Shown here in pieces: positions 1 through 64,000 of a DNA stretch of 64,000 nt. This DNA is from Candidatus Forterrea multitransposorum CG_2015-17_Forterrea_25_41 (lineage in GTDB: Archaea; Iainarchaeota; Iainarchaeia; Iainarchaeales; CSSED10-239). The stretch is taken from NCBI GenBank assembly GCA_009392915.1, contig CP045477.1:64001-128000 (forward strand), read 5' to 3'. A program made the position numbers and the translations under genes. How positions within the stretch are numbered: position 1 is the first letter of the stretch; the number at the start of each line of letters is the position of its first letter. The notes below the pieces were generated by a model. The model ran no database searches and was not told where the DNA came from. It worked only from the letters and a program-made list of their open reading frames with translations.

Positions 1-2
1 CT

Positions 3-158
3 TTAGTCTCTTCCTGAATTTATTAAAAGTATTATTCCTATAATTATTAAAATTAGTCCTAAATATATATTTAATCTTGATAATACACCTGGAAGATCTG
101 GAATATACATTCCAATACCAATTCCCATTATAATTCCACTAGCAAGAGATTTACCCAT
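3..158 (-). CDS. small hydrophobic protein (51 aa), absent from ORF track
   Basis: Hand translation of the reverse strand gives MGKSLASGIIMGIGIGMYIPDLPGVLSRLNIYLGLILIIIGIILLINSGRD*. ATG at 158-156, TAA at 5-3. Two hydrophobic segments. No family recognised. Confidence 0.3.
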   Translation of the reverse strand: MGKSLASGIIMGIGIGMYIPDLPGVLSRLNIYLGLILIIIGIILLINSGRD

Positions 159-296
159 ATTTCATGTCTCCTATTTTAATTGTTAGTTTATAATTTCATA
201 TATTGATGATAAGGTTTTTAAATTAATTTAGTTTGATAAATTAAATAAATACATTCTTTTTAATATTTATCTAATCTATTATTATATTGAGAAAAT

Positions 297-926
297 ATGA
301 ATTTTGAAAATGTAATCTTTGGAAATATTAATGATTTTGATAAAAGTCTTTTAAAAGAAATTATTGATTATCTTAATGAAAAAGAAATAAACTATTTTTA
401 TTTAAGTGGACTTAATGAAGATTTTGGAAAAGAATATATTAAAAATAATAATTTTGATTATTTTTTTAATTTTAATAAAATCTATCATGTAGACAAATCT
501 TATTTAGATACTCTTTCTGAAATTGATTTAGAAATTAGAAATAACAATTATAAAAAATCAAACGATTATATTGATCAATATTATAAAATTTATTTTTTAA
601 CAAAATTAAAACCAAATCTTAATAATGAAAAAACTTTATTTATTGGAAATGATATTTGGACTGATGCTTATTATATATCTGAATATACTCTTGCAAATGT
701 AATTTTATTTAAATCAAAAATTACATTTAATAAAGAAGAATTTAATAAAGATTTAAAAACAATTAATTGTTTTGAAAATATATCTGATTTTAAAAAAATA
801 ATTGAAGAAGAAACTGAATTTAATTATTCTAAATTAAAGTCTTTTGCAAAAAGTTATTTAATTTCAAAGACTGTTGGAAAACTAGATTTAGATTTAAGTA
901 AAATATATAAAAAGAGTGATAAGTAA
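297..926 (+). CDS. hypothetical protein, weak HAD-hydrolase-like motifs
   Basis: 209-aa ORF. NDFDKSL near the N-terminus and LFIGNDIWTD near aa 115 loosely resemble HAD motifs I and IV. Its stop overlaps the enolase start (TAATG). Confidence 0.4.
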   Translation: MNFENVIFGNINDFDKSLLKEIIDYLNEKEINYFYLSGLNEDFGKEYIKNNNFDYFFNFNKIYHVDKSYLDTLSEIDLEIRNNNYKKSNDYIDQYYKIYFLTKLKPNLNNEKTLFIGNDIWTDAYYISEYTLANVILFKSKITFNKEEFNKDLKTINCFENISDFKKIIEEETEFNYSKLKSFAKSYLISKTVGKLDLDLSKIYKKSDK

Positions 927-2173
927 TGGAAATAAAAGAAATAAAAGCAATTAGAGTTCTTGATTCAAGAGGAGTACCAACAATTAAAACGTTTGTAAAA
1001 ACAGAAAATGAAACAGGATCAGCATCAATTCCTTCTGGAACTTCTGCAGGTTTGTTTGAAGCTTATGAACTTAGAGATACAAAATCTAAAGATTATTTTA
1101 ATTTAGATGTTTCTAAAGCTATAAAGAATGTTAATACTGTAATTAATAAAAAATTAAAAGGTAAATTTGTACTTGACCAAGAAGATATTGACAATACATT
1201 ATTAGAGCTTGATGGTACTGATAATAAATCTAGACTTGGAGCAAATGCAATTCTTTCTGTAAGTCTTGCAGTTTCAAGAGCAGCTGCAAATGAATTATCT
1301 ATGCCTTTATATCAGTATATTTCAAGATTAAATAATAATAATAATTTTAAAGACCCAACTCCTCTTTCAAACATTATTAATGGTGGACTTCATTCAGGAT
1401 CAAATATTGCTTTTCAAGAATATTTAATAATTCCAAAATTTAAAGAAATTGAAGATTCTGTAAAATCAATGAGTGAAATTTATCATTCTTTAAAAAATAT
1501 AATTTCAAAAGAATATGGTCCTTCTTCTACAAATGTTGGTTTTGAAGGAGGTTTTGTACCTAACTTTAAAGATGTTAATGAAGAAAATCCTTTAATATTA
1601 ATTGAAAAAGCAATTAAAGATGCAGGATATACAAGAAAAGAAATTGGTTTAGGACTTGATTGTGCTGCAAATTCTTTTTATAATGAAAAAGAAAAAAAAT
1701 ATTTTTTAAATAATAAAAATTATTCTTCATCAGAATTACTAGATTATTATTTAGATCTTATTAAAAAATTTAAAATAAAATCAATAGAAGATCCTTTCTT
1801 TGAAAAAGATAAAAAAGCATGGCAAGAGTTTAGTAAAAAAGTAAGTTCTTCAATTAATGTTGTTGGAGATGATCTTTTAGTTACAAATCCAGCTTTAATA
1901 AAAGATGCAATTTCTAAAAAATACTGTAATTCTCTACTTTTAAAAGTTAACCAGATTGGAACATTAACTGAAAGTTTAAATGCATTTAATATTTCAAAAA
2001 AAGCAAATTGGAAAGTTATAGTCTCTCACAGATCAGGAGAAACTGAAGATAATTATATTTCTGATCTTGCTTATGGAATTAATGCTGATTATGTTAAATT
2101 TGGAGCTCCTTCAAGAGGAGAGAGAACTTCTAAATATAATAGACTTCTTGAGATTAAAGAAATAAAAAGTTAA
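926..2173 (+). CDS. eno: enolase (phosphopyruvate hydratase)
   Basis: N-terminus IKAIRVLDSRGVPTI..IPSGTSAG, SHRSGETED motif, 415 aa. GTGAT SD-like motif 7 nt upstream of the ATG. Confidence 0.95.
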   Translation: MEIKEIKAIRVLDSRGVPTIKTFVKTENETGSASIPSGTSAGLFEAYELRDTKSKDYFNLDVSKAIKNVNTVINKKLKGKFVLDQEDIDNTLLELDGTDNKSRLGANAILSVSLAVSRAAANELSMPLYQYISRLNNNNNFKDPTPLSNIINGGLHSGSNIAFQEYLIIPKFKEIEDSVKSMSEIYHSLKNIISKEYGPSSTNVGFEGGFVPNFKDVNEENPLILIEKAIKDAGYTRKEIGLGLDCAANSFYNEKEKKYFLNNKNYSSSELLDYYLDLIKKFKIKSIEDPFFEKDKKAWQEFSKKVSSSINVVGDDLLVTNPALIKDAISKKYCNSLLLKVNQIGTLTESLNAFNISKKANWKVIVSHRSGETEDNYISDLAYGINADYVKFGAPSRGERTSKYNRLLEIKEIKS

Positions 2174-2200
2174 AAAGAAAGAAAATTATTCTTTCTTTTT
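2172..2200. terminator. AT-rich hairpin between convergent genes
   Basis: AAAAAGAAAGAA (2172-2183) is the reverse complement of TTCTTTCTTTTT (2189-2200). It lies between the enolase stop and the stop of the minus-strand small ORF. Confidence 0.3.
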
Positions 2201-2356
2201 AAGCATAGGAAGTCCAGTTCTTTTGTTTTCTATGACTTTATAACCATCTGGAAGATCTATTGAATCAGTAGAGTCTCCAGAAAAAAAGAAAAGATGACCT
2301 TTTTTATGAAGATAATATGTTTTACCATTTTTTTTATTTTCTTGTGAATAACCCAT
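2186..2356 (-). CDS. small conserved-looking protein (56 aa), absent from ORF track
   Basis: Hand translation gives MGYSQENKKNGKTYYLHKKGHLFFFSGDSTDSIDLPDGYKVIENKRTGLPMLKKKE*. A G-rich SD (AAGGGGG) lies upstream on the minus strand. Confidence 0.45.
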   Translation of the reverse strand: MGYSQENKKNGKTYYLHKKGHLFFFSGDSTDSIDLPDGYKVIENKRTGLPMLKKKE

Positions 2357-2611
2357 ATATTAACAACCCCCTTAAAATTGTTTTTTTATAATAACTATTT
2401 TTATTTCTAAATTTAATACTCTTAAAAACTAAATATTTTTTTATCTAGAAACTAAACTATTCAATATATAGAAACAATTCTTTTATAATAGTGTAGGTTT
2501 TTTTAATTAATTTATTCACTGAGATAAATAACGATACCTTTAAAAAACATTTATAAACATATTTATTTATAAGTTTAATATACTTTATAATATTTAAAAG
2601 GTGAAATGAAA

Positions 2612-3460
2612 ATGGCAGATGAATTTGATTTAAATGAAGACATGGGCTCTACTTCTAAAAGATCTGGAACTTCAAAACTTAGACTTGAAGGAATAATTCC
2701 AATTGTAATAATAATTATTGTTGTTTTATTAATTGCTTTTAAAACAAACATATTTTCAGGATCTTCAGATATATTTAGTGGAAAGGGATCAGCAGTTTTA
2801 ATTATTGGTTCTCCAAGCCCTAATTTACAATTAGTTTTAAACAATGCAGAAAATAAAGATTTAATTAAAGAAAAAAGACAAATAACGATGGATGCTCTTT
2901 TATATAATCCTACTGAAAGGATAAAAGGGTATGATATTATAATATTAGATCAAAGTTTATCTGCTGATAAATCAATTACAAGAACAGCAGGAGAGGCAAT
3001 AGCTTCTTTTGTAAAATCAGGTGGAAGTTTAATGGTTGTTTTAAACTCTGGAATTGAAAGACCAGGAGATCCTTCAGTTATTGGTTGGAAACCAACTTTT
3101 GGAGATATAGTTCCTGTTTCTTGTGATCCTACACTTTACAGTATTCCAAGTTGTAAACAACAATTAAGAGTAAATGGTATTTTATATGCTAATAGATACA
3201 ATAGTAAACAAGGTGCATATAAGATAATGTATGGTATTGAAAAAGTGCCTGCACTTGAATCTGCTGGACTTATTTCAACAGAGACATATCCTGTAACTGT
3301 TAATGGTAATGAAATTGCATATTTAGTTGATTCTAGAACAGGTACATACTATCCTGCAATTGTTGAAAAACCATTACTTTTAGGAAAAGTCATTTACTTT
3401 AATTATGATCCTGGACTTTCAGAAACAATTTTTGTAAATACTTTAAAATATTTAGGTTAG
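2612..3460 (+). CDS. membrane-anchored hypothetical protein (single N-terminal TM)
   Basis: Track ORF is 2606..3460. GGTGA abuts the first ATG, so the second ATG (2612) is favoured. TM segment GIIPIVIIIIVVLLIAF followed by a soluble alpha/beta-looking domain. Confidence 0.6.
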   Translation: MADEFDLNEDMGSTSKRSGTSKLRLEGIIPIVIIIIVVLLIAFKTNIFSGSSDIFSGKGSAVLIIGSPSPNLQLVLNNAENKDLIKEKRQITMDALLYNPTERIKGYDIIILDQSLSADKSITRTAGEAIASFVKSGGSLMVVLNSGIERPGDPSVIGWKPTFGDIVPVSCDPTLYSIPSCKQQLRVNGILYANRYNSKQGAYKIMYGIEKVPALESAGLISTETYPVTVNGNEIAYLVDSRTGTYYPAIVEKPLLLGKVIYFNYDPGLSETIFVNTLKYLG

Positions 3461-3508
3461 ATTTTTTTTAAAAAGAAAAAATCTTTTTCTTTTTTCTTCT
3501 TTTTTTTT
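3459..3508 (+). terminator. hairpin plus T-rich tract
   Basis: AGATTTTTT (3459-3467) pairs with AAAAAATCT (3476-3484), followed by TTTTCTTTTTTCTTCTTTTTTTTT. Confidence 0.35.
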
Positions 3509-3633
3509 AAAAATATACATTTAAAAACACTTCTCTGCTATAATTATATTACTTTTAAAGCTATTTATAGTTTTAATATTATTAAAAAAACCGATATAAC
3601 TGCTTAAAATAAAGCAGGAGGTGCAAAGTAGAT

Positions 3634-4290
3634 ATGGATAAAAAGACATTAGAGTCTACCATTAAAGATTTATTTTCAAATCTTAAGAAAAGAAATTTTG
3701 ATGAATCAGTAGACTTAATTGTAACATTCAAAAATATGAATATTAAAAATAAAGATCATAGATTTGAATACTTTGTAAGTATACCTCATCCATTTGTAAC
3801 TAAAATAAAGACACTTGCATTTGTTAAAAATAAACAATTTATAGAGTCTTTAAAAGGTATAGTGGATAAAGTAATTCCTGATGAAGAAATATCAAAGATT
3901 ACTAAAAAAGAAGGTAAAAAACTTGCAAATGAGTTTGATTTAATTTTAGCAGAAGGTCCTGCTATGCTAACTGTGGGAAAATTCTTAGGACAAGTTTTAA
4001 GTCCAAGAGGAAAAATGCCTACAATTATGCCACCATCAGAACCAGCTGTAAAAAGTTTGATTGAATCTCAACTTTCAAAAGTAAAAGTAACTAATAAAAA
4101 AAGTAAATCTTCTGTTTCTTTAATGCTTAGAATTGGAAAGAAAAGTCAAGATACAGCTTTTATTGCAGAAAATACTTTAGCTGTTTTAAGTTCTATTGCA
4201 GATAAACTTCCAAATGGAAAACAGAATATTAAAGATGTTATTTTTAAAACAACAATGAGTGCACCTGTTAAGGTAGGAGGTGCTTTATAG
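3634..4290 (+). CDS. rpl1: 50S ribosomal protein L1 (uL1)
   Basis: 218 aa. uL1-like sequence (ESVDLIV.F...; GKFLGQVLSPRGKMP). GGAGGTG SD. Followed by P0 and P1. Confidence 0.93.
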   Translation: MDKKTLESTIKDLFSNLKKRNFDESVDLIVTFKNMNIKNKDHRFEYFVSIPHPFVTKIKTLAFVKNKQFIESLKGIVDKVIPDEEISKITKKEGKKLANEFDLILAEGPAMLTVGKFLGQVLSPRGKMPTIMPPSEPAVKSLIESQLSKVKVTNKKSKSSVSLMLRIGKKSQDTAFIAENTLAVLSSIADKLPNGKQNIKDVIFKTTMSAPVKVGGAL

Positions 4291-5055
4291 ATGGCAAAAC
4301 ATCTTAAAGAATGGAGACATAAAGAATTAGGTATTATTTCTGATCTTATATCTCAATATAAAACAATTGGTATTGGTGATTTGTATAATTTTCCATCAGC
4401 TTTACTTCATAAGCTAAGAAAAAATACTCCTAAAATACATTTCAAAGTAACTAACAGAAATATTTTAAAAATGGCTCTTGAAAAAATAGGTCAAAAAGAT
4501 TTAATTGAAAAGTTACCTGATCAACCAATATTGATTTTATCAAATGATAATGCTTTTGAAATATATTCTTCAATTAAGAAAAATAAATCAAAATCAAAAG
4601 CAAAAGTTGGTATGTTATCTCCAATTGATATTGTTGTTCCTGAAGGAGACACTGGTCTTGCACCTGGTCCTGCACTTTCAGATCTTAAAAAAGTTGGTAT
4701 TAAAGCTCAAGTTAAAGGAGCTACAATCCATGTTACAAAAGATACTGTTATTGCAAAAGAAGGAGACGTTATCAATGAAGATATTGTAAGTACTTTATCA
4801 AAGCTTGACATTAAACCTGTTGAATTAATTTTAGAAGTTGTCTTTATTAAAGAAGATGGCATAATTTATTCAAAAGATGTTTTAGATGTTGATGCTGAAA
4901 CAATATATAACAATTTCATAACTGCTGTAAGACAATCAATTAATTTAGGTGTTGAAATATCTTACGCAACAGAACTTACAATTGAGCCTATGATAATGAT
5001 GGCTGAATTGAAAGCAAAAGCCTTAGAAAAAGAGGTTGAAGAAAAAAGTAATTAA
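4291..5055 (+). CDS. rplP0: 50S ribosomal protein P0 / L10 (uL10)
   Basis: The N-terminus (LKEWRHKELGIISDLISQYKTIGIGDL) matches the archaeal P0 pattern. Synteny L1-P0-P1. Confidence 0.9.
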   Translation: MAKHLKEWRHKELGIISDLISQYKTIGIGDLYNFPSALLHKLRKNTPKIHFKVTNRNILKMALEKIGQKDLIEKLPDQPILILSNDNAFEIYSSIKKNKSKSKAKVGMLSPIDIVVPEGDTGLAPGPALSDLKKVGIKAQVKGATIHVTKDTVIAKEGDVINEDIVSTLSKLDIKPVELILEVVFIKEDGIIYSKDVLDVDAETIYNNFITAVRQSINLGVEISYATELTIEPMIMMAELKAKALEKEVEEKSN

Positions 5056-5110
5056 TTTTACTTTTTTTCTTTTAAATAAAAAAAAATTAAAAATAAGAGG
5101 GTGAATTAGT

Positions 5111-5401
5111 ATGGATTATATCTATGCAGTTTTATTATTACATAACGCAAAAAAAGAAATTACAGATGCAAATGTTAAAGCAGTATTAGCTGCTGCTGGT
5201 GTTTCTGTTGATGACGGAAAATTAAAAGGTCTTTTAGCTTCATTAAAAGAAGTAAATATCGCTGAAGCTATTGAAAAAGCATCAATGCCAGTTGCTGCTG
5301 CTGCAGGTCCTGTTGCAGAAGTTAAAGAAGAGAAAAAAGAAGAAGAAGTTGAAGTTTCAGAAGAATCAGCTGCTGAAGGTTTAGGTTCTCTTTTCGGTTA
5401 G
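5111..5401 (+). CDS. rpl12: 50S ribosomal stalk protein P1 (L12e)
   Basis: [13 protein letters not shown]... N-terminus, Ala/Glu-rich hinge and a C-terminal GLGSLFG tail. Confidence 0.92.
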
Positions 5402-5430
5402 AGGTTTTTTTTTAAAACCTTTCTTTTTTC
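5402..5430 (+). terminator. hairpin plus T tract after the stalk operon
   Basis: AGGTTTT (5402-5408) pairs with AAAACCT (5414-5420), followed by TTCTTTTTTCTTTTT. Confidence 0.35.
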
Positions 5431-5553
5431 TTTTTAATTTAAGAAAAGATTTTTTTTAAGAATAATAAAAAGATTTTTTCTTTTTTTTATTTTATTTTCT
5501 CGGCCTTGTTCTTTCAATAAATATATAAACTATTTATTCTATTATTATATATC

Positions 5554-7140
5554 ATGTTAGAAGACAAGTATATTACTTTTCCATATATTAAGAAAAATAC
5601 TGTGGAAAAAAGAGTTTATCAAGAACTATTGACTGCAAAAGCTATTGAAACATCTACATTAGTTGTAGCTCCAACTGGTCTTGGAAAAACCATTGTTGCG
5701 GTTTTACTTATAGGGTTTATATACAATCCAAAAAAATCAATTTTATTTTTAGCACCAACAAAACCTCTTGTCTCACAACATAAAAAATCTTTAGAAAAAG
5801 TTTTAGAAGTTGATCCTGATAAAATAATTTTTTTAACAGGACAAAATCCTCCTGAAAAGAGAAAAGAAATTTATTCTCAAAAAGGGTTAGTTATTTGTGC
5901 TACTCCTCAGACAATAGATAATGATATTAAAAATAATCTTTTAAAAGAAGATAATTTTAATTTAATAATCTTTGATGAAGCTCATAGAGCTGTTGGAGAG
6001 TATGCTTATGTTTCTATTTCTTCTTTTTTTAAAGAAGAAATAAAAAGACTTGCATTAACAGCATCTCCTGGTTATAATAAACAGAAAATTAAAGAAATTG
6101 CTGATAATTTAAAAATAAAACATATAGAAATAAAAACTGAATCTGACTTAGATGTTATTGATTATGTTAAAGATATAGAGATTGAAACTGTTTTTGTTGA
6201 ACTTGATGACGTTTCAAAAAAAATATCTAAAATTTTAGATTCTTTTATTTTAAAAAAAATAGAACTTTTAAGAAAACTTAATTTATCAGTTTCTTCAAAC
6301 TTTACTAAAAAACAAATATTAATGGTTCAACAACAATTGTTTAAAAGACTTGAATCTTCTAAAAATTCATTAAATTTTGTAGCACTTATAAATGTGTCTT
6401 TAGCTTTAAAAGCACTTTATGCAAAAGAATTAATTGAGACTCAAGGTTTTTTACCTCTTAAACATTATCTTGAAAAAGCATTTATTGATTCTAAATCTTC
6501 AAAAACTACTAAAACTTTAAATCAATTTGTAAATTCTAAAGAAATTTTAGAAACTTATTCTTTAATAATTAATTTAGATTATTCAAAACCAATTTATTCT
6601 AAGGAAAAAGAAATTGTAGAATTGGTTAAAAACTTTATTTTAAATAATCCTTCTTCAAAAATATTAATTTTTAATAATTTTAGAGATTCTGCTCAAAATA
6701 TTTCAAATTACTTAAATAAATATGATAATTTAAATAGTGTGAGATTTGTTGGACAATCTTCTAAAGAAAAAGATAAAGGATTATCTCAAAAAGAACAAGC
6801 TCAAATAATTTCTGACTTTAGAGATGGTTTAAACAATGTTTTAGTGTGTACTTCTGTTGGTGAAGAAGGACTTGATATTCCTTCAGTTGATTTAGTTTTT
6901 TTTTATGATGCAGTTCCTTCAGAAATTAGGTCTATACAGAGAAGAGGAAGAACAGGTAGATTTAATGCTGGTAAAGTTATTATTCTTTTAAATAAAGATA
7001 CAATTGATGAACATTATTATTATGTTTCTTTAAAGAAAGAAAAAACTATGAAAAAAAATTTAATTTCCATGTCAAGAGATGGAGATTTGAAAATTGTGAA
7101 AAGAAAGAAAAAAGTTCAAAAAAATTTAGGTGACTTTTAA
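5554..7140 (+). CDS. Hef/FANCM-type SF2 helicase (helicase part only)
   Basis: Motif I APTGLGKT, motif II FDEAHRA, motif VI QRRGRTGR. 528 aa. No nuclease domain in this ORF. Confidence 0.8.
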   Translation: MLEDKYITFPYIKKNTVEKRVYQELLTAKAIETSTLVVAPTGLGKTIVAVLLIGFIYNPKKSILFLAPTKPLVSQHKKSLEKVLEVDPDKIIFLTGQNPPEKRKEIYSQKGLVICATPQTIDNDIKNNLLKEDNFNLIIFDEAHRAVGEYAYVSISSFFKEEIKRLALTASPGYNKQKIKEIADNLKIKHIEIKTESDLDVIDYVKDIEIETVFVELDDVSKKISKILDSFILKKIELLRKLNLSVSSNFTKKQILMVQQQLFKRLESSKNSLNFVALINVSLALKALYAKELIETQGFLPLKHYLEKAFIDSKSSKTTKTLNQFVNSKEILETYSLIINLDYSKPIYSKEKEIVELVKNFILNNPSSKILIFNNFRDSAQNISNYLNKYDNLNSVRFVGQSSKEKDKGLSQKEQAQIISDFRDGLNNVLVCTSVGEEGLDIPSVDLVFFYDAVPSEIRSIQRRGRTGRFNAGKVIILLNKDTIDEHYYYVSLKKEKTMKKNLISMSRDGDLKIVKRKKKVQKNLGDF

Positions 7141-7159
7141 GAAAAAATGTGATATAAAT

Positions 7160-7618
7160 ATGGATTTATTAGAATTTATAATTGAAGCAAAAAAAAATAC
7201 TTATGCATCTTCAAAAATAACTGATAAATTAAATAAAGATGGTTCTAAAGAACTTATATTTGAAAAAGATTCTTTAAAATATATTGATAAATATTATGGT
7301 TTTAATCCTTTTTCTGGTCAAGAAATTATTTTTAAAGATTATAAGGGTATTTGGTCTATGAATTATTATGGTTTTATAAAAGATCATTTAGTTTCTGAAA
7401 AAGAAGTTTATTCTTTTTTAAAAAAAGCTTTACTTAATGTTGAAAAAAGATTTCCTTTAAGAGGTCCAAATATTTATAGAGAAGGAGATTTTGAATATTT
7501 TTCAGATACTTCTGGATTTATTGAAGAATTTAATGGAAAGGAAAGAATTGATTATAATGGTAAAACTGTATATCATGGTTTTTATCATGGTGGTCTTTTA
7601 AGAGATAAATTAATTTAA
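7160..7618 (+). CDS. DUF5680-like hypothetical protein
   Basis: Track ORF starts at 7130, but ATGTGAT sits 7 nt before the ATG at 7160. EFIIEAKKNTYAS...YYGF...WSMNYYG...FPLRGP...YHGFYHGGL resembles DUF5680 as I recall it. Confidence 0.45.
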   Translation: MDLLEFIIEAKKNTYASSKITDKLNKDGSKELIFEKDSLKYIDKYYGFNPFSGQEIIFKDYKGIWSMNYYGFIKDHLVSEKEVYSFLKKALLNVEKRFPLRGPNIYREGDFEYFSDTSGFIEEFNGKERIDYNGKTVYHGFYHGGLLRDKLI

Positions 7619-7637
7619 TTTTAAAAAGTGATTTTAA

Positions 7638-8306
7638 ATGCCTTTAAAAGAAATAAATATTATTTGCGATACTAGAGAAAAAGCTTCTTCAGTTTTATCA
7701 GAAATTTCACTTCTTTCAGATAATGATATAAAAGTTAATGTTATTTTAGAACAATTATCTGTTGGAGATTATCAAATTTCAGACGATATTGTAATTGAAA
7801 GAAAAACTTTATCTGATCTTGAAACTTCAATTATTGATGGTAGAATATTTTCTCAATTGCAAGATCTTTCTTTTGTTAAAAGATCTGCTTTAATTATTGA
7901 AGGTGATCCTTTTTTATTGTATAATAGTAAAAGAATAAATGGTAAAGCACTAATTGGTTTAATTACTTCTGTTGGACTTAATTATAGAATTCCTTTATTT
8001 TTTACAAAAAATCAAAAACAAACTGCTTTATTTTTGTGTACCATGGCAAAAAAAGAACAACTTAAAAATGGAACTTCTGAATCTAAACTAAGGTATCAAA
8101 AAAATAAAATGTCAGGTACTCAATTCCAATTATTTATAATGCAGTCTTTTCCAGATGTAGGACCTACTCTTGCAAAATCTATTTTAAAAGAATTTAAATC
8201 TATTAAAAATATTTCAAATGCAAGTATTGAAGATTTATTAAAAGTTCCAAAACTTGGTCCAAAAAAAGCTCAAAAAATAAAATATCTTTTTGAAAGAGAA
8301 TATTAG
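7638..8306 (+). CDS. ERCC4 (XPF/Hef/Mus81-type) nuclease with C-terminal (HhH)2
   Basis: DTRE...VGDYQISDDIVIERKTLSDL signature (GDYxnERKxxxD) and two helix-hairpin-helix motifs (DVGPTLAKSIL, VPKLGPKKAQKI). Confidence 0.85.
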   Translation: MPLKEINIICDTREKASSVLSEISLLSDNDIKVNVILEQLSVGDYQISDDIVIERKTLSDLETSIIDGRIFSQLQDLSFVKRSALIIEGDPFLLYNSKRINGKALIGLITSVGLNYRIPLFFTKNQKQTALFLCTMAKKEQLKNGTSESKLRYQKNKMSGTQFQLFIMQSFPDVGPTLAKSILKEFKSIKNISNASIEDLLKVPKLGPKKAQKIKYLFEREY

Positions 8307-8315
8307 TTATATTTT

Positions 8316-8831
8316 TTAAAATAAAGAAAGTGCCATCTTTTCAATTATTTCTTCTTCAATATTTTTTTTATTTTTAATATTATAATAGTTTATTATTTCT
8401 TTTATTTTAGGAGTGTGTTTTTTAGTAATTTTTTTAACATCTAATTTTTTTAAAACATCTTTATTTATTTTTTTCTCTTGACTTAAGATATTTAAAAAAT
8501 AATTGTTTTTTCCTTTTTTAATATACCAATCTTTAGAAATTCCTTTAATTTGATTTGTATTTGAAAGAATCATTAAAGTTTCTGTAAAAATATTCTTTGA
8601 AATATTAATTTTTTCCAGAAATCTTAATTTTCCATTAAAAATAGCCCAATTAATGTGGTTTTCATTGTAAACTAGGGGTTCTGGAACCAAAATAACAGAT
8701 ATTTTCCCTTTTTGCTCTTTTTCTATGTTTTCAATTCTTTTTAAATATTTTTCTATATTATTAATATCTATAGAGCAATATATATTTTCTATATAATAGC
8801 TTTTTTTAAAAATACTAAATGAGTTTTTCAT
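8316..8831 (-). CDS. hypothetical protein, possibly KEOPS subunit Cgi121
   Basis: 171 aa. The central ...NIFTETLMILSNTNQIKGISK... and C-terminal ...EEEIIEKMALSLF resemble the archaeal Cgi121 layout (recalled, weak). Confidence 0.35.
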   Translation of the reverse strand: MKNSFSIFKKSYYIENIYCSIDINNIEKYLKRIENIEKEQKGKISVILVPEPLVYNENHINWAIFNGKLRFLEKINISKNIFTETLMILSNTNQIKGISKDWYIKKGKNNYFLNILSQEKKINKDVLKKLDVKKITKKHTPKIKEIINYYNIKNKKNIEEEIIEKMALSLF

Positions 8832-8897
8832 ATTAATATATTGAATAATTTAGTTTAAAAACATAATTATATTTTAAATCAAGGAGTTGAATACAAA

Positions 8898-9293
8898 ATG
8901 GTTGAATGGATTAAAAAATCAAAAAGAAAAAAAACAGGTGGAATAGATAACTCTGTTAATTTTAAAACAAAAGCATTATCTGATAGAGGTGGATCTTTTG
9001 TTAAAACTGTTGTTGATGATTCTGAAAAGAAATTTAAAGAAAGAACAAGAGGCGGAAATGAAAAATTAAAAATTTCAAAAGCATCTACTGTTTTAGTTTC
9101 AGACAATGGTAAATCTTTTAAAGCAAAAGTTTTAAATGTTGTAGAAAATCATGCAAATAAACAATTTGTAAGACAAAAAGTAATTACAAAAGGTTCAATT
9201 GTTGTAATTGAAAAAGATGGTAAAGAACATAAAGCAAAAGTTACTTCAAGACCAGGACAAACAGGTCAAGTTACTGCTGTTTTAGTAAAATAG
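8898..9293 (+). CDS. rps8e: 30S ribosomal protein S8e (eS8)
   Basis: RKKTGG..., TRGGNEKLK, VLNVVENHANKQFVRQKVITKG, TSRPGQTGQVTAVLV. Confidence 0.92.
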   Translation: MVEWIKKSKRKKTGGIDNSVNFKTKALSDRGGSFVKTVVDDSEKKFKERTRGGNEKLKISKASTVLVSDNGKSFKAKVLNVVENHANKQFVRQKVITKGSIVVIEKDGKEHKAKVTSRPGQTGQVTAVLVK

Positions 9294-9303
9294 ATTTTAA
9301 GAT

Positions 9304-9846
9304 ATGTTAACTTTTTTTAAAAAAATTAAAAGAGATTTGAAAACTAAAAAAAAAATAAAAGAATCTCTTTATTTTTTATTATTTTTTATAATTTCTTTTT
9401 CTCTTATTTATTTATTATTATCAAAAACCTTAATCTATAATTTTATAAACTATTTTTATGGTTCTCTTTCAAGTATTATTCTTAATATTTTTTATGGAAT
9501 TAATACTTCTTTTTATTATGATTTTATAGAACAAGTAACTTTTCTAATAATTCCAAGTATAGATTATCCTGTTGCAATTGTTTTCTTATGTACTGGTATT
9601 TTAGAATTTTCTTTAATTGTAAGTGCTATTGTTTCAACTATTGGTTTTTCTTTAAGAAAGAAAATAAAATGGGTATTAATTTCTTCTTTCCTTGTAATTA
9701 TTTTTAATCTTTTAAGAATAACTTTTACAATATTTATAATAGATTATTTTAATTTAGAAATAGCAGATTTTTTCCATGGTTTTTTATTTAGATTATTTTT
9801 AGTAATTATTGTTATTGGTACTTATTATTTTTTCTTAAAATCTTAA
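9304..9846 (+). CDS. exosortase/archaeosortase family protein (small form)
   Basis: 180-aa polytopic membrane protein with the family Cys/Arg/His pattern: VFLCTGILE (Cys), IFNLLRITF (NxxR), FFHGFLF (His). Confidence 0.65.
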   Translation: MLTFFKKIKRDLKTKKKIKESLYFLLFFIISFSLIYLLLSKTLIYNFINYFYGSLSSIILNIFYGINTSFYYDFIEQVTFLIIPSIDYPVAIVFLCTGILEFSLIVSAIVSTIGFSLRKKIKWVLISSFLVIIFNLLRITFTIFIIDYFNLEIADFFHGFLFRLFLVIIVIGTYYFFLKS

Positions 9847-9850
9847 ATTA

Positions 9851-10162
9851 TTATTTTTTAGGACCTTTCTTAATTTTTGGTTTTCTTTTTTTACAAGCTT
9901 CATTTTGAATAACAATTTCTTTTGTTAATTTATCATTCTTTCTTTGAAGACTTGCAATCTCACATAAAATAATTTCAGCAAATTCTTTATTTCCTTTATT
10001 TGATCTAATCATGTCTTTACAGTATTCTATGTTAATGTTATTAAGTTCAATTTTTTCAGAATTAGAAATTGTACCTACTCTATTTTTTTCTTGCAATTGA
10101 TTTTTTCTTTTTGCAATTGGTGATGATGAATGATTCCATTTTTGATTTAATTCAGTAGTCAT
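9851..10162 (-). CDS. hypothetical basic protein
   Basis: 103-aa ORF whose start overlaps the upstream gene's stop by 4 nt (ATGA), so the two are likely translationally coupled. Lys-rich C-terminus. Confidence 0.5.
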   Translation of the reverse strand: MTTELNQKWNHSSSPIAKRKNQLQEKNRVGTISNSEKIELNNINIEYCKDMIRSNKGNKEFAEIILCEIASLQRKNDKLTKEIVIQNEACKKRKPKIKKGPKK

Positions 10163-10551
10163 TTTTGCATCTCTTCTTTAATGATTTTTTTCACTTGTTC
10201 AATAGTTGTATACTCTAAAGGATTAATATTATCAATTACATATTTCATTTCTTTTAAATCTTCAGCTCTTGCATATCTTTTTGAAAACATCTCAAGATTT
10301 GATTCAATCCCTTTCATTCTGTTTTCAATATCTTTCATTTTTTTAAAAATTTCTTCAATTTTTTCATTAGATGCAAAAGAGCCTTGTGAATCTGAAGTAT
10401 TGGCTGAAGCAATCTTTTTATTTAAAACAAGGATGTTTCTTCCAAGTATCTTTTCATTATGCACAAGATATTTTATCTTTTGTCTTAAAACAAGAAGACT
10501 TGATTGTAAAGCTTTAATATCTTGATACACATTCTGTGATTGATCAACCAT
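10159..10551 (-). CDS. hypothetical coiled-coil protein
   Basis: 130-aa ORF with heptad-like charged/hydrophobic periodicity. First gene of a two-gene minus-strand unit. Confidence 0.5.
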   Translation of the reverse strand: MVDQSQNVYQDIKALQSSLLVLRQKIKYLVHNEKILGRNILVLNKKIASANTSDSQGSFASNEKIEEIFKKMKDIENRMKGIESNLEMFSKRYARAEDLKEMKYVIDNINPLEYTTIEQVKKIIKEEMQK

Positions 10552-10745
10552 AGTTAGTTCTTCTCTTTTGTAAATATTTTATATATTTATATAGTAATAG
10601 ATAATATTTAAAGATGTTTGTTTTATTTTTAAAGATTTCTTTTTTTAAATTAACTTATAATAATTTAGTTCAGTTATTAAATTAAATACCTTTATAAACT
10701 ATTTGTCTCATAAATATATAAAAATAAATGAGGTGTTAAAAGGAT

Positions 10746-11102
10746 ATGAATAAAAAAATATTAAATATTTTTGGAGTACTTTCTGTTTTAGTTTTTTTAA
10801 TGTTTATTTCATTAAACTTAAGTGCAGAGAGATTTGATGTTACTGATATTTCTTACTCTTATGTAAGTTATAATTATCCATATTACCCAAATGGTCAATA
10901 TTATAATAGTTACTATAATTATTATGATTATTATATTCCAACAGGTTATGTAAATTCATATACAGGCTATATTAATTATCCTGCTTACTCAAATTATGTT
11001 CCAACTTACTATAACACTTCATATGTAACTTATCCTTCATACTATAACAACTCAATCAGTTATGGAAGTCCAGAGGCATATGTTTCTTTTAGTTGGCAAT
11101 AA
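10746..11102 (+). CDS. secreted tyrosine/asparagine-rich low-complexity protein
   Basis: Sec-type signal peptide (MNKKILNIFGVLSVLVFLMFISLNLSA). The mature region has about 28 Tyr in about 90 residues by hand count. GAGGTG SD. Confidence 0.7.
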   Translation: MNKKILNIFGVLSVLVFLMFISLNLSAERFDVTDISYSYVSYNYPYYPNGQYYNSYYNYYDYYIPTGYVNSYTGYINYPAYSNYVPTYYNTSYVTYPSYYNNSISYGSPEAYVSFSWQ

Positions 11103-11129
11103 ATAAAAAAGAGGATTTAAAGATTTATT

Positions 11130-14100
11130 ATGAACTATAAATATTTTTTTGTATTTTTATTAGTAGTTTTATTTTCATCAATGGTATTTTCATACACAAT
11201 TGGTTTTGATTATGCTGAAGTTAGAACTACAAGTTATCCTAACTATCTTAATTATCAATATGCTCATTACTATGATAATATTGATCTAAGATATGGTGTT
11301 TATGGAAGTGGAATTTCTTCTCCAGTAACAATAATTGTTTCTCCAAAAGTTTATGGAATAACAACTACTGGTCAAAGAGTCTTTGTTCATAATATACAAA
11401 CTCATTCTTTTTCAATGAATCCTTCTTCTTTTTATACTTATAGTTATAATCCAATGTTTTCTTTTGATCCTGCATATCAAAGTTATGAAGTTGTTTTAGA
11501 TCTTCAAAGTTCAGATGGATCTTTTAATAATTCTGTAAGTAGATATGTTTATTCTCAAGGAACAAATCCAAACCCTGGAGGAGATGATCCTACAGGTGAT
11601 GATCCTAATGTAGTTAGTTGTGATGATTTTTATGTTTCAGGAATGGAAGATATTTATTTAGATGAAGATTCAAGAGAATATTATAATCTTTATTTAGTAA
11701 ATTCTGTTGACTTGCCACTTACAATAACTTCAGTTACAGTTTCTCCAAATAATCCTACTAACTTAGAAATTGAAGATATTACTTATCCTTTTACAGTTTC
11801 TGCTCTTCAAACAAGAAGTGCACAAATTGAACTTTTTACAGATACAGTTTCTTCTGATTATTCAAATAGTTTTCAAATAGAAGTTAAAGGTAAATATGAT
11901 AATTCTTTAACTTGTGAAAAAACATATAATGTTAATTATAGAATACTAGATGCTGAACTTGAAAATAATGGTTCTTGTAGTGATATAAGAATTTTAGATG
12001 ATTATTTTACAATGAGTGATAATTCTTCTAAAACTTTTGAAATTGAAGTTTCAAATGCTTCTCAAGATTATTATTTTGAAGTTGATGATATTGATTTAGA
12101 TACTACAAATGATTCAATAATTGAAGCTAGTGTTAGAAACACAATTGATAAAATATATACAGATTCTTCTAAAATTTTAAAAATAAATGTTTCTTCAGAT
12201 GACACTTCTTTTTATAGAACTGAAAAAATTGATTTAGAACTAACAGGTTATTTAAAAAGAGAAAACAGAGAAGATAAAAAATGTAGAATAAGAGAAGATG
12301 TTTCAATAAGAGTTTCTCCAGATTCTTCAACTGGAAATACTTCAAATGAATGTGATGATATAAAAATATATACAAGAGATGTTTTCCAAGATTCTCAAAT
12401 AACAGAAAACTACTCTCTTCAAGAGGGTTTTTATATTTATAATGGAACTAATAAAAAATTTACTGTATCAGGTATTAACTATAAAGACAATACTATGTAT
12501 GCAGATATCTTTTCAAAATCTTTTGATTATACTCTTTATCCTAGATCCTCTAATGCTTTAAATTTTGATATAAGAACAAGTGAAGTTTCAGAAAATAAAC
12601 TTTCAAATGCAGAAATTTCTATTCAAGGATATTTTGAAGGTGGACTTTCTTGTAGTTATTCAGATATAACTTCAAACTTTAATTTAACTATAAGAGAAGA
12701 AAATGATTTTTGTTCAAATGTAGGTATTTATGATGACAGTTTTGTTGAAGGTGAAAATTATTTTACAGTTTATAATAACACTAATAAAGACTTTACTGTA
12801 AATGATATTATTTCTCAAAATTCAGTTAACTCAAATGTAGGTGTGATTGATTCTTCTTTTAAAGTTTTAAAAGATTCACAAAAAACTTTTAGAGTTGGTT
12901 CTTCAGGAAATGGTAGTTTTGAGCTTTTAGCTAAAGGTGTTTTTTCAGATGGCACTTCTTGTGACTATACTCAAACAAGCAGTGGTTATTTCAATAGTGA
13001 TTCTGGTTATGATTTTTCAGATACTTCTTGTGAATTTGAATTTAATTATCCAAATGTAAAATATATCTCTTTAAACGGAGACTCTCTAAATTTTGATTTT
13101 AGAAACTTAACTGGAAAATCTGGTGAGATTAGACTTTCTGCAGTTGGTGCTGTAATTGAAGATCCAATTATTAAGTTTTCTTCATATTCATCTTTTAATA
13201 AAGAAATAGATCTTTTAAATATTAAAAATCCAAAAATGGTTCTTTATACAATTGAAATTTACGGTTGTTCTAAAAAATCATATTTTACAAATCTTTATCC
13301 TTTAGGAAATTCTATTCAAGGAGATGTTTCATTTTTAACATATCCTAGTAATTTAATTTCAACTAAAGATAAATTTATAAGTTCTTTTTCACTTAAAAAC
13401 TCAAGTAGTTTTTCAGAAGATGTTGAAATTAAATTTTCAGGTTTTACAAGTGCATTTAATTTTGTATCTTCTCCTTATCCATTAAACCCAAATACTTTCT
13501 CATCTTCAGATAATGTTTCAACAGTTACAATAAATCCAAACTCTACAAAAAATATTTATTTTGGAGTTGATGTTTTAGAAAATGCAGAATATAAAAAATA
13601 TAATGGATATATTGAAGTTTATAGTAATAATAAATTATTATTTAAAGAGCCTTTATCAATAGATAGATCAATTACTACTAATAATTTATTAGTAAATACT
13701 ATGGTTGAAAAGACATCTGTTAAAAATACTGTTCTTTTAACATTTACTTTTGAAAACAAATTACCTGACCTTACAAGAGAACTTTATTTATCTTTTGAAG
13801 ACGAGAATAGTTTTGAAGTAGATGGTAATAGAAATATATCTGTTGCACCATTAAGTGTACTTGAAAGAAGCTTTACTGTTAAATATAATGAAGGTTCTTT
13901 ATTTAAGTATAATTTAATAGATACAGATAATTCTTCTCTTGCATATTCTGGAGAAGTAGATTTAAAAGAAATTGATAATTCTTCAAATCTTTTATCTGGA
14001 TTTTTTACTCTTTCAGATACAAAAGGATTTATATTTGCAATTGTTCTTATATTACTTATAGCTTTAATTATTTTCTTAATAGTTTATGGAGATAAATCTA

Positions 14101-14273
14101 GAGCTAAAAGAAAACAAGAAACTAAATCAGTTTTAGAAACACAAGAAAAAATAAAAGAAGAAATTAGAAAAGATAATTTTTCTAATATTACTAAGTCTGA
14201 GATTATAATAGGAAATAAGCCTATTATAAAGCCTGCAGAACCAAGACAGATTACTTTAGGTGAGCTTGATTAA
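11130..14273 (+). CDS. large surface protein (1047 aa): signal peptide, five Cys-bracketed modules, TM anchor, charged tail
   Basis: N-terminal signal peptide. Repeat modules of about 110-125 aa each begin and end with a Cys (aa ~164-713). TM segment GFIFAIVLILLIALIIFLIV followed by an ~80-aa K/E-rich tail. Confidence 0.8.
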   Translation: MNYKYFFVFLLVVLFSSMVFSYTIGFDYAEVRTTSYPNYLNYQYAHYYDNIDLRYGVYGSGISSPVTIIVSPKVYGITTTGQRVFVHNIQTHSFSMNPSSFYTYSYNPMFSFDPAYQSYEVVLDLQSSDGSFNNSVSRYVYSQGTNPNPGGDDPTGDDPNVVSCDDFYVSGMEDIYLDEDSREYYNLYLVNSVDLPLTITSVTVSPNNPTNLEIEDITYPFTVSALQTRSAQIELFTDTVSSDYSNSFQIEVKGKYDNSLTCEKTYNVNYRILDAELENNGSCSDIRILDDYFTMSDNSSKTFEIEVSNASQDYYFEVDDIDLDTTNDSIIEASVRNTIDKIYTDSSKILKINVSSDDTSFYRTEKIDLELTGYLKRENREDKKCRIREDVSIRVSPDSSTGNTSNECDDIKIYTRDVFQDSQITENYSLQEGFYIYNGTNKKFTVSGINYKDNTMYADIFSKSFDYTLYPRSSNALNFDIRTSEVSENKLSNAEISIQGYFEGGLSCSYSDITSNFNLTIREENDFCSNVGIYDDSFVEGENYFTVYNNTNKDFTVNDIISQNSVNSNVGVIDSSFKVLKDSQKTFRVGSSGNGSFELLAKGVFSDGTSCDYTQTSSGYFNSDSGYDFSDTSCEFEFNYPNVKYISLNGDSLNFDFRNLTGKSGEIRLSAVGAVIEDPIIKFSSYSSFNKEIDLLNIKNPKMVLYTIEIYGCSKKSYFTNLYPLGNSIQGDVSFLTYPSNLISTKDKFISSFSLKNSSSFSEDVEIKFSGFTSAFNFVSSPYPLNPNTFSSSDNVSTVTINPNSTKNIYFGVDVLENAEYKKYNGYIEVYSNNKLLFKEPLSIDRSITTNNLLVNTMVEKTSVKNTVLLTFTFENKLPDLTRELYLSFEDENSFEVDGNRNISVAPLSVLERSFTVKYNEGSLFKYNLIDTDNSSLAYSGEVDLKEIDNSSNLLSGFFTLSDTKGFIFAIVLILLIALIIFLIVYGDKSRAKRKQETKSVLETQEKIKEEIRKDNFSNITKSEIIIGNKPIIKPAEPRQITLGELD

Positions 14274-14349
14274 GTTTTTCTTAGAGGGAAATAACAAACC
14301 ATTTATAAAGTTTTCTGTTCAAAGATTATTATATAATGAAGAATTAATG

Positions 14350-14436
14350 AAGCTTTGTAGACTGTGTGTTAACATAGACAGTTATTAACCATTTTTTTCA
14401 AAAATTTGGTTAACATATAAATGCAAAGCTTTTTTT
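14350..14436 (+). other. structured intergenic element (10-bp closing stem, two internal hairpins, T7 tract)
   Basis: AAGCTTTGTA (14350-14359) pairs with TGCAAAGCTT (14422-14431). Inner hairpins are ACTGT/ACAGT (14361-14382) and TTAACCA/TGGTTAA (14385-14413). A T-run at 14430-14436 follows. Confidence 0.3.
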
Positions 14437-14551
14437 AAAATAATGATTGTTTTTTAATTTTTTTTAAAAAACATTTGTAAAGTTTAAAAATTGTTTTATA
14501 TAAAAAAAAGTGTAATTTATTTTGTGTAAAAAATATTAATGTGTAACATAT

Positions 14552-15535
14552 ATGCCAAAAAAATATAAACCTAGAGCTGGATCTATGGCTTTTTACCCAA
14601 GAGTAAGAGCAAGATCTATAATCCCTAAATTTAATTCTTATAATGGACTTGAAAAAGATGAGTCTGTGTGTAAACCAATTGCTTATTATGGTCTTAAGGT
14701 TGGAATGATGCAAGCAACTGCAAAGAATGCTCATAAAAACACTTCCTCTTATGGTCATGAAGTTGTTTTGCCAGTTACAGTAATTGAGACTCCTGATTTA
14801 AAAGTTTCAGGTGCAAGGCTTTATAAAAATAAAAAACCTATAACTGGAAAAGAAGCTGTTTCTGAATTTTTAAAATTTGATAATCTTCTTTTAAAAAAAA
14901 TTAAAGGAAAGAAATCAAATGATAAAAAAGAATTAGATGTTTTCTTAAAACAAACTGAGAAAGCAGATGATCTTGTTCTTTTATGTTATATTGATACTAA
15001 ACAAACAACAATTGGTCAAAAAAAACCAGTTCTTGTTGAAATTCCTTTGTCTGGAAAGTTTGAAGACAAAATATCTTATTTTAAAGAAAAATTTACTAAA
15101 ACATTACCTATTTCTGAAGTTTTTGATGTTGATACTGATTTAGATGTTAAATCAATATCTAAAGGTCACGGATTTACTGGTCCTGTAAAAAGATTTGGTA
15201 TTAAAATACAAAGACCTAAAGCACAACAAATCCAAAGACACGTTGGTTCTATTGGTCCATGGCATCCTGCTACAATTATGCACACAGTTCCAAGAGCTGG
15301 TCAACATGGTTTCCATAACAGAGTTGCTTATATGAAAAAACTTTTAATGATTGGTAGTGATTTAGAAAAAGTAAATCCTAAGGCTGGATTTAAAAAATAT
15401 GGTGTTGTTAAAAACAACTATATTTTAGTTTCAGGAAACGTTCCTGGTGTTACAAAAAGAGTTGTAGCTCTTAGAAAATCTACAAGAAAACCAAGATCTA
15501 AATTGACTGTCACAGATGTGAATATAATTAATTAA
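14552..15535 (+). CDS. rpl3: 50S ribosomal protein L3 (uL3)
   Basis: PRAGSMAFYPRVRA..., GHGFTGPVKRFG, archaeal uL3 length. First gene of the large r-protein cluster. Confidence 0.95.
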   Translation: MPKKYKPRAGSMAFYPRVRARSIIPKFNSYNGLEKDESVCKPIAYYGLKVGMMQATAKNAHKNTSSYGHEVVLPVTVIETPDLKVSGARLYKNKKPITGKEAVSEFLKFDNLLLKKIKGKKSNDKKELDVFLKQTEKADDLVLLCYIDTKQTTIGQKKPVLVEIPLSGKFEDKISYFKEKFTKTLPISEVFDVDTDLDVKSISKGHGFTGPVKRFGIKIQRPKAQQIQRHVGSIGPWHPATIMHTVPRAGQHGFHNRVAYMKKLLMIGSDLEKVNPKAGFKKYGVVKNNYILVSGNVPGVTKRVVALRKSTRKPRSKLTVTDVNIIN

Positions 15536-15549
15536 TAATTTTGATTGTT

Positions 15550-16365
15550 ATGAAAACAAACGTTTATAATCTTTTAGGAAAATCTATTAAGGAAATTGAA
15601 GTTCCAGAATACTTTAGACAAAACTACAGACCAGATCTTATTAAAAGAGCTGTTGTAGCTTCTCAAAGTAATTCTTATCAACCAAAGGCACCTTCTCCAT
15701 ATTCAAATAGATTAAATACTGCTGAATATAGAGGTGCAAGAAAGAAAAACACCATGGATAATTCTATTAATACTGGTAAAGCAAGGCTTCCAAGAACAAA
15801 AAATAGAAGAATTTTAATGGCTGGGAGAGTAGCTGGTGTTTCTCATGCTGTTGGTGGACCAAAAGCACATCCTCCAAAAGTTACAAAGATTTTAATTAAA
15901 AAAATTAATACTAAAGAAAGAACAAAAGCTATTTTAAGTGCAATTTCTGCAACTGCAAATTTAGGACTTGTTTCTACAAGAGGACATGTAATTCCTCAAG
16001 AAATTTCTCTTCCTATAGTTTTTGAAAATACTCTTGAAAATTTAACTAAAACAAAAGAAGTTTATGATATTTTAGAATCCTTAGGTCTTTCTGATAATGT
16101 TGAAAAAGCAAAAGATAATAAGTCTTATAGAGCTGGAAAAGGAAAGATGAGAGGAAGAAGATATAAGAGAAGAAAAAGTGTTTTATTTGTTTTAGGTGAC
16201 TCTAAGAATTATAAAGTTTTCCAAAACTTAGAAGGTGTTGATGTAATTGATGCATCTAAACTTTCAATAAAAGAACTTGCTCCAGGAACACATGCTGGTA
16301 GACTTACTATCTTTTCTGAAAGCGCTGTTGAAAAATTACAGGAGAGATTTTCAAAGGTGATGTGA
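15550..16365 (+). CDS. rpl4: 50S ribosomal protein L4 (uL4)
   Basis: Track ORF starts at a TTG (15541). The ATG at 15550 follows TGAT. Sequence includes GRVAGVSHAVGGPKAHPPK and YRAGKGKMRGRRY. Confidence 0.93.
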   Translation: MKTNVYNLLGKSIKEIEVPEYFRQNYRPDLIKRAVVASQSNSYQPKAPSPYSNRLNTAEYRGARKKNTMDNSINTGKARLPRTKNRRILMAGRVAGVSHAVGGPKAHPPKVTKILIKKINTKERTKAILSAISATANLGLVSTRGHVIPQEISLPIVFENTLENLTKTKEVYDILESLGLSDNVEKAKDNKSYRAGKGKMRGRRYKRRKSVLFVLGDSKNYKVFQNLEGVDVIDASKLSIKELAPGTHAGRLTIFSESAVEKLQERFSKVM

Positions 16366-16366
16366 T

Positions 16367-16639
16367 ATGGCTAAAACTTTAGAATACTATGATATTGTAG
16401 AATATCCTGTAATTACAGAAAAAGCTGTTGATTTAATCTCAACACAAAATAAATTAACATTTATTGTAAATAAAAAATCAAATAAAGCAGAAATTAAAGC
16501 TGCTGTTGAAAAATTATATAAAGTTAAAGTAAAAACTATAAATACTTTAGTTGATAGAAAAAGTAGAAAAAAAGCATTTGTAACACTTTCAAAAGAGTTT
16601 AATGCTCAAGATGTTGCAAATAAATTAGGAATATTATAA
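16367..16639 (+). CDS. rpl23: 50S ribosomal protein L23 (uL23)
   Basis: VEYPVITEKAVDLI...NKLTFIV pattern. Position between L4 and L2. Confidence 0.92.
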   Translation: MAKTLEYYDIVEYPVITEKAVDLISTQNKLTFIVNKKSNKAEIKAAVEKLYKVKVKTINTLVDRKSRKKAFVTLSKEFNAQDVANKLGIL

Positions 16640-16651
16640 GGGTTGTAAATT

Positions 16652-17365
16652 ATGGGAAAAAGACTTAGACTTCAAAGAAGAGGAAAAGGAACTCCAAAAT
16701 ATGCTGCAACTAATCATGCAAAAGTTGAAATAAGATATAATTATTTTAATGATACTCAATGTTTGAAAGGACAAGTTGTAAAATTATACTCAGATCCTAT
16801 AAGAACAGCTCCTGTTGCACAGATTTTATTTGAAAATGGTTCTATTGACAATGTTGTTGCTTGTGAAGGTTTAAAAACAGGTGATAGAGTTGTTTTTGGA
16901 AAAGATGCTGAAGTAAAATCAGGAAATGTTTTATTTTTAAATGATATTGAGCCAGGAAAAACTATCTTTAATATTGAAAAAAATTTTGGAGATGGTGGTA
17001 AATTTGTAAGAGCAACTGGACAATCAGCAACTTTAATGAGTAAAAAAGAAGATGTTGCGATTGTTAAGATGCCTTCAGGAAAAATAGTTAATTTCCCATT
17101 AAATGTTAGAGCAACAGTTGGTATTGTTGCAGGTTCTGGTAGACCAAATAAACCTTATGTTAAGGCTGGAAATAAATTCCATGCGATGAAAGCAAAAAGC
17201 AAACCTTATCCAAGATTAAGAGGAGTTGCAATGAATGCTGTTGATCACCCTTTCGGTGGACTTCAACACCACGTAGGACACTCAAAATCTACATCAAGAC
17301 ATGCTCCTTCTGGAAGAAAAGTTGGTGCTATTGGATCTAAGAGAACAGGAAGAAAGAAAAAGTAA
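16652..17365 (+). CDS. rpl2: 50S ribosomal protein L2 (uL2)
   Basis: RGVAMNAVDHPFGG...GRKVG signature, 237 aa. Confidence 0.96.
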   Translation: MGKRLRLQRRGKGTPKYAATNHAKVEIRYNYFNDTQCLKGQVVKLYSDPIRTAPVAQILFENGSIDNVVACEGLKTGDRVVFGKDAEVKSGNVLFLNDIEPGKTIFNIEKNFGDGGKFVRATGQSATLMSKKEDVAIVKMPSGKIVNFPLNVRATVGIVAGSGRPNKPYVKAGNKFHAMKAKSKPYPRLRGVAMNAVDHPFGGLQHHVGHSKSTSRHAPSGRKVGAIGSKRTGRKKK

Positions 17366-17378
17366 AGGTTGATTTTAA

Positions 17379-17768
17379 ATGGATGAATATTACGGTTTTA
17401 GATATAAAGGGAAGACTTTAGAAGATCTTCAAAAAATGTCTTTAAGAGAGTTTTCAAAAATAATCTCTTCAAGATCAAGAAGAAATCTTTTAAGAAATGA
17501 ATCTGATCCTTTCTATCAAAAGTTTGAAAAAAACATTGATGTAGATGGAACAATAAGAACTCATAGAAGAGATATTATTGTGATTCCTAAAATGGTTGAA
17601 AAAACAATTAATGTTTATAACGGAAAAGAATTTGTTCCTGTTGTAATTACTGAAGAAATGCTTGGACATTATTTAGGTGAATTTGCACTTACAAGAAAAA
17701 GGTTAAGACACGGAAAAGCAGGAATTGGTGCTACAAAATCAAGTACTGCAATTAGCGAAAGAAAGTAA
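17379..17768 (+). CDS. rps19: 30S ribosomal protein S19 (uS19)
   Basis: TH.RDIIV.P.MV...[22 protein letters not shown]. Confidence 0.94.
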
Positions 17769-17783
17769 ATTGGTTGAATATTT

Positions 17784-18254
17784 ATGTCAGATAAAAAATA
17801 TAATTTTCAAAAAAAAGTTAATGAGAAAAAGGTTGCAAAAGCATGTAAACAAAATGCTCCAATCTCAACAAAATATTCTGTTGAATTTTCAAATTACTTT
17901 AAAAATAAGCCTTTAGATAAAGCTATAAAAATCTGTGACGATATTATAAATATGGAAGATCACCTTCCTTTAAAAAAATATAATAAAAAAGTTGCTCATA
18001 GAAAAGGAGATTCAAAAAGAGGTGTTGCTTCAGGAAGATGGCCTATTAAAGCTGCAACAACAGTTAAAGCTCTTTTAGAAGATGTAAAGGCTAATGCTGA
18101 AAATTTAAATTTAGATACTGAAAAATTAAAAATAATACACATGTTTGCTGTTAAAGGAGTTACTAGAAGAAAAACTCAACCTCTTGGTAGAACTGGCGGT
18201 AAACAAAGAGAATCAAAATCTACTAATATTGAAGTAATTGTTCTAGAGGAATAA
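17784..18254 (+). CDS. rpl22: 50S ribosomal protein L22 (uL22)
   Basis: Archaeal uL22 pattern (ISTKYSVEF...PLKKYNKKVAHRKG...GRWPIKAA). Synteny. Confidence 0.92.
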   Translation: MSDKKYNFQKKVNEKKVAKACKQNAPISTKYSVEFSNYFKNKPLDKAIKICDDIINMEDHLPLKKYNKKVAHRKGDSKRGVASGRWPIKAATTVKALLEDVKANAENLNLDTEKLKIIHMFAVKGVTRRKTQPLGRTGGKQRESKSTNIEVIVLEE

Positions 18255-18257
18255 TGT

Positions 18258-19148
18258 ATGAAAGAAAATTATTTTGTTAAAGATAAATTAAAAAAAATTG
18301 CAATTGCAAATTATTTAAAGAAAAAATTAGCTTCTGCAGGTTTTATAGATGTTGAAGTTTTAAAATCTGTGTTTAACACAAGAATTGTTATTTATTCTTT
18401 AAAACCAGGATTTATAATTGGAAAAAAAGGTTCAAATATTAGAGCTTTAACTGAAGATCTTGAAAAAAGATTTGAACTTTCAAAAGTACATATTGAAATT
18501 GGAGAAATTCCAAATAAAGATTTAGATCCAAAAGTTGTAATTGAAAATATTTTTTCAAATATTTCAAGAGGAGTTACTTGGAAAAGTGTTGTTTATAATG
18601 CTTTAAGACAAATTAAAGAAGCAGGTGCTATTGGTGCTGAAATTATTGCAAAAGGTAATACTTCTGGAAAAGGTCAAAGAAAAAGAAAATCTAGATTCTT
18701 CTTTGGTTATATGAAAAAAGCAGGAGATCAAAAAAGTCTTGTTGCAATGGAAAAAAGAACTACATTTCCTGGTCTTGGAACTATTGGAATTACATTAAGA
18801 ATTGTAAGACCTGATATTGTATTCTCAGATAAAATTGATGTTTTAGAGTTTTCAAAGAAATATAAAATGGAAATTCAAGAAGAAGAACTTTTAGAAAGAC
18901 AATCAGAAGTTTCAAAAGATGCTGAAGAAAAAGTTGAAAAGAAAAATGCTGATAAAAAGGTTGTAAAAGAAGATGATAAAACTGAGAAACCTAAAGTAAA
19001 AACTCCAGCAAAGAAAAAAGTTTCAACTAAAAAGAAAGATGATACAAAAGATGAAACAAAATCTGTAAAAGAAGAAAAACCTGTTGATTCTAAAAAAGAA
19101 GAAAAATCTTCAGATAAAGAAGAAACTAAAAAAGAAGAAATAAAATAA
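18258..19148 (+). CDS. rps3: 30S ribosomal protein S3 (uS3) with long K/E-rich C-terminal extension
   Basis: KH-domain region (GFIIGKKGSNIRALTEDLEK) and a uS3 C-domain, then ~90 aa of Lys/Glu/Asp low complexity. Confidence 0.93.
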   Translation: MKENYFVKDKLKKIAIANYLKKKLASAGFIDVEVLKSVFNTRIVIYSLKPGFIIGKKGSNIRALTEDLEKRFELSKVHIEIGEIPNKDLDPKVVIENIFSNISRGVTWKSVVYNALRQIKEAGAIGAEIIAKGNTSGKGQRKRKSRFFFGYMKKAGDQKSLVAMEKRTTFPGLGTIGITLRIVRPDIVFSDKIDVLEFSKKYKMEIQEEELLERQSEVSKDAEEKVEKKNADKKVVKEDDKTEKPKVKTPAKKKVSTKKKDDTKDETKSVKEEKPVDSKKEEKSSDKEETKKEEIK

Positions 19149-19169
19149 ATTTAAAAATGTGATTTTTGT

Positions 19170-19397
19170 ATGGTTAAAAAGAAACAAGTTACTTTAAGTA
19201 ATATTTCAGAAATTGAGGAAAAGATAAGTAGCTTAAAGCTTGAATTATCTAACTTTAAAGGAATATTAGCTTCAAAAACAAAATCTAATAATACTTCAAA
19301 GAAAAAAGAATTAAAAAAAGAAATTGCAAGATACTTAACCTTAAAAAATCAATTAATAAAAAATGATTTGAAAAAAAAAGTGGAGAGTAAAGTTTAA
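19170..19397 (+). CDS. rpl29: 50S ribosomal protein L29 (uL29)
   Basis: 75-aa helical protein at the canonical S3-L29 position. ATGTGAT SD 6 nt upstream. Confidence 0.88.
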   Translation: MVKKKQVTLSNISEIEEKISSLKLELSNFKGILASKTKSNNTSKKKELKKEIARYLTLKNQLIKNDLKKKVESKV

Positions 19398-19399
19398 TT

Positions 19400-19702
19400 A
19401 TGAAAGATATTAGTTCTGTAAGTCATCTTTCAAAAGACATTTTTGATTTAAATGAGATTTCAAAAGAATCTCAACAAATAAAAATATTTATTGAAAGAAA
19501 AAAATTCAAAAAATTTGCAACAAAAGTTTCAGGTTTTGAAACTGCTGCAGAAGCAAAAGAAGTTGAAAAATATCTTAAAAGAAAACTTGCTTGTGGTGGA
19601 ACTGTTAAAGATAAAGTCGTAGAAATTCAAGGTAATCAAAAAGATAAAGTAAAACAATTATTGATTGAGAAAGGTTACCAAGGAGAATTAATTGATGGTT
19701 AA
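19400..19702 (+). CDS. translation initiation factor SUI1 (aSUI1/eIF1)
   Basis: IKIFIERKKFKKFATKVSGF...LKRKLACGGTVKD..VEIQGNQ. Confidence 0.92.
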   Translation: MKDISSVSHLSKDIFDLNEISKESQQIKIFIERKKFKKFATKVSGFETAAEAKEVEKYLKRKLACGGTVKDKVVEIQGNQKDKVKQLLIEKGYQGELIDG

Positions 19703-19886
19703 TTTAAAAAATATTGATATGATTGGAAAAAAGATTTTTCTTGAAAATTCTTCAGATAAATCTAAAAAAAATCTTTCTGGTCTTATAATTTTTGAAACAA
19801 AAAACACTGTTGTTTTAAAAACAAATGAAAAAAAAATAATTAAAATTAAAAAAAATGAAATCTTAAAAATTAAAGAAGTTTTGTGA
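19695..19886 (+). CDS. rnp1: RNase P protein component 1 (Rpp29/Pop4-like), unusually short
   Basis: Canonical position between SUI1 and S17. GKKIFLENSSDKS..LSGLIIFETKNTVVLKT fits the Sm-like Rpp29 core. Only ~63 aa. The start (ATG 19695 or TTG 19692) is uncertain. Confidence 0.65.
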   Translation: MVNLKNIDMIGKKIFLENSSDKSKKNLSGLIIFETKNTVVLKTNEKKIIKIKKNEILKIKEVL

Positions 19887-19892
19887 TTTGAT

Positions 19893-20174
19893 ATGGTTGA
19901 AAAAAAATTAAGTGTTAGAGGAAAATTACTTGAAGGTAAAGTTTTAAAGATGAAAGCTAAAAAAACAGCTCAAATCGAAATTAAAACTACTAAGTATATT
20001 CCAAAATATGAAAGATATTTAGTAACTAGAAATAGATATTCAGTACATGTTCCTGAAGATATAACAATCTCTGTTGGAGATAATGTTTTATGCGGTGAAA
20101 CAAGAAAAATAAGTAAAACTAAATCTTTTGTTGTTATTAAAAAAATAGATTCCGTTCAAGGTGATCTTAAATGA
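19893..20174 (+). CDS. rps17: 30S ribosomal protein S17 (uS17)
   Basis: GKVLKMKAKKTAQIEI...YIPKYERY....YSVHVPEDI.VGD.V pattern. Synteny. Confidence 0.92.
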   Translation: MVEKKLSVRGKLLEGKVLKMKAKKTAQIEIKTTKYIPKYERYLVTRNRYSVHVPEDITISVGDNVLCGETRKISKTKSFVVIKKIDSVQGDLK

Positions 20175-20569
20175 AACAAGTTAGTGCACACCCAGTAAGA
20201 AGTTTAATAGTTGGTTCAAGATGTAATTGTACAGATAATAGTGGTGCAAAAATAGTTGAAATAATTTCTGTATATAAATTTAAATCTAGAAGAAGACAAT
20301 TTCCTTCTGCAGGAATAGCTTCTTTAGTTAATGTTGTTGTTAAAAAAGGAACTCCAAACACTAAAAAAAAGCTTGAAAAAGCAGTTATTGTAAGAGTTAA
20401 AAAAGAATATAGAAGACATAATGGTTTAAGAATTAGTTTTGAAGATAATGCGGTTGTTTTAACAGATGCAAAAGGATTTCCTAAATCTTCAGAAGTTAAA
20501 GGTTGTGTTGCAAAAGAAGTTGGTGAAAGATTCCCTAAAATTGCAGGTCTTGCATCAAGTGTTATTTAA
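20171..20569 (+). CDS. rpl14: 50S ribosomal protein L14 (uL14)
   Basis: CTDNSGAK....ISV...., AVIVR.KKEYRR.NG..I.FEDNAVVL. Its start overlaps the S17 stop (ATGA). Confidence 0.95.
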   Translation: MKQVSAHPVRSLIVGSRCNCTDNSGAKIVEIISVYKFKSRRRQFPSAGIASLVNVVVKKGTPNTKKKLEKAVIVRVKKEYRRHNGLRISFEDNAVVLTDAKGFPKSSEVKGCVAKEVGERFPKIAGLASSVI

Positions 20570-20600
20570 TTATATTAAAAATTAAAAAGAATGATTGTTA

Positions 20601-20987
20601 ATGAATAAAAAAATTACAAAAAATCCTGGAAAACAAAGATTAAAAATCTATAAAGGTCCACTTCATACTAAAAGAAAATTATTAGCATGTCCTTTAGATA
20701 AACCTTTACAAAAGAAATATGATCTTAAAAGCATCCTTATAAGAAAAGGAGATACTGTTAAGGTTATGGTTGGAGATGAAAAAGGAAAATCTGGGAAAGT
20801 TGAAATTGTTGATCATGCAAAAGCGAAAGTTTTTGTAAAAGATATTAAATATAAAAACTCAAGAGGTCAAGAAAAAATGTATCCTCTTGTAGCTTCAAAT
20901 CTTTTAATCACTGACTTAGTTGTTGATGATTTAAAAAGATTTAAAAAGAAAAAAACACCAGAGAAAAAAGGTGGAATAAATGACTAG
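20601..20987 (+). CDS. rpl24: 50S ribosomal protein L24 (uL24)
   Basis: Track ORF starts at a TTG (20595). The ATG at 20601 follows TGAT. KOW region IRKGDTVKVMVGDEKGKSGKV. Confidence 0.92.
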   Translation: MNKKITKNPGKQRLKIYKGPLHTKRKLLACPLDKPLQKKYDLKSILIRKGDTVKVMVGDEKGKSGKVEIVDHAKAKVFVKDIKYKNSRGQEKMYPLVASNLLITDLVVDDLKRFKKKKTPEKKGGIND

Positions 20988-21669
20988 TAAAGGCGAAACT
21001 AAATGTTTAAAAATAAATAACGCAACTTCTATAAGTAGCGTTTCAAAAACAAAAAGATTTGTATATAATCCAAAACCTGGAAAACATACAAAAACAACAT
21101 CTATATCAATAGGTTTTGTTTTAAAACATTTACTTAATATTTGTGATAACACAAAAGAAGTAAAATATATCATTAACAATAGAGATGTAATAGTTGATAA
21201 AAAACTTGTTAAAAATTACAATCTTCCTGTAGGATTATATGATATTGTAGAAATTCCAAAACTTGAAAAATATTATGTTGTTGTGTATGCATCTAATAAA
21301 TCTTATGTTTTAAATGAAATTTCAAAAGATGAATCAAATTATAAAATTTGTAAAATAACTTCTAAAAAATTAATTAAAAAAGGAGAAGTTCAATTATCAA
21401 CAAATGATGGTAGAGTTTTATTAACTCAAAACCAAGCATATAAAGTTGGAGCTTCTATAAAACTTGATCTTTTAGAAAATACTATAAAAGAATATTTCCC
21501 TTTAGAGAAAGGAAGAGAAGTATTTGTATTTGCAGGAAAACACACTGGACAAAAAGGTACTGTTGAAGATATTAAAGAAAGTACTATGAAAAGACCTGCA
21601 TTAATAAAATTAAAATCAAACGGTATTGATTTTGAAACTGTTGAAAAAAATATAATAGTTATTAATTGA
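20980..21669 (+). CDS. rps4e: 30S ribosomal protein S4e (eS4)
   Basis: PKPGKHTK..SI..GFVLKHLL, VIVDKKLVKNYNLPVGLYDIVEI. Canonical L24-S4e-L5 order. Confidence 0.93.
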   Translation: MTSKGETKCLKINNATSISSVSKTKRFVYNPKPGKHTKTTSISIGFVLKHLLNICDNTKEVKYIINNRDVIVDKKLVKNYNLPVGLYDIVEIPKLEKYYVVVYASNKSYVLNEISKDESNYKICKITSKKLIKKGEVQLSTNDGRVLLTQNQAYKVGASIKLDLLENTIKEYFPLEKGREVFVFAGKHTGQKGTVEDIKESTMKRPALIKLKSNGIDFETVEKNIIVIN

Positions 21670-21681
21670 ATGTGATATTTT

Positions 21682-22206
21682 ATGTCAAATGAAACAAAAA
21701 CAAATCCAATGAAAGAAATCTTTGTTGAAAAAGTTGTTGTAAATATAGGTGTTGGTGAAGGTGGTCCTGAACTTGAAAAAGCAATTAAAATAATTAAGCT
21801 TTTAACAAACAAGCCTGCTGTAAAAACCATGTGTAAAGTAAAACTTCCAACATGGGGTATAAGACCAGGAATTCCTATTGGTTGTAAAACAACTTTAAGA
21901 GGACAAGACGCTCTTGATTTTATTGAATTAACTTTAAAAGCTAAAAGAAATATTATTAAGAAAAAATCTTTTTCAAAAGATGGTAATTTTTCATATGGTA
22001 TACATGAATACTTAGACGTTCCAGGTATCAAATACGATCCTGATCTTGGAATTAAGGGGTTTGATGTTTGTGTTTCTTTAAAAAGAAAAGGTTTTAGAGT
22101 AAAACAAAGAAAAAATGATGTATCTAAACTTGGAAAGACACACAAAATATCAAAAGAAGACGCAATCAAATTTGCTGAAGAAAAGTTAAAGGTAGTGATT
22201 GAATGA
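21682..22206 (+). CDS. rpl5: 50S ribosomal protein L5 (uL5)
   Basis: NPMKEIFVEKVVVNIGVGE, FSYGIHEYLDVPGIKYDPDLGI.GFDV. Confidence 0.95.
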   Translation: MSNETKTNPMKEIFVEKVVVNIGVGEGGPELEKAIKIIKLLTNKPAVKTMCKVKLPTWGIRPGIPIGCKTTLRGQDALDFIELTLKAKRNIIKKKSFSKDGNFSYGIHEYLDVPGIKYDPDLGIKGFDVCVSLKRKGFRVKQRKNDVSKLGKTHKISKEDAIKFAEEKLKVVIE

Positions 22207-22394
22207 CTACAAATGATAAAAAAGAAAAAAAAGTTTTACCAACAATTAGTAAAACAAGTAAAGAGTATCAAAGATCAAAAGCTTGTAGATTTTGTGGTAC
22301 TCACAGAGGAGTTATTAGTAAATATAACTTAAAAATTTGTAGAAGATGTTTTAATGATCATGCTTTAGAGCTTGGCTTTAAAAAATATGATTAA
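22203..22394 (+). CDS. rps14: 30S ribosomal protein S14 (uS14, zinc type)
   Basis: CRFCGTHRGVISKYNLKICRRCF. 63 aa. Confidence 0.93.
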   Translation: MTTNDKKEKKVLPTISKTSKEYQRSKACRFCGTHRGVISKYNLKICRRCFNDHALELGFKKYD

Positions 22395-22420
22395 AATTTT
22401 AGTGCATTTAGGTGAAATAA

Positions 22421-22810
22421 ATGAGTTTGAACGATCCAATTTCAAATGCTTTGAATAATATAAACAACGCAGAAAATGTGGCAAAGAAGATATGTACACT
22501 TAACCATTCTAAGTTAGTGGAAAATATTTTGACTGTGCTTAAAAATGAAAATTACATTGGTAACTATAAAGTAATTGATAAGGCACCACATAAGAAGGTT
22601 GTTGTATATTTAGACGGTAGAATAAATAAGTGTAAGGCTATTAAACCAAGGTTTGCTGTAAAACACGATGAGTATGAAAAGTTTGAAAAATCTTTTTTAA
22701 TCTCAAGAGATGTAGGTATTTTTATTGTAAGTACCACTAGCGGACTTATGACCCACAAAAACGCAAAACAAAAGGGTCTTGGTGGAAGATTAATTGCATA
22801 TGTTTATTAA
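22421..22810 (+). CDS. rps8: 30S ribosomal protein S8 (uS8)
   Basis: MSLNDPISNALNNINNAE..., TTSGLMTHKNAKQKGLGGRLIAYVY. Confidence 0.95.
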   Translation: MSLNDPISNALNNINNAENVAKKICTLNHSKLVENILTVLKNENYIGNYKVIDKAPHKKVVVYLDGRINKCKAIKPRFAVKHDEYEKFEKSFLISRDVGIFIVSTTSGLMTHKNAKQKGLGGRLIAYVY

Positions 22811-22832
22811 ATTTTAAAAAAAAGTGATTTTT

Positions 22833-23384
22833 GTGACTGAAAAAAAAGGTAAAAAAGAAATTAAAGAAAATATTATAGAGATTCCTAATGGAATTAATGT
22901 AACAATTGATGATTCTAAAATAATTTTAGAAAAAGCATCAGTTGTTCAAGAAGTTCCATATAATCATGTATATATTTCTGTAGAAAAATTAGATAATAGT
23001 GTAAAAGTAATTCCTAACAATAAAAAAACTAAATATACTTCAGTATCAAACACTATTAAAAAATTAATATTAAATGCAATTCAAGGTTTTGATAAAGATT
23101 TTGTTTGTAAATTACAAGTTGTTTATTCTCACTTTCCAATGACTGCAAAAGTTGAAAATAATAAATTTATTATTTCAAATTTCTATGGAGAGAAAAAACA
23201 AAGAGTTGTAAATTTAGTTTCTGGTGTTAAGGTTGAAATTTCCGGAAAAGAAATTACACTTTCAGGTAAAGATAAACAAAAAGTAGGACAACTTGCAGGA
23301 AACATAGAATCTATTGCAAGAATGAAAAACAAAGACTACAGAGTTTTTGATGATGGTATTTATATTGTTGAAAAAGTTAAATAA
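22833..23384 (+). CDS. rpl6: 50S ribosomal protein L6 (uL6)
   Basis: The track start GTG at 22824 is itself the GTGAT SD motif, so the GTG at 22833 (VTEKKGKK...) is the likely start. uL6-like two-domain sequence; canonical position. Confidence 0.9.
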   Translation: MTEKKGKKEIKENIIEIPNGINVTIDDSKIILEKASVVQEVPYNHVYISVEKLDNSVKVIPNNKKTKYTSVSNTIKKLILNAIQGFDKDFVCKLQVVYSHFPMTAKVENNKFIISNFYGEKKQRVVNLVSGVKVEISGKEITLSGKDKQKVGQLAGNIESIARMKNKDYRVFDDGIYIVEKVK

Positions 23385-23400
23385 TTAGAGAATGATTATT

Positions 23401-23739
23401 ATGAGTAACGATACACCAAAATTTAGAGCCCATTACGGCTTAACAACAAGAAGAAAAAAGAAAAGAAGAGATGTACAAGCTTGGAGATTTCCAAGAGGTA
23501 TTGATAGATCTTTATCTGAAAAAAGAGGTCCTATGCCAAAAATTGGTTATGGTCATAAGAAAGAAGAAAAAGGAATGCATCCTACAAAACTGATAGAAGT
23601 TTTAGTTTCTTCAAAAACAGATCTTGAAAACATCTTAACTGAAAATGTTGCAATAAGATTTAGTAAAAGACTTGGTGAAAAGAAAAAATTAGAACTTACA
23701 AATCTTGCAAAAGAAAGAAATTTCAAGGTTTTAAATTAA
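23401..23739 (+). CDS. rpl32e: 50S ribosomal protein L32e (eL32)
   Basis: WRFPRGIDRS...PKIGYGHKKEEKGMHP..., KKLELTNLAKERNFKVLN. The ATG at 23401 is preferred over 23392, which overlaps TGAT. Confidence 0.92.
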   Translation: MSNDTPKFRAHYGLTTRRKKKRRDVQAWRFPRGIDRSLSEKRGPMPKIGYGHKKEEKGMHPTKLIEVLVSSKTDLENILTENVAIRFSKRLGEKKKLELTNLAKERNFKVLN

Positions 23740-23751
23740 ATGTGAATCTTT

Positions 23752-24201
23752 ATGAAATTAAATAAATTAAAAGAAAAAGTTGGTCAAATACTTAAAAAAA
23801 GTAAGCATAAACTTAAGATTGCTCCAGAAAAATTAGAAGCTAATAAAAAGTCAGTTTCTGATGCAATTACAAAAGATGATGTTAGAAAATTAATTGTTGA
23901 TGGAATTGTTACAAAAAAGCCAAATACTGGTCAATCAAGAGGACGAGCAAGAGTTTTACTTGAAAAAAAGAAATTAAAAAGAAAAAGAGGTCCTGGAAAA
24001 AGAAAAGGAACTCAAAAAGCAAGACAAAAAGTTGACGAATATAACGTAAAGGTAAGAGCTTTAAGAAAAAGATTAAGAGAACTTAAGGCTGAAGATAAAT
24101 TAAATGGTAAAAATTATAATAGATTATACCTTAGAGTTAAAGGAAATTACTTCAGAGGAAAAAAACATCTTGAAGAATTTATTAATGGTGAAAATAAATG
24201 A
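23752..24201 (+). CDS. rpl19e: 50S ribosomal protein L19e (eL19)
   Basis: Highly basic 149 aa (GQSRGRARVLLEKKKLKRKRGPGKRKGT). Canonical position. Confidence 0.93.
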   Translation: MKLNKLKEKVGQILKKSKHKLKIAPEKLEANKKSVSDAITKDDVRKLIVDGIVTKKPNTGQSRGRARVLLEKKKLKRKRGPGKRKGTQKARQKVDEYNVKVRALRKRLRELKAEDKLNGKNYNRLYLRVKGNYFRGKKHLEEFINGENK

Positions 24202-24713
24202 AAATAGGTCCTACATATAACGTTCCTTTTAGAAGAAAAAGAGAGCAAAAAACAGATTATAATAAAAGACTTAAATTTTTAAAATCTGGTGAAAAAAGAT
24301 TTATTACAAGATTATCAAATTCAATTGTAAGAGCACAAATTGTAGATTATAAAATTGATGGAGATCAATCATTAGTTTTCATAACTTCTAAAAAATTAAA
24401 AGATTTTGGTTGGAAACACTCTCTTAAAAATACTTCTGCAATTTATTTAACTGGTTTACTTGCAGGTGTTCTTGCTAAAGAAAAAGGTATTAAAAAAGTA
24501 ATTTTTGATACAGGTGTTAGAAACTATAAAGCACATTCCAGAATTTATGCATCTTTAAAAGGTATTGTTGATGCTGGAATAGAAGCTCCACACGATCCAA
24601 AAGCATTTCCTTCAGATGATAGAATACAAGGAAAGCATGTTGAAGAAAACTTAAAGAATGATATTAGTAAAGACTTTTTAGAGGTTAAAGAAAAAATTCT
24701 TTCTAAAAAATAA
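24198..24713 (+). CDS. rpl18: 50S ribosomal protein L18 (uL18)
   Basis: GPTYNVPFRRKREQKTDY.KRLK.L, IVRAQIV, YASLKG.VDAG. Confidence 0.94.
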   Translation: MKIGPTYNVPFRRKREQKTDYNKRLKFLKSGEKRFITRLSNSIVRAQIVDYKIDGDQSLVFITSKKLKDFGWKHSLKNTSAIYLTGLLAGVLAKEKGIKKVIFDTGVRNYKAHSRIYASLKGIVDAGIEAPHDPKAFPSDDRIQGKHVEENLKNDISKDFLEVKEKILSKK

Positions 24714-24735
24714 TTTTTAATTAATGTGATATTTT

Positions 24736-25434
24736 ATGCCAAGAGAAAAAACTAACGGTCAAAATAAAAAAGGTCCAAGAAGAAGATCTGATAAATCTTA
24801 TAAAGATAAAGTTTTTAACAAAGATTTATGGAATCCTAAAACAAAATTAGGACAAAAAGTTAAAAGCGGAGAAATTTCTTCTTTAAAAGATGCTTTAAGA
24901 TATGGGAAAATAATGGAATCTGAAATTGTAGATTGTATTTTACCAGAAATTAAACACAAAATTGTTGATATTAAGAAAACAACAAGAGTTACAAGAGCTG
25001 GAAGACATTTCTCTTTTAGAGTAACTGCAATTGTTGGAGATAGTAATGGTCATATTGGTATTGGCTCTGCAAAAGATATCGAAAGATTTAATGCTCAAGA
25101 AAAAGCAATACAAAAAGCAAAATTAAATATGGTAGTTGTTAAAAGAGGTTCTGGTAGTTGGGAAAGTAACACTTATGACGATAACTCTGTACCTTACAGG
25201 ATTGTTGGAAAATGTGCTTCATTAAGAGTTGAACTTTTACCTGCTCCTAAAGGTGTTGGTCTTGCTGTAAGTGATTCTATTAAACCAGTTTTAGAACTTG
25301 CTGGAATTACAAATGTATGGTCTAAAACAAGAGGCGCAACTGACACTAAATTAAACTTTGTTAAAGCAACAATTGATGCTTTACATAACTTAAGTAAACT
25401 TAAAACTTTACCTGAAAAGAAAGAAGAAGAATAA
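24736..25434 (+). CDS. rps5: 30S ribosomal protein S5 (uS5)
   Basis: TTRVTRAGRHFSFRVTAIVGDSNGHIGIG.AK, LLPAPKGVGL. Confidence 0.95.
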   Translation: MPREKTNGQNKKGPRRRSDKSYKDKVFNKDLWNPKTKLGQKVKSGEISSLKDALRYGKIMESEIVDCILPEIKHKIVDIKKTTRVTRAGRHFSFRVTAIVGDSNGHIGIGSAKDIERFNAQEKAIQKAKLNMVVVKRGSGSWESNTYDDNSVPYRIVGKCASLRVELLPAPKGVGLAVSDSIKPVLELAGITNVWSKTRGATDTKLNFVKATIDALHNLSKLKTLPEKKEEE

Positions 25435-25463
25435 AGATTATAAATTAAAAATGTGAAATAAAT

Positions 25464-25925
25464 ATGTTAATGGCAATAATTAGAGTAAGAGGTCCTGTAA
25501 AAATTAAAAAGGACATAGAAAAATCAATGACTTTATTAAATCTTACAAGAGCAAATCATTGTGTTCTTTATAATGATTCAGCTTATCTTAAAGGTAGTTT
25601 AAAGAAAGCAAAAGACTATATCACTTGGGGAGAAGTTTCAAAAGATGTTTTAAAGAAACTTTTAGTTAAGAGAGGATATGTTTATACTGCTGAAAATAAA
25701 TTAATTTCTTTTAATGATGCATTTTCAAAAGATCTTGATAAAATTATTGAAGAAATTTTTTCAGGTAAAAAAACTATTAAAGAATTAAATATTAAACCTG
25801 TATTTAGACTTAAACCTCCTTCAAAAGGTTATGATAGAAAAGGTATTAAAAAAACTTTTGTTGAAGGCGGAGCTTTAGGATACAGAAAAGAAGAAATTAA
25901 TAAATTATTAAAAAAAATGTTATAA
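25464..25925 (+). CDS. rpl30: 50S ribosomal protein L30 (uL30)
   Basis: AIIRVRGPVKIKKDIEKSMTLLNLTRANHCVL. Archaeal long form. Confidence 0.93.
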   Translation: MLMAIIRVRGPVKIKKDIEKSMTLLNLTRANHCVLYNDSAYLKGSLKKAKDYITWGEVSKDVLKKLLVKRGYVYTAENKLISFNDAFSKDLDKIIEEIFSGKKTIKELNIKPVFRLKPPSKGYDRKGIKKTFVEGGALGYRKEEINKLLKKML

Positions 25926-25950
25926 ATATTTTTAAAGAATGTGATTATTT

Positions 25951-26331
25951 ATGCCAAAATCAAAAGTTGATAGATTAAGAGGGAAAAGAACCCACGGAAA
26001 AGGAAATACAAAGAACAAAAGAGGTGCTGGTTGTAAAGGCGGTGCTGGAAGAGCAGGTTCTTTTAAACACAAGTTTACTAAATATTTCCCACTTTTAGGA
26101 AAGAGAAAATTAGTTTCTCCAAGACTTTCTGCAAAGGTAAGAGTAAAGACAATTACTTTACATGATTTAAACAAATATATAACAGACAAAGATTATATTG
26201 ATTTAAAAGAAATTGGTTTTGGAAAAATACTTGGAACTGGTAATTTATCAAAAGCTATTAAAATTAAAAACGCACAAGTTACAAAAATTGCAAAAGAAAA
26301 GATTGAAAAGGTTGGTGGAGTGATCGAATGA
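25951..26331 (+). CDS. rpl15: 50S ribosomal protein L15 (uL15)
   Basis: LRGKRTHGKGNTKNKRGAGCKGGAGRAGSFKH. Confidence 0.93.
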   Translation: MPKSKVDRLRGKRTHGKGNTKNKRGAGCKGGAGRAGSFKHKFTKYFPLLGKRKLVSPRLSAKVRVKTITLHDLNKYITDKDYIDLKEIGFGKILGTGNLSKAIKIKNAQVTKIAKEKIEKVGGVIE

Positions 26332-27659
26332 GTTTTTATGCTGTAGCACAAAAATTACTTCCATCAGTTAAAGATCCAACAAAATCTTTAACCATTAAAG
26401 ATAAATTAATTTGGACAGCAATTGTTTTAGTTGTCTTTTTTATTTTAGGTACTGTAATGCTTATTGGTATAAACCAAGCTCAGTTACCTCAACTTGAATA
26501 TTTACAAATGATCTTAGCAAGTCAAATAGGATCTTTAATAACATTGGGAATTGGTCCAATTGTTCTTGCATCTATTATTTTGCAATTACTTGCAGGAGTA
26601 AAAATAATTAATTTAGATTTTTCAAATCCTCAAGATAGAGCAAAATTTAGTATTTTACAAAAAATATCTTCAGTTGCTCTTGCAATTGTTGAATCAATCG
26701 TTGCTGTTAAGATTGGTTTTTTAGTTCCAATGCCAGGAATGGGCTTTATTGTGGCTCTTCAGGTTGTAATTGGTTCAATAATTATTTTATATTTAGATGA
26801 AGTGGTATCAAAGTATGGAATTGGTTCTGGAATAGGACTTTTCATTGCTGCTGGAGTTTCACAAACAATTATTTGGAGAATTTTTTCACCTCCTTTAGCA
26901 GGTTCCACTGGTGGCCTTATTTTTATGGCTATTGATTATATTTCTACAGGATCAATGCTTCAGTTATTGACTTCTGTTTTAATTCCATTATTAATGACTA
27001 TTATAGTATTTTTACTAGTAGTTTATGTGGAGGGTATGCATGTAAACATTCCATTAACTGTTGGAAGAAGTGGGATGGGTGCTAAGTATCCTGTGAAACT
27101 ATTGTATGTTTCTGTAATGCCAGTAATTTTTGCATCAACGTTATTTGCAAATTTTAATCTTTTAGTAAATGTTGCAAAAAATACTTCTCTTGAAAACATA
27201 ATGTTTAAGATTGGAGCTGTATTAACTCCTCAATATCAATTGCTTGAAAACGCTATATTAGGTGGTGCAACTGCTACTATGTGGCTAAATGCTTTAATAT
27301 ACATGGTGTTATTTGTATTAACTTGTGTCATCTTTGGTAAATTCTGGGTAATGGTTGGAGGACAAGATGCAAATTCAGTTGCAAGACAACTTCAAAATTC
27401 TGGAATGTCAATTCCTGGTTTTAGAAGAGATGAAAGAGTTTTAGCAACTGTATTAAATAGATATATACCAACAATTACAATTCTTGGTTCTATATTTGTT
27501 GGACTCTTAGCATTTGTTTCTGATCTTACAGGTGCCATTGGTTCTGGAACAGGAATATTATTAACCGTTGGAGTAATTTACAAGATCTATGAAGTTCTTG
27601 CAAAAGATCAAGTATTCCAAAATAGTGCGCTTTTAAAACAAGTAGCAGGTAGGAAATAA
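26328..27659 (+). CDS. secY: preprotein translocase subunit SecY
   Basis: 443-aa polytopic membrane protein directly after L15. GIGPIVLASIILQLLAG and GIGSGIGLFIAAGV motifs. Confidence 0.95.
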   Translation: MSFYAVAQKLLPSVKDPTKSLTIKDKLIWTAIVLVVFFILGTVMLIGINQAQLPQLEYLQMILASQIGSLITLGIGPIVLASIILQLLAGVKIINLDFSNPQDRAKFSILQKISSVALAIVESIVAVKIGFLVPMPGMGFIVALQVVIGSIIILYLDEVVSKYGIGSGIGLFIAAGVSQTIIWRIFSPPLAGSTGGLIFMAIDYISTGSMLQLLTSVLIPLLMTIIVFLLVVYVEGMHVNIPLTVGRSGMGAKYPVKLLYVSVMPVIFASTLFANFNLLVNVAKNTSLENIMFKIGAVLTPQYQLLENAILGGATATMWLNALIYMVLFVLTCVIFGKFWVMVGGQDANSVARQLQNSGMSIPGFRRDERVLATVLNRYIPTITILGSIFVGLLAFVSDLTGAIGSGTGILLTVGVIYKIYEVLAKDQVFQNSALLKQVAGRK

Positions 27660-27681
27660 ATTTTAAAGAGGTTTTTAATAA

Positions 27682-28137
27682 ATGTTTGAAGCACCATTAA
27701 TAAGTTATTGGGTTGATATTATAATAATATCATTAGTTTTTGCTTTATCAAGTAAATTAATTCAACATTTTACAATAAACCCAAAAGATTATTTTTATAT
27801 TAAATTAAAAAGTAAACAAATAAACAAAGAAATGAAAGAACTTTCAAAAGTTCAAGATATGCAAGGTGTTAAAAATAAACAAAAAGAAGCTTTTTCAATG
27901 GTTGGAAAACAATTTAAGCTTCAACAAAAATCAATGATTGTAATGCTTTTAATTGCATTCCCTTTATTATGGGTTGTAAATAAATTTTATGCAGTTCCTT
28001 ATGATTTTATTTTATTTTCAGTAAAAACAGGGTTCTGGGCTTATGTTATTATTGGTATTGTTTTATCATTTATAATAAGTAATATTTATGATAAACAAAT
28101 GGTTAAAAGATATTACCCAAGTGGTAAATTAGATTAA
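27682..28137 (+). CDS. DUF106 / EMC3-TMCO1-like membrane protein (archaeal Oxa1/YidC-like)
   Basis: 151 aa. TM, charged coiled-coil region (KSKQINKEMKELSKVQ...), then two TMs. Conserved position downstream of secY in archaea. Confidence 0.55.
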   Translation: MFEAPLISYWVDIIIISLVFALSSKLIQHFTINPKDYFYIKLKSKQINKEMKELSKVQDMQGVKNKQKEAFSMVGKQFKLQQKSMIVMLLIAFPLLWVVNKFYAVPYDFILFSVKTGFWAYVIIGIVLSFIISNIYDKQMVKRYYPSGKLD

Positions 28138-28164
28138 TATTTTAAAAAAAAAGGTGAATTAATT

Positions 28165-28506
28165 ATGCCAAACTTTAATGAAAAATTTAAAAAACATAAA
28201 ACAATAAAAACTCCAAGTGGTAAAAAAACAAGACATATTTTAAAAAAGAAGCCAGGTAAACATATTTGTGCAATTTCACAAAAACCTCTTCAAGGTATGC
28301 CACACGGAAAAAGAGCTTTTGAAGTTGCAAGACTTACAAAGACACAAAGAAGACCAGAAAATTTACTTGCATCTATGATTTCTCCAGATGTAAGAAAAGA
28401 CATCTATCTTCAAGCTGTTATGCTTAAATATAATGTAATAACAATGGATGATGTTGATTTAAGATATTTAAAATATATCGAAATGATTAAAAACAAAATT
28501 GAATAG
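28165..28506 (+). CDS. rpl34e: 50S ribosomal protein L34e (eL34)
   Basis: KTPSGKKTRHILKKKPGKHICAISQKPLQG. Confidence 0.88.
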   Translation: MPNFNEKFKKHKTIKTPSGKKTRHILKKKPGKHICAISQKPLQGMPHGKRAFEVARLTKTQRRPENLLASMISPDVRKDIYLQAVMLKYNVITMDDVDLRYLKYIEMIKNKIE

Positions 28507-28533
28507 TAATATATATATAATGAGTGATTTTTT

Positions 28534-28689
28534 ATGGGTGTTTTGAAAGTAGGAACTGAATGTATAATAATTCAGGGAAGAGATTTTGGTAAAAAAATTA
28601 AAATTGAAAAAGTTGTAAAGAATGATGTTTTTTACAAAAATAAAGACAAAGAGGTAAAACTGAGTATATTTCACGTTTTTCCAATATAA
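28534..28689 (+). CDS. rpl14e: 50S ribosomal protein L14e (eL14), short form, absent from ORF track
   Basis: Hand translation gives MGVLKVGTECIIIQGRDFGKKIKIEKVVKNDVFYKNKDKEVKLSIFHVFPI*. KOW-like N-terminus, canonical position after L34e, and GTGAT SD 5 nt upstream. Confidence 0.6.
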   Translation: MGVLKVGTECIIIQGRDFGKKIKIEKVVKNDVFYKNKDKEVKLSIFHVFPI

Positions 28690-28710
28690 ATTTATAAATG
28701 AGTGTTAAAT

Positions 28711-29343
28711 ATGGCTAAAGCAAAGAAAAAAGATAGTGGAAATTCTAAAGGTGGAAAAGGAAATTCCAAAAATAAAAAACCACAGAAACAACAAAAAGGG
28801 AAAGAAAATTTTGGTGTTAAAGTTGCAACAAGAACTGAAAGAGTTGCAAATCAACCAACAAGAAAAGCTCCTTCACACTTTGATGCTTCTAAAGAAACTA
28901 AAGACTTTAGACATGTTGTAAGAATAAGTGGAAGAGATGTTCCTGGTTTTATGTCTTTAAAAGACGGACTTGTTTTTGTATATGGTATTGGAAAAAGAGT
29001 TTCTGGTGCTATTGAAAGTGTTTTCTTTAATAAAACTGATAGATATATTAAAAAAGTTGGATATTTAAATGAAAAAGATATTGAAATGATTGAAAACATT
29101 ATTTCAAATTTAGATAAAGAAATTCCTACATGGCTTTTAAATAGATCAAGAACAATGGATGGTCAAACAAAACATTTAATTATGGCTGACTTAAGACTTG
29201 AAAATAGAAAAGATTTCCAAAGACTTGGAAAAATTAAAAGTTATAGAGGACTAAGACTTCAATGGGGACTTACTGTTAGAGGACAAAAAACAAAATCTTC
29301 TTTTAGAAAAAGTGGTGCTGTTGGTGTTACTAAAAAGAAATAG
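28711..29343 (+). CDS. rps13: 30S ribosomal protein S13 (uS13) with Lys/Gly-rich N-terminal extension
   Basis: FRHVVRISGRDVPG..., core ending RGLRLQWGLTVRGQKTKS. Track ORF starts at GTG 28702; the ATG at 28711 is preferred. Confidence 0.92.
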   Translation: MAKAKKKDSGNSKGGKGNSKNKKPQKQQKGKENFGVKVATRTERVANQPTRKAPSHFDASKETKDFRHVVRISGRDVPGFMSLKDGLVFVYGIGKRVSGAIESVFFNKTDRYIKKVGYLNEKDIEMIENIISNLDKEIPTWLLNRSRTMDGQTKHLIMADLRLENRKDFQRLGKIKSYRGLRLQWGLTVRGQKTKSSFRKSGAVGVTKKK

Positions 29344-29365
29344 TATTATTAAGATGTGATTAATT

Positions 29366-29938
29366 ATGGGTGACCCAAAAAGATTAAATAGAAAATATGA
29401 TGTTCCAAAAATGAAATGGAATAAATTAAAAATCAGAACAGATAAACAAATTACAGAAGAGTATGGTCTTAGACGTAAAAAAGAAATCTGGAAAGCTGAA
29501 ACTGAAGTTAGAAACTTTAGAAAGAGAGCAAGACTTTTACTTGCTGGAAGAGTTGATGACTACAGTACAAGAAAAGATGAACTTTTAAATAAACTTGTAA
29601 AAATGGGTATTTTTACAAAAGAACATAAAGTTGAAGATGTTTTAAAACTTAATTTAACAGATTATTTGGACAGAAGACTTCAAACTTTAGTCTTTAAAAA
29701 AGGCCTTGCATTAAGCCCAAATCAAGCAAGACAATTAATTACTCACGGTCATATTGCAATAAATGGAAAGGTTAGAAAAATTCCTGGATCAATTATTTAT
29801 GCAGATGAATCTGTATCATACAGTAATTCTCAAATCAAAGATATGATTGAAAAAATGCTTGAGAAAAAAGGAAAACCTGCAACTTCAACTAAAGAAGAAA
29901 AGAAAGAAGAAGTAGCAGTTGAAGAGAATAAGGAGTGA
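29366..29938 (+). CDS. rps4: 30S ribosomal protein S4 (uS4)
   Basis: MGDPKRLNRKYDVPK..., S4 domain LDRRLQTLVFKKGLALSPNQARQLITHGHI. Confidence 0.94.
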   Translation: MGDPKRLNRKYDVPKMKWNKLKIRTDKQITEEYGLRRKKEIWKAETEVRNFRKRARLLLAGRVDDYSTRKDELLNKLVKMGIFTKEHKVEDVLKLNLTDYLDRRLQTLVFKKGLALSPNQARQLITHGHIAINGKVRKIPGSIIYADESVSYSNSQIKDMIEKMLEKKGKPATSTKEEKKEEVAVEENKE

Positions 29939-29944
29939 AGATAA

Positions 29945-30331
29945 ATGGTATCAACTGAAAAGATCGGGATTGTAAATATTTTTGCATCTAGAAATAATAC
30001 TATTATGGTATTAACAGATGAAACTGGAGCAGAAATTATTGCAAAAACATCAGGTGGACAATTAACAAAGTCTCAACATAAAGAAGGCTCTCCTTATATC
30101 GCTATGAAAATGTCTCAAATTATTGCTGAAAAAGCAAAAGAAAGAGGAATTAAAGAAGTTCATGTTAAGATAAGAGCTCCAGGTGGAAATCTTTATTATA
30201 ATCCTGGACAAGGTGCTGAACCTTCTATTAAATCATTAACAAGACATGGTTTGAGAATATTAAGTATTTTAAACACTACACCTGTCCCTCATGATGGATG
30301 TAGAAAGAAAAAATCTCATAGAAGAGATTAG
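29945..30331 (+). CDS. rps11: 30S ribosomal protein S11 (uS11)
   Basis: GIVNIFASRNNTIMVLTDETG, HVKIRAPGG....PGQGAEPSIKSLTR.GLRI..I.NTTPVPHDGCR. Confidence 0.95.
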   Translation: MVSTEKIGIVNIFASRNNTIMVLTDETGAEIIAKTSGGQLTKSQHKEGSPYIAMKMSQIIAEKAKERGIKEVHVKIRAPGGNLYYNPGQGAEPSIKSLTRHGLRILSILNTTPVPHDGCRKKKSHRRD

Positions 30332-30371
30332 ATTTTTCTTAAATTTATAAAAAAGAAGAAGTGATAAAGTT

Positions 30372-31109
30372 ATGGTGAAGGTAAAATTTTTAGAAAAAGA
30401 ACATAATGTATCTAAGTATTTAATTGAGAATACAGATCATATTACATTAAATACTATTAGAAGAACAATTAGTTATTATCTTCCAACCTATGCTATAGAT
30501 GAAATTGATTTTTATGAAAATAATTCTGTAATGATTGATGAAATGCTTGCAAATAGAATAGGACTTTCACCTGTAAAAACACCAGTTGTAACTACTGGAA
30601 AAAAGGTCACTTTTAATTTAGAAGTTGAAGGACCAAAAACAGTATATACAAGTGAATTAGTTTCAAATGATTCTGAAATTAAAATGGTGTATGATACAAT
30701 TGCACTTACAAAACTTAACGAACATGAAACAATTAAGCTTACAGCTTATGCAACACTTGGTCAAGGAAAAGATCATGTTAAGTATATGCCAGCAATTGTT
30801 TCTTATGCACAATTATATGATCTTGAAATTTCAAGAGGTTGTGAAGAGTGTAAAGCAGTTTTTGAAAAAGCTTCTAAAAATGCTATAAAATCTGAATCTT
30901 CAAAAAATATTATAATTAATCCTGAAGATTATGATTATTGTGTTGGTCAAGCTGAAGCTTGTGAAAAAAAGTGTTTAAAAATTAATCCTATCAATAGTTA
31001 TATATTATCTGTTGAAACAATTGGTCAAATGACTGCGAAAGAAGTTTTTATTTTAACTGAGAGATATTTAAAAGAATATGTTTCAATCTTAAAAAAGAAA
31101 CTTAAATAA
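30372..31109 (+). CDS. rpoD: DNA-directed RNA polymerase subunit D (Rpo3)
   Basis: Canonical S11-RpoD position. NTIRRTI...P, DEMLANRIGLSP. Cys cluster CEEC...C......C...C. Confidence 0.9.
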   Translation: MVKVKFLEKEHNVSKYLIENTDHITLNTIRRTISYYLPTYAIDEIDFYENNSVMIDEMLANRIGLSPVKTPVVTTGKKVTFNLEVEGPKTVYTSELVSNDSEIKMVYDTIALTKLNEHETIKLTAYATLGQGKDHVKYMPAIVSYAQLYDLEISRGCEECKAVFEKASKNAIKSESSKNIIINPEDYDYCVGQAEACEKKCLKINPINSYILSVETIGQMTAKEVFILTERYLKEYVSILKKKLK

Positions 31110-31128
31110 AAAAAGTTGTTAAAAAAAA

Positions 31129-31210
31129 GCAGGGGTTCCCGAGTGGTCAAAGGGGCAGGACTTAAGATCCTGTGCTTAGTGCTTCGCAGGTTCGAATCCT
31201 GTCCCCTGCA
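31129..31210 (+). tRNA. tRNA-Leu (anticodon UAA)
   Basis: Hand-folded cloverleaf: acceptor GCAGGGG/CCCCTGC, anticodon stem CAGGA/TCCTG with loop CTTAAGA, long variable arm, T-arm GCAGG-TTCGAAT-CCTGT. No encoded CCA. Confidence 0.9.
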
Positions 31211-31252
31211 TTTAATATTTATATAAAAAAAAAGAAATAAAGGTGTCACATT

Positions 31253-31615
31253 ATGGCAGTTAAAAAAGATTTAATGAATTTAGAAAAAAAACAAACTTTA
31301 GACAATCTATACAGTGTTTACAAATCAAGTAAGAAAGAGATTTATAAAAAAGTAGCTTCAATGCTAGAATCTTCAAGAAGAAATATGATTTCTGTAAATT
31401 TATCAAAACTTGAAAAATTAAATAATGTTATAGAAGGTTCAATTGTAATTGTTCCTGGAAAAATTTTAGGTGTTGGAAACTTAGAAAAAAAAATAACAGT
31501 TTATGCATATAGCTTTTCAAAAAGTGCAAAAGAAAAATTAGCTAAAAATGCAAAAACTTTTGATGATTTTACAAAAGATAAAATTGATTTTAAAAAATGT
31601 GTTATAATTAAATAA
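31253..31615 (+). CDS. rpl18e: 50S ribosomal protein L18e (eL18)
   Basis: ISVNLSKLEKL...GSIVIVPGKILGVGNLEKKITVYAYSFSKSAKEKL. Confidence 0.9.
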   Translation: MAVKKDLMNLEKKQTLDNLYSVYKSSKKEIYKKVASMLESSRRNMISVNLSKLEKLNNVIEGSIVIVPGKILGVGNLEKKITVYAYSFSKSAKEKLAKNAKTFDDFTKDKIDFKKCVIIK

Positions 31616-31644
31616 TTTTTTTTAAATATTTGTGGTGAATGAAA

Positions 31645-32061
31645 ATGATTGTAATAAATGGTGAAAATAAAGTTTTTGGAAGACTTTCAAGTGAAATTGC
31701 TGAAAAACTTTTAAAATACAATGAAAAAGTTGTAGTTGTTAATGCAAGAAAAGTAATAATTAGTGGAAACTATGAAAGTATCTTTGAAAGATTTTTTGAA
31801 AGAACAGAAAGGGGAGGAAAAGGTAATCCTAGAAACAACCCTAAATACCCTAGATATCCTGATAGATTAATTAAAAGAGGAGTTAGAGGTATGCTTCCAA
31901 GAAATCCTAGAGGAGCACTTGTTTTAAAAAATTTAATTGTACATATTGATGTTCCAGAAAATTTTAATAAAGAAATTCCTGCTTCTGTTAAATTAAAAAA
32001 TATGAAATATTTAACTTTAGAAGAAATTTCAAAAAGATTAGGTGCAAAATATTCAAATTAA
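31645..32061 (+). CDS. rpl13: 50S ribosomal protein L13 (uL13)
   Basis: GGTGA abuts the first ATG (31639), so the second ATG (31645) is favoured. VINGENKVFGRLSSEIAEKLL, GMLPRNPRG. Confidence 0.93.
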   Translation: MIVINGENKVFGRLSSEIAEKLLKYNEKVVVVNARKVIISGNYESIFERFFERTERGGKGNPRNNPKYPRYPDRLIKRGVRGMLPRNPRGALVLKNLIVHIDVPENFNKEIPASVKLKNMKYLTLEEISKRLGAKYSN

Positions 32062-32078
32062 GAGTAATGTGATAGATT

Positions 32079-32486
32079 ATGGTAAAAAATTATATGGTTA
32101 AAGCAACTAGAAAAAATGCAGTTGCAAGAGCTTCAATTAAACCTGGGAAAGGAGAAATAAGAGTTAATAAAATGTCTCTTGATGCTATTTATCCTACAGG
32201 TTATAAAAAAGCAATTGTTTTAGAACCTACAAAAATTGCTTCTGAAGAATTTTCTAAATTTAATTATAATGTTAATGTTATTGGTGGAGGATCTTCTTCA
32301 CAAGTCCAAGCAGTTAGAAGTTGTATTGCTAAGGGAATTGTACTTGCTAATGGTAATAAAAAAGCATTAAAAGATAAATTCTTAGAATATGATAGACATC
32401 TTTTAATTGATGATGCTAGAAATAAAGAACCAAAGAAAGAACTTGGTGTTGGTGCTAGAAAGAAGAAACAAAAATCTAAGAGGTGA
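32079..32486 (+). CDS. rps9: 30S ribosomal protein S9 (uS9)
   Basis: ATRKNAVARASIKPGKGEIRVN, GGGSSSQVQAVRSCIAKG, C-terminal KKKQKSKR. Confidence 0.94.
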   Translation: MVKNYMVKATRKNAVARASIKPGKGEIRVNKMSLDAIYPTGYKKAIVLEPTKIASEEFSKFNYNVNVIGGGSSSQVQAVRSCIAKGIVLANGNKKALKDKFLEYDRHLLIDDARNKEPKKELGVGARKKKQKSKR

Positions 32487-32493
32487 ATAATTA

Positions 32494-32688
32494 ATGATTA
32501 TTCCAGTTCGTTGTTTTTCTTGTGGGCAAGTAGTTGCTCACAACTATGAAGAATTTTTAAAAGAAATTAAAGATAAAAAATTAAAACCTACAGATGTTTT
32601 AGATAACTTAGGTGTAAAAAAATATTGTTGTAGAAGAATGTATATTTCAAATGTTGAAGTAATTGATGAAATTATGAAATATAATTAA
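32494..32688 (+). CDS. rpoN: DNA-directed RNA polymerase subunit N (Rpo10)
   Basis: MIIPVRCFSCGQVV......YCCRRM. 64 aa. Confidence 0.95.
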   Translation: MIIPVRCFSCGQVVAHNYEEFLKEIKDKKLKPTDVLDNLGVKKYCCRRMYISNVEVIDEIMKYN

Positions 32689-32714
32689 ATATTGAAAAAA
32701 AAGTGTGAAAAAAA

Positions 32715-33452
32715 ATGAATAAAAGTACAGAAAATAAAGCTATTGAAAATAATCCTTCTGAGAAAAGAACTCCAAATAATAGATTTCAAAAAACATTAGT
32801 AAATATTGATCTTTATTTAAAAAATGGTATCCATATTGGAACTAAATATAAAAATGGAGCTATGAGAAGATTTATCTTTAAATCAAGAAGTGATAAATTA
32901 AATGTAATGGATGTTCAGATAATTGATCAAAGAATAAAAACTTCAATTGAATTTTTATCAAAATTTAATCCTGAAGATGTTGTTTTTGTTTCAAGAAAAA
33001 AATATGCTTTATTTGGTTTAACTTTACTTGAAAAAACTTTTGGTTATAAAATAAAGGTTGGAAGATTTATTCCTGGTACTTTTACAAATCCAGATTCAGA
33101 ACACTTTATGGAACCAAAACTTGTTTTTGTAGTTGATCCTAATATAGATAGACAAGCTATTTTAGAAGCAACTAAAATTAGAGTACCTATAGTTGCTCTT
33201 GCAACAACTTCTAGTAATGTGAGAAATATTGATCTTTTAGTTCCTTTTAACAATAAAGGACGTAAATCTATTGCTCTTTATTTTTGGCTTTTAAACAGAG
33301 AGCTTCAATTAAAGAATGGTTTTATCAAGTCTGAAAAAGAATATAATTACAAAGTAGATGATTTTGTAATAACTAATGATGATAAAAAAGATGATGAAAC
33401 TAGAGATAGAAAACCAAGACCTAGATTTGTTAAGAAACCTTTTAGAAAATAA
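32715..33452 (+). CDS. rps2: 30S ribosomal protein S2 (uS2) with terminal extensions
   Basis: YLKNGIHIGTKYKN, VVDPNIDRQAILEATKIRVPIVAL. Charged N- and C-terminal tails. Confidence 0.93.
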   Translation: MNKSTENKAIENNPSEKRTPNNRFQKTLVNIDLYLKNGIHIGTKYKNGAMRRFIFKSRSDKLNVMDVQIIDQRIKTSIEFLSKFNPEDVVFVSRKKYALFGLTLLEKTFGYKIKVGRFIPGTFTNPDSEHFMEPKLVFVVDPNIDRQAILEATKIRVPIVALATTSSNVRNIDLLVPFNNKGRKSIALYFWLLNRELQLKNGFIKSEKEYNYKVDDFVITNDDKKDDETRDRKPRPRFVKKPFRK

Positions 33453-33579
33453 AAGGTTTTTAAATTTTTAAATAAGCTTTTAAATGTTACTATACATCTT
33501 ATATATAGTAATTAATTAATCTAAAAAGGTTAATATTGTTAACAATTATAAAAAAACGTAAAAAAGAGTGTGAAAAATC

Positions 33580-34305
33580 ATGAAAGATAATTATTTAGTT
33601 TCACTTTTAAAAGAACTTAATTTAACTGAATATGAAGCAAAAGCTCTTGTTACGTTATTTAAATTTTCAGAATCTGATGCTCCAACTATTAGTAGAAATT
33701 CTGAAATTCCAAAAACTAGAATTTATGATGTTTTAGATAGACTTAAAGATAAAGGTTTTGTTTTAGAAGTTTATAAAAGTCCTAAAACCTATAAAATAGT
33801 TAATCCTGAAGAAATTTTTAAAGGACTTTTAGATTTAAAACAAAATGAACTTTTAAATCTTTCAAAAAAAGTAGATGATGTTATTTTAAACTCAACATGG
33901 TCTTCTTATGCAAATAGTAATCCTGAAAAAGTATTACAAGTAAACAATATTAAAGATTATAATAAATTTTTATCACAAGAATTTGAAACTGCAGAAAAAG
34001 AAATACATGGTTTTACAAATCTTGATGAAAGAATTGATTCTTTAAAATCTGTTTTTACAAATAAAAATTTATCAATTAATATTTTAACAAATCCAGTTAC
34101 AAAAATACATGAAATTCCAAAACATGTAACTATTCAAGAAACTAACCATTCAATGGATGCTTTTGTTTTAGATAAAAAGAAAGTTATTATGGCTTTAAAT
34201 GATTTATCTTCTCCTAAAAAAGCATATAATTTAACTGTTCTTGAAAATAATCCTACCCTTGCAAATGCACTCTTATCTCATTTTAAGGATTACTGGAAAA
34301 AATAG
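33580..34305 (+). CDS. TrmB family transcriptional regulator
   Basis: The N-terminal wHTH LNLTEYEAKALVTLFKFSESDAPTISRNSEIPKTRIYDVLDRLKDKGFV is typical of TrmB. 241 aa. Confidence 0.85.
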   Translation: MKDNYLVSLLKELNLTEYEAKALVTLFKFSESDAPTISRNSEIPKTRIYDVLDRLKDKGFVLEVYKSPKTYKIVNPEEIFKGLLDLKQNELLNLSKKVDDVILNSTWSSYANSNPEKVLQVNNIKDYNKFLSQEFETAEKEIHGFTNLDERIDSLKSVFTNKNLSINILTNPVTKIHEIPKHVTIQETNHSMDAFVLDKKKVIMALNDLSSPKKAYNLTVLENNPTLANALLSHFKDYWKK

Positions 34306-34396
34306 TTTTTTTTAATATATTGAATACTTTTTTAAAGTTAACTATCTTTATAAATATATATAAGGGTATATTAACTTTTAAGAGGTAATAAATTAT

Positions 34397-36484
34397 ATGC
34401 AGTTAAAGAAACTAACTTTAGTTTTATTATTTTTATTTATTTTTTCCATACCAGTTTTTTCTTCTTCTATAACTCTTTATGTTTCCTCTCCTTTTTCCTC
34501 TTCATCTTCAAATTTTAGTATTTCTCCTTCACTTTCTTTTGACAAGTTATCTTTAGTTTCAGAAGATAATTTATCTTTATTAAGAGAGCAAAATATTATT
34601 GTTAAAGAAGAAATTATTAAAGAAAAAGAATCTTCTTTAGAAGATAATTCTCTGTTAGAAGAAATAAATTCTCCAAATCATATTTATGAAACTTATTTTC
34701 AAGATTCTGTAATGATTGGAGATGTTTATTTTCCAGAAGGTATAATTGATTCTTCTCAAGTAAGAGAAAGAAGAAATATTAACTCTCAGTCTACAGTTGA
34801 TAATATTTGGGGTACCACTCCATTAACTGGAGAATATCATATTCCTGTTTTTTTAGTTGATTTTTCAGATGTTCCACATACTCTTTCTAAAGAAGTTTTT
34901 GAAGAACAATTTAATTCTCCTCTTTACTTGGACGGTAATGGTACAAGTGTAAGTCAGTATTACAAGAAACAATCCTATGGTGAACTTGATATTACTTTTG
35001 ATGTTTATGATTGGAGAGAAATGCCTGAAACTTATGAATATTATAGTACAAGATTAGGTGTTTTTGGAGCTCAAACAATAGATCTTTTTGGAACTGGTCC
35101 AAATGCAATTGATTTAACTCAATATGATTCTGATAATGATGGTAGGATAGATGGTTTTGTAATTGTTCACGCTGGTTTTTCTTTACAGAACGCTGGTACT
35201 GGTCATATTAAGACATCTACTTTATTAATGTATTCTGATGAAATTTTAACCATTCAAGGTTTGCATTATGGTAATATAGCTGTTACTTCTGAGAGATATC
35301 CTAGTTGTTCTTCTGGTTTTAATGAAAATTTAATTCCATATCCAGATGATTGTAGAATTGGTGTTTTAGATCAAACACATGAGTTTGGTCATATTTTAGG
35401 TCTTCCAGACTTTTATGGTATTGATCCAAATACTGGTGGTCAATCTCCTGGTCTTCAAAACCTAACTATGATGATGATGTATGATGACATTCCTCAAAAA
35501 CCAATTAATTTAGATGCTTGGGCAAGATATTTTTTAGGTTGGATACAACCAACTGTAATTGAAGAGGGCATGGAAGGTGTTTATCCAGTTTATTCAATTG
35601 ACACCAATCCAGATGGTGCTTTTATTTTACAAGATCTAACTGAGATGGATGAACGTGAATTTTTTATAATTGAAAATAGATTTATGCAAAACTCCCCTTA
35701 TAATCAAGATACTTTTCTTTTAAACACTTCTCAACTAAATTGGGATTATTTAAATGGTCATTTTGGTGGAATTGCAGTTTATCATGTTGATGAGCAATAC
35801 ATTGAAGATAATTATCCAACTAACAGTATCATGTGGGATCCTGATGGAGATTTTTATGATGATACTATAGGGCATCCTGGAATCGTTTTTGAAGAAAATA
35901 TAAAATTTTCAGAAAATAATTGGGATTATTCATTAGGAGATTTATATTCTAGTGAACGTAATGCTGGTTTTGGAGATAATACTTTTGGTAATTTTGATAG
36001 ATACCAAAGATTTTATCCAGAATATAATATGTTATGGGATTATCACAATAAAGCCTATAATGGTAATTTAACTGGTGTTACTGTTGGCACTTTAAGTGGT
36101 AGTGGATCTATAGTTTATGCTTATCTTCAAAGTTATCAAGAAACTTTTAATGCTTTAATCTCTTCTCCAAAAAATAACAGATGGTATAAGTATACTAATA
36201 ATTTAAATTTCATTTCAAGTTATTATAATAATTTAGGAGATGTAAGTTGTGTTTGGGAAGATTCCAGTAATAATATTCTATCTCAAGATTGTGAATTTTC
36301 TGCAACTCCAGAAGATTTAGGTTTACCAATCAGTGAATGTTCTGAGAAAATCACTCTAACTTTAGAAATAACAGATCAAGAAACTGGTGATACAATTATT
36401 GATACTGTTGATATAAAGATTTATGAAACCATAAGAGATATTTGTGAGACTGCTCATAACAACACCCAAGCAGCCACAAAATAA
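34397..36484 (+). CDS. secreted M6-family (immune inhibitor A-like) zinc metalloprotease
   Basis: Sec signal peptide. HIPVFLVDFSD...SVSQYYKKQSYGELDITFDVYDW and HEFGHILGLPDFY (HExxH) fit the M6 domain. Confidence 0.8.
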   Translation: MQLKKLTLVLLFLFIFSIPVFSSSITLYVSSPFSSSSSNFSISPSLSFDKLSLVSEDNLSLLREQNIIVKEEIIKEKESSLEDNSLLEEINSPNHIYETYFQDSVMIGDVYFPEGIIDSSQVRERRNINSQSTVDNIWGTTPLTGEYHIPVFLVDFSDVPHTLSKEVFEEQFNSPLYLDGNGTSVSQYYKKQSYGELDITFDVYDWREMPETYEYYSTRLGVFGAQTIDLFGTGPNAIDLTQYDSDNDGRIDGFVIVHAGFSLQNAGTGHIKTSTLLMYSDEILTIQGLHYGNIAVTSERYPSCSSGFNENLIPYPDDCRIGVLDQTHEFGHILGLPDFYGIDPNTGGQSPGLQNLTMMMMYDDIPQKPINLDAWARYFLGWIQPTVIEEGMEGVYPVYSIDTNPDGAFILQDLTEMDEREFFIIENRFMQNSPYNQDTFLLNTSQLNWDYLNGHFGGIAVYHVDEQYIEDNYPTNSIMWDPDGDFYDDTIGHPGIVFEENIKFSENNWDYSLGDLYSSERNAGFGDNTFGNFDRYQRFYPEYNMLWDYHNKAYNGNLTGVTVGTLSGSGSIVYAYLQSYQETFNALISSPKNNRWYKYTNNLNFISSYYNNLGDVSCVWEDSSNNILSQDCEFSATPEDLGLPISECSEKITLTLEITDQETGDTIIDTVDIKIYETIRDICETAHNNTQAATK

Positions 36485-36570
36485 AAAAATAAGTAAACCA
36501 TTTATATACTTTATGTTATATAATTTATAATATAATTATTTAAAATAAAAAATAAATTAAGGTGAATATT

Positions 36571-39531
36571 TTGATAAAAATAAAAAAAGGACAAATTTCT
36601 TTAGAAGCAATTATTATAATTGGTGTTATTGTTTTAGCAAGTATTATATTTGCGACATTCTATATTTCTAATGTTAATAAAAAAATAGATACTGCAAGTA
36701 ATCTAGATCCTAATTTTTCTGGAATGATTGGATCTGATGAAATGGGGTCAACTGATCCTATAACTATTGGTGAAGAACCAGGTCCAGGCCCAGGTCCAGG
36801 AGGAAGTACTTGTGGTGATAATATTATTGAAGGTACAGAAGATTGTGATGGTACTAATTTAGGTGGTGCTACATGTGAGTCTGAAGGTCAAGGTACAGGA
36901 GATTTATCTTGTAATTCAAATTGTACTTTTGATTATTCTGGTTGTTCTAGTCCAACAGCAAGTTATACAATAACTTCAAGTCATGGATCAAATGGAACTA
37001 TTTTTCCTTTAGGAGCTGTAACAGTTTTAGAAGGGGCAAGTAAAAAATTTAATTTGTATCCAAATGCAGGTTATGATGTAGATACTGTTTCAATTGATGG
37101 TGCAGAAGTTTCTCTTAGTGAAAGAAGAAGTTATACTTTTAATAATGTTACTTCCGGTCATACTATTCATGTAACTTTTAAACCTTATGCTTCAAATGAA
37201 CATATTATTTTTGCAAGTAGTGGTTCTCATGGAACCATAGATCCTGCAAGAAATAATACAGTTATAGAAGGAGATGATATTACTTTTACATTTAATCCAG
37301 ATACAGGATATCGTGTAGGTAATGTCTATATTGATGATACTACTGTTGGTTCAGAACAAATAGAGATTATTAATGATTTTTCTTCAAAAGATTCTGAAAA
37401 TAATAATTTATATTTTTCAGAAGAAGATGTTTTATATTTTGCATCTGATACAGGGACAGGTACTTCTTCAAATTTAGTTTATACTTTTGAAGATGTAGAT
37501 GATAGTCATACTATTCATGTAACTTTTATATCAAACACAACTCCTACATATACTTTAGAATATATTGCTGGAGCAAATGGTAGTATTTCTGGTCCAAATC
37601 CTCAAACTGTAAGTCAAGGAGAAGATGGTACAGAAGTATGTGCTGTTGCAGATGAAGGTTATGAATTTTTTAAATGGGATGATGATTATTATTCTGAATG
37701 TAGAACTGAAACAAATGTAACAAGTAATCAAACATATACTGTTATCTTTAATGAAAATGCAGGTCAAACAATGGCTATGAATTTAGAAGGTGTTGAATCA
37801 ACTCCAATAAATCAAAACTTTGATGTTGTTGTTAATACTTCTGAAACTCCAGGAACTGTAAGTTATGGTTTAGTTGCAGGATTATTAATTTATAATGATG
37901 TTGCAGGAGATTATTTGCCAACAAACAATTGTTCTTATAACGGAACTTTTGCTTCAAATCATACACTTGAAACAAATCAATCTCCAGGTATTGAAAATTA
38001 TACTTTTACATGTAATACTTCTGGAAACTATAAATTTACATTTACAGCAACAGATACAACTAACTCAACAAATGATGTTTCAAGAGATAAATTAATTACT
38101 GTTGTAAATAACCAAACAGCAGCACCAACATTTTCAATTGATGGAGGTACTTATTTTAATGATCAAACATTAACTTTAAGTTCAACAACTCCTAGTGCAA
38201 CTATAAAATACACAACTAATGGTACTATCCCAACTTGTACTACAGGAACAACTTATTCTCCTGCAAGTCCAATTCAAATTAATCAAATTTTAACAGTAAA
38301 AGCAATTGCTTGTAAATCTGGATATATTGATAGTCAAGTTGTTACAGAAATTTATAATTTAAAAGTTGGATATCCAGAACCAAGTGTTAATCCTGGTGTA
38401 TATTCTCAAGCACAGACAATTACTCTTTCAACAGAAACAATTGGTGCAACTTTGTATTATTCAACAGATGGTTCTGATGCTTTTGATGGAAGTGTTTACG
38501 TTCCAGGAGAAGAAATTATAATTTCAAAACCATATACTGAATTAAGAGTGGCAGGAGAAAAATCAAATTATAATGATAGTTCAGAATTTGATGAATATTA
38601 TTATATAAATGGTTATGAATCTCCAACTCCAAGTATGGTTTTTACAAATTATTATGGAGATGCATATAATCTTGTAGGTGCTGCAAATTTAACTCACTCA
38701 GATGTTTTCTTTGAAGATGAAGAAAATAATTTAGTAAGATTTGTTAATCCTAAATTAAATGGAGATTATTTTAACGGAAGTAATGCTTCAGGAGCTACAT
38801 TAATAGATTGTGAGGCATTTTGTTCTGAAAAGTATCTTGGAGGAACTTGTGATTCTTTTGATAAAACTAATTATTCTGGAAATGCAAATAATTTGATATA
38901 TTATAGAAATATGATTCCTGGTTCTGGTGGTGCAAATGATGTTTTCCCTTACACAATTGGGGGTGAGTTATCTAATTCTCCTCAATGGGCTTATGCTTCT
39001 GGAGCTATTGGTGGACCAGATAGAGTAGGATACTTCACTTGTGATTTTTCACACACCTCCAGTCCAGAAGATGCAGACTTTGGATTTATTGATTTATATA
39101 CTGAAGATTTATTATTAAATTATGGTGATCCATTTGATGGTACAGAATTCTATTATGATTCTTCAAGAGTAACTTTTGATAATGTTACAAAGTCTGGTTC
39201 AGAATATACTTATTCAGGTTTAAATGTTGTAGGTAATTTTGACACACCAGGCGCAACTGCTCCAACAGGAACAGTTTATATACTTTCAGATGATTTTTCA
39301 CAAGCTTGTGATGCTGTATGTGATGCTTTATATCAAGAAAGTTCTTGTGAAAATTATGATACAACAGATGTATATACTGCTAAAGGAGTTTCATATAATT
39401 ATTATCCTCCTGAATATGCAACAATATTTAATCCTAATTTAAGTACAGGTTATTATTGGACATCTGGAAGTCAACTTTTCTATGATGTTTGGTCAGAAGC
39501 TGTTCTTTCAGAAGTTACTTGTTCAAAGTAA
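36571..39531 (+). CDS. very large type IV pilin-like (class III signal peptide) adhesin-type protein
   Basis: The track start GTG at 36562 lies inside the AGGTGA SD, so the TTG at 36571 is the likely start. N-terminus IKIKKG/QISLEAIIIIGVIVLASIIF (KG|QxSxE plus hydrophobic helix). Then a GPGPGPGG linker, a CGDNxxExxEDCDG Cys-rich repeat, three beta-repeat modules (two ending HTIHVTF), and two chitobiase-C-like modules (APTFSIDGGTY..., EPSVNPGVY...). Confidence 0.75.
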   Translation: MIKIKKGQISLEAIIIIGVIVLASIIFATFYISNVNKKIDTASNLDPNFSGMIGSDEMGSTDPITIGEEPGPGPGPGGSTCGDNIIEGTEDCDGTNLGGATCESEGQGTGDLSCNSNCTFDYSGCSSPTASYTITSSHGSNGTIFPLGAVTVLEGASKKFNLYPNAGYDVDTVSIDGAEVSLSERRSYTFNNVTSGHTIHVTFKPYASNEHIIFASSGSHGTIDPARNNTVIEGDDITFTFNPDTGYRVGNVYIDDTTVGSEQIEIINDFSSKDSENNNLYFSEEDVLYFASDTGTGTSSNLVYTFEDVDDSHTIHVTFISNTTPTYTLEYIAGANGSISGPNPQTVSQGEDGTEVCAVADEGYEFFKWDDDYYSECRTETNVTSNQTYTVIFNENAGQTMAMNLEGVESTPINQNFDVVVNTSETPGTVSYGLVAGLLIYNDVAGDYLPTNNCSYNGTFASNHTLETNQSPGIENYTFTCNTSGNYKFTFTATDTTNSTNDVSRDKLITVVNNQTAAPTFSIDGGTYFNDQTLTLSSTTPSATIKYTTNGTIPTCTTGTTYSPASPIQINQILTVKAIACKSGYIDSQVVTEIYNLKVGYPEPSVNPGVYSQAQTITLSTETIGATLYYSTDGSDAFDGSVYVPGEEIIISKPYTELRVAGEKSNYNDSSEFDEYYYINGYESPTPSMVFTNYYGDAYNLVGAANLTHSDVFFEDEENNLVRFVNPKLNGDYFNGSNASGATLIDCEAFCSEKYLGGTCDSFDKTNYSGNANNLIYYRNMIPGSGGANDVFPYTIGGELSNSPQWAYASGAIGGPDRVGYFTCDFSHTSSPEDADFGFIDLYTEDLLLNYGDPFDGTEFYYDSSRVTFDNVTKSGSEYTYSGLNVVGNFDTPGATAPTGTVYILSDDFSQACDAVCDALYQESSCENYDTTDVYTAKGVSYNYYPPEYATIFNPNLSTGYYWTSGSQLFYDVWSEAVLSEVTCSK

Positions 39532-39552
39532 TTTTAAAACAATTACTTTTAA

Positions 39553-39589
39553 AAAAGCTTAATTTCTTTTAAGCTTTTCTTTTTTTTTT
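39553..39589 (+). terminator. 10-bp hairpin plus long T tract
   Basis: AAAAGCTTAA (39553-39562) pairs with TTAAGCTTTT (39569-39578), followed by CTTTTTTTTTT. Confidence 0.5.
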
Positions 39590-39715
39590 CTTTTTATATA
39601 GCTTTTTTTAAATAATTATATTTAAAAACATTCCTCCATATATAATATTTATATATATAGTTCTTTTTTTTAAAAAAACTAAAAAACCAATGACACTATA
39701 AGGAGGTTGTTTGTC

Positions 39716-40255
39716 ATGTCTGAATTTATAAAATTCTCTGTACCTGAAGATTTAAGAGTTTTACAAGATGAAACTATTAAAAAATTATCAAAATCAGGTA
39801 AAATAAAAATAGGTATAAACGAAGTTACAAAAACAATTGAAAGAGGAAATGCAAAATTTGTTATTATTGCTGAAGATGTATCTCCTGCTGAAATTGTAAT
39901 GCATATACCAATAATCTCAAAAGAGAAAAAAATCCCTTTTTCTTATGCAAAAACTAAAGAAGATTTAGGTAAAATGGTTGGTATCTCTGCAAAAGCAAGT
40001 TGTGTTGCTATAACAGATGCTGGTTCAATGCAAAAAGAATTAACAACATTAATTGATAAGATTGAAGAAGTTTCTGGTGGTAAAAAAGCAGCTGTAAAAA
40101 CAGAAGATGTTAAAAAAGAAAAACCTTCTCCTAAAAAAGAAGAAGTAAAAAAAGAAGCTCCTTCTCCTAAAAAAGAAGAAGAAGTAAAAAAAGAAACACC
40201 TAAAGAAGAAAAACCAGAAAATAAAGAAGAAGTTAAAAAAGAAAACAAAGAATGA
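39716..40255 (+). CDS. rpl7ae: 50S ribosomal protein L7Ae (eL8) with repetitive K/E/P-rich C-terminal tail
   Basis: GINEVTKTIERGNAKFVIIAEDVSP.EIV.HIP......IPF. AGGAGG SD with the ATG at 39716 (track TTG at 39707). The tail carries PSPKKEE(E)VKKE repeats. Confidence 0.92.
   Translation: MSEFIKFSVPEDLRVLQDETIKKLSKSGKIKIGINEVTKTIERGNAKFVIIAEDVSPAEIVMHIPIISKEKKIPFSYAKTKEDLGKMVGISAKASCVAITDAGSMQKELTTLIDKIEEVSGGKKAAVKTEDVKKEKPSPKKEEVKKEAPSPKKEEEVKKETPKEEKPENKEEVKKENKE
40124..40198 (+). repeat. in-frame tandem repeat (36/39 nt) inside the L7Ae tail
   Basis: CCTTCTCCTAAAAAAGAAGAAGTAAAAAAAGAAG occurs at 40124 and again at 40160 with one extra GAA codon. Confidence 0.7.
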
Positions 40256-40267
40256 GGTGAATAATTT

Positions 40268-40480
40268 ATGGCTGATGAAGGAATACCTGCAGAAGTAGTA
40301 GAAGTTGTAGGTAGAACTGGTTCTCGTGGAGAAGCTACCCAAGTTCTTTGTAGAGTTATTGATGGTTATGAGAAAGGTAGAATTAAAAAAAGAAATGTCA
40401 AAGGTAATGTTAAGAAAGGAGACATTCTATTATTAATGAATCCAGAAACAGAAGCAAAGGACATTAAGGCACGTAGGTGA
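40268..40480 (+). CDS. rps28e: 30S ribosomal protein S28e (eS28)
   Basis: PAEVVEVVGRTGSRGEATQVLCRV...GR...RNVKG.V..GDIL.L.E.E.EA. Confidence 0.95.
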   Translation: MADEGIPAEVVEVVGRTGSRGEATQVLCRVIDGYEKGRIKKRNVKGNVKKGDILLLMNPETEAKDIKARR

Positions 40481-40486
40481 TTTTTA

Positions 40487-40681
40487 ATGCAATGTACATT
40501 TTGCGGAAAAGAAGTTCCAAAAGGGACTGGTGTTTTATATGCAAAGAAAGATGGAACTACTTTTATATTTTGTTCAAGCAAATGTAAAATTAATGTTCTT
40601 GAAAAAAAATTCAAAGCACATAAAACCAAATGGACAAATAAATATCATGTAGAAAAAGAAAGACATTTAAAGAAAAAATAA
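40487..40681 (+). CDS. rpl24e: 50S ribosomal protein L24e (eL24)
   Basis: CTFCGKEVPKGTGVLYAKKDGTTFIFCSSKC. L7Ae-S28e-L24e synteny. Confidence 0.95.
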   Translation: MQCTFCGKEVPKGTGVLYAKKDGTTFIFCSSKCKINVLEKKFKAHKTKWTNKYHVEKERHLKKK

Positions 40682-40781
40682 TTTTTTTTTCTTTTTCTTT
40701 TTTCTTCAAATATTTCTAAATATAAATATTTTTTTTAATATAAATTAAATATTTAAAATAAAAATAAATAAAAGGTGGTTT

Positions 40782-42524
40782 TTGTTGTTTAGACAACCAA
40801 TAATTACAATAATGGGACACATTGATTCTGGAAAAACAACTTTTCTAGATAAGATCAAGGGTACCGGTATTGCAAAACTAGAAGCTGGTAAAATAACACA
40901 GCATATTGGTGCAACAGAGATATCTTTAGATGTTATTTTAAAAATTTGTTCTCATCTTTTAGAAAAATATAAATTTGAAGTAACTATTCCAGGTTTATTA
41001 TTTATTGATACTCCAGGACATAATGCTTTTGATAATTTAAGAGAGAGAGGTGGATCTTTAGCAGATTTAGTTGTTTTAGTTGTTGATATTAATAAAGGTC
41101 TTCAAGCACAAGATATTGAAACTTTAGAAATATTAAAAATGTATAAAGTTCCATTTATTATTGCTGCAAATAAAATAGATTTAGTTTCAGGATATTTTCA
41201 AGAAGGAAAAGATATCTCTCAAGCTTTAGAAAAACAATCAAAATCAACTGAAGATAAAATAGATGAATTAATCTACAAAATTGTTGGACAGCTTTATGAC
41301 AAAGGTTTTCAAGCTGAAAGGTTTGATAGAATCTCTGACTTTAAAAAACAAATTGCAATTATTCCAACCTCTTGTGAAAAAGAATATGGTTTAACAGAAG
41401 CAATTTTATTTTTATCAGTTCTTTCTCAAAAGTTTTTAGGTCCAAGAATAACACTTGATTCTTCTCAAAAACCACAAGCAACAATCTTAGAGGTTGGAGA
41501 AATAACTGGTATTGGAAAAACAGTTGATGCAATTGTTTATCAAGGAGTTTTAAAAGTAAAAGATAAAGTTTCTTTTCTTTCAAGAGAAGGAGTTATTGAA
41601 ACAAAAATAAAATCTCTTCTTAAATTAAATGTAATGAGTGCAATTAATAAAAAAAGAGATTATAAAAACGTAGATTTTGTATCAGCTGCAAGTGGAGTTA
41701 AAATAGTTGGTCCTGATCTTGATAAATGTATTCCAGGAAGTATTATTGTTTCTTCTGAAGATTTAGATGCTGTTGAAAGATTAAAAGAAAAAACATTAAA
41801 TAGTTTTGTATCATCAGATATTGATGGTGCTTTTCTAAAAACAGATACTTTAGGATCTTTAGAAGCATTAATTAAACTTCTTACAAAAAATAAAATTCCA
41901 ATTGCAAAAGCAGATATTGGTCCTATTACACAAAAAGATATTTTAGAGATAAAAGTTTTAAATCAAAGAGATAAGAAAAAAGGAGTTTTGTTTTTATTTA
42001 ATGCAAATATTTCAAAAGATTTTTTAGAAGATTTAAATAAAGAAAAAATTCCAGTTTTTAAAAATAATATAATCTATAAACTTATAGAAGAACATGCCGA
42101 TTGGCTTTTAAAAGAAAACAAAATTGAAAAAGATAGTTTACTTAAGGAAATTATTTTTCCTTGTGAAATTAAAGTTTTAAAAAACCATATATTCAGAACT
42201 AGTAAACCTGCAATTGTTGGAGTTAAAGTTGTTGCAGGAAAATTAACTCCTGGTTCAAGAGTATTATTAAATGATAAAGAAATTGGAGTTGTTGAAGGAA
42301 TTCAAGCTGAAGGAAAATCTTTAGATATTTTAGAAAGAGGTTCTGAAGCTGCAATTTCAATTAAACATGCAGTATATTTAAAAGATTTTAAAGAGGAAGA
42401 TGTTTTTTCAGTATATGTTCCTGATTCCTCTATTAAAAAACTTGAACAAATGATAGATGATCTTACAAATGAAGAACAAGAAATGTTATATAAAATTAAA
42501 TCAAAAAGAATTAATGTAAATTAA
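40782..42524 (+). CDS. infB: translation initiation factor aIF5B (IF-2)
   Basis: RQPIITIMGHIDSGKTTFLDKI, DTPGH, AANKID. 580 aa. TTG start after a GGTGG SD. Confidence 0.92.
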   Translation: MLFRQPIITIMGHIDSGKTTFLDKIKGTGIAKLEAGKITQHIGATEISLDVILKICSHLLEKYKFEVTIPGLLFIDTPGHNAFDNLRERGGSLADLVVLVVDINKGLQAQDIETLEILKMYKVPFIIAANKIDLVSGYFQEGKDISQALEKQSKSTEDKIDELIYKIVGQLYDKGFQAERFDRISDFKKQIAIIPTSCEKEYGLTEAILFLSVLSQKFLGPRITLDSSQKPQATILEVGEITGIGKTVDAIVYQGVLKVKDKVSFLSREGVIETKIKSLLKLNVMSAINKKRDYKNVDFVSAASGVKIVGPDLDKCIPGSIIVSSEDLDAVERLKEKTLNSFVSSDIDGAFLKTDTLGSLEALIKLLTKNKIPIAKADIGPITQKDILEIKVLNQRDKKKGVLFLFNANISKDFLEDLNKEKIPVFKNNIIYKLIEEHADWLLKENKIEKDSLLKEIIFPCEIKVLKNHIFRTSKPAIVGVKVVAGKLTPGSRVLLNDKEIGVVEGIQAEGKSLDILERGSEAAISIKHAVYLKDFKEEDVFSVYVPDSSIKKLEQMIDDLTNEEQEMLYKIKSKRINVN

Positions 42525-42546
42525 AATAAACTGAGGTGTTTTGAAA

Positions 42547-42930
42547 ATGAAATTAAATATTGCAGACCCAAAAAAAGCAAAAACATATTCCATAGAAGCA
42601 GATGAAAAAAATAGTCTTTACTTTGTTGGAAAAAAATTAAAAGATGAAGTTGATTTATCTTTCATTGCAGCAGGACTTAAAGGAGTAATTACTGGTGGTT
42701 CTGATAAAGATGGTTTTCCAATGCACGGAGCACTCGATTCAGAAAATAGAAAAAAATTATTATTATCTGGTGGAGTTGGATTTAAACCTACAAGAAAAGG
42801 TGAAAGAAGAAGAAAAAGAGTTGCTGGAAGAATAATTACAACACACATTCAACAAATAAATATTAAAGTAACTGCAGGAGATTCAGCAGTTTTAGAAGAA
42901 AAACATACAAAAAAAGATGAAAAAAAATAA
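42547..42930 (+). CDS. rps6e: 30S ribosomal protein S6e (eS6)
   Basis: MKLNIADP... (eS6-type N-terminus), GGSDKDGFPM. The ATG at 42547 is preferred over the track TTG at 42541. Confidence 0.92.
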   Translation: MKLNIADPKKAKTYSIEADEKNSLYFVGKKLKDEVDLSFIAAGLKGVITGGSDKDGFPMHGALDSENRKKLLLSGGVGFKPTRKGERRRKRVAGRIITTHIQQINIKVTAGDSAVLEEKHTKKDEKK

Positions 42931-42957
42931 AAGGATAAAATAAGTAGGTATTAATAT

Positions 42958-44163
42958 ATGAATAATGAAATTCAAGCAGAACTAAATATAGGGATTGTAG
43001 GACACGTTGATCACGGAAAAACAACATTAACTTCAAAGCTAACCGGTAAATGGACAGATAGACATTCTGAAGAAATAAAACAAGGAATTTCTATTAAATT
43101 AGGTTATGCAGACGCAGAGTTCTATATTGATCCATCAGTTTCTGGAATTTCAAGCTATACCTCTCAAAAAACACATCCTTTGACAGGAAATAAAACAGAG
43201 TTGGTTAGAAAAGTGTCATTTGTTGATGCTCCTGGCCACGAAACCTTAATGGCAGTTATGCTCTCTGGAGCTGCATTATTAAATGGTGCAATTTTAGTTG
43301 TTGCTGCAAATGAAGAATGTCCTCAACCAAGAACTATTGAACATCTTTTAGCACTTAAGATGCATGGTATTAAAAATTTAGTTGTTGCTCAAAATAAAAT
43401 AGATTTAGTTTCAAAAGAAGAAGCTCTTTTAAATTATAAAAAACTAAGAGAGTTTTTAGATTCTGAAGGTTATAAGGATTCTCCAATTATTCCAACTTCT
43501 GCTCATTTTGATACAAATATCGATGCTTTAATTTATGCAATTGTAAACACTATTGAAAAACCTTCAATTGAAAAATTATCCTCTAAACCTTTAAAGATGC
43601 AGATTGTAAGATCTTTTGATATTAATAAACCTTCAACAAAATTAAAAGAACTTAAAGGTGGAGTTTTAGGTGGAGCTATTTTAGAAGGTAAAATCTCAGT
43701 TAATGAAAAATGTTTTATTTATCCTGGTTTTGAAAATGGTCCAATTGAGTTTAAAGTTAAATCTTTAAATTCTGAAAAGATTTCTCTTAAAGAAGCACAT
43801 TTAGGTGGACTTATAGCAATTGGAACTGATTTAGATCCTTTCTTTTGTTTTTCAGATAAAATGGTTGGTCAGATTGTTTGTGAAGAAAAATCAAAACCTA
43901 CTCTTTCAAATATTATTAAGATTGATTATAATAAAATAGAAAGATTAATTGAGCCAAATCAATCAGAATTTAAGATTGGAGAAAGAGTTGTTTTAGTTAT
44001 AGGATCTTCTGCTCAAGTAGGAGTTATTAAAAAAATAAATAAAAATAATGAATTTGAAATAATGCTTGCAAGAAATGCAGCTTTTTATCCAAAAAATAAA
44101 GTTGCAGTAAGCAGAAATGTTAATAGTAGATGGAGACTTGCAGGATATGGGGAGATTAAATAA
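42958..44163 (+). CDS. translation initiation factor aIF2 gamma subunit
   Basis: NIGIVGHVDHGKTTLT, DAPGHE, QNKIDL. 401 aa. Confidence 0.94.
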   Translation: MNNEIQAELNIGIVGHVDHGKTTLTSKLTGKWTDRHSEEIKQGISIKLGYADAEFYIDPSVSGISSYTSQKTHPLTGNKTELVRKVSFVDAPGHETLMAVMLSGAALLNGAILVVAANEECPQPRTIEHLLALKMHGIKNLVVAQNKIDLVSKEEALLNYKKLREFLDSEGYKDSPIIPTSAHFDTNIDALIYAIVNTIEKPSIEKLSSKPLKMQIVRSFDINKPSTKLKELKGGVLGGAILEGKISVNEKCFIYPGFENGPIEFKVKSLNSEKISLKEAHLGGLIAIGTDLDPFFCFSDKMVGQIVCEEKSKPTLSNIIKIDYNKIERLIEPNQSEFKIGERVVLVIGSSAQVGVIKKINKNNEFEIMLARNAAFYPKNKVAVSRNVNSRWRLAGYGEIK

Positions 44164-44554
44164 TGTTTTGATTGATACTAATGTATTAATCTATATGTAT
44201 GAAAACAAAAAAGATATCTTTGATTATGTTACAGTTTTAATCCCTGATCCTAAGTTTTTTATTTTAGATAAAGTTTTTGATGAACTTTCAAAAGTTTATA
44301 AAGCTAAACCAAATAAATTTTTAGGTATTAAAAGATATTTAGAAAAATTAAAAGAAATAAATAAGTTTGAAATTATTGAAGTTGGAGAAGATGTTTTAAG
44401 TCTTAGTGTTAAATTTACAAAAATAGATAACTTATTAATATATTACAGTAATAAATATTTAGTATATACAAATGATAAAATATTAAAAGATAAAATTAAA
44501 AAAAAAGGAAATAGAGTTTTAACTTTAAAAAATAATGGTGTTTTATTAATTTAA
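44147..44554 (+). CDS. PIN-domain protein
   Basis: LIDTNVLIYMYE... N-terminus and a conserved archaeal position between aIF2-gamma and Rpo7. The start is uncertain (ATG 44147, track ATG 44117, or TTG 44168). Confidence 0.6.
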   Translation: MGRLNNVLIDTNVLIYMYENKKDIFDYVTVLIPDPKFFILDKVFDELSKVYKAKPNKFLGIKRYLEKLKEINKFEIIEVGEDVLSLSVKFTKIDNLLIYYSNKYLVYTNDKILKDKIKKKGNRVLTLKNNGVLLI

Positions 44555-44583
44555 AAAAAAATATAAAAAGAGGAAGATTTTAT

Positions 44584-45213
44584 ATGGGTTATAAAAAATT
44601 TGATGTAGAAGGAATCGTTTCAGTATCTCCTTTAAATTTATCTGGAGAATTAAAAGATATTTTAAAAGAACAATTATCAATTAACTATGATGGTGTTATT
44701 GATAAAGACATAGGTCTTATAATTGCAATAACAGATGTTTTAGATCATAGTGAAGGAGAAATTATTCCTGGAGATTCAGATGTTTTCTTTAAAGTTAAAT
44801 TTAGAGTAATAAGTTTTCTTCCTAAATTACATGAAGTTATTAGAGGTAGAGTTACACAAGCAACTGATTTTGGTGCTTTCATAAATATTGGCCCTTTTGA
44901 AGGTTTATGTCACGTATCTCAAGTAATGCCAGATTTTAATTCTTATAACCCTGAACTTCCTGGTTTCTTTGCAAAAGAAAGTAAAAAAACATTAGTGGTT
45001 GAAGATAAAGTTTTAACTAGAATTTCAAACATTAGTTTTAAGAAAACAATTGCTGAAACAAAAATTGGTCTTACAATGAGACAAACAGGTCTTGGTAAAG
45101 AAGAATGGATTGCAATTGATGCAAAGGCTGAGAAGAAAACTACTAAAAAAACATCTAAAAAAGATGATACTAAAGAAAAAAAGACCACAACTAAAAAAGG
45201 TGGTAAAAAATGA
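44584..45213 (+). CDS. rpoE: DNA-directed RNA polymerase subunit E' (Rpo7) with K/T-rich tail
   Basis: N-terminal Rpo7 fold sequence plus an S1 domain (GRVTQATDFGAFINIGPFEGLCHVSQV). Tail KKTTKKTSKKDDTKEKKTTTKKGGKK. Confidence 0.9.
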   Translation: MGYKKFDVEGIVSVSPLNLSGELKDILKEQLSINYDGVIDKDIGLIIAITDVLDHSEGEIIPGDSDVFFKVKFRVISFLPKLHEVIRGRVTQATDFGAFINIGPFEGLCHVSQVMPDFNSYNPELPGFFAKESKKTLVVEDKVLTRISNISFKKTIAETKIGLTMRQTGLGKEEWIAIDAKAEKKTTKKTSKKDDTKEKKTTTKKGGKK

Positions 45214-45434
45214 ATAAAAAAGCATGTAGAAAGTGTAGAAAAATTATAGAAGAAGTTGAAGTTAATGAAAAAGGAAAAGAAGAATCTGTAAAGGTTTGTC
45301 CTGTATGTGAAAGTACAAATTTCACAACTTTTTGGAAAGGTTCTGCACTTGTTGTAAATCCTGAAAAATCAGAAATTGGTAAGGCAATGGATGTAACAGT
45401 TCCTGGAAAATATGCCTTAAGATTAAGTAGGTGA
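45210..45434 (+). CDS. spt4: transcription elongation factor Spt4 (RpoE'')
   Basis: CRKCRK...CPVCEST.FTTFWKGSALVVNPEKSEIGK. ATGA overlap with Rpo7. Confidence 0.9.
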   Translation: MNKKACRKCRKIIEEVEVNEKGKEESVKVCPVCESTNFTTFWKGSALVVNPEKSEIGKAMDVTVPGKYALRLSR

Positions 45435-45437
45435 TTT

Positions 45438-45462
45438 ATAAGTATTATTATACTTATTTTTT
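45438..45462 (+). terminator. hairpin plus T tract after spt4
   Basis: ATAAGTA (45438-45444) pairs with TACTTAT (45451-45457), followed by TTTTT. Confidence 0.35.
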
Positions 45463-45570
45463 AAGAATGGATTTTACGAAAGTAAAGTCTTAAATTTTTC
45501 TTGAAAATTAGTTTTTTTAAGGAAAATAAAAATCTCTCTCAAAGATTTTAGAAATATAAGGTGAAAATTA

Positions 45571-45981
45571 ATGGAAATAGAATTTGAAAAATCAAGAAAT
45601 GAACTTTTAAATAGAACAAATGTTTTTGTAAAAATAAGAAGTGTTAAAACACCAAGTAAAAAAGAACTTCAAACAAAAGTTGCTTCTGTTCTTGCGTGTG
45701 ATCAAGCATTAGTTGTTGTTGATAAAATTTCTCAAGAATTTGGATCTAAAATTTCAAATGCATATGTTAAGGTTTATGATTCTTTAGAAGTTTTAAAAAA
45801 AATAGAACTTGAACATAATATTAGAGATCTTTTAAAAGAAGAAAAAGAAAAAGAAGATGCTCTTAAGGCTGAAAGAAAAGCAAAAAAAGAAGCTGCAAAA
45901 AAACCAGCTGAACCTGAAAAAGAAGAAGCTGAAAAAGAAGAAGCTGAAGAAAAGTCTCAGGAAGAAGTTAAAGAAGAGTAG
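45571..45981 (+). CDS. rps24e: 30S ribosomal protein S24e (eS24) with K/E/A-rich tail
   Basis: NELLNRTNVFVKI....TPSKKELQTKVASVL......VVVDKI.QEFG. The tail contains a duplicated GAAAAAGAAGAAGCT unit. Confidence 0.9.
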   Translation: MEIEFEKSRNELLNRTNVFVKIRSVKTPSKKELQTKVASVLACDQALVVVDKISQEFGSKISNAYVKVYDSLEVLKKIELEHNIRDLLKEEKEKEDALKAERKAKKEAAKKPAEPEKEEAEKEEAEEKSQEEVKEE

Positions 45982-46033
45982 TTTTTAAACAAAAACTAAT
46001 TTTTAAAAAATTGGAAAATTAAGGTGAAAAATT

Positions 46034-46261
46034 ATGGCTAAAAAGAAAGGAGCTAATTCAGTTAAGAAAGGTAAGAAAGCTCATAAGAAAACTGTAAGAG
46101 TTAAAGTGAATAAATTTTATGAAGTTTCTGGCGCAAGTGTTACAAGAAAAGGAAAAGATTGTCCTAAATGTGGTACTGGTGTAAAGATGGGTTCTCACAA
46201 AACAAAAGATGGTCAAGTAAGATATGCTTGCGGTAAATGTGGGACAACAGTTTGGGAATAG
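46034..46261 (+). CDS. rps27ae: 30S ribosomal protein S27ae (eS31)
   Basis: Basic N-terminus and a zinc ribbon CPKCG...CGKCG. Follows S24e. Confidence 0.9.
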   Translation: MAKKKGANSVKKGKKAHKKTVRVKVNKFYEVSGASVTRKGKDCPKCGTGVKMGSHKTKDGQVRYACGKCGTTVWE

Positions 46262-46375
46262 TTTTATTTTAAATAAATGTGATTTAATATTTTCTATATA
46301 TTAGATCTCTTTTTATTTTTATTTCCTATTTATTTTTTATTTTTTGAAAATAGAAAAATTAAATTTAAAGAGATT

Positions 46376-46816
46376 TTGTCTAATTTTGGTGTTAAAAAAA
46401 TCTCTTTTAAATATTTTATAAAACATACTTTTATTGTTTTTTTTATTTTGTTATTTATAAGTATGTTTATTAATCTAGTATTTATTTTATTTGGTTTTAC
46501 AGATTTAGGTCTTGTTACTGAAAAAATAAAAACTCTTTCTCCATTTTTTATAGTTTATTTATTAGTTATTAGAGTTTTTTTAGAAGAATGGTTTTTTAGA
46601 GGTTTTTTAGTTTATAAAACAGGTATTTTATTTTCTGCATTTCTATTTGCTGCAGGACATTATGGGTATGGGTCTATTGTTGAAGTAGTGGGTGCTTTTA
46701 TATTAGGTTTAGTTTTAGCTTTCTATTATAAAAAAATAAATAATATTTATCCTCTTTATGCTGCGCATTTTCTATATAACTTAATGGTTATTTTAGTTAC
46801 TTTTTTTACAATTTAA
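46376..46816 (+). CDS. CPBP family intramembrane glutamic endopeptidase (CAAX protease-like)
   Basis: EEWFFRGF (EExxxR), FAAGHYGYG and AAHFLYN (HxxxN) motifs within TM helices. The TTG start is uncertain. Confidence 0.75.
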   Translation: MSNFGVKKISFKYFIKHTFIVFFILLFISMFINLVFILFGFTDLGLVTEKIKTLSPFFIVYLLVIRVFLEEWFFRGFLVYKTGILFSAFLFAAGHYGYGSIVEVVGAFILGLVLAFYYKKINNIYPLYAAHFLYNLMVILVTFFTI

Positions 46817-46992
46817 TTTTAATTAACAATAGTTAATTAATTATATTTTTTAAAAATTAATTTAAAGAAAAGAATAGTGGTATAGTTTAATTTATTAATG
46901 TGTAATATTTTGTATATCTATTTTAGTATTATATATATATAGTTTATGTTCTATTCTTATATTGGATTGAAAAAGCTATTCTTTATAGAGAT

Positions 46993-47109
46993 GATAGAAG
47001 AGCTTTTGTGAGTATTATGAGTATGACAATACAACACAAATCCGATAGTTAGGAGGAGCTAAACTCAACGTGTTTAAACGGAAAAAAAATTAAGGTGTGC
47101 TCCCCTATC
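46993..47109 (+). ncRNA. candidate structured small RNA (unclassified)
   Basis: Locally GC-enriched ~117-nt patch in a 445-bp intergenic gap. GATAGAAGAGC (46993-47003) pairs at 9 of 11 positions with GCTCCCCTATC (47099-47109). Inner TGAGT/ACTCA helix. No ORF. The minus-strand reading carries a U8 run. Confidence 0.2.
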
Positions 47110-47204
47110 TTTAACATTTACTATTTTTATTATTTTCTAATATTATTTTTTCAAATTCTATTTTTTTAAGTAAATCGTAATTTATAAATAATTTTTTAAT
47201 AAGT

Positions 47205-47231
47205 AACCTAAGTAACAATGTTACATAGGTT
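47205..47231. promoter_or_regulatory. 27-bp near-perfect palindrome, candidate PadR operator
   Basis: AACCTAAGTAACA-A-TGTTACATAGGTT (one mismatch per 13-nt arm). Located between the TATA-like AATTTATAAATA (47179-47190) and the padR ATG at 47262. Confidence 0.45.
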
Positions 47232-47261
47232 TATATTCTTTTTGTTATATGTATTCTTATA

Positions 47262-47624
47262 ATGGTTACAATAAAAAATATGGCTGATAATCCTGAAAAG
47301 ATATGGTTGCAATTTCTTATATTGAGATTGATTTATGAAAATCCAACTTATGGTTATAAGTTAATTAAAGATATTAATAAAATAAGTAATGGAAAATATA
47401 TTGTTAAATCAGGTACTATGTATACTACACTTAGACGAATGGAAAAAAATAAATTACTAAATTCTATTTGGGAAAAAAATGAGTCTGGTCCTAGTAGTAG
47501 AATTTATAATCTAACTATAAAAGGTAAAATGAAACTTAAAAATTTACTTAAAATGGTTGTTGAAAGAAAAAAAATAATAGATCAGTTAATTAAATTTTAT
47601 GAAAAAGAATTTAAAGAACAATAA
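47262..47624 (+). CDS. PadR family transcriptional regulator
   Basis: LILRLIYENPTYGYKLIKDI.......VKSGTMYTTLRRMEKNKLL....E......RIYNLT.KG. Confidence 0.88.
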   Translation: MVTIKNMADNPEKIWLQFLILRLIYENPTYGYKLIKDINKISNGKYIVKSGTMYTTLRRMEKNKLLNSIWEKNESGPSSRIYNLTIKGKMKLKNLLKMVVERKKIIDQLIKFYEKEFKEQ

Positions 47625-47648
47625 ATATAATGTAAATTAAGATTATTT

Positions 47649-47873
47649 ATGAAAATAAAATTACATCAAATATTACTTTGGATTACAATAATTTCTTTAA
47701 TAGTTTTAGTTATATCTACTGTGCCTTTATTAGTTAGTTATTTAAAAAATCTAGATGTTAAATTTCCAATGTTTGTAACTATTCATGTTTGGTCTGGTAT
47801 TATACTATTAGTGGTTGTATTATTAAGAGTTTTTATTAATCGTAAAAAATTAAAGATAATGCTTACTAATTAG
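47649..47873 (+). CDS. small two-TM membrane protein
   Basis: 74 aa with two hydrophobic helices (the second contains HVWSG). Sits between padR and the COG1361-like gene. Confidence 0.55.
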   Translation: MKIKLHQILLWITIISLIVLVISTVPLLVSYLKNLDVKFPMFVTIHVWSGIILLVVVLLRVFINRKKLKIMLTN

Positions 47874-47897
47874 TTATTTTAAAAATTAAGGAGTTAA

Positions 47898-49103
47898 TTG
47901 ATTAATATGTTTTCAAAAAAAATTATTTTAGTATCTGTTTTATTTTTACTTACATCTTTATTTTCGGGGTTGATTTTCTCTGAAAGATATATAGATAGTT
48001 CTTATGTTCAAGTTATTGCTCAAGAAGTAAGTCCTGAACCAGTAGAGCCTGGTCAAGATTTTTTACTAAAAGTTAGAGTTCATAATTTTGGAACAGTGGA
48101 TGCTAAAAATGTAAAAATTAATCTTGATTTAAATTATCCTTTTTATTTAAAAAATACAAGTGAGTCTTATATTGACTTTAATTCGATTTGTTCTAATTGT
48201 TCTGCAGAAAATACATATTATTTTACAGTTTCAAGTTCTGCAGTTTCAGGGATATATCCAATACATTTTAATATATCTGAAATAAATAATGAAACTGTTT
48301 CTTTTAAACCTCAAATAATAGATATTTCCATATTAGGTAAACCTGATTTAGTTTTAGAAACCATAAAAGTAGATCAAAATATTTCTGCCGGAGATATATT
48401 TAATATTAAATTTTTATTAAGGAATATAGGTACTGGGAATTCTAGAAATATAAAAATAATTCCTAATTCTGATGATTTTATGCTTATTGGGACAAATACT
48501 AAATGGTTTGAAGAATTAGGTCCCAATAAAGAAATTATTTTTGATTTAAATTTTATTTCAAACAAAGATTTAATTTCAAATAGTTATATTTTTCCTATAG
48601 ATCTTGAATTTTTAGGAGAAAAACAAAATTTTTATACCTCTTCATATAATATTGGAATTAATCTTTTAGGAAAAGCAGATTTATCTTTACAAAATTTAAA
48701 AATTACTCCTTTAAACCCTTCTTTAAAAGATTTAATTAATTTTGAAGGAATTATTGAAAATATAGGAAATGGAAAAGCAAATAATGTTTCTTTAGAATTA
48801 TTTGTTTCAAATGATGAGAATTATAAATATTATATTGGTCAATTAAATAAAGATGATGATGCTCCTTTTTATTTTAATGAAATTAAATTTAATTCTGTTG
48901 GAAATAATAAAGTAAATTTGATTGTAAATTATGATGATGATTACGGTAATTATAAAATAGAAATTCCTTTAAATCAAAATATAAATAAATCTAATAATTT
49001 ATCTTTATTTTTTATAGTTTTATTTTTATTTTTGGTTTTATTTTTTAGTTTGTATTTATTAAAAAATAATAAACACAATAAAAATAAAAAAATAAAGAAT
49101 TGA
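47898..49103 (+). CDS. secreted COG1361/CARDB-like repeat protein with C-terminal TM and basic tail
   Basis: Signal peptide, then repeated EPVEPGQDF.L.V.V.N.G...AKNV.I.L-type beta-sandwich modules. C-terminus LSLFFIVLFLFLVLFFSLYLLKNNKHNKNKKIKN. Start is TTG 47898 or ATG 47907. Confidence 0.7.
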   Translation: MINMFSKKIILVSVLFLLTSLFSGLIFSERYIDSSYVQVIAQEVSPEPVEPGQDFLLKVRVHNFGTVDAKNVKINLDLNYPFYLKNTSESYIDFNSICSNCSAENTYYFTVSSSAVSGIYPIHFNISEINNETVSFKPQIIDISILGKPDLVLETIKVDQNISAGDIFNIKFLLRNIGTGNSRNIKIIPNSDDFMLIGTNTKWFEELGPNKEIIFDLNFISNKDLISNSYIFPIDLEFLGEKQNFYTSSYNIGINLLGKADLSLQNLKITPLNPSLKDLINFEGIIENIGNGKANNVSLELFVSNDENYKYYIGQLNKDDDAPFYFNEIKFNSVGNNKVNLIVNYDDDYGNYKIEIPLNQNINKSNNLSLFFIVLFLFLVLFFSLYLLKNNKHNKNKKIKN

Positions 49104-49114
49104 TTTAGATTTAT

Positions 49115-50314
49115 ATGAATAAAAAAGATATTAAGCTAATGTTTTTTTTAGCTTATAAAAATATAATTAAAAGTAAATCTACTTTTATTGTAATTGTAGC
49201 TGTAATGGCTATGAGTTTTTTGTCAATAACTTTTTTTTCTGCAATTATTGATGGGTTAAGTTATGAATTTGAAGAGTCGATGATTGATGGTCAAACAGGG
49301 CATTTAATGATCGAACCATCTAATGAAGAAAGTTTTATATTTAATTCTGATAGATTAGAAAAAAATATTTCTAAAATTCCAGGAGTAATTGGTGTTTCTT
49401 CAAGATTAGAATCAAATATTTTAATTACTTATAAAAATGAAGAGCTAGGGGCACCTGTTTTCTTTATTGATCCTATTGATGAACAAAAAGTATCTAATTT
49501 TCATGAAAGTTTAATAGAAGGTAGTTTTCTTTCATATAAAGATACATCTGAAATTATTATTGGTTCTGATTTACTAGAACAGTATGCGCCTATAGATGAT
49601 ACTAAGAAAAGGTTTAATCTTAGAATAGGGGATAATATTATTTTAACTTTTAATAATGGTTATAAAAAAGAATATAAAATCAAAGGTATTTTTAAAACAG
49701 GTTCTAAGTTTAATGATGATAAAATTTTAATTAATAAAGAAGAATATTTTTCAATATTTAATAAAGAAGATATTTCTCATAAAATACTTGTTAAACTTCC
49801 TTCAAGAGGTCTTGAAAAAGAATATATTCAAAAGATAGAAGCTTTAGGAATAATTGAACAGATTAACCCTTGGGAAACTAAGATTGGTATGATTAAACAA
49901 TTTGTAGGAAGTCTTCAAATTACAAATCAGATAACTGGTTTTATAGGTTTATTAACTGCATTTGCAACAATTTACATAATTATTTTTATAAATGTAACTA
50001 ATAAAAGAAAGCAGATAGGTATATTAAAAGCTATAGGTATAAAAAAAAAAATTATTCTTGGATCATATATTATTCAATCTTTTATTTATGGTTTTGTAGG
50101 TGTTATTTTTGGAAATATTATTATGCAAATTTTGTTGGCTTTACTTGCAAGTTATCCATTATCTATGCCTATTGGGGATGTAGTTCCATTACTAACAATA
50201 GGTAAATTATTAACTACCTCTTTTATTTTAATTTTAGCCTCTATTGTTGCAGGTTTTTTCCCTTCTAGAAAAGCTTCTAATGATAATATCTTAGATGCTA
50301 TATTTGGAGGATAG
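49115..50314 (+). CDS. ABC transporter permease, FtsX/MacB-like
   Basis: 399 aa. N-terminal TM, large extracytoplasmic domain, then three C-terminal TMs with KRKQIGILKAIG (FtsX family hallmark). Confidence 0.85.
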   Translation: MNKKDIKLMFFLAYKNIIKSKSTFIVIVAVMAMSFLSITFFSAIIDGLSYEFEESMIDGQTGHLMIEPSNEESFIFNSDRLEKNISKIPGVIGVSSRLESNILITYKNEELGAPVFFIDPIDEQKVSNFHESLIEGSFLSYKDTSEIIIGSDLLEQYAPIDDTKKRFNLRIGDNIILTFNNGYKKEYKIKGIFKTGSKFNDDKILINKEEYFSIFNKEDISHKILVKLPSRGLEKEYIQKIEALGIIEQINPWETKIGMIKQFVGSLQITNQITGFIGLLTAFATIYIIIFINVTNKRKQIGILKAIGIKKKIILGSYIIQSFIYGFVGVIFGNIIMQILLALLASYPLSMPIGDVVPLLTIGKLLTTSFILILASIVAGFFPSRKASNDNILDAIFGG

Positions 50315-50317
50315 ATT

Positions 50318-51007
50318 ATGATTAAAAATATTATTGAAGTAAATAAACTTGAAAGAATATATTCTAATGGAATTGTTAAAACTTATGCCTTAAAAGACGT
50401 TTCTTTAAGTATAAAACCTGGTGAATTTGTTGCAATTATGGGGCCTAGTGGTTCTGGAAAAAGCACTTTACTTCATCAGTTAGGACTGTTAGATACTCCA
50501 ACTAATGGAAGTATTATTATTGATAATGAAGATGTATCGAAATTAACTGATAAACAAAAAACTACCTTTAGATTAGAAAAATTAGGTTATGTTTTTCAGT
50601 CATATAATTTATTACCAGAACTTAATGTTATTGAAAATGTTTTTTTAACCTCTATGGCTAAAGGTTTAGATCCTAAAGAATATAATTTGAGAGCAAAAGA
50701 TATTCTTGAAAAAGTAGGTTTAAAAGATAGATTGTATTATTATCCTTCTGAACTTTCTGGAGGTCAACAACAAAGAGTTTCTATTGCAAGAGCATTAGTT
50801 AATAAACCTAAAATTTTATTTGCAGATGAACCAACTGCAAATCTTGATTCTGATTCTTCTCAAGATATAATTGATTTATTTAAAAAATTAAATAAAGAAA
50901 TTAATCAAACTATTGTTATGGTAACACATGAATTAGAAGAAGGTAAAAAAGCAGATAGGATAATTTGGATTAAAGATGGTATTCTAGATAAGTCTGTAAA
51001 AGTTTAA
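50318..51007 (+). CDS. ABC transporter ATP-binding protein (MacB/LolD-like)
   Basis: Walker A GPSGSGKST, signature LSGGQQQR, Walker B ILFADEPT. Confidence 0.93.
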   Translation: MIKNIIEVNKLERIYSNGIVKTYALKDVSLSIKPGEFVAIMGPSGSGKSTLLHQLGLLDTPTNGSIIIDNEDVSKLTDKQKTTFRLEKLGYVFQSYNLLPELNVIENVFLTSMAKGLDPKEYNLRAKDILEKVGLKDRLYYYPSELSGGQQQRVSIARALVNKPKILFADEPTANLDSDSSQDIIDLFKKLNKEINQTIVMVTHELEEGKKADRIIWIKDGILDKSVKV

Positions 51008-51108
51008 CTATTTATAAATAAAATATTTAATATTTTTATTATAACTATATTTTAAATAAAATTTAGATCTATAGATATTTTTATATATTTTATTAATATA
51101 GTTTATTT

Positions 51109-51618
51109 ATGAAGTCAAGATATATTTTATTAGTTTTAATATTGTTAATTATAATTATAGGTTTTATTATATTTTATAATAAATCAAATTCTAATTATTT
51201 TTTAAAAAATAATATTTTGGATAATAATTTATCTGTAGAAGAAATAAATGCTTTAAACGCAACTTTAAATGATGAATATAAAGCAGAAGCTATCTATCAA
51301 AAAGTTATTAATAAATTTGGAAATGTTCCACCTTTTGTAAATATTATGTCTGCTGAACAAAAACATAGTTCTTCTTTAATTATGTTATATAATAAATATA
51401 ATTTAACTATTCCAGAAAATGATTGGTATAATGAAGTTCCAGAATATGAAAGTGTTCAAGAAGCTTGTAAAGCAGGAGTTAATGCTGAAATTGAGAATGC
51501 TGCTTTATATGATGAAATGATGAAAAATATAACTCATGAAGATATAATTCAAGTTTTTAATTCCTTAAAAAATGCTTCTTTAGAAAAACATCTTCCTGCT
51601 TTTGAAAGATGTTCTTAA
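51109..51618 (+). CDS. DUF2202-like ferritin-like domain protein (membrane-anchored/secreted)
   Basis: N-terminal TM. LNDEYKAEAIYQKVINKFGNV.PF.NI..AEQKH...L..L..KY pattern. Confidence 0.6.
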   Translation: MKSRYILLVLILLIIIIGFIIFYNKSNSNYFLKNNILDNNLSVEEINALNATLNDEYKAEAIYQKVINKFGNVPPFVNIMSAEQKHSSSLIMLYNKYNLTIPENDWYNEVPEYESVQEACKAGVNAEIENAALYDEMMKNITHEDIIQVFNSLKNASLEKHLPAFERCS

Positions 51619-51756
51619 TTAGTTGTATTAAATTTCATTTTTCTTTGAGGTTCAATTTCCGCCAGAAGCTTTGCTTTTTAATTTATGTTATTTTAATTTA
51701 TTTTTTATTACTTTTAGAAATAAATCTATTTAAATAGTTTATTTTTATATATATGT

Positions 51757-51772
51757 ATTATTCGCGAATAAT
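51757..51772. promoter_or_regulatory. perfect 16-bp palindrome upstream of the RNA ligase gene
   Basis: ATTATTCGCGAATAAT, just downstream of a TATA-like TTTTTATATATAT and 28 nt upstream of the GTG start at 51800. Confidence 0.4.
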
Positions 51773-51799
51773 GTTGGACAAAAATTTTGAGGTGGTTGT

Positions 51800-52474
51800 G
51801 TGTTTGATATCGCAGATTTTCCAAAATTAGAATCTCCCTTTATAAGAAAAACTATTAATGAAAAATATATAGTAACTTTTGAGATTAATCCTAAATATAA
51901 ATGGATTTTTAATAGAAACATTGTTTTAGCTTCAGAAAAGATAGATGGAACTAATGTTTCAATAATTATAAATAAAGGAAAAATAATTGATATATACAAT
52001 AGAAAAAATAAAATTGAAATATTAGCAAATAAAAAATATTTTAGATTTATAGATGGTATCAACTATGCCTTATATAAAGAATTATTTAGAACAAATAAAT
52101 CTATGCAAATATTTGGAGAATTAATTGGGCCAACAGTTAATGGAAATCCCTATAATGAAGTAAGAAACATATGGGTGCCTTTTTCTTACTTAAAAGAAAA
52201 ATGTGAATTTAAATTTTGGAATAAATTTTTAGAAGAAGAAATTGACGGTAAAGATTTAAGCGAAAAAGAAATATTTGAAAAAACATCAAATATTTTTAAA
52301 AATCTTTGGAGTCTTTATTATAGAAGAAAAACAGGCGAAAAGATATTTGCTGAAGGAATTGTATTTTATAATAAAGAAACTGGAGAGATGTGTAAACTAA
52401 GAAGAGATATGTTTGATTGGTATGAAGGAATTAGTCATGATTTTTTTAAAGCTAAAGCAAAAAAAGATCTATAA
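51800..52474 (+). CDS. Rnl2-family ATP-dependent RNA ligase, nucleotidyltransferase domain only
   Basis: Motif I SEKIDGTNVSIII (KxDGxN; compare T4 Rnl2 EKIHGTNFSLII), motif III FGELIGP, motif IV AEGIVF, motif V CKLRR. 224 aa. GTG start after a GAGGTGG SD. Confidence 0.7.
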   Translation: MFDIADFPKLESPFIRKTINEKYIVTFEINPKYKWIFNRNIVLASEKIDGTNVSIIINKGKIIDIYNRKNKIEILANKKYFRFIDGINYALYKELFRTNKSMQIFGELIGPTVNGNPYNEVRNIWVPFSYLKEKCEFKFWNKFLEEEIDGKDLSEKEIFEKTSNIFKNLWSLYYRRKTGEKIFAEGIVFYNKETGEMCKLRRDMFDWYEGISHDFFKAKAKKDL

Positions 52475-52500
52475 AATGTAATTTTTATAAACATATTTTA

Positions 52501-52555
52501 TATTACTCACATCTGTGTATTACTCACAATCTTTTTAAATGTTTTGAGTAATACA
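52501..52555. promoter_or_regulatory. three copies of a TATTACTCA(CA) motif (two direct, one inverted) upstream of fic
   Basis: TATTACTCACA at 52501-52511 and 52518-52528. TGAGTAATACA (the reverse complement of TGTATTACTCA) at 52545-52555. Located between the TATA-like TTTTTATAAA (52482-52491) and the ATG at 52561. Confidence 0.45.
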
Positions 52556-52560
52556 TATTT

Positions 52561-53496
52561 ATGAGTTATTTATCTAAACTTAAAAGAAATAATAAAACAT
52601 ATTATTATCTTGTAGAAAATATTCCTATATCTAAAGGTAGGCGAAAACAAATTAGAAAATATATAGGGACAATTAAACCTACAGATCAAAAATTATCTTT
52701 AGAACTATTAAAGTTTGAAAAAGAAATTACTTCTAAAAAAAAACAAATGCAAGGATTTACCTATTTAACTAAAGAAGAAATAAAAGAAGTAGATGAAATT
52801 AATTCAAATTTTTGGAAAAAATATAATAAATTATCAAAAACTGAGAGAGAAGAATTTTGGAATAATTTTATTGGAATTTTTGTTTTTAACACAAACTCAA
52901 TAGAAGGTTCAACTTTAACATTAAAGGAAGTTGAACTACTATTATCTGAAAATATATCTCCAAATAGACCTTTAGAAGATGTTTTAGAAGCAAAATCTGC
53001 AAAAAAAGCAATTAATTTTATTTTAAATTATAAATCTGATTTGTCAATAGATTTAATTACTAAAATTCATAAAATATATTTTAAAGAAAGCTTTCCAGAT
53101 ATAGCTGGTAAATTTAAAAGATTAAATAATAGAATAAAAGGATCAAAATTTGATACTACTCCAAAAGAACTAGTTTTAACTGATTTAAAAATACTTATAG
53201 ATAATTATAAAAAATTTAAAAAAGAATTACATCCAATAGAATTATCTGCTTGGTTGCATTGGTCTTTTGTAAAAATTCATCCTTTTCAAGATGGAAATGG
53301 AAGAATTTCAAGATTACTTATGAATTTTATACTTTTTAAAAATAAATATGCTTTAATAGATATTAAAACAAAAGAAAAACAAACATATTTTAATTCTCTT
53401 GAAAAATGTAATTATTTGAATAATGGAAAACCATTAGCTCAAAGATTAGTTAGAAGATTTAAAAAACAGTATAAAAATATATTTTCAAATTTATAG
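52561..53496 (+). CDS. Fic/Fido-domain protein (class II, internal inhibitory motif)
   Basis: Active-site loop HPFQDGNGRISR (HxFx[DE]GNGRxxR). Upstream TNSIEG matches the [ST]xxxE[GN] inhibitory helix motif. Confidence 0.88.
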   Translation: MSYLSKLKRNNKTYYYLVENIPISKGRRKQIRKYIGTIKPTDQKLSLELLKFEKEITSKKKQMQGFTYLTKEEIKEVDEINSNFWKKYNKLSKTEREEFWNNFIGIFVFNTNSIEGSTLTLKEVELLLSENISPNRPLEDVLEAKSAKKAINFILNYKSDLSIDLITKIHKIYFKESFPDIAGKFKRLNNRIKGSKFDTTPKELVLTDLKILIDNYKKFKKELHPIELSAWLHWSFVKIHPFQDGNGRISRLLMNFILFKNKYALIDIKTKEKQTYFNSLEKCNYLNNGKPLAQRLVRRFKKQYKNIFSNL

Positions 53497-53525
53497 TTTT
53501 ATTAATTTTTTTTTAAAAGAAAAAA

Positions 53526-54272
53526 CTATTTATAACTTAAAAGCTTTTTAACATTTATATTCTCATTAAAAATCTCTTTTGACATTCCTTCAACATGTCC
53601 AGCACCAACAACAACCACAATGCTGTTAACATCTTCTTGTTGTAAGATCTGTCTAATACCATAAGCCATAAACTGATCTCTCTCATCAATCATTATTCTC
53701 TTTAAGGTCTTATGTCTTTTCATGAAAATTTCAAGAAGTTTATTTAGTTTGTCACCACTCTCTTCATCATCAACGCTTTTTAAAAGAACATTTACATCAA
53801 AGTCTTTACCAAGTTCTTTTCTTGTGTTAAATCCTCCAAAGAAAAGTCTAAATTTATCTCTAAAGGTTAAATTTTTTAAAAGTTTACTTAAAGTAAACTC
53901 TGCATCTCTATCCAGAAGTAAAAGCTTTGATTTATTCTCTTGAGCAGAAATAACTCCTTGCATCATTTCTTCTCCAGGAGTTGTATCAAATTTACTTGCA
54001 ATTTTTTTTTGAAATTTTTGTAAAACATAATATACTAAAAAAAGTCCAGGTTTTTTAGCTCTAAAAATATCTTTTAATCTAATCTCTCTTTTATTTTCTT
54101 TTGTCATCATGCTTTGAAATCTTTTTCTATCAAGCTCAATTCCAACAACATCAGGTTTTTCTAAATCAATAGTTTCTTTTACTTTTTCCTTGCTTTTTTT
54201 AGAAATATGTGCTGTTCCAACAATAATTATTTTTTTATTATTATAAAAAATAGTTTTAATCATAATTTTCAC
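53526..54272 (-). CDS. TraB/GumN family protein
   Basis: IIIVGTAHISKKS...V...I....PD.V.IELD..R and a C-terminal VVVVGAGHVEG. Confidence 0.8.
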   Translation of the reverse strand: MKIMIKTIFYNNKKIIIVGTAHISKKSKEKVKETIDLEKPDVVGIELDRKRFQSMMTKENKREIRLKDIFRAKKPGLFLVYYVLQKFQKKIASKFDTTPGEEMMQGVISAQENKSKLLLLDRDAEFTLSKLLKNLTFRDKFRLFFGGFNTRKELGKDFDVNVLLKSVDDEESGDKLNKLLEIFMKRHKTLKRIMIDERDQFMAYGIRQILQQEDVNSIVVVVGAGHVEGMSKEIFNENINVKKLLSYK

Positions 54273-54380
54273 TTAAAATAAACATTTAAATAGGTTTTTA
54301 ATATATTATATATTATAAATAATAGGAAACATTTTTAATATGTTTTTAAAATATTTAAATTAAGGAAAATCAAGATATAT

Positions 54381-57300
54381 ATGAAAAATAAGATACTAAT
54401 AATTTTTTTATTTACAATTTTACTTTCAACTTTTATTTTTTCAGATCCTGTTGTAAAGATAAATGATAATTTAACAACATATACAAACAGTGATTCTGAA
54501 AACTTCTATGTTGAAGTAAGTAATACTGGAGATAATTGTGAAGTTGAATCTGATTTTATAAGTATTAATTTAAGTTCAGATGCAGCAAGTTCTTTTCCAT
54601 ATTTAATATACTGTAATCTTGAAAGAAATTATAGTGGTTATTTTTCAGTAGATTTTTCAACAAACACACCAACACCTCCAATACCAAATGTTTTAGTTAA
54701 TAATGAAGATACTGTTATTGCAGACTATAATGGGTTTACTGCTAATTTAGTAGTTGACACAATAAATACTATAACAGGAACTTTTGATTTAAATTCTGTT
54801 GATTCAGTTGTAAATAATTACTATAAAGGAGATGTTGAAGTTACTTCTTTAAGTTCTTTTTCAGATGCACATTCTGGTTTAAAAGAATATTACATTTATA
54901 TTGTTGAAGTTGATTCAGTAAATGACTATAGAGATGATTATTATAAGAGATTAATTGTAGATGTTAATGAAACTTCTATTGATTTAGGTACATCTACAAC
55001 TGTTTCTGATGGAAATTATTTTGTTTTAGTTGAAGCTTTAGATTATGCTGAAAATCTTGCAATACCTTCTCAAGTAATTTTAAATAAAAAAAATATGTAT
55101 GTTGATAATACAGCACCTCAAGTAACTTCTTTTAGTTTAGGAAGTTTTTCAGAAGGTACAACTTATTATGTTCCTTCAACAACTACTACTTTGACTTTAT
55201 TAATTGAAGATGATGGTGTAGGGGTAAGGAATGAACCTCTATATACACAAATAGATAGAGATAGTGTAAAGTTAGCAGATTATAATTCTATATTAGGCGG
55301 TTTCTTTTTTGATTTTACAACAGTTGATTATGATATTGATGGTTCATATGAGCTTGCAGCAACAGATCTTTTAGGTAATTTAAATGAAAAAACATTTTCA
55401 ATAATGATAGATGAAACTTCTCCAACAACTCCAACAATTTCAACAGTTACAAGAGCTGTAGATAATAATGTTACAATTTCAAATTGGGGTACTTCAACTG
55501 ATTCTGGAAGTGGTTTAAAAGAATACAAAGTCTATAGGTCAACTTCTTCTTTTACAGAAGTTTCAAATCAAGATTTAATTTGTACAGTTTCTGCAGCTGC
55601 TTCAAAAACTTGTCTTGATTCAACTTCAAAATCAGATGATACAAGATATTATTATGGTGTTACTGCAGTTGATAATGCAGGAAATAATAGTCCAGTTGTA
55701 ACTGCAAGCATAAAAACAGGTCCTGAACTTGATATTTATATTGATTTAGAAGATTCTGATTTTGTAAATACTGTTACTCCAGAGATAACTTTAGAGTATG
55801 GTTCTGATGTTAATGCTGTTAGATTTAGTTGTAATGCTTCAACTTTTACATCATGGGTTGAAGTTTCGGGAACTTCTGAGGTTTATGAAAGTTTTAATGT
55901 AACTTCTGGAAATGGATGTAATACAGATCAAGGAGATAAAATAATTTATGTTGAAGCAAGAAGTGAAGACGATCCTTATCTTATTACTAGAGAATCTTTT
56001 GAGTTTGAACTTGATTCAAAAGCACCAACAATACCTAGTAACATAGAAGTTTTAGAACAAGCAAATGGTTCTTTAAATATTTCTTGGACAAGCTCAACAG
56101 ATGTAAATGGTAGTGGTCTTGAAGAATACAGGATTTATTATTCAGAATCTGAGTCAGTTTCTAAATCCTCACAATATATGACTTCTTCAGATGAAGAGTA
56201 TATTTTTAATCCTAATGAAGATAAAACATTTTATTTTAAAATATCTGCAATTGATGAAGCATTAAATGAATCTGATCTTTCATCTATTGCTTCTGGAACT
56301 GCAAAAAGATTTGGACCTTCTTTTACTTTTAATGCAAGCCCAAAAAATTTAATTGATGATGTTTATTATTTAAAAAAAGGAAATGTTTTATTTACTATTA
56401 CAAGTAGTGAAGAATTAAAACAAACACCTATTATTAGACTTAAAATTGGTAATTCACCTTATAAATCAATTTCTGCAATTTATAGTAATTTAATTACAAC
56501 TTTTAATTATTCTTTAGAAGAAAGTGGAGATTCAATTTTAGAAATTACAGGTACAAATAATAATAATGAAACAACAACTGATACTTTTAATTTTATAGTA
56601 GATGCAGAAGTTCCAACTTTTACTGCTGACTATAATTTCTTTGAAGATACTAAATTATATGAATTTAAAATAAGTGATTTTTCAGATGATGTTTTCAGAG
56701 TTCAATATTTATTTAATAATGTTGAAGAAGTTTGTTTTATTGAAGATTCAAATAACAATTATCTTTGTTCACTTGATTCTACTCTTTATAAAGATGGTAA
56801 TCATAAAATGTATGTTTTAGTTTATGATAGAGCATTAAATTATGAAACTGAAATTATTTCTTTTGAAATAGATAATGTTGATGAAGCTTTAATTTTAAAA
56901 GAAAATTTAGTTGCTGAAATTAATACAAATATTTTTACAATTGAAGATAGAATTTCTTTCCTTCAAGCAATCTCTTTAGAAGTTTCTCAAGATGTTTTAG
57001 ATAAATTTTCTGAAGCTAAAGAAAAAGTTGTTCTTGCAAAATCTCTAGAAGATTCAAATAATTTTTCAGAAGCTGTAAATACTTATACTTCTGTAAATAA
57101 TTCTTTACTTGAGATATTAGAAGTTTTACCTACAGAAAATGTTTTAAAAACAAAAACTATTGAAATTGATCTTTTAGATAATTCTTTTGATCTTAATACA
57201 GTTATTTTGGATCAAAATATATTAACTGATAATTTGTCTTTTTATGATGTTAATAATCAAGACCTAAATTTTATATCAGTTTCAAGAGAATTTAGTGTTT

Positions 57301-57959
57301 TTGAAGTATCTGGTCAAAACTTTTATTCTAGTAATTTAATTTTTGTAAATGACTCTAATGTAGATAAAGTAATTTCTTTTATTGAAGTAATACCTAAAGA
57401 ATTTGAAAAATCTTCAGATAATATTTATTTTGATAGAAATATTGTTGTAATTGATAAAGATCCAATAATTCTTTATAATTTAGTAATTCCTAAAAATTCT
57501 TCTCTTACAACAAAATATATTAGTCAAACAGCAATTACAAGTTTTGATATTTTAACTAAATTTGATGCAATTGTTTACAAGTCTCCTCTTCTTTTAACTG
57601 GATCTGTAAATTTAGAAGATTTAAATTTTGAAAAACCTTTAATTGATAGTAAATCTTTATTTATGATAGCAGTTGTTCTTTTAATAATAATTATCTTACT
57701 TTTAGTAATCTGGATGGTGGCTTCTGGTCGTAAGAAAAAAGAAGATGTCTTTAAAGAAATGGAACCTAAGGATGCTATGAATAAATATCTTGGAAATAAA
57801 CTAAATAGTAATTCTCAAGAAAAATCTTCAACTGATTCTTCTTCATCTAAAACTTTAGAAGAAAAAGAAGAAGAGCATAAAAGTGATCTTGAAAAGAAAA
57901 AGAAGTATGATAGTAATTATGAGTTTATTTTAGATGCTGTTAAAAGAAGTAATAAATAA
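54381..57959 (+). CDS. large surface protein (1192 aa) with FN3-like modules, C-proximal TM and long charged tail
   Basis: Signal peptide. Recurrent SGL(K/E)EY.(I/V)Y...(Y/F)Y....A.D.A.N modules (three seen). TM LFMIAVVLLIIIILLLVIWMV followed by an ~100-aa K/E/S-rich tail. Confidence 0.8.
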   Translation: MKNKILIIFLFTILLSTFIFSDPVVKINDNLTTYTNSDSENFYVEVSNTGDNCEVESDFISINLSSDAASSFPYLIYCNLERNYSGYFSVDFSTNTPTPPIPNVLVNNEDTVIADYNGFTANLVVDTINTITGTFDLNSVDSVVNNYYKGDVEVTSLSSFSDAHSGLKEYYIYIVEVDSVNDYRDDYYKRLIVDVNETSIDLGTSTTVSDGNYFVLVEALDYAENLAIPSQVILNKKNMYVDNTAPQVTSFSLGSFSEGTTYYVPSTTTTLTLLIEDDGVGVRNEPLYTQIDRDSVKLADYNSILGGFFFDFTTVDYDIDGSYELAATDLLGNLNEKTFSIMIDETSPTTPTISTVTRAVDNNVTISNWGTSTDSGSGLKEYKVYRSTSSFTEVSNQDLICTVSAAASKTCLDSTSKSDDTRYYYGVTAVDNAGNNSPVVTASIKTGPELDIYIDLEDSDFVNTVTPEITLEYGSDVNAVRFSCNASTFTSWVEVSGTSEVYESFNVTSGNGCNTDQGDKIIYVEARSEDDPYLITRESFEFELDSKAPTIPSNIEVLEQANGSLNISWTSSTDVNGSGLEEYRIYYSESESVSKSSQYMTSSDEEYIFNPNEDKTFYFKISAIDEALNESDLSSIASGTAKRFGPSFTFNASPKNLIDDVYYLKKGNVLFTITSSEELKQTPIIRLKIGNSPYKSISAIYSNLITTFNYSLEESGDSILEITGTNNNNETTTDTFNFIVDAEVPTFTADYNFFEDTKLYEFKISDFSDDVFRVQYLFNNVEEVCFIEDSNNNYLCSLDSTLYKDGNHKMYVLVYDRALNYETEIISFEIDNVDEALILKENLVAEINTNIFTIEDRISFLQAISLEVSQDVLDKFSEAKEKVVLAKSLEDSNNFSEAVNTYTSVNNSLLEILEVLPTENVLKTKTIEIDLLDNSFDLNTVILDQNILTDNLSFYDVNNQDLNFISVSREFSVFEVSGQNFYSSNLIFVNDSNVDKVISFIEVIPKEFEKSSDNIYFDRNIVVIDKDPIILYNLVIPKNSSLTTKYISQTAITSFDILTKFDAIVYKSPLLLTGSVNLEDLNFEKPLIDSKSLFMIAVVLLIIIILLLVIWMVASGRKKKEDVFKEMEPKDAMNKYLGNKLNSNSQEKSSTDSSSSKTLEEKEEEHKSDLEKKKKYDSNYEFILDAVKRSNK

Positions 57960-57971
57960 TTTTGAAAAAAT

Positions 57972-59156
57972 ATGATTGAAGGTATAGATAAAAGAATAAT
58001 TATTGTTGGTGGTGGACCAACAGGACTTTATTGTGCTTATCTTTTAAAAAAATTAAATCCAAATATAATTATTACAGTCATAGAAGAACATAAAACTTGT
58101 GGTTCTCCAATGTGTTGTAGTGGTTTAATTGATGTTTCTGGTTATAATAGATTAAAGCTTAAAAATTTTTTAGTTTTAAAAGACTTTTTAATAAATAAAA
58201 TATATGGATCTCACATCTATGGTCCTTTAGAAGCAAAAATAGATGTTCTTTCAAAAGATGTTAAAGCATATGTTATTGATAGAGAAAAATTTGATAATAG
58301 TATAAAAGAATTAGCCTTAAGTTTTGATGTTGAACTTTTATCTGGAAAAAGAGTTGTTTCTATTGAAAATAATTTTGTAACTTTTAAAGATTTAGAAACT
58401 GATTCTGAAGAACAATTAAGATACGATTATTTAGTTGGAGCAGATGGTCCTAATTCTTTGGTGAGAAAAACTTTTTTCCCTGAAATTAAAAACTCAGAGT
58501 TTGTGCATACTTATCAAGTAACAGTTGAAGGAAATTTTGATAATAGAAATGTTTCTGTTTATTTAGGTGATTTTGCAAAAGGTTTATTTGCATGGATTGT
58601 TCCTGAATCATCAAGTGTTGCAAAAATTGGTTTAGGTGTTTCTTTAGGTAAAAATCCTAAAGATGCTTTTTTAAAATTTAAAGAAAAATATAAATTGACT
58701 TATCAAAGAGAGATTTATGAATGTTCAGGTATATTGCCTATCTCTAAACCATTAAAAAATTTAGTGCATGACAATGTTTTACTTGTTGGAGATGCTGCTT
58801 GTTTTGTAAAGTCTACAACTGGAGGAGGAGTGAATTTTGGACTTCTTTCTTCTGAAATGGCATCAAAAGCAATTAATGAAAGAATTAAAGAGTATAAGTC
58901 TCTTAAAAACTATAATACTTTATTAAAAAAATACCGTAAAGAATTAAATACTCATTATAAGATTAGGAATTATTTATTGTCTAAAAATTTTGTAGAACAA
59001 GATAAATTGCTTTTAAAGATTAAAGATTCAAATATTCATAAAATTTTAGAAGAATATGGCAACATGGATTATCCTAGTGAATTTTTATCAAAGATTTTTA
59101 CAAATAAAAATAGTTTTTTATTAATTCCTGAATTTTTTAAATTTATTATTAAATAG
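57972..59156 (+). CDS. geranylgeranyl reductase family FAD-dependent oxidoreductase
   Basis: IIIVGGGPTGLYCAYLL (dinucleotide fold), CCSGLI, LVGADGPNSLVRK, VGDAACFVK.TTGGG. Confidence 0.85.
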   Translation: MIEGIDKRIIIVGGGPTGLYCAYLLKKLNPNIIITVIEEHKTCGSPMCCSGLIDVSGYNRLKLKNFLVLKDFLINKIYGSHIYGPLEAKIDVLSKDVKAYVIDREKFDNSIKELALSFDVELLSGKRVVSIENNFVTFKDLETDSEEQLRYDYLVGADGPNSLVRKTFFPEIKNSEFVHTYQVTVEGNFDNRNVSVYLGDFAKGLFAWIVPESSSVAKIGLGVSLGKNPKDAFLKFKEKYKLTYQREIYECSGILPISKPLKNLVHDNVLLVGDAACFVKSTTGGGVNFGLLSSEMASKAINERIKEYKSLKNYNTLLKKYRKELNTHYKIRNYLLSKNFVEQDKLLLKIKDSNIHKILEEYGNMDYPSEFLSKIFTNKNSFLLIPEFFKFIIK

Positions 59157-59769
59157 ATTTATTTTCTAATTTTTCAATTTCTCTTTCAAAATCTTTCCAA
59201 CTTTCAATTTTTTTAGTATTTTTAGGAAGTGGTCTTTTTTTATTCCATTTATATTGATTATTTTTATCAAATAAAAAAAGTTTTGTTTTTGAATTTTTTG
59301 AAGCTATGTCTTTTATTTCATCTAAATTATCTTCAATTACAACATCTATTTTAAATTTATTTACTAAATCTCCTTTAGTAAATATAGGTTCATTTTTATC
59401 TGTATTTTTATAATCAATAAATAATATTTCTTCAAATTTATTTTTATAATGTTTATCAATCCAAAGAATTGTTTGAAATTTAACTTTACTATTTCTTGCT
59501 GTAATTATATATATTTGATGTTTTAAACTTAATTTCTTAATAACTCTTGTAGAGCCTTTAATAGGTTTCATTGATAAATGTTTTTCTGTATTAAGAAATT
59601 CTTCCCAGTCATTATAAAAACTATTAAAATCAGAATGGAATAAATCATAGCCTGATGGTTTTTTTGAATGCACTTCTTTTTTTTTAAGAGAATATTTTTT
59701 ATTTAAATAGTTAATAATTGTTTTGAAAGTAGGTGCAATGGTATTATCAATATCTATTCCAATTTTCAT
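59149..59769 (-). CDS. HAD-superfamily 5'(3')-deoxyribonucleotidase-like hydrolase
   Basis: MKIGIDIDNTIA (DxDxT). 206 aa. C-terminal-region acidic motif VVIEDNLDE. Confidence 0.6.
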   Translation of the reverse strand: MKIGIDIDNTIAPTFKTIINYLNKKYSLKKKEVHSKKPSGYDLFHSDFNSFYNDWEEFLNTEKHLSMKPIKGSTRVIKKLSLKHQIYIITARNSKVKFQTILWIDKHYKNKFEEILFIDYKNTDKNEPIFTKGDLVNKFKIDVVIEDNLDEIKDIASKNSKTKLFLFDKNNQYKWNKKRPLPKNTKKIESWKDFEREIEKLENKSI

Positions 59770-59801
59770 AATTAATCATATTTTATTATATATATTAAAT
59801 A

Positions 59802-59874
59802 TAGCTCGGAGGAGATTCGAACTCCTGTCGTAAGATCCAGGGTCTTACATGCTTGGCCTCTACACTACCGAGCT
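59802..59874 (-). tRNA. tRNA-Gln (anticodon CUG)
   Basis: Reverse-strand cloverleaf: acceptor AGCTCGG/CCGAGCT (A1:U72), D-arm GTGT-AGAGGCCAA-GCAT, anticodon stem TAAGA/TCTTA with loop CCCTGGA, T-arm AGGAG-TTCGAAT-CTCCT. 73 nt, no CCA. Confidence 0.85.
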
Positions 59875-59957
59875 TTTTTTGTTTTTAAATCTTTCTTTAT
59901 ATATAATATATTTATCATATAAAAATCTATTTAAAACAATTGTATTAATATATAATT

Positions 59958-61172
59958 ATGGATATTTTAAAAATTAGAGAAGATTTTAAAGTTTTAAAAG
60001 AAAATAAAATAATATATTTTGATAATGCAGCATCTTCTTTAAAACCAAAACAAGTTTTAGAAGGAATTAGTGAGTATTATTTAGACTTTCCTGTAAACAT
60101 TCATAGAGGTATACACAAATTATCAATGAGAGCATCTATAATCTATCAAGAAACAAGAGAAAAGCTTGCAAAGTTTATAGGATCTAAAGAAAATGAAGTT
60201 GTTTTTACAAACAATAGTACAGATGCAATCAATTTAGTGATGTATTCTCTTTATAATTCTGAATATTTAAAAAAAGATGATGAAATAATTCTTTCAATTC
60301 TAGAACATCATGCAAATTTAGTTCCTTGGCTTTTTTTATCTAAAAAAATAGGTGTTAAACTTAAGTTTGTTGAAATAAAAGATGATTTTACACTTGATAT
60401 GGAAGATTTTAAAAATAAACTTTCTTCTAAAACAAAGTTAGTTGCAATTACACATATTTCAAATACTACAGGAACTATTGTTCCAATTAAAGAAATTATT
60501 TCTTTATCTAAGAAATATGATTGTTTAACATTAATTGATGCTTCTCAATCAGCACCACATTTTAAAATAAACTTTAAAGAACTTGATTGTGATTTTCTTG
60601 TATTTACAGCTCATAAAATGTTAGGTCCTACAGGTTTAGGATTTTTAATTTCAAAAGAAAATAATTTAGAAAAGTTTATGCCATTTAAGTTTGGTGGGGA
60701 CATGATTAAAAATGTTTCAACAACTGATTTTAGTACTAATAGTGTTCCTTTTAAATTTGAAGCAGGAACTCCAAATATATCAGCAGTTTTTGGTTTTTCA
60801 AAAGCTATTGATTATTTATCTGATATTGGACTTGAAAATATTGAAAAACAAGATAAACTTTTATTAGAGTATGGTATTGAAAAATTAAAAGCTATTAAAA
60901 ATTTAGAATTTTTTAATCCTTTAGATAAAAATTTACAAAGTCCTATCTTTTTATTTAGACTTAAAGGTATTGATTGTAATGATCTTTCTGCAATTTTAGA
61001 TGATATGTCAAATATTGCAACTAGAGCGGGAGTTCATTGTGCAGAACCAATTGTTACAAGATTTGATAAAAATGGACTTTCAAGAGCTTCTCTTTATTTT
61101 TATAATACTTTTGAAGAAATTGATAAGTTTGTAGAGTCAATAAAGACAGTTGATGGTAAAATAAATGGATAG
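59958..61172 (+). CDS. sufS: cysteine desulfurase (SufS/class V aminotransferase)
   Basis: FDNAASS.KP, HHANLVPW, FTAHKMLGPTG (PLP Lys), ATRAGVHCAEP (catalytic Cys). Confidence 0.9.
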   Translation: MDILKIREDFKVLKENKIIYFDNAASSLKPKQVLEGISEYYLDFPVNIHRGIHKLSMRASIIYQETREKLAKFIGSKENEVVFTNNSTDAINLVMYSLYNSEYLKKDDEIILSILEHHANLVPWLFLSKKIGVKLKFVEIKDDFTLDMEDFKNKLSSKTKLVAITHISNTTGTIVPIKEIISLSKKYDCLTLIDASQSAPHFKINFKELDCDFLVFTAHKMLGPTGLGFLISKENNLEKFMPFKFGGDMIKNVSTTDFSTNSVPFKFEAGTPNISAVFGFSKAIDYLSDIGLENIEKQDKLLLEYGIEKLKAIKNLEFFNPLDKNLQSPIFLFRLKGIDCNDLSAILDDMSNIATRAGVHCAEPIVTRFDKNGLSRASLYFYNTFEEIDKFVESIKTVDGKING

Positions 61173-61271
61173 TTTTGTTTTTTGTATAATAATTAATATT
61201 TTAAATACTTTCTATTCATAATATTAATATAAAATGTACATATACAATTCCGATATAAAAGGGGGAAAAAT

Positions 61272-61562
61272 ATGACTAGCGAAAATGGATCTGTTGAAAC
61301 AAATATAATATATATTGGTAAAAAAGTAACAATGTCTTATGTTTTAGCAGTAATAACTCAATTTAACCAAGGTGCAGAAAGTGTTGTTATTAAAGCAAGA
61401 GGTAAAACAATATCAAAAGCAGTTGATGTTTCTGAGATTGTGAAAAATAAATTTGTAAATACTTTAAGAGTTGAAAAAATAAATATTTCTACAGAAGAGA
61501 TAACAACTGAAAACAATACCCCTATGAAAGTTTCTGCAATTGAAATTATACTTGCAAAGTAA
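61272..61562 (+). CDS. albA: DNA/RNA-binding protein Alba
   Basis: NIIYIGKK..MSYVLAVITQFNQGAESVVIKARGK.ISKAVDV.EIV.N.F. Confidence 0.9.
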   Translation: MTSENGSVETNIIYIGKKVTMSYVLAVITQFNQGAESVVIKARGKTISKAVDVSEIVKNKFVNTLRVEKINISTEEITTENNTPMKVSAIEIILAK

Positions 61563-61566
61563 ATTT

Positions 61567-63015
61567 CTAATTAACTATTAGTTTTGGTATTGGTAAGTTT
61601 AATTGAGGAAAATAATTATTTATTTTCTCAATAATTTTTTTTTCTTTTACAATTACTTTTTCTTTGTCTATTAAATATTTATTTTCATTTACATCTATTT
61701 TCTTAATGGTTTCAAGCTTCAAATATTTTATTGATTGAGCAAGTAAAGAATCATAAAACTTAGTATTTTTATGTTCTATAAACTTAGGTATCTCTTCAAT
61801 AAGGTCATTTATAAGTTTGTATTCTGTTAGATATTGTATAAACATAGGATTTTGTTCTAAATTGTTCTTGAAAGAATAATTATAGTTAAAAGAATTACTT
61901 AAATTTATAGAAGTTTCTAAATATTTTAATCTCTTTAAATATTCTTTTATTTTAATAGATAAGAAAGATTCTTTCTTTAAACAATACCATTTGATTTCAT
62001 CTAAGTTATCAATTATTTCAATTTCTTCTTCTGAAACTAAATTTACTGCATCTATTAAAGGAATACTTGCAAAATCTCCTTTGTAAAAAGGTCCTGTTGG
62101 CATTTCTTTTAAACCATTATTTTTTTTGAAATTAATTCTATTTTCTTTATTTATATTCTCTTGATGGAATTGTTCATATGCCCATTTTTGATCTTTTGAA
62201 ATAAAATAGAATCCTTGTTTTTTAAATCTTACTTTAACAATTGAATTTGATAAAACATTTATATCTAAATAGTTTTTTGGTTTACAACAATCACAATTTA
62301 AAGTATCATGCCCTATATTGTAAAAATCTTTTGTTAAAAGATATGGCCAGATATTTGAAAAATCCATTTTAATTCCTTGTCTTATGTTTTTTTCTTTTTC
62401 TAAGTATTCTATACTAATTTTATTGTTTAGCATCATTTTATTTTCAAAATATAAGTTTTCAAAGAAATTATTTAAAATTTCTTGATTATTAATATTTTTA
62501 ATTTTTATTTTTAATATGTTACTTAAAAGTAGTTTTTTAGTTAAGTTTTCAATTAACTTTAATTGCTCTTCTTTTAAGAAAGGATTTATATATTTTTTAA
62601 CAATTGAACTTATATTGTTATTTTCTATTTTTTTAATTCTTGTTTTTGAAACAATTATAAATAAATCATAATAACTCCATTCTTTCTCAATTAAATACTC
62701 TCTTTCAATATCTAAGATTAATATGTTTTTAGAAGTAGATATAGATAATATTTTATAAATCTTATTTAATGTTTCTTTATTTTTTGCAATTACTTTAATT
62801 TTATTTTTTTCAATTTTTTCTATATTTACTTCTCTTTTAAAATCAGATAATAGCTTTTGTACTACTTCTTTTGGAAGGTCAATATAAAAATAAGGGTTAA
62901 ATTTTTCCTTATAAACAAAATCATACTTATTGCTATAAGGATCTTTTGAAAAATAGCTTATAATTCTTTGTTTTTCTTCTTCATACACGCATTCTGTTAA
63001 ATATAGTTGTTCCAT
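61567..63015 (-). CDS. hypothetical protein with degenerate family-B DNA polymerase-like motifs
   Basis: 482 aa. FNPYFYI (aa 39-45), DFSNIWPYLL...GHDTLN (aa 218-240, motif A-like), NLSNSFNYNY (aa 371-380, motif B-like), KIDVNE (aa 439-444, at the motif C position). No exonuclease motifs recognised. Confidence 0.4.
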   Translation of the reverse strand: MEQLYLTECVYEEEKQRIISYFSKDPYSNKYDFVYKEKFNPYFYIDLPKEVVQKLLSDFKREVNIEKIEKNKIKVIAKNKETLNKIYKILSISTSKNILILDIEREYLIEKEWSYYDLFIIVSKTRIKKIENNNISSIVKKYINPFLKEEQLKLIENLTKKLLLSNILKIKIKNINNQEILNNFFENLYFENKMMLNNKISIEYLEKEKNIRQGIKMDFSNIWPYLLTKDFYNIGHDTLNCDCCKPKNYLDINVLSNSIVKVRFKKQGFYFISKDQKWAYEQFHQENINKENRINFKKNNGLKEMPTGPFYKGDFASIPLIDAVNLVSEEEIEIIDNLDEIKWYCLKKESFLSIKIKEYLKRLKYLETSINLSNSFNYNYSFKNNLEQNPMFIQYLTEYKLINDLIEEIPKFIEHKNTKFYDSLLAQSIKYLKLETIKKIDVNENKYLIDKEKVIVKEKKIIEKINNYFPQLNLPIPKLIVN

Positions 63016-63195
63016 AATCTATTCACTTAATTTTCACAAATATTATAAATAATCTAAAAAGTTGGCAGTTCTTTTTAGGTTATCTTTAAAGGCAATATAT
63101 AATTAGATTGTATAAAATATATCTCTTTTCAAGGGGGGTACTTGGCCGAGAAAGATAATCTTTTAGTTTAAAAATAGTTCTCTCCATTATTTCTA

Positions 63196-64000
63196 TATGG
63201 CAATTAAAAAAAATATTTTAACTTTAGAGCTCAAATTATTAATATTTTCTCTAATTTCTTTATTTGTCCTTAAAATATTTTATATTAAACAATTAGATAT
63301 AATCTTAATTACAACTTTTTTTGATATTTTAATTTTTACATTTATTTTTTCAATTTTTATTTTATTTAAAAATATTTTTTCAAAAGTTTTATTTCATATT
63401 ATTTATGTTTTAAATTTTATTCTTTTTTCTTTTTTCTACATTTTCTATTATGATGTATCTCAAAGAGGGCTTTTCATTTCTAAAATAAAATTAGATGCAA
63501 TTACTTTTGTTTTAAAAAATATTATTTCTTTTAAATTAATATTAATTGTATTTCTTGCTTTATTTTTTATCTATTTTTTATCTTTTTTTATTTTAAAATA
63601 TAAAAAGTTTTTATTAAATTCATTTACTTTAAAATTAGTTTCTGTGATTTCTCTTTTAATATTTTTATTTCTAGTATTATTATTTAATCTAAATTATAAT
63701 CCTTATGCTGATGTTGTTTTAAATTTTAAAAATAGTTTTAGTTATATTCCTTTAGAAGATAATTCTAAAGATTTATCTATTTTTCCAGTAAACAATACAT
63801 TATATCCTGAAAATGAATTAGATATTAAATATAAAAAAATAATTCTGCTTATTGGTGAAGAATGGATGTTTTCTAGCTTTTTGAAAGATAGTAATTCTTT
63901 AGATAATAGTTTTTTTAAAAAAACTGAAAATAATACTCATTTTTATTCAAATTATTACACCACAAATCAAGATAGTAGAACTGCTATTTACACTTTACTT
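63196..64000 (+). CDS. membrane protein, likely sulfatase / LtaS-type phosphoglycerol transferase family (3'-truncated by window edge)
   Basis: Hand translation is open from the ATG at 63196 to the window end. Several N-terminal TM helices are followed by KIILLIGEEWMFSSF....FYSNYYTTNQDSRTAIYTLL, resembling the start of an alkaline-phosphatase-superfamily domain. Confidence 0.45.

What the first reader, a model, noticed from the sequence alone, without database searches (positions are those of the whole stretch)
5554..8306. Hef is split into separate helicase and ERCC4-nuclease genes with an unrelated DUF5680-like gene inserted between them
In Euryarchaeota, Hef is a single polypeptide (SF2 helicase plus ERCC4 nuclease plus HhH2). 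Here the helicase (motifs APTGLGKT, DEAH, QRRGRTGR) ends at 7140. A 152-aa ORF with its own ATGTGAT-type RBS follows (7160-7618). The ERCC4-(HhH)2 nuclease (GDY...ERK) is a third ORF (7638-8306), also with its own RBS. All three are tightly spaced on one strand. This is either a genuine gene fission with recruitment of a third subunit, or an insertion that split the gene.
Basis: partly seen in the sequence, partly recalled or inferred. Interest (0 to 1): 0.5.

Follow-up and report, generated by a model that had tools for sequence, protein, structure and literature searches.

The report
Split Hef gene with optional passenger
In one group of tiny DPANN archaea the DNA-repair enzyme Hef really is encoded as two adjacent genes (helicase and nuclease), but the DUF5680 gene between them is an optional passenger that close relatives lack, not a required third subunit.

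Summary
Window 5554-7140 encodes a Hef-type SF2 helicase, 7160-7618 a full DUF5680 protein and 7638-8306 a Hef-type ERCC4-(HhH)2 nuclease. They lie on one strand in three frames with 19-nt spacers.

The split is real. The identical trio occurs in 24 contigs from several samples. All helicase relatives at 54% identity or more (49 clusters) lack the nuclease, while relatives at 46% or less are almost all fused Hefs. The split clade is monophyletic (100% NJ bootstrap).

The break lies right after a conserved PIP-like motif (QKNLGDF*), so the helicase resembles the known helicase-only Thermoplasma Hef.

The "third subunit" idea is not supported. The slot between the halves is variable: empty (0-53 nt), DUF5680, a YafQ/RelE-like toxin-antitoxin pair, or both. 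One strain with 97%-identical flanking genes lacks DUF5680. About 66 DUF5680 loci elsewhere never neighbour Hef.

DUF5680 entered the slot once (89% bootstrap), is under purifying selection (dN/dS about 0.1), and has no fold or function assignment.

Verdict: a genuine lineage-specific gene fission whose junction collects small accessory genes. Modest novelty.

The parts
5554..7140 (+). Hef helicase half (528 aa): SF2 RecA lobes plus thumb-like insertion, no nuclease domain
   Evidence: NCBIfam PRK13766 positions 3-518 of 781, E 1e-170. Pfam DEAD, ResIII, PF21210 and Helicase_C. PDB 1WP9 E 1e-116. All 49 clusters at 54% identity or more are helicase-only.
7117..7137 (+). C-terminal PIP-box-like motif QKNLGDF (last 7 residues of the helicase), preceded by a Lys-rich run
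   Evidence: The pattern KKKxQxx[ILM]x[DE][FY] is conserved at the extreme C-terminus of the split-clade helicases, with minor deviations in a few (the Gln is missing in L091/L111). The equivalent QTTLxKY lies in the linker of the closest fused relatives. The same position and single-aromatic form is the experimentally proven PCNA-binding PIP box of Thermoplasma Hef (PMC4838364). PCNA binding here is inferred, not tested.
7149..7153 (+). GTGAT Shine-Dalgarno motif 6 nt upstream of the DUF5680 ATG
   Evidence: Sequence. SD-like motifs are enriched before ORFs in this window, 35% against 2.4% of random positions.
7160..7618 (+). DUF5680 protein (152 aa), a variable passenger gene in the slot between the Hef halves
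   Evidence: PF18931 E 4e-33. AF2 model pLDDT 92 with a duplicated helix plus four-strand unit. dN/dS 0.06-0.16 in close pairs. Present or absent among close relatives.
7628..7632 (+). GTGAT Shine-Dalgarno motif 5 nt upstream of the nuclease ATG
   Evidence: Sequence. This segment is retained in the DUF5680-less strain L093.
7638..8306 (+). Hef nuclease half (222 aa): ERCC4 domain plus (HhH)2
   Evidence: Hef profile positions 569-779, E 9e-60, scoring better than the crenarchaeal Xpf model at 132 bits. Pfam ERCC4, HHH_2 and HHH_5. PDB 2BGW E 2e-27 and 1J22 E 1e-19. Catalytic GD..ERK..D is invariant. All relatives at 55% identity or more are standalone proteins of about 222 aa.

Best explanation
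In a monophyletic sub-clade of DPANN archaea (Iainarchaeia/Diapherotrites) the ancestral single hef gene underwent fission in situ. The break lies in the region coding for the disordered inter-domain linker, immediately after the PIP-box-like motif. This produced a helicase-only protein that ends in that motif, like Thermoplasma Hef, and a standalone XPF-like ERCC4-(HhH)2 nuclease. The two genes stayed adjacent on one strand. Where nothing lies between them they are 0-53 nt apart, so they are probably co-transcribed and translationally coupled. They presumably still act on stalled or branched DNA as separate polypeptides, with the helicase tethered to PCNA by its tail and the nuclease acting as a homodimer. 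The new intergenic junction became a permissive slot for small accessory genes that ride on the operon. One is a YafQ/RelE-type toxin-antitoxin pair, found in both sub-clades. The other is DUF5680, acquired once in one sub-lineage. Both were then inherited mostly vertically and lost repeatedly. In this window the slot holds DUF5680 only. DUF5680 is a functional protein that is dispensable for Hef. It is most likely a small ligand- or protein-binding module (elsewhere it is the C-terminal domain of XRE-type HTH regulators) and not a Hef subunit. Shown: the anatomy, clade distribution, presence/absence variation, selection, single acquisition, and lack of linkage elsewhere. Inferred: co-transcription, PCNA binding, separate-polypeptide action, and the biochemical role of DUF5680.
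For: Domain mapping of the two halves onto contiguous parts of the Hef profile. The identical trio in 24 contigs. Helicase-only relatives at 54% identity or more against fused Hefs at 46% or less, including other Diapherotrites. Standalone nucleases at 55% identity or more. Split clade monophyletic at 100% NJ bootstrap and sister to fused forms. Partial shared synteny: the closest fused relatives also have S8e 0.6-2.3 kb downstream of Hef. Four slot states: empty, DUF5680, TA, and DUF5680 plus TA. Sister pairs that differ in slot content: L007/L093 93%, L105/L101 100%, L117/L109 100%, L103/L104 100%. Near-identical nucleotide flanks in L093 with DUF5680 cleanly absent. Co-divergence of DUF5680 (rho 0.82) and the TA pair (rho 0.84) with Hef. 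Slot-type DUF5680 monophyletic at 89%. dN/dS 0.06-0.16 in close pairs for DUF5680, similar to the helicase and nuclease. No Hef near DUF5680 in about 66 other loci. Conserved C-terminal PIP-like motif, and two further putative splits at the same point. Thermoplasma Hef precedent (PMC4838364). Helicase and nuclease domains fold independently and are joined by a disordered region.
Against: DUF5680 has kept its exact position for a long time and is under purifying selection, which a neutral passenger would not need; this is compatible with some Hef-related role. No transcript data show an operon, and the promoter/terminator scan is uninformative for archaea. Trees are NJ on limited data, and support for the DUF5680-bearing sub-clade as a single group is only 52%. 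The gene order differs between lineages (TA-DUF in L010, DUF-TA in L099/L103/L106), so the history is not fully resolved. PCNA binding is inferred from a motif only.
Confidence: 0.75

Rival explanations
1. DUF5680 is a lineage-specific third partner of split Hef. It could be a non-covalent adaptor or regulator that replaces functions of the lost covalent linker or disordered region, bridging or gating helicase and nuclease.
For: It sits exactly where the linker, a protein-interaction hub in T. kodakarensis Hef, was encoded. It has tight 19-nt spacers with its own SD. It co-diverges with Hef (rho 0.82). It was acquired once and retained in many lineages. dN/dS is about 0.1 in close pairs.
Against: It is absent in strain L093, whose Hef halves are 97% identical to the window's, and in L095, L101, L110/L111 and the whole of sub-clade A. 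The same slot holds an unrelated TA cassette. No Hef linkage was found in about 66 other DUF5680 loci, and the family has 2,723 representatives. Its fusion partners are XRE-HTH, SH3, DapB_N and DUF1349, never repair domains. No structural similarity to DNA-repair factors was found.
Confidence: 0.13
2. The fission was caused by an insertion. A mobile YafQ/RelE-type toxin-antitoxin cassette, rather than DUF5680, landed in the linker-coding region of a fused hef and split it. Later losses left the two halves adjacent.
For: The TA cassette lies in the slot in both major sub-clades and co-diverges with Hef (rho 0.84), so it may be as old as the split. TA cassettes are typically mobile, and further paralogous toxins sit next to the helicase in some loci. 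The different TA/DUF order in L010 shows that more than one insertion or rearrangement hit the slot.
Against: No sampled locus shows a fused hef disrupted by a cassette. Two putative independent splits (L135, L140) break at the same place with overlapping ORFs and no insert, so fission does not need an insertion. Many empty slots have 0-11 nt gaps. No flanking repeats or other insertion scars were found in the window. The toxin hits fall below the curated family cut-offs.
Confidence: 0.25
3. The three ORFs are an artefact: frameshift or assembly errors in a single hef gene, or a chimeric contig.
For: The genome is AT-rich and homopolymer-rich, the source is a MAG, and the three ORFs are in three different frames.
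Against: The identical arrangement occurs in 24 contigs from several samples. There are 49 helicase-only and more than 60 nuclease-only clusters. The middle ORF is a complete, unrelated Pfam domain with its own start, stop and SD. All three genes are under purifying selection.
Confidence: 0.01

Closest known systems
Thermoplasma acidophilum Hef (taHef), the helicase-only Hef with a C-terminal PIP box (Rohleder et al. 2016, PMC4838364)
   Same: A Hef-type SF2 helicase with no nuclease domain. The polypeptide ends in a single-aromatic PIP-like motif (window QKNLGDF*; taHef residues 502-508), at the position where fused Hefs begin their linker.
   Different: Here a Hef-type nuclease is retained as a separate gene 0-1.1 kb downstream on the same strand, and the fission is a separate event within DPANN. 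PCNA binding was not tested here. Whether Thermoplasma has a linked nuclease could not be checked with these tools.
Canonical fused euryarchaeal Hef (P. furiosus / T. kodakarensis; NCBIfam PRK13766; PDB 1WP9, 1J22-25, 1X2I)
   Same: Both halves are clearly of Hef type: helicase E 1e-170 and nuclease E 9e-60 to the Hef profile, with all catalytic motifs intact. The break lies in the disordered linker known to separate two independently folding, independently active domains.
   Different: Two polypeptides instead of one, and the roughly 50-residue linker after the PIP motif (profile positions 519-568) is gone. Each half scores below the full-length equivalog cut-off of 610 bits.
Crenarchaeal short XPF (A. 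pernix / Sulfolobus; NCBIfam NF040956; PDB 2BGW)
   Same: A standalone protein of about 220 aa with ERCC4 plus (HhH)2. The best solved-structure match of the nuclease is ApeXPF, E 2e-27.
   Different: The window nuclease scores higher on the Hef model (203 bits) than on the Xpf model (132 bits against a cut-off of 300), and its gene is linked to the Hef helicase. No canonical C-terminal PIP motif is visible (C-terminus ...KIKYLFEREY); from my own knowledge, Sulfolobus XPF depends on such a motif.
Split genes of DPANN archaea (Nanoarchaeum-type gene fission)
   Same: Lineage-specific fission of a multidomain informational protein at a domain boundary in a reduced DPANN genome. The phenomenon is discussed in DPANN reviews found.
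   Different: The halves remain adjacent and syntenic, and the junction has become a variable slot for accessory genes. Hef is not mentioned in the main text of the archaeal fusion/fission survey I searched (PMC11237513; its supplementary tables were not searched).
Type II toxin-antitoxin cassettes (YafQ/RelE/ParE superfamily)
   Same: In relatives, but not in this window, the slot holds a tight two-gene pair: an upstream protein of about 88 aa and a toxin-like protein of about 91 aa that matches TIGR00053 (E 2e-16), PF15738, PF05016 and phrog_1213.
   Different: Scores are below the curated cut-offs, the upstream 'antitoxin' has no family match, and no activity was tested.

Membership tests
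[quoted passage not shown] | SF2 helicase core with motifs I (GxGKT), II (DEAH) and VI (QRxGRxGR) and the thumb-like insertion between the RecA lobes | tested here: met
   APTGLGKT, DEAH and QRRGRTGR are in ORF1. PF21210 insertion E 1e-10. Aligned to the 1WP9 Hef helicase over residues 12-500, E 1e-116.
[quoted passage not shown] | C-terminal ERCC4 nuclease with GDxnERKx3D plus an (HhH)2 domain | tested here: met
   Present, but in a separate ORF (7638-8306). Pfam ERCC4 E 3e-24 and HHH_5/HHH_2. G43 D44 E54 R55 K56 D60 are invariant in 18 orthologues.
[quoted passage not shown] | Helicase and nuclease in a single polypeptide joined by a linker (full-length equivalog score of 610 bits or more) | tested here: not met
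   A stop at 7138-7140 and a separate start at 7638. The helicase scores 569 bits and the nuclease 203 bits, both below the cut-off of 610. Profile positions 519-568 are not covered.
Helicase-only Hef of the Thermoplasma type (taHef) | Hef helicase without a nuclease domain, ending in a PIP box (Qxxhxxa) that binds PCNA | tested here: inconclusive
   The architecture and the C-terminal motif QKNLGDF* are present and conserved across the clade, with minor deviations. PCNA binding is shown only for taHef and cannot be tested with these tools.
Crenarchaeal short XPF (NCBIfam NF040956 Arch_Xpf_endonuclease) | Equivalog-level similarity (300 bits or more) and a PCNA-dependent C-terminal PIP motif | tested here: not met
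   132 bits against a cut-off of 300, and the Hef model scores higher. The C-terminus ...KIKYLFEREY has no Qxxh..aa motif.
DUF5680 (Pfam PF18931) | Full-length match above the Pfam gathering threshold | tested here: met
   114.5 bits against a cut-off of 25, profile positions 1-104 of 104. The family profile finds 2,723 representatives.
   Empty or TA-only slots occur in at least 17 distinct loci, including a strain with 97%-identical Hef halves. None of about 66 other DUF5680 loci has Hef or ERCC4 nearby.
Mobile-element or intein-type insertion of the middle gene | Flanking direct or inverted repeats, a recombinase or homing endonuclease, in-frame intein motifs, or foreign base composition | tested here: not met
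   Only AT-rich chance repeats. No integrase or intein domains. GC3 is 0.033 against 0.06-0.08 in the flanking genes, so composition is native-like.
Type II toxin-antitoxin (YafQ/RelE) - applies to relatives' slot cassette only | A small toxin of the RelE/YafQ fold preceded by a small antitoxin gene, with scores above the curated cut-offs | tested here: inconclusive
   The two-gene architecture is conserved in at least 10 loci. The toxin scores 60.6 bits on TIGR00053 (cut-off 87), 25.5 on PF15738 (cut-off 30), and E 1e-6 on phrog_1213. The antitoxin has no hit. The cassette is not present in the window.

The most novel reading that the evidence does not exclude
DUF5680 is a dedicated, lineage-specific accessory factor of the split Hef. 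It would be a small adaptor or sensor that docks on the helicase tail or the nuclease and takes over regulatory functions of the lost disordered linker. That would give DUF5680 its first functional context, and it would explain why the gene has been kept under purifying selection at exactly this position since a single acquisition.
Probability: 0.12. Interest if true: 0.6.

Novelty: new variant of a known kind. Interest (0 to 1): 0.33.

Why it matters
This is a natural experiment on Hef/XPF/FANCM architecture. The helicase and nuclease, which were studied as separate fragments in vitro, are here separate proteins in vivo. The break has occurred, apparently more than once, at exactly the point after the PCNA-binding motif. 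That links the three known archaeal forms (fused Hef, helicase-only Thermoplasma Hef, short XPF) by a plausible evolutionary route.

It also shows how a newly created intergenic junction inside an operon becomes a landing site for small accessory or selfish genes (a toxin-antitoxin pair and DUF5680). Strain-level presence/absence variation could be exploited to test what DUF5680 does.

The finding does not reveal a new repair machine. For annotation purposes, helicase-only and nuclease-only 'Hef' genes in Iainarchaeia should not be flagged as pseudogenes.

Tried and rejected
**Assembly artefact.** Rejected on the basis of 24 independent contigs and dozens of orthologous clusters.

**DUF5680 fold assignment.**
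- Foldseek against the PDB gave a best E of 1e-2 with TM about 0.25. The weak hits were on chorismate-lyase/UTRA effector-binding domains.
- BFVD viral structures gave nothing significant.
- A PDB sequence profile search gave no hit.
- The afdb50 library was unavailable.
- Conclusion: no fold or function assignment. The UTRA-like hint fits the XRE-HTH fusions but is too weak to claim.

**Defence or phage origin of DUF5680.** No PADLOC or PHROGs hit.

**Conserved partner of DUF5680 elsewhere.** Neighbours are heterogeneous. Only a radical-SAM gene recurs, in 6 of 66 loci. This was not pursued further.

**Literature on DUF5680.** One irrelevant mention.

**Insertion scars.** Only low-complexity repeats, and the base composition is native-like.

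**Promoter/terminator scan.** At chance level, and not designed for archaea.

**L094 'frameshifted' DUF5680.** It lies next to N's, so I treated it as an assembly ambiguity and not a pseudogene.

**Technical failures.** The first genome scan with the broad alignment A1 failed for lack of conserved stretches and was repeated with A2. The BLOSUM-distance bootstrap timed out and was redone with Kimura-corrected p-distances.

**Simple deletion between the two GTGAT-containing spacers as the origin of L093's empty slot.** Not supported, because L093 has 23 nt of unrelated spacer.
Full report
**1. Observation**

- **ORF1 (5554-7140, 528 aa)** carries helicase motifs I, II and VI. It matches the NCBIfam Hef equivalog PRK13766 over profile positions 3-518 of 781 (E 1e-170). 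It also matches Pfam DEAD/ResIII/Helicase_C plus the helical insertion PF21210. It aligns end to end with the crystallised P. furiosus Hef helicase fragment 1WP9 (E 1e-116).
- **ORF3 (7638-8306, 222 aa)** matches Hef profile positions 569-779 (E 9e-60). That is better than its match to the crenarchaeal Xpf model (132 bits). It has ERCC4 plus (HhH)2, and its best solved relatives are ApeXPF 2BGW and the Hef nuclease 1J22.
- **ORF2 (7160-7618, 152 aa)** is a complete DUF5680 domain (PF18931, E 4e-33).

The genes are in three different frames with 19-nt spacers. GTGAT Shine-Dalgarno motifs precede ORF2 and ORF3 but not ORF1. Such motifs precede 35% of long ORFs in the window against 2.4% of random positions.

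**2. Not an artefact, and a real fission**

The identical trio is present in 24 contigs from several metagenomes, including a 687-kb contig of GCA_009993905.1.

A search with the helicase shows a sharp discontinuity. All 49 clusters at 54% identity or more are helicase-only (514-544 aa). At 46% or less nearly all hits are fused Hefs of 733-818 aa with ERCC4 and HhH domains, including other Diapherotrites/Iainarchaeum MAGs. Conversely, all nuclease relatives at 55% identity or more are standalone proteins of about 222 aa, with the catalytic GD...ERK...D residues invariant.

On a helicase+nuclease NJ tree the split forms are monophyletic (100% bootstrap) and sister to fused forms. The split locus is syntenic throughout the clade: L1-L10-L12, helicase, [slot], nuclease, Cgi121, S8e. 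The closest fused relatives also have S8e 0.6-2.3 kb downstream of Hef, so the fission probably happened in place. All three window genes are under purifying selection, with dN/dS 0.04-0.16 in close pairs.

**3. Where the break is**

Every split-clade helicase ends in a Lys-rich run followed by Q-x-x-[ILM]-x-[DE]-[FY] and then zero to three residues (window...KKKVQKNLGDF*). A few lack the Gln (L091/L111). The closest fused relatives carry the corresponding QTTLxKY inside their linker, 5-10 residues before the nuclease domain. Two more distant loci (L135, L140) appear to be independently split at the same point, with overlapping ORFs.

According to Rohleder et al. 2016 (PMC4838364), this is the position of a single-aromatic PIP box conserved at the helicase/linker boundary of archaeal Hefs. 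Thermoplasma acidophilum Hef is naturally helicase-only and ends in this PIP box, and that motif binds PCNA with a KD of 1 uM. The helicase and nuclease domains are known to be separated by an intrinsically disordered region and to fold independently (PMC5717133; separate crystal structures).

So the window's helicase is architecturally a taHef-like protein, and the nuclease is an XPF-like standalone protein of Hef ancestry. PCNA binding here is inferred from the motif only.

**4. The middle gene is variable**

I scanned one genome per species for DUF5680 relatives and metagenome contigs for the nuclease. I then located all three proteins and the ORF boundaries. Within the split clade the space between helicase stop and nuclease start has four states.

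| Slot state | Gap | Loci |
|---|---|---|
| Empty | 0-53 nt | L091/L110, L093, L095, L101, L109, L111-L114, L121, L122 |
| DUF5680 only | about 480-550 nt | window, L007-L009, L011-L013, L089, L092, L098, L102, L105, L107, L108 |
| Two-gene cassette only | about 625 nt | L087/L118/L119, L096, L115-L117, L123 |
| DUF5680 plus the cassette | about 1.1 kb | L010 (order cassette-DUF); L099, L103, L106 (order DUF-cassette) |

The cassette encodes a protein of about 88 aa with no family match and a toxin-like protein of about 91 aa of the YafQ/RelE/ParE type. The toxin hits are TIGR00053 E 2e-16, PF15738, PF05016 and phrog_1213, all below the curated cut-offs.

The most telling case is L093, from a 332-kb contig. 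Its helicase and nuclease are 97% identical to the window's, and its flanks are almost nucleotide-identical to the DUF5680-bearing L007 and L092. DUF5680 is nevertheless absent, with a 36-nt spacer in its place. Well-supported sister pairs differ in slot content: L007/L093 93%, L105/L101 100%, L117/L109 100%, L103/L104 100%.

**5. History of the passengers**

DUF5680 identity tracks Hef identity across 120 locus pairs (Spearman 0.82), and the TA pair does likewise (0.84, 21 pairs). Slot-resident DUF5680s form one clade among 88 family members (89% bootstrap), with nearest relatives at about 50% identity in other DPANN and CPR genomes. DUF5680's GC3 (0.033) is as low as that of its neighbours, and there are no flanking repeats beyond AT-rich chance matches.

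The simplest reading has four steps:
- The fission predates the sampled clade.
- The TA cassette was in the slot early, because it occurs in both sub-clades.
- DUF5680 entered once in one sub-lineage.
- Both were then lost repeatedly, including very recently.

The different order in L010 shows that at least one further insertion or rearrangement occurred. Whether the TA insertion caused the fission cannot be decided. L135 and L140 show that the same break can occur without any insert.

**6. What DUF5680 is**

The family is large: 2,723 representatives at 50% clustering. It is mostly standalone at about 150 aa and spread over DPANN, CPR, Asgard, Bathyarchaeia, Chloroflexota and Proteobacteria.

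In about 66 loci outside the split-Hef clade there is no Hef or ERCC4 gene nearby. Neighbours are heterogeneous, and the only recurrent one is a radical-SAM gene in 6 loci. The one recurrent fusion is an N-terminal XRE-type HTH; rarer partners are SH3, DapB_N and DUF1349.

My best guess is a small ligand- or protein-binding module. This is inference.

**7. Verdict on the interpretation**

- Gene fission: yes.
- DUF5680 insertion as the cause of the split: unlikely, because the split is older than DUF5680's single acquisition.
- A residual possibility (about 0.12) is that DUF5680 has acquired a Hef-related role in the lineages that keep it. The grounds are its long retention in place and strong purifying selection.

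**8. Novelty and interest**

Helicase-only Hef (Thermoplasma), nuclease-only XPF (Crenarchaeota) and gene fission in DPANN are all known. An adjacent split Hef in Iainarchaeia, broken right after the PIP box, with a junction that collects a TA pair and DUF5680, was not found in the literature I could search.

I rate it a new variant of a known kind. It is of modest interest to archaeal DNA-repair and genome-evolution specialists (0.33). It is useful for annotation and as a natural separation-of-function system.

Noticed in passing
L087:4437-4994 (also L096, L097, L115-L119, L123; L010:5445-5986; L099:3933-4476; L103:3020-3559; L106:3871-4410): A conserved two-gene cassette occupies the same slot between the Hef halves in many relatives, alone or together with DUF5680. 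It encodes an antitoxin-like protein of about 88 aa with no family match and a YafQ/RelE-like toxin of about 91 aa. It is not present anywhere in this window.
   Followed up: yes
L014:2-2075 (CAZQEL010000005.1): A slot-type DUF5680 (70% identical to the window's), cut by the contig edge, is followed by a 260-aa minus-strand ORF, Cgi121 and S8e, with no nuclease gene at the syntenic position. The nuclease half may have been lost or moved in this lineage.
   Followed up: partly
L008:6450-7173 (JBBISB010000001.1): The nuclease gene has a frameshift at about residue 29, so the N-terminal CDxRE segment is in another frame and the called protein P0099 is only 187 aa. This is either a pseudogene or a sequencing error.
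   Followed up: partly
L135:2853-5136 and L140:2976-5061: Two distant Hef loci (37-41% identity) appear to be independently split. The helicase and nuclease ORFs overlap by 20 nt and 8 nt, and the break is right after the same Q/T-x-L-G-E-F motif. A frameshift error cannot be excluded.
   Followed up: partly
L031, L040, L048, L062, L064, L078 (gene directly upstream of DUF5680): In 6 of 66 unrelated DUF5680 loci (CPR bacteria and Gammaproteobacteria) a radical-SAM protein of about 270 aa (PF04055, CxxxCxxC) lies immediately upstream on the same strand. It is the only recurrent neighbour found.
   Followed up: partly
proteins P0059, P0060, P0067, P0068, P0071, P0075, P0077; P0292, P0404, P0419: DUF5680 recurs as the C-terminal domain of XRE-family HTH proteins of about 220 aa; one such cluster has 193 member sequences. 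It is rarely fused to SH3, DapB_N or DUF1349. This suggests a sensor or interaction module.
   Followed up: partly
L103:632-886, L106:1481-1735, L012:2-208: A second, paralogous RelE-like toxin gene (about 30-34% identical to the slot toxin) lies just upstream of the helicase gene in some relatives. Toxin-antitoxin genes therefore cluster around this locus.
   Followed up: no
window 7130-7618: An alternative GTG start at 7130, overlapping the last 11 nt of the helicase gene, gives a 162-aa DUF5680 and is used in some public gene calls (P0001). Homologue alignment and the SD motif favour the ATG at 7160.
   Followed up: yes
window 11130-14273 (= L001:11971-15114): A 1,047-aa ORF conserved in the sister contigs has no Pfam hit on record.
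   Followed up: no
window 10746-11102: A 118-aa ORF has a hydrophobic N-terminus and an extremely Tyr/Asn-rich low-complexity body (YNYPYYPNGQYYNSYYNYYDYY...).
   Followed up: no
window 9304-9846: A 180-aa multi-pass membrane ORF gives a weak match to exosortase/archaeosortase (PF09721, E 2e-4, below the cut-off). It is conserved next to S8e in relatives.
   Followed up: no

Follow-up and report, generated by a model that had tools for sequence, protein, structure and literature searches.

The 64-kb stretch of DNA from an uncultured DPANN archaeon (Iainarchaeota) analysed here (64,000 nt, 25% G+C, hereafter the window), which includes an archaeal ribosomal-protein/SecY operon, encodes on its plus strand at 9304–9846 a small enzyme that we assign to the archaeosortase family from its TIGR04178 score, an AF2 model and a charge-based topology. 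We estimate a probability of roughly 65% that this enzyme is an active archaeosortase, that is, a membrane-embedded cysteine transpeptidase, and that its dedicated substrate is the 1,047-aa surface protein encoded at 11130–14273. The initial annotation had found no recognisable cognate signal in the vicinity; the 1,047-aa neighbour, however, has a conserved motif followed by a transmembrane (TM) helix and a basic cluster. Two explanations had been offered for the apparent lack of a signal, namely that the substrates lie elsewhere or that the enzyme recognises an undescribed signal. Our results do not support the former, and the conserved signal of the neighbouring protein favours the latter.

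Family placement and predicted topology of the enzyme

The reading frame at 9304–9846 (plus strand) starts with ATG and encodes 180 aa. Upon classification with profile HMMs, the product matched TIGR04178, the exosortase/archaeosortase signature, at 44.9 bits (E = 1.1e-11; curated cut-off, 23), a score far above chance that upholds the family assignment made earlier. The score against PF09721 was 21.1 bits, slightly short of the gathering score of 25.7. An identical sequence in NCBI is already labelled "exosortase/archaeosortase family protein [archaeon]", and TIGR04178 was also matched by 107/107 distant relatives of the enzyme. These profile scores identify the ORF as a genuine small member of the archaeosortase family.

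The scores against named subfamily models were all far below cut-off. The best of these matches were to ArtD (TIGR04175), heimdallarchaeosortase (NF045528) and XrtG (TIGR03110), at 12.6, 13.6 and 9.4 bits, respectively, compared to cut-offs of 125, 130 and 102.75, and neither the ArtA model (TIGR04125) nor the pacearchaeosortase model (NF033505) gave a match at E ≤ 10. Judged by these comparisons, the enzyme falls outside every named subfamily and represents an unnamed one that is probably specific to Iainarchaeota/Diapherotrites (DPANN). When 1.84 billion representatives were searched exhaustively with phmmer, 145 related clusters emerged, and the models of ArtD, XrtG and heimdallarchaeosortase span 150, 187 and 199 positions, respectively. 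The frame had been described as very small and minimal. Its length of 180 aa is real, but because almost all of those 145 clusters measure 165–225 aa, this is an ordinary size among many small exo- and archaeosortases.

The sequence strings on which the first assignment was based are present at residues 93–101 (VFLCTGILE), 133–141 (IFNLLRITF) and 156–162 (FFHGFLF). The predicted nucleophile, Cys96 (codon tgt, 9589–9591), lies at the outer end of a TM segment comprising residues 93–116. The NxxR motif, Asn135–Arg138, is encoded at 9706–9717, with the Arg138 codon (aga) at 9715–9717, and HGFLFR, His158–Arg163, is encoded at 9775–9792, with the His158 codon (cat) at 9775–9777; all are on the plus strand. 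The conservation expected of the Cys, Arg and His residues was borne out. Cys96, Asn135, Arg138 and His158 are invariant in 24/24 orthologues, whose identity extends down to 44%. Among 107 representatives of more distant relatives (20–49% identity), Asn135, Arg138 and His158 were each found in 107/107 and Cys96 in 105/107, with Ser in the remaining two, and position 163 was Arg in 91, Lys in 11 and Gln in 5.

An AF2 model computed from the orthologue alignment (pLDDT 87.6, pTM 0.77) has helices at residues 15–41, 43–62, 96–110 (with Cys96 at the N-terminal end), 117–148 (with Asn135 and Arg138) and 151–179 (with His158 and Arg163), and a small β-sheet at 69–92. As modelled, the fold consists of four TM helices, an outer-face helix and a small β-hairpin. 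Searches for solved structures resembling the enzyme found none by sequence and none by fold. We derived its topology by combining the AF2 helices with the positive-inside charge distribution, which is a test at the level of sequence. There are 9 Lys/Arg residues in segment 1–21, none in 42–92, 4 in 117–124 and none in 148–156, and both of the segments free of Lys and Arg are acidic. Under the positive-inside rule, this distribution places the N-terminus, the 117–124 loop and the C-terminus in the cytoplasm, and the conserved residues are predicted to lie in that half of the membrane formed by the outer leaflet. Helices and charge together describe a polytopic membrane protein with its active site towards the extracytoplasmic face.

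The neighbouring surface protein and its C-terminal signal

The ORF does sit beside a surface-protein locus, as had been noted, with genes at 10746–11102 and 11130–14273 downstream. The gene order is CGI-121 (minus strand), ribosomal protein S8e and the sortase, then one to three small genes on the minus strand, a gene for a secreted Tyr-rich protein of ~118 aa, one for a secreted protein of ~1,000 aa and the L3 operon, and the same order from CGI-121 to L3 was found in loci with sortases that are 73%, 59% and 46% identical. The S8e gene (8898–9293, plus strand; PF01201 match) stops 10 nt short of where the sortase begins, an adjacency present in all loci examined, and the two genes are probably co-transcribed. 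Between the sortase and the substrate cassette are two small overlapping minus-strand genes (9851–10551) encoding coiled-coil-like proteins of 103 and 130 aa with sub-threshold Pfam matches only; homologous genes for proteins of 127–131 aa occupy this position in loci L003, L004, L006 and L063. The Tyr-rich small secreted protein of the window (118 aa; 10746–11102, plus strand) belongs to no Pfam or NCBIfam family and is conserved in L003, L004 and L063 and also in the distant L062. Because its gene always lies directly upstream of that of the large surface protein, the two proteins are probably partners.

To gather loci, we used the sortase alignment, which supplied 16 from genomes and 39 from metagenomes, and added a few more by protein look-up. 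A homologous secreted protein of 734–1,047 aa is encoded downstream of the sortase on the same strand in 25/25 assessable distinct loci, over a range of sortase identities from 44 to 100%. The distance between the two genes is 0.6–5.2 kb in 24 distinct loci; in the window, the surface protein starts 1.3 kb downstream of the sortase. Locus L024 was considered as an exception, with no such neighbour within 10 kb, and this was rejected: an insertion of ~8 kb (a 2,138-aa ORF and two genes) accounts for the gap, and the surface-protein cassette is intact beyond it. At the distant locus L062, the cassette is present, and the 1.6 kb of sequence that could be inspected upstream of it contains no sortase. 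A sortase of the Ca. Iainarchaeum AR10 type, 34% identical to that of the window, has a neighbourhood of pilus genes with no tripartite-signal protein, and for this reason we claim the pairing solely for the sortase subfamily at identities of at least 44%. In a 1,102-aa sortase fusion (P0081), the C-terminal part showed no recognisable signal and no homology to the neighbour protein. Because the whole region from S8e to L3 is syntenic, adjacency alone is weak evidence.

The proposed substrate (11130–14273, plus strand) was identified as a secreted surface protein from its signal peptide, all-β AF2 model, sequons and synteny. It carries an N-terminal Sec-type signal peptide and 21 N-x-S/T sequons (2.0 per 100 aa, compared to a window median of 0.74), and all ten of its Cys residues are invariant among orthologues, features that are compatible with a surface glycoprotein. 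It is a "hypothetical protein" in NCBI and contains no Pfam or NCBIfam domain. The large proteins of the different loci are homologous over their whole length, at 28–56% identity. In the AF2 model of the window protein (pLDDT 69.7), ~7 β-sandwich domains at residues ~165–945 precede a low-confidence linker, in which the motif lies; the TM helix comes next, and the tail is disordered. A Foldseek search with this model retrieved only generic β-sandwich arrays (ciliary hydin-like proteins and α2-macroglobulins) at TM-scores near 0.1. It is reasonable to regard the 1,047-aa protein as a candidate S-layer or major surface glycoprotein.

The C-terminal region of this protein contains the putative sorting motif SGFFTL (residues 956–961; 13995–14012), a TM helix (residues 966–987; 14025–14090) evident from hydropathy (3.78 over 18 residues) and from the AF2 model, and a basic cluster, KSRAKRK (residues 989–995; 14094–14114), which provides 5 Lys/Arg residues within 10 residues past the helix; all are encoded on the plus strand. 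In 29/29 distinct sequences, the family consensus is L-[TS]-[GA]-F-[FL]-[TS]-[LF] and then ~4–6 small or polar residues, a TM helix of ~20 residues and a Lys/Arg cluster. By position, the counts among these 29 sequences are Leu 20 at −1; Thr 17, Ser 10 and Ala 2 at +1; Gly 18 and Ala 11 at +2; Phe 26 and Leu 3 at +3; Phe 20, Leu 8 and Met 1 at +4; Thr 12 and Ser 11 at +5; and Leu 19 and Phe 9 at +6. The protein ends 3–28 residues past the TM helix in 19/29 and within 10 aa in 13/29. The short-tailed relatives often finish in RKK, RKR, RRK or KKKK and, in their sequences, carry the classical tripartite sorting signal. The BLOSUM sum-of-pairs score is 2.6–2.8 for the motif compared to −0.1 to 0.8 for the flanking linker, which puts the motif at the 90th percentile of the protein and marks it as a local island of sequence conservation in a variable stalk or linker. 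A homologue of only 22% identity (P0191) ends PTAFLFL-GQG-TM-RRK.

A signal HMM was built from 21 of the signals and applied to the window and 64 loci, in all 2,308 stop-to-stop segments comprising 288,097 residues. Every syntenic large protein scored 33–67 bits, including 41.1 bits for that of L063, which was outside the training set, and all of the other ~2,300 segments scored 10.1 bits or less. Out of 452 distinct ORFs, a strict regular expression combined with a TM filter matched only the syntenic large proteins, and a generic screen of 783 distinct ORFs for C-terminal TM anchors likewise confined the motif to them. When the signal profile was searched against a collection of 5.8 billion proteins, nothing was returned at E ≤ 10, known orthologues included, as a 45-position TM-rich profile is insensitive at that size. 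The enzyme thus co-occurs with a C-terminal signal of motif, TM helix and basic residues in 25/25 loci, with 29 signals in one protein family. The motif carriers found in the window (64 kb of a genome of ~840 kb, ~8%) and within ±10 kb around relatives are orthologues of one protein, and no non-homologous carrier was found in this set; for that reason, conservation of the motif could reflect structure and not sorting.

No curated CTERM model reached its cut-off on this signal, and the earlier statement that none of the window proteins has a PGF/PEF/VPXXXP-type signal is literally true. The best score was that of IPTL-CTERM (13.8 bits, cut-off 20.5), and LPXTG and Heimdall-CTERM gave 10.8 and 8.1 bits compared to cut-offs of 15.9 and 24, respectively. 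The PACE-CTERM protein model NF033506 scored 8.3 bits (cut-off 110) on a 36-aa signal peptide only and had no match to the full-length neighbour proteins, and the PGF-CTERM model gave no match at E ≤ 10 to either the neighbour proteins or the isolated signal peptides. Two other window proteins were rejected as substrates. The COG1361-like/CARDB protein at 47898–49103, which the initial annotation had singled out as the only one ending in a TM segment plus a Lys/Asn-rich tail, scored 6.1 bits with the signal HMM, the alignment being restricted to its TM and basic region; moreover, its gene is the first of an FtsX/ABC transporter operon. The 1,192-aa protein at 54381–57959 was absent among the signal-HMM matches listed.

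The 1,047-aa protein had been dismissed as a substrate because of its long tail. The tails that follow the TM helices of the two largest surface proteins, originally given as 80–100 aa, measure ~60 aa in the 1,047-aa protein and ~75 aa in the 1,192-aa protein. In the former, a subclade-specific extension, predicted to be cytoplasmic (14115–14270, plus strand), ends in a conserved RQITLGELD (14244–14270). Tails of 50–66 aa are found in the window's subclade only (10 distinct sequences), and in the long-tail loci in which a sortase was seen (the window, L003, L007, L009 and L010), the sortase is at least 70% identical to that of the window. All ten long tails end K(Q/E)(I/V)(T/S)(L/F)x(E/D)L(D/E) after divergent middles. 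We propose that, in this subclade, the part that would be discarded grew by ~50 aa and gained a conserved terminal motif. Conservation of this end points to some function for the TM helix and tail and is hard to square with a discarded fragment.

Proposed processing and alternative explanations

In the mechanism that we favour, the surface protein would be exported through its N-terminal Sec signal peptide, and the precursor would be held briefly by the C-terminal TM helix with the Lys/Arg cluster on the cytoplasmic side. The sortase, whose Cys96, Arg138 and His158 are placed on the outer-leaflet side of the membrane, would then recognise the juxtamembrane L-S-G-F-F-T-L, the end of which lies 4 residues ahead of the TM helix. 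Attack by Cys96 within or just after SGFF, at the outward face of the membrane, would give a thioacyl intermediate, and resolution of this intermediate onto a membrane lipid head-group would yield a lipid-anchored β-sandwich ectodomain, with the TM helix and tail released after cleavage. What was computed is family membership, residue conservation, charge topology, the pairing, and how specific and conserved the signal is; cleavage and its site, lipid attachment and the S-layer role are what we infer beyond them. We know of no biochemical evidence for any small archaeosortase. The long tail of the window protein would be no bar to its signal, because ArtA cleaves a tripartite PGF signal located mid-protein instead of at the C-terminus (PMC6098224, PMC9263693).

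We consider it unlikely that the substrates of the sortase are encoded elsewhere with some other signal, the TM helix of the neighbour being a permanent anchor and SGFF a structural juxtamembrane element. Such an arrangement would agree with the occurrence of the motif on orthologues only, with no sign of modularity, and with the synteny of the entire region regardless of function; ~8% of the genome was inspected, and a long tail with a conserved end speaks for retention and use of the TM helix and tail. However, most orthologues finish in a textbook tripartite signal with a basic tail of 3–10 aa, and the motif is G-F-centred like PGF and stands out as sharply conserved within a variable linker. 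Moreover, no rival signal was found in 288,000 residues of ORF segments from 64 loci, and substrates of ArtA whose signals are non-terminal still undergo processing (PMC6098224). It is extremely improbable that the ORF is a relic, whether catalytically inactive or not a sorting enzyme (a membrane scaffold, for example), that owes its retention solely to its position in the ribosomal-protein operon. Its lack of a subfamily assignment, its score below the Pfam gathering threshold and the reduced state of DPANN genomes could be read in that way, but an idle gene would be expected to be lost from a streamlined genome, the AF2 model is confident and compact, and Cys96, Asn135, Arg138 and His158 are invariant at 44–100% identity and almost so in the 107 relatives.

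The long tails bear on a further explanation, which we regard as quite unlikely, in which the window's subclade is partly uncoupled from sorting and the protein either stays TM-anchored and uses its tail or undergoes a regulated cleavage that leaves a functional TM–tail fragment. The confinement of 50–66-aa tails to this subclade and the terminal motif shared by 10/10 of them despite divergent middles point in this direction, and part of the S-layer glycoprotein of Haloferax has been discussed as being TM-anchored (PMC6098224). A function of the tail before cleavage, such as targeting, accounts equally well for its conservation, however, and both the catalytic residues of the sortase and the substrate motif are still invariant in the long-tail subclade, so that selection for processing appears to be ongoing.

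Relation to known sorting systems and implications

In the literature that could be searched, archaeosortases are described in Euryarchaeota only (PMC6098224). In ArtA, Cys173, Arg214 and Arg253 are essential for activity (PMC6098224, PMC9263693, PMC7157517), and the active site is extracellular (PMC9263693); in Haloferax, the lipidation step depends on HvPssA and HvPssD (PMC6098224, PMC9263693, PMC7157517). The window sortase shares the TIGR04178 superfamily with ArtA, and its Cys96 and Arg138 correspond to the essential Cys173 and Arg214, with 42 residues between Cys and Arg compared to 41 in ArtA (PMC9263693). The predicted outward active site and the candidate major surface (S-layer) glycoprotein as putative substrate also resemble the ArtA/PGF-CTERM system of Haloferax volcanii, as do the tripartite form of the signal and its core of a small residue, Gly and Phe. 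Compared to PGF-CTERM, the window family has Ser/Thr at the Pro position, can have Ala in place of Gly and has ~4–6 polar residues between the motif and the TM helix. ArtA itself is larger and has more TM segments. The window sortase also differs in having one candidate substrate seen so far, encoded next door, and in coming from DPANN rather than Euryarchaeota, and neither TIGR04125 nor the PGF-CTERM model matches the window proteins.

The closest concept to the window pair is the NCBIfam pairing of pacearchaeosortase (NF033505) with PACE-CTERM (NF033506), a curated DPANN match of an archaeosortase with a putative S-layer protein bearing a C-terminal signal of its own. It differs in that it comes from Pacearchaeota whereas the window pair comes from Iainarchaeota, and neither of its models matches here. 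A literature search for pacearchaeosortase and Heimdall-CTERM found no publication. ArtD, heimdallarchaeosortase (with Heimdall-CTERM) and XrtG are of comparable size (150–199 positions) and have the same catalytic core, but the window protein is far below their cut-offs. In the MrtJ/JDVT-CTERM system, a conserved neighbourhood contains one sorting enzyme and a single target (PMC11980579), a dedicated enzyme–target pair like that proposed for the window, although MrtJ is an unrelated enzyme, a CPBP glutamic intramembrane protease of proteobacteria.

Among papers in the searchable literature that mention both archaeosortases and DPANN, none names either in its title or abstract, and two of them do not link the two (PMC6098224, PMC12462473). 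The window pair is a new sortase/signal pair in a well-known system, and as such an expected extension rather than a surprise. A highly doubtful, speculative variant concerns the long tails: cleavage would lipid-anchor the ectodomain and release a TM–tail fragment that acts inside the cell, or the tail would recruit the precursor to its processing site. If this were true, the released fragment could report or coordinate assembly of the surface layer, and the sorting signal would double as a signalling or targeting module, which is undescribed for exosortase/archaeosortase systems.

To our knowledge, the cell surfaces of DPANN archaea are essentially unstudied. Our results provide a concrete candidate enzyme–substrate pair for Iainarchaeota, including a candidate major surface protein that is now called hypothetical, and a proline-free putative sorting motif that curated models miss. 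The sortase subfamily and its CTERM signal could each receive a new annotation model, and scans for C-terminal signals should allow for long tails past the basic cluster. The pair would thus be of use both for annotation and for the cell-surface biology of DPANN archaea.

Genes between the sortase and the large surface protein

The interval between the sortase gene and the surface-protein cassette contains two overlapping small coiled-coil-like genes on the reverse strand (window 9851-10551), encoding proteins of 103 and 130 aa, and the ~130-aa gene was kept in all relatives examined. One strain, with a sortase 93% identical to that of the window, has an insertion of ~8 kb that separates the sortase from the cassette. 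This insertion carries an ORF of 2,015-2,138 aa and two small membrane-protein genes (L024:11059-17106 and L067:489-6905, both relatives' loci), and its presence at the sortase locus is strain-level variation.

The gene for the large surface protein is immediately preceded by another (window 10746-11102, forward strand), which encodes a secreted 118-aa protein that is extremely rich in Tyr (YSYVSYNYPYYPNGQYYNSYYNYYDYY...) and that had no family match in Pfam or NCBIfam. The gene for the Tyr-rich protein always occupies the same position, including at the distant locus L062, where the counterpart is 184 aa long (L062:1059-1613). The Tyr-rich protein may be a partner or an anchor of the surface layer.

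The conserved end of the long tail

The 1,047-aa surface protein terminates in RQITLGELD (residues 1039-1047; window 14244-14270). Across the window's subclade, the middles of the long cytoplasmic tails diverge, and the ends all conform to K/R-Q/E-I/V-T/S-L/F-x-E/D-L-D/E; the carriers of this motif besides the window protein are the related proteins P0183-P0189 and those at loci L009/L026 and L010. Conservation of the tail end stays unexplained if the sortase removes the tail.

Other secreted and membrane proteins in the window

On the forward strand, a CARDB/DUF11-like secreted protein is followed by an FtsX-like permease and then an ABC ATPase (window 47898-51007), and these three genes probably form one operon. 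The CARDB/DUF11-like protein ends in a TM helix and then a Lys/Asn tail, and this C-terminal helix is likely to be a permanent anchor. Approximately 1 kb upstream of the gene for this C-terminally anchored protein lies one for an Rce1-like CPBP intramembrane protease of 146 aa (window 46376-46816, forward strand; PF02517, 47.7 bits). The CPBP family also contains myxosortase, a sorting enzyme that, like the archaeosortases, acts on C-terminal signals. Window 34397-39531, also on the forward strand, encodes first a secreted protein of 695 aa, whose peptidase domain is of the M6 (immune inhibitor A-like) type, and then one of 989 aa that combines a class III (type IV pilin-like) signal peptide with InlB B-repeat-like domains and a chitobiase/hexosaminidase C-terminal domain.

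Sortase variants and neighbourhoods in relatives

Among the distant relatives aligned in A2, two small proteins of the family, P0153 and P0169, carry Ser at the position of the catalytic Cys (motif DSTGW instead of LCTG) and retain the Asn, Arg, and His; these two proteins may be Ser-nucleophile or inactive variants. P0081 (1,102 aa; L066:7134-10442) fuses a small archaeosortase domain, its first ~180 residues, to a ~900-aa extension. Among the genes around P0081 are those for an AliA/AliB lipoprotein-biogenesis homologue, a UbiA prenyltransferase, and T2SSE ATPases. At locus L004, where the sortase is 59% identical to the window's, two genes (L004:446-2600), one bAvd-like and the other encoding a reverse transcriptase (RVT_1), lie immediately upstream of CGI-121, S8e, and the sortase, and this pair resembles a diversity-generating retroelement cassette. 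The Ca. Iainarchaeum AR10-type sortase, which is 34% identical to the window's, adjoins a T2SSE/T2SSF (type IV pilus-like) cluster in divergent orientation, which includes several pilin-like genes (L064/L065:3825-10558), and this pilus-like neighbourhood suggests that the AR10-type subfamily acts on another class of substrate.

Follow-up and report, generated by a model that had tools for sequence, protein, structure and literature searches.

Small structural proteins of very high Tyr content are known from cell-surface layers and from adhesives. CotC and CotU of Bacillus subtilis are Tyr-rich proteins of the outer coat that assemble with partner proteins into high-mass forms, and dityrosine links made by a peroxidase have been proposed for them (PMC7944565). 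The mussel foot proteins Mfp-3 and Mfp-5, like the K/Y- or Y/G-rich adhesive proteins, are small, secreted and disordered, contain 20-30% Tyr and serve in cohesion and adhesion; the K/Y-rich mussel LCDs rely on the modification of Tyr (PMC11132505). In archaea, SlaA and SlaB of Sulfolobales are two secreted envelope proteins encoded by adjacent genes, only one of which has a C-terminal membrane anchor, and Haloferax volcanii offers, with its S-layer glycoprotein and ArtA, a Sec-exported, multi-Ig-like protein bearing a tripartite C-terminal signal (PMC6098224). A further point of comparison is the FUS-type [S/G/N]Y[S/G/N] prion-like domain, in which Tyr is combined with Ser, Asn or Gly, charges are few, disorder is predicted, and the fraction of Tyr is conserved but sequence and length are not.

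The locus described here belongs to Candidatus Forterrea multitransposorum, an Iainarchaeota (DPANN) archaeon with a genome of 25% GC. The window is the whole stretch of 64,000 nucleotides that was analyzed, and all positions refer to it; L-numbers denote the loci of relatives that were read, with L012 as the source contig. On the forward strand, a gene at 10746..11102 (ATG to TAA) encodes a Tyr-rich, predicted secreted protein of 118 aa, with exactly the coordinates and length delimited in the initial annotation, and the same gene is called in L012. Tyr accounts for 28 of its 118 residues (23.7%) and, after the predicted cut behind LSA27, for 28 of the 91 residues of the mature part (30.8%), which agrees with an earlier hand count of about 28 in about 90. 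The comparison with the proteome that had been proposed at that stage gives a clear result: window ORFs of at least 150 aa contain 4.4% Tyr on average, the runner-up among those of at least 100 aa contains 8.6%, and the probability of finding at least 28 Tyr in 118 residues is 2e-13 if Tyr occurs at the proteome frequency and 1e-8 if it occurs at the 7.1% given by random codons of this base composition. The mature protein (~10.9 kDa, acidic, pI ~4, without Lys, Cys or a membrane anchor) contains a single Arg; its 0 Lys, 4 Ile and 2 Phe compare with 10.4%, 9.3% and 5.3%, respectively, in the proteome. Because Lys, Ile and Phe are depleted, AT bias fails as the cause of the Tyr-rich composition, and the original argument that the composition goes beyond AT-rich codon bias holds.

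That this frame is a spurious ORF, open by chance in TAT-rich, AT-rich DNA, has practically no probability. The low GC content of the genome, a short, microsatellite-like TAT-rich stretch inside the gene (10899-10935) and one look-up in which the exact protein sequence was "not in the collection" would speak for it; however, the source contig carries an identical called gene, and the missing entry is read as a database gap. Homologues of the small protein occur in at least 14 lineages at 42-92% identity, with invariant motifs, in many metagenomes and MAGs. All of them come from Iainarchaeota/Diapherotrites-like DPANN archaea, and the family comprises 7 clusters among 1.84 billion representatives. 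Compared with L007, the small gene has a dN/dS of 0.042/0.296 = 0.14 (0.16 for the large gene downstream), and one Tyr has been gained and one lost, such that the total stays at 28. In 15 members Tyr makes up 26-33% of the mature protein despite lengths of 87-120 aa; in L002, a spacer has been enlarged through a 45-nt tandem repeat. The promoter and ribosome-binding site are conserved, the codon bias resembles that of ribosomal-protein genes, and neither strand of the region holds a competing ORF. These comparative data refute the spurious-ORF reading, and the small ORF is a real, conserved gene under purifying selection. The initial annotation had taken a lack of homologues and poor codon-usage or ribosome-binding-site support as marks of a spurious frame, and the opposite was found on each count.

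The family matches no described group in the collections searched. Database homologues of the small protein carry no Pfam domain and no name, scans of it returned 0 families from Pfam-A at E<=0.1 and 0 from NCBIfam, thus no Tyr-rich spore-coat family, curli or S-layer domain either, and a profile search of PDB sequences with the family gave no match at E<=10. Two weak HMM matches, P0011 and P0013, turned out to be Ig/cadherin-like repeat proteins and were dropped as spurious. An Rfam scan of 10300-14700 yielded a single chance match below threshold. A diversity-generating retroelement (DGR) aiming at the Tyr-rich gene was also rejected: in L033 a DGR does occur close to the locus, but the gene that contains its variable repeat is a different one. 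The literature, searched for Tyr-rich proteins of archaea, of DPANN or of S-layers and for Iainarchaeota expression, yielded nothing relevant. The small protein appears to be of a kind not yet described in archaea.

A distant relative with 39% GC, L015, adds information on the origin of the trait. In its 22%-identical operon, a secreted protein of 35% Tyr is encoded at the equivalent position. The high Tyr content at this GC content indicates that the Tyr trait is selected and is not a by-product of AT bias. The L015 protein scored no better against the small-family HMM than 2000 composition-preserving shuffles and found no match in a large-database search; within the otherwise unalignable sequence, the central motif appears as GYRNPYT (p~0.0017 by shuffling). 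The L015 protein is best regarded as a positional and compositional analogue and possibly as a remote homologue.

The signals for expression of the small gene were sought by comparative alignment of upstream regions, a sigma-70 and hairpin-terminator scan being inapplicable to an archaeon. A block at 10668..10709 on the forward strand contains a BRE-like AATACC, a TATA box TTTATAAA at 10691-10698 and an initially transcribed sequence CTATTTGTCTC. Ahead of the small gene it hardly differs even between loci whose proteins share just ~50% identity, and the archaeal BRE/TATA consensus is the basis for calling it a putative promoter. A Shine-Dalgarno-like GAGGTG, read from the sequence, lies at 10730..10735 (+), 10 nt before the ATG, and GAGGTG, GAGGGG or GGAGG is found at the equivalent position in 8 loci. 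Codons ending in C make up 20.4% of the small gene, 19.0% of the ribosomal-protein genes and 7.1% of other genes (p=0.002), suggesting that the small gene is probably highly expressed.

By inspection of its sequence, the protein begins with a Sec signal peptide of the signal peptidase I type (10746..10826, +), consisting of an MNKK n-region, a 19-aa h-region and the c-region NLSA, with predicted cleavage at A27|E28. Among 15 members, position -1 is Ala (Phe in one) and position -3 is Val, Ile or Leu; the h-region elsewhere in the family has 13-18 aa. Export via Sec followed by removal of the signal peptide is the fate expected from these features. Several other routes to the cell surface leave no trace in the small protein. 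Its end, ...VSFSWQ, lacks the hydrophobic stretch and basic residues of an archaeosortase/exosortase tripartite signal, no member of the family has a C-terminal transmembrane helix or sorting motif, and no member has a Cys that could form the lipobox of an archaeal lipoprotein. A class III signal, as in type IV pilins and archaellins, is likewise absent, since the hydrophobic segment is followed by an AxA-like site and then by a conserved mature N-terminus of polar and acidic character (ERFDVTD). Sequons for N-glycosylation number 0-3 per member and are absent from 5 of the 15; being unconserved, they offer nothing to the glycosylated component once suggested for this gene, as far as N-glycosylation is meant.

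The mature chain has three fixed motifs, whose conservation was read from 11-15 sequences. The N-motif RFDVTDISYSYVSYNYPYYPN (10830..10892, +) is located at the mature N-terminus; in and after its core, FDVTDISYSYV, T33, Y37, S38, P45 and Y47 never vary, and F30, D31, D34 and Y39 hardly do. The central motif GYVNSYTGY (10944..10970, +; family consensus GY[IV]NPYTG[YM]), with invariant Y72 and G74, is probably a beta-turn. The C-terminal motif NSISYGSPEAYVSFSWQ (11049..11099, +) forms the end of the protein as (V/I)xFSW, with W117 invariant and N102 and F115 nearly invariant. Between these motifs lie Tyr-rich spacers of variable length. An AF2 model from an 11-sequence alignment gave no confident fold: the mean pLDDT is 53.6, residues 37-100 fall below 50, residues 3-23 form a helix, and a beta-hairpin (103-108/111-116) reaches a pLDDT of ~59. 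The spacers, as modeled, are probably disordered.

Downstream lies a gene for a surface protein of 1047 aa (11130..14273, +), which has a signal peptide, an N-domain (~22-160), ~7 beta-sandwich domains (165-945), the motif LSGFF, a transmembrane helix, a basic cluster and a tail of ~45 aa. The N-domain is conserved and enriched in Tyr, and the beta-sandwich domains contain invariant Cys pairs; in the AF2 model these domains reach a pLDDT of ~80, compared with <55 for the N-domain, and a Foldseek search with the model returned only generic Ig-like/MG/ASH domain arrays. Sequons are not enriched in the ectodomain (19 observed, 18.5 expected). The relatives of the large protein stop right after the motif, the transmembrane helix and an RRR/RRK cluster, which together form a canonical tripartite sorting signal; the motif, L[ST][GA]F[FL], is matched by no curated CTERM model, including PGF-CTERM. 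A candidate enzyme is encoded 0.9 kb upstream of the small gene, in a position that is syntenic in relatives: an exosortase/archaeosortase-family protein of 180 aa (9304..9846, +; TIGR04178, E 1.1e-11, 44.9 bits against a cut-off of 23 bits) with Cys96 (CTG), Arg138 (NLLR) and His158 all present. It likely processes the large protein, which is itself an S-layer candidate. The initial annotation had seen a similar flavor in the mature N-terminus of the large protein (SYPNYLNYQYAHYY); the composition is indeed alike, but homology is undetectable. The small protein as a paralog of this N-terminus was rejected by hhalign (probability 0.1%, E 0.61, 6 columns aligned), and the small-protein N-motif was not recovered in the large protein, where HMM scores were at most 1.1 bit at inconsistent positions.

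The two genes are closely coupled. They are separated by 27 nt (11103..11129, +), the spacing given originally, with a weak ribosome-binding site AGAGGA, no T-run and no TATA box, and the gap from small to large gene is 20-62 nt at every locus read that extends downstream (at least 14 lineages). The pair lies immediately upstream of the main ribosomal-protein operon. In L022, L023 and L025, which lack the small gene, the same promoter element is found directly before the large gene; because of this, the small gene can be regarded as the first cistron of the large-gene operon, and the two are probably co-transcribed. In 6 of 8 loci the stop codon of the small gene is followed by a T5-T7 run, which could terminate part of the transcription, such that strict co-expression is not guaranteed. 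A fusion or read-through product was rejected: the ORFs are in the same frame in the window, but two stop codons lie between them, and the gaps in relatives are not multiples of 3. The small gene is absent within +-3 kb of the large-protein relatives in L022-25, L027 and L028, and is thus dispensable for the large-protein family unless it is encoded elsewhere in the genome. Large proteins of this clade have N-domains with a higher Tyr content (15-22%). In L029 the small gene is present beside a large-protein homologue apparently without the N-domain, which speaks against that domain as the docking site.

None of the described systems corresponds fully to this arrangement. CotC and CotU are likewise small, very Tyr-rich structural proteins of a cell-surface layer, but they are bacterial, are synthesized, with no signal peptide, in the cytoplasm of the mother cell, and are proposed to undergo oxidative cross-linking; they are rich in Lys and Asp, and no sequence similarity to the small protein was found (no Pfam or NCBIfam match). 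The mussel foot proteins are eukaryotic, strongly cationic and need the conversion of Tyr to DOPA, whereas the archaeal protein is acidic, contains 0 Lys once mature (Lys plus Arg number 1-4 across the family) and shows conserved motifs at its ends and in the center. The anchored stalk of the Sulfolobales S-layer is formed by the small subunit and the canopy by the large one; in the present pair it is the large protein that is anchored and not the small one. SlaB is a folded coiled-coil/beta protein, not a Tyr-rich low-complexity chain, and has no homology to the small protein. The large protein and the archaeosortase-family gene nearby resemble the Haloferax volcanii system, but the motif is L[ST][GA]F[FL] and not PGF, and ~45 residues follow the basic cluster in the window lineage; we know of no small Tyr-rich partner in haloarchaea. 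The FUS-type domains belong to the interior of eukaryotic cells, are far longer and act in condensates, in contrast to this small, extracellular, Pro-containing archaeal chain with conserved motifs at its flanks.

Tentatively, and with somewhat less than even confidence, we favor an abundant, largely disordered envelope cement, whose Tyr residues act as "stickers" and whose partner is the surface protein encoded in the same two-gene envelope operon. As the product of the first cistron, the small protein would be exported by Sec and freed of its signal peptide to give the acidic mature polypeptide, whose motifs would form a strand at the N-terminus, a turn (NPYTG) in the center and, at the C-terminus, a hairpin that closes with FSW, with probably disordered Tyr/Ser/Asn/Pro spacers of varying length in between. 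It would be kept in the envelope by docking of these motifs, probably by beta-strand augmentation, on the archaeosortase-anchored multi-beta-sandwich protein. The spacers may then serve as multivalent aromatic stickers, through pi-pi and OH-pi contacts, hydrogen bonds and possibly CH-pi contacts with glycans, and would join neighboring surface-protein molecules non-covalently, in the manner of mortar. We infer that the signal peptide is removed, that the protein remains in the envelope and binds the large protein, and that it serves as cement. A place for it in the S-layer lattice would be indirectly suggested by the operon shared with the surface protein, by the consensus BRE/TATA promoter and by the codon bias of ribosomal-protein type. 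The sequence reveals no mechanism of retention, and the small protein could instead be released into the medium or be membrane-bound through an uncleaved signal peptide. As regards the matrix or glue component of the envelope proposed in the initial annotation, the protein is genuine and apparently exported, its gene always lies beside the surface-protein gene, and an envelope role is the most reasonable reading, but the cement role itself is only inferred. The stronger statement, that a disordered protein of ~30% Tyr is an integral subunit of a two-component Iainarchaeota envelope in the form of sticker mortar, or else a CDR-like Tyr-loop module for cell-cell attachment, is somewhat unlikely to be correct.

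Other functions have to be considered with this proposal. A make-up rich in Asn, Ser and Tyr and poor in charge is typical of amyloid-forming and LARKS-type segments, and in both the N-terminal strand and the C-terminal strand, VSFSW, hydrophobic residues alternate with polar ones, as might be expected of a functional amyloid or fiber subunit that forms cross-beta filaments, as in curli or the archaeal sheath, with the large protein as anchor or nucleator. Such a role is nevertheless highly improbable: 7-11 Pro are scattered over the Tyr-rich part, repeat periodicity is absent (Tyr-Tyr spacing is broad, 1-4 residues), AF2 shows no beta-solenoid, and no Pfam, NCBIfam or PDB relative was found. 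A membrane-tethered spacer, in which an uncleaved signal-anchor holds a Tyr chain that fills the gap from the membrane to the canopy of the large protein, would settle the problem of retention, and the long h-region in the window and the single AF2 helix of residues 3-23 are consistent with it. We consider it distinctly unlikely, since Ala at -1 and Val, Ile or Leu at -3, followed by the invariant N-motif of the mature protein, fit signal peptidase I, and the h-regions of other members are merely 13-18 aa.

The small protein might also act as a free or loosely bound adhesin for a host cell, glycans, minerals or other surfaces, a mini beta-scaffold showing two long Tyr/Ser/Asn-rich loops. Episymbiosis is frequent among DPANN archaea, and no other residue is as versatile in binding as Tyr. 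The three conserved motifs flank two variable Tyr-rich segments, likened to the Tyr/Ser-rich CDRs of antibodies, whose length and sequence shift fast between lineages, and the small gene persists at a locus whose large protein apparently has no N-domain. This function is nonetheless unlikely: a shared structure accounts better for the strict linkage to the surface protein within one operon, AF2 models no confident scaffold, diversifying selection is not indicated by a dN/dS of 0.14, and the status of Iainarchaeota as symbionts is unsettled. A covalently cross-linked matrix, in which Tyr is oxidized to dityrosine or DOPA/quinone links and an insoluble, hardened coat results, is suggested by the Tyr content itself, ~30% in a small extracellular protein being a hallmark of such systems, and has precedents in CotC/CotU (PMC7944565) and the K/Y-rich mussel LCD (PMC11132505). 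Against it, neither the neighborhood in the window nor the related loci read contain a peroxidase, laccase or tyrosinase gene, and the protein offers neither Lys nor Cys as partners in quinone chemistry. Moreover, the small genome (contigs of 0.66-0.84 Mb) and the lake- and groundwater-type metagenome sources suggest a possibly anaerobic life. Oxidative hardening of this kind is accordingly rated quite unlikely.

The envelopes of DPANN archaea are almost unknown in molecular terms, yet they govern the survival and attachment of these ultra-small cells, and for Iainarchaeota the gene pair described here is the leading candidate to encode the major envelope proteins. The combination of an archaeosortase, a Tyr-rich protein and a surface protein with the new L[ST][GA]F[FL] C-terminal sorting motif may serve as a marker for annotation, and a natural Tyr-rich polypeptide of 91 residues without Lys or Cys is of interest for biomaterials. 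If the proposed function is true, this would be the first class of Tyr-rich low-complexity structural or adhesive proteins in Archaea and a prokaryotic, extracellular counterpart of the eukaryotic Tyr-sticker IDRs. Its conservation would be deep, as the far-diverged L015 operon holds its own Tyr-rich analogue. Composition (~30% Tyr) rather than sequence would then be the selected property, and cohesion through aromatic stickers would be added to the principles by which archaeal envelopes are built.

The open reading frame at 10746..11102 (+) runs from ATG to TAA over 118 codons, and the sequence quoted for it in the initial annotation was reproduced; it contains 28 tyrosines. Tyrosine makes up 23.7% of the whole chain by residue count and, assuming signal-peptide cleavage after LSA27, 30.8% of the mature protein (28 of 91 residues). 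The comparison with the proteome bore out how unusual this is: the mean Tyr content of window ORFs of at least 150 aa is 4.4%, and the runner-up among those of at least 100 aa reaches 8.6%. Under a binomial model, 28 or more Tyr among 118 residues would occur with a probability of 2e-13 at the proteome Tyr frequency, and of 1e-8 even at the 7.1% given by random codons of the same base composition. The GC content of the window is 25.3%. The mature protein lacks Lys and has 4 Ile and 2 Phe; since there is no enrichment of these other residues with AT-rich codons, simple AT bias does not explain the Tyr content, as had been argued initially.

At this locus the window is identical to a 663,598-bp JGI metagenome contig, on which the 118-aa gene is called; the exact protein is reported absent from a 15-billion-protein collection, a database quirk, since the identical gene is called on this source contig. 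The homologue search that had been proposed returned 5 homologues from 5.8 billion proteins. When 1.84 billion cluster representatives were searched exhaustively with an HMM, 7 true family clusters emerged, with no convincing match beyond them, and further loci were gained from genome and metagenome scans. The genomes concerned are MAGs labelled Candidatus Iainarchaeum, 'ainarchaeum' or Diapherotrites, which places them in the DPANN phylum Iainarchaeota. Between the small gene and its orthologue at locus L007, which is 92% identical, dN is 0.042 and dS 0.296, a ratio of 0.14; that of the large neighbour gene is 0.16. On neither strand does a competing ORF overlap the small gene. A spurious ORF is thus refuted by the homologues, the gene call on the JGI contig and the dN/dS ratio, and the small gene is almost certainly genuine and encodes a secreted protein that partners the surface protein within one operon. 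No relative was found in Pfam, NCBIfam or PDB, and the family is unannotated and lineage-restricted.

All family members, 112-145 aa in length, share one plan. In the Sec-type signal peptide a basic n-region precedes an h-region of 13-19 residues, with position -3 occupied by V/I/L and position -1 by Ala; the peptide is directly followed by an N-motif, [KRDEN][FL][DE][VI]T[DE]ISYSYV.Y.YP.YP. A central motif, GY[IV][NSD]PYTG[YM] (GYVNSYTGY in the window), and a motif at the extreme C-terminus, [IV]SY..P...[VIL].F[ST]W plus one residue, are separated by segments of Tyr, Ser, Asn, Thr, Pro and Gly, which vary in sequence and length but not in composition; the spacer of L002 carries a 45-nt tandem repeat of about 3 copies. 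Homologue P0001 (145 aa) has a 27-residue C-terminal extension after ...FSWQ, which is missing from the near-identical L018 copy, so that a stop-codon error in a short contig is its probable origin. In all 15 family sequences Tyr accounts for 26-33% of the mature chain, Lys and Arg together number 1-4, and no Cys occurs. Most members have a pI of 4-5; two stand at 6.0 and 8.7. N-glycosylation sequons show no conservation across the family, and the suggested glycosylation is unsupported. AlphaFold2, run on the small protein with an alignment of 11 sequences, gave no confident fold; residues 37-100 have a pLDDT below 50, and the one element modelled is a C-terminal beta-hairpin (pLDDT ~59). The protein lacks a lipobox, a C-terminal anchor and a class III signal; if its signal peptide is cleaved, it would be a soluble extracellular polypeptide of about 10.9 kDa.

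The gap between the small gene and the 1047-aa ORF (11130..14273, +) is 27 nt, as previously stated, and contains neither a T-run nor a TATA box. Upstream of the small gene, a 42-nt promoter block (10668-10709, +) is near-invariant across loci, even between those whose small proteins are only about 50% identical. It holds AATACC-TTTATAAA, which combines a BRE-like element with a TATA box at 10691-10698. Just downstream, a close likeness of this element, AAACCATTTATAAA, stands ahead of the rpL3 ribosomal-protein operon. Loci of the clade that has the small gene carry the block about 55 nt ahead of that gene. In L022/L023/L025, where the large gene is 34% identical and no Tyr-rich ORF occurs within 3 kb, the same block (ACCTTTATAAACAATTTGGCTCATAT) lies about 63 nt ahead of the large gene. 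This places the small gene between a shared promoter and the large gene, as the predicted first cistron. T5-T7 runs lie directly after its stop, within the first 10-25 nt, in 6 of 8 loci (L008, L001, L005, L009, L002, L011), the window and L007 being the two without; acting as partial archaeal terminators, these could tilt the small:large expression ratio towards the small transcript. The gap in L005 also contains TTTATAAA.

A GAGGTG Shine-Dalgarno-like site 10 nt ahead of the ATG is conserved as well. The fraction of C-ending codons over the two-fold Y/N/F/H/D codons is 20.4% in the small gene, the level of the ribosomal-protein block (19.0%) and well above the 7.1% found elsewhere in the window (p = 0.002); the large gene is intermediate (10.8%). 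Promoter, Shine-Dalgarno-like site and codon bias may be taken as indirect signs of high small-gene expression.

In every locus that has a family member and reaches downstream, including those of the most divergent members P0009, P0010 and P0012, a large-protein homologue begins 20-62 nt past the stop of the small gene, and the pair is followed by the rpL3-L4-L23-L2 operon. Genes for Hef/ERCC4 nuclease, CGI-121, ribosomal protein S8e and an exosortase/archaeosortase-family protein lie upstream in this order, followed by one or two small coiled-coil genes encoded on the opposite strand. The exosortase/archaeosortase-family gene (9304..9846), 0.9 kb upstream of the pair, matches TIGR04178 above cut-off (E 1e-11), and its product has the expected Cys96, Arg138 and His158. 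The coiled-coil genes of the window (10159-10551, 130 aa, and 9851-10162, 103 aa; both on the minus strand) are divergent from the Tyr-rich gene. The 130-aa protein is strongly conserved (QNVYQDIKALQSSLLVLRQK.KYLVHNEKILGRNIL) and has no above-threshold family match; its gene is syntenic in all relatives, even those without the Tyr-rich gene.

The large protein consists of a signal peptide, a strongly conserved N-domain (residues ~22-160) that is poorly modelled and 12-22% Tyr, and about 7 beta-sandwich domains with invariant Cys pairs (pLDDT ~80), for which Foldseek returned generic Ig-like/MG/ASH domain arrays and nothing more specific. The likeness that had been seen between its N-terminus and the small protein was not supported. 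Ten Cys are invariant across homologues (164, 262, 283, 385, 408, 508, 528, 611, 634 and 713), a pattern that suggests one disulfide per beta-sandwich repeat. The ectodomain is acidic (pI 4.3) and has about as many N-glycosylation sequons as chance predicts (19 observed, 18.5 expected). The C-terminal part (14000-14273) contains L[ST][GA]F[FL], followed by a TM helix and then a basic cluster, apparently an undescribed sorting signal, with no match to any curated CTERM model; L022, L024, L027, L028 and L015 were compared for this feature. Several relatives stop right behind the basic cluster (RRR/RRK; e.g. ...SPLSGFLTLGNAGLIILGLIILVVLVIIFRRR), which gives them the canonical tripartite archaeosortase-type signal (PMC6098224); in the lineage of the window about 45 additional residues follow. 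An internal signal can be processed by ArtA (PMC6098224). The large partner is therefore very probably an archaeosortase-processed surface protein and S-layer candidate.

The small gene is missing at the locus in two large-protein branches (L022-25 and L024/27/28), in which the N-domain is somewhat richer in Tyr (15-22% vs 12-16%). In L029, the locus of P0012, the most divergent family member, the small gene is kept, and the large-protein homologue (1111-1281) passes from its signal peptide at once into the first beta-sandwich domain (DVSCSDITLSGKTEIYVDED...). It thus appears to lack the ~140-aa N-domain, on a contig that ends after 57 codons, and this speaks against the N-domain as an obligatory docking site. 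In L015, a locus of 39% GC with a large-protein homologue only 22% identical, a secreted 184-aa protein is encoded directly upstream (1059-1613), with a signal peptide, 65 Tyr (35%) and otherwise much Asp and Glu. It does not align to the family beyond composition, and a database search with it found nothing. It carries the central motif GYRNPYT, using its only Asn (shuffle p ~0.0017, for a pattern defined slightly post hoc), and may be either a remote homologue or a convergent analogue. In either case, this protein shows a Tyr-rich secreted partner of the surface protein to be a selected trait, not a product of AT-rich DNA.

Other elements adjoin the locus. An rpL3 operon leader element of about 82 nt (14350-14431; AAGCTTTGTAGACTGTGTGTTAAC ... 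GGTTAACATATAAATGCAAAGCTT), between a TATA box at 14302 and the ATG at 14552, shows high conservation in 7 loci. Its RNAalifold prediction is a long-range helix of 21 pairs, 3 with compensatory changes, and there is no Rfam match; the element is a candidate lineage-specific ribosomal-protein autoregulatory leader. In L033 (1-2472) a diversity-generating retroelement (bAvd and reverse transcriptase) adjoins the locus, its template repeat (1080-1200) and variable repeat (4-123) differing at adenines. Action on the Tyr-rich or surface-protein genes was rejected, as the variable repeat sits in another gene, which runs past the contig edge. L013 (1-468) likewise has a reverse-transcriptase gene beside the locus.

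The evidence is consistent with an abundant exported protein working together with the surface protein, in which three short strand/turn motifs are conserved and the remainder is selected as Tyr-rich, uncharged and Pro-interrupted. Envelope matrix or glue, the role initially proposed, is the best-supported reading, drawn from genomic context only. The motifs might dock onto the beta-sandwich surface protein through edge-strand augmentation, and multivalent aromatic and hydrogen-bond contacts of the Tyr-rich spacers, all non-covalent, would in that case cement the envelope; this mechanism as a whole is tentative, and somewhat less likely than not. Oxidative cross-linking of the tyrosines is a rival reading, suggested initially and unsupported; no enzyme for it was seen in the loci read. 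A functional amyloid is disfavoured by the Pro content and the missing periodicity. The Tyr-rich segments could also be loops of an outward-directed adhesin or binding module, or the protein might be a membrane-tethered spacer if the signal peptide stays uncleaved.

The closest parallels to the proposed cement in mode of action are Tyr-rich proteins of low complexity with structural or adhesive roles; the small protein belongs to none of these and matches no family model. CotC/CotU of B. subtilis (PMC7944565) are also Tyr-rich, but CotC lacks the signal peptide present here; mussel foot proteins (PMC11132505), adhesive and of low complexity, have the opposite charge pattern; Tyr-sticker IDRs are alike in presumed mode of action, without the small protein being a member. 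The gene organization is similar to that of the two-component S-layer SlaA/SlaB (PMC6098224), in which the anchor is on the small subunit, whereas here it is on the large one. Literature searches turned up neither a description of a Tyr-rich archaeal envelope protein nor transcript or proteome evidence for this one. Tyr-rich extracellular structural proteins are a known kind; here a putative one occurs in Archaea, coupled to an archaeosortase-type surface protein.
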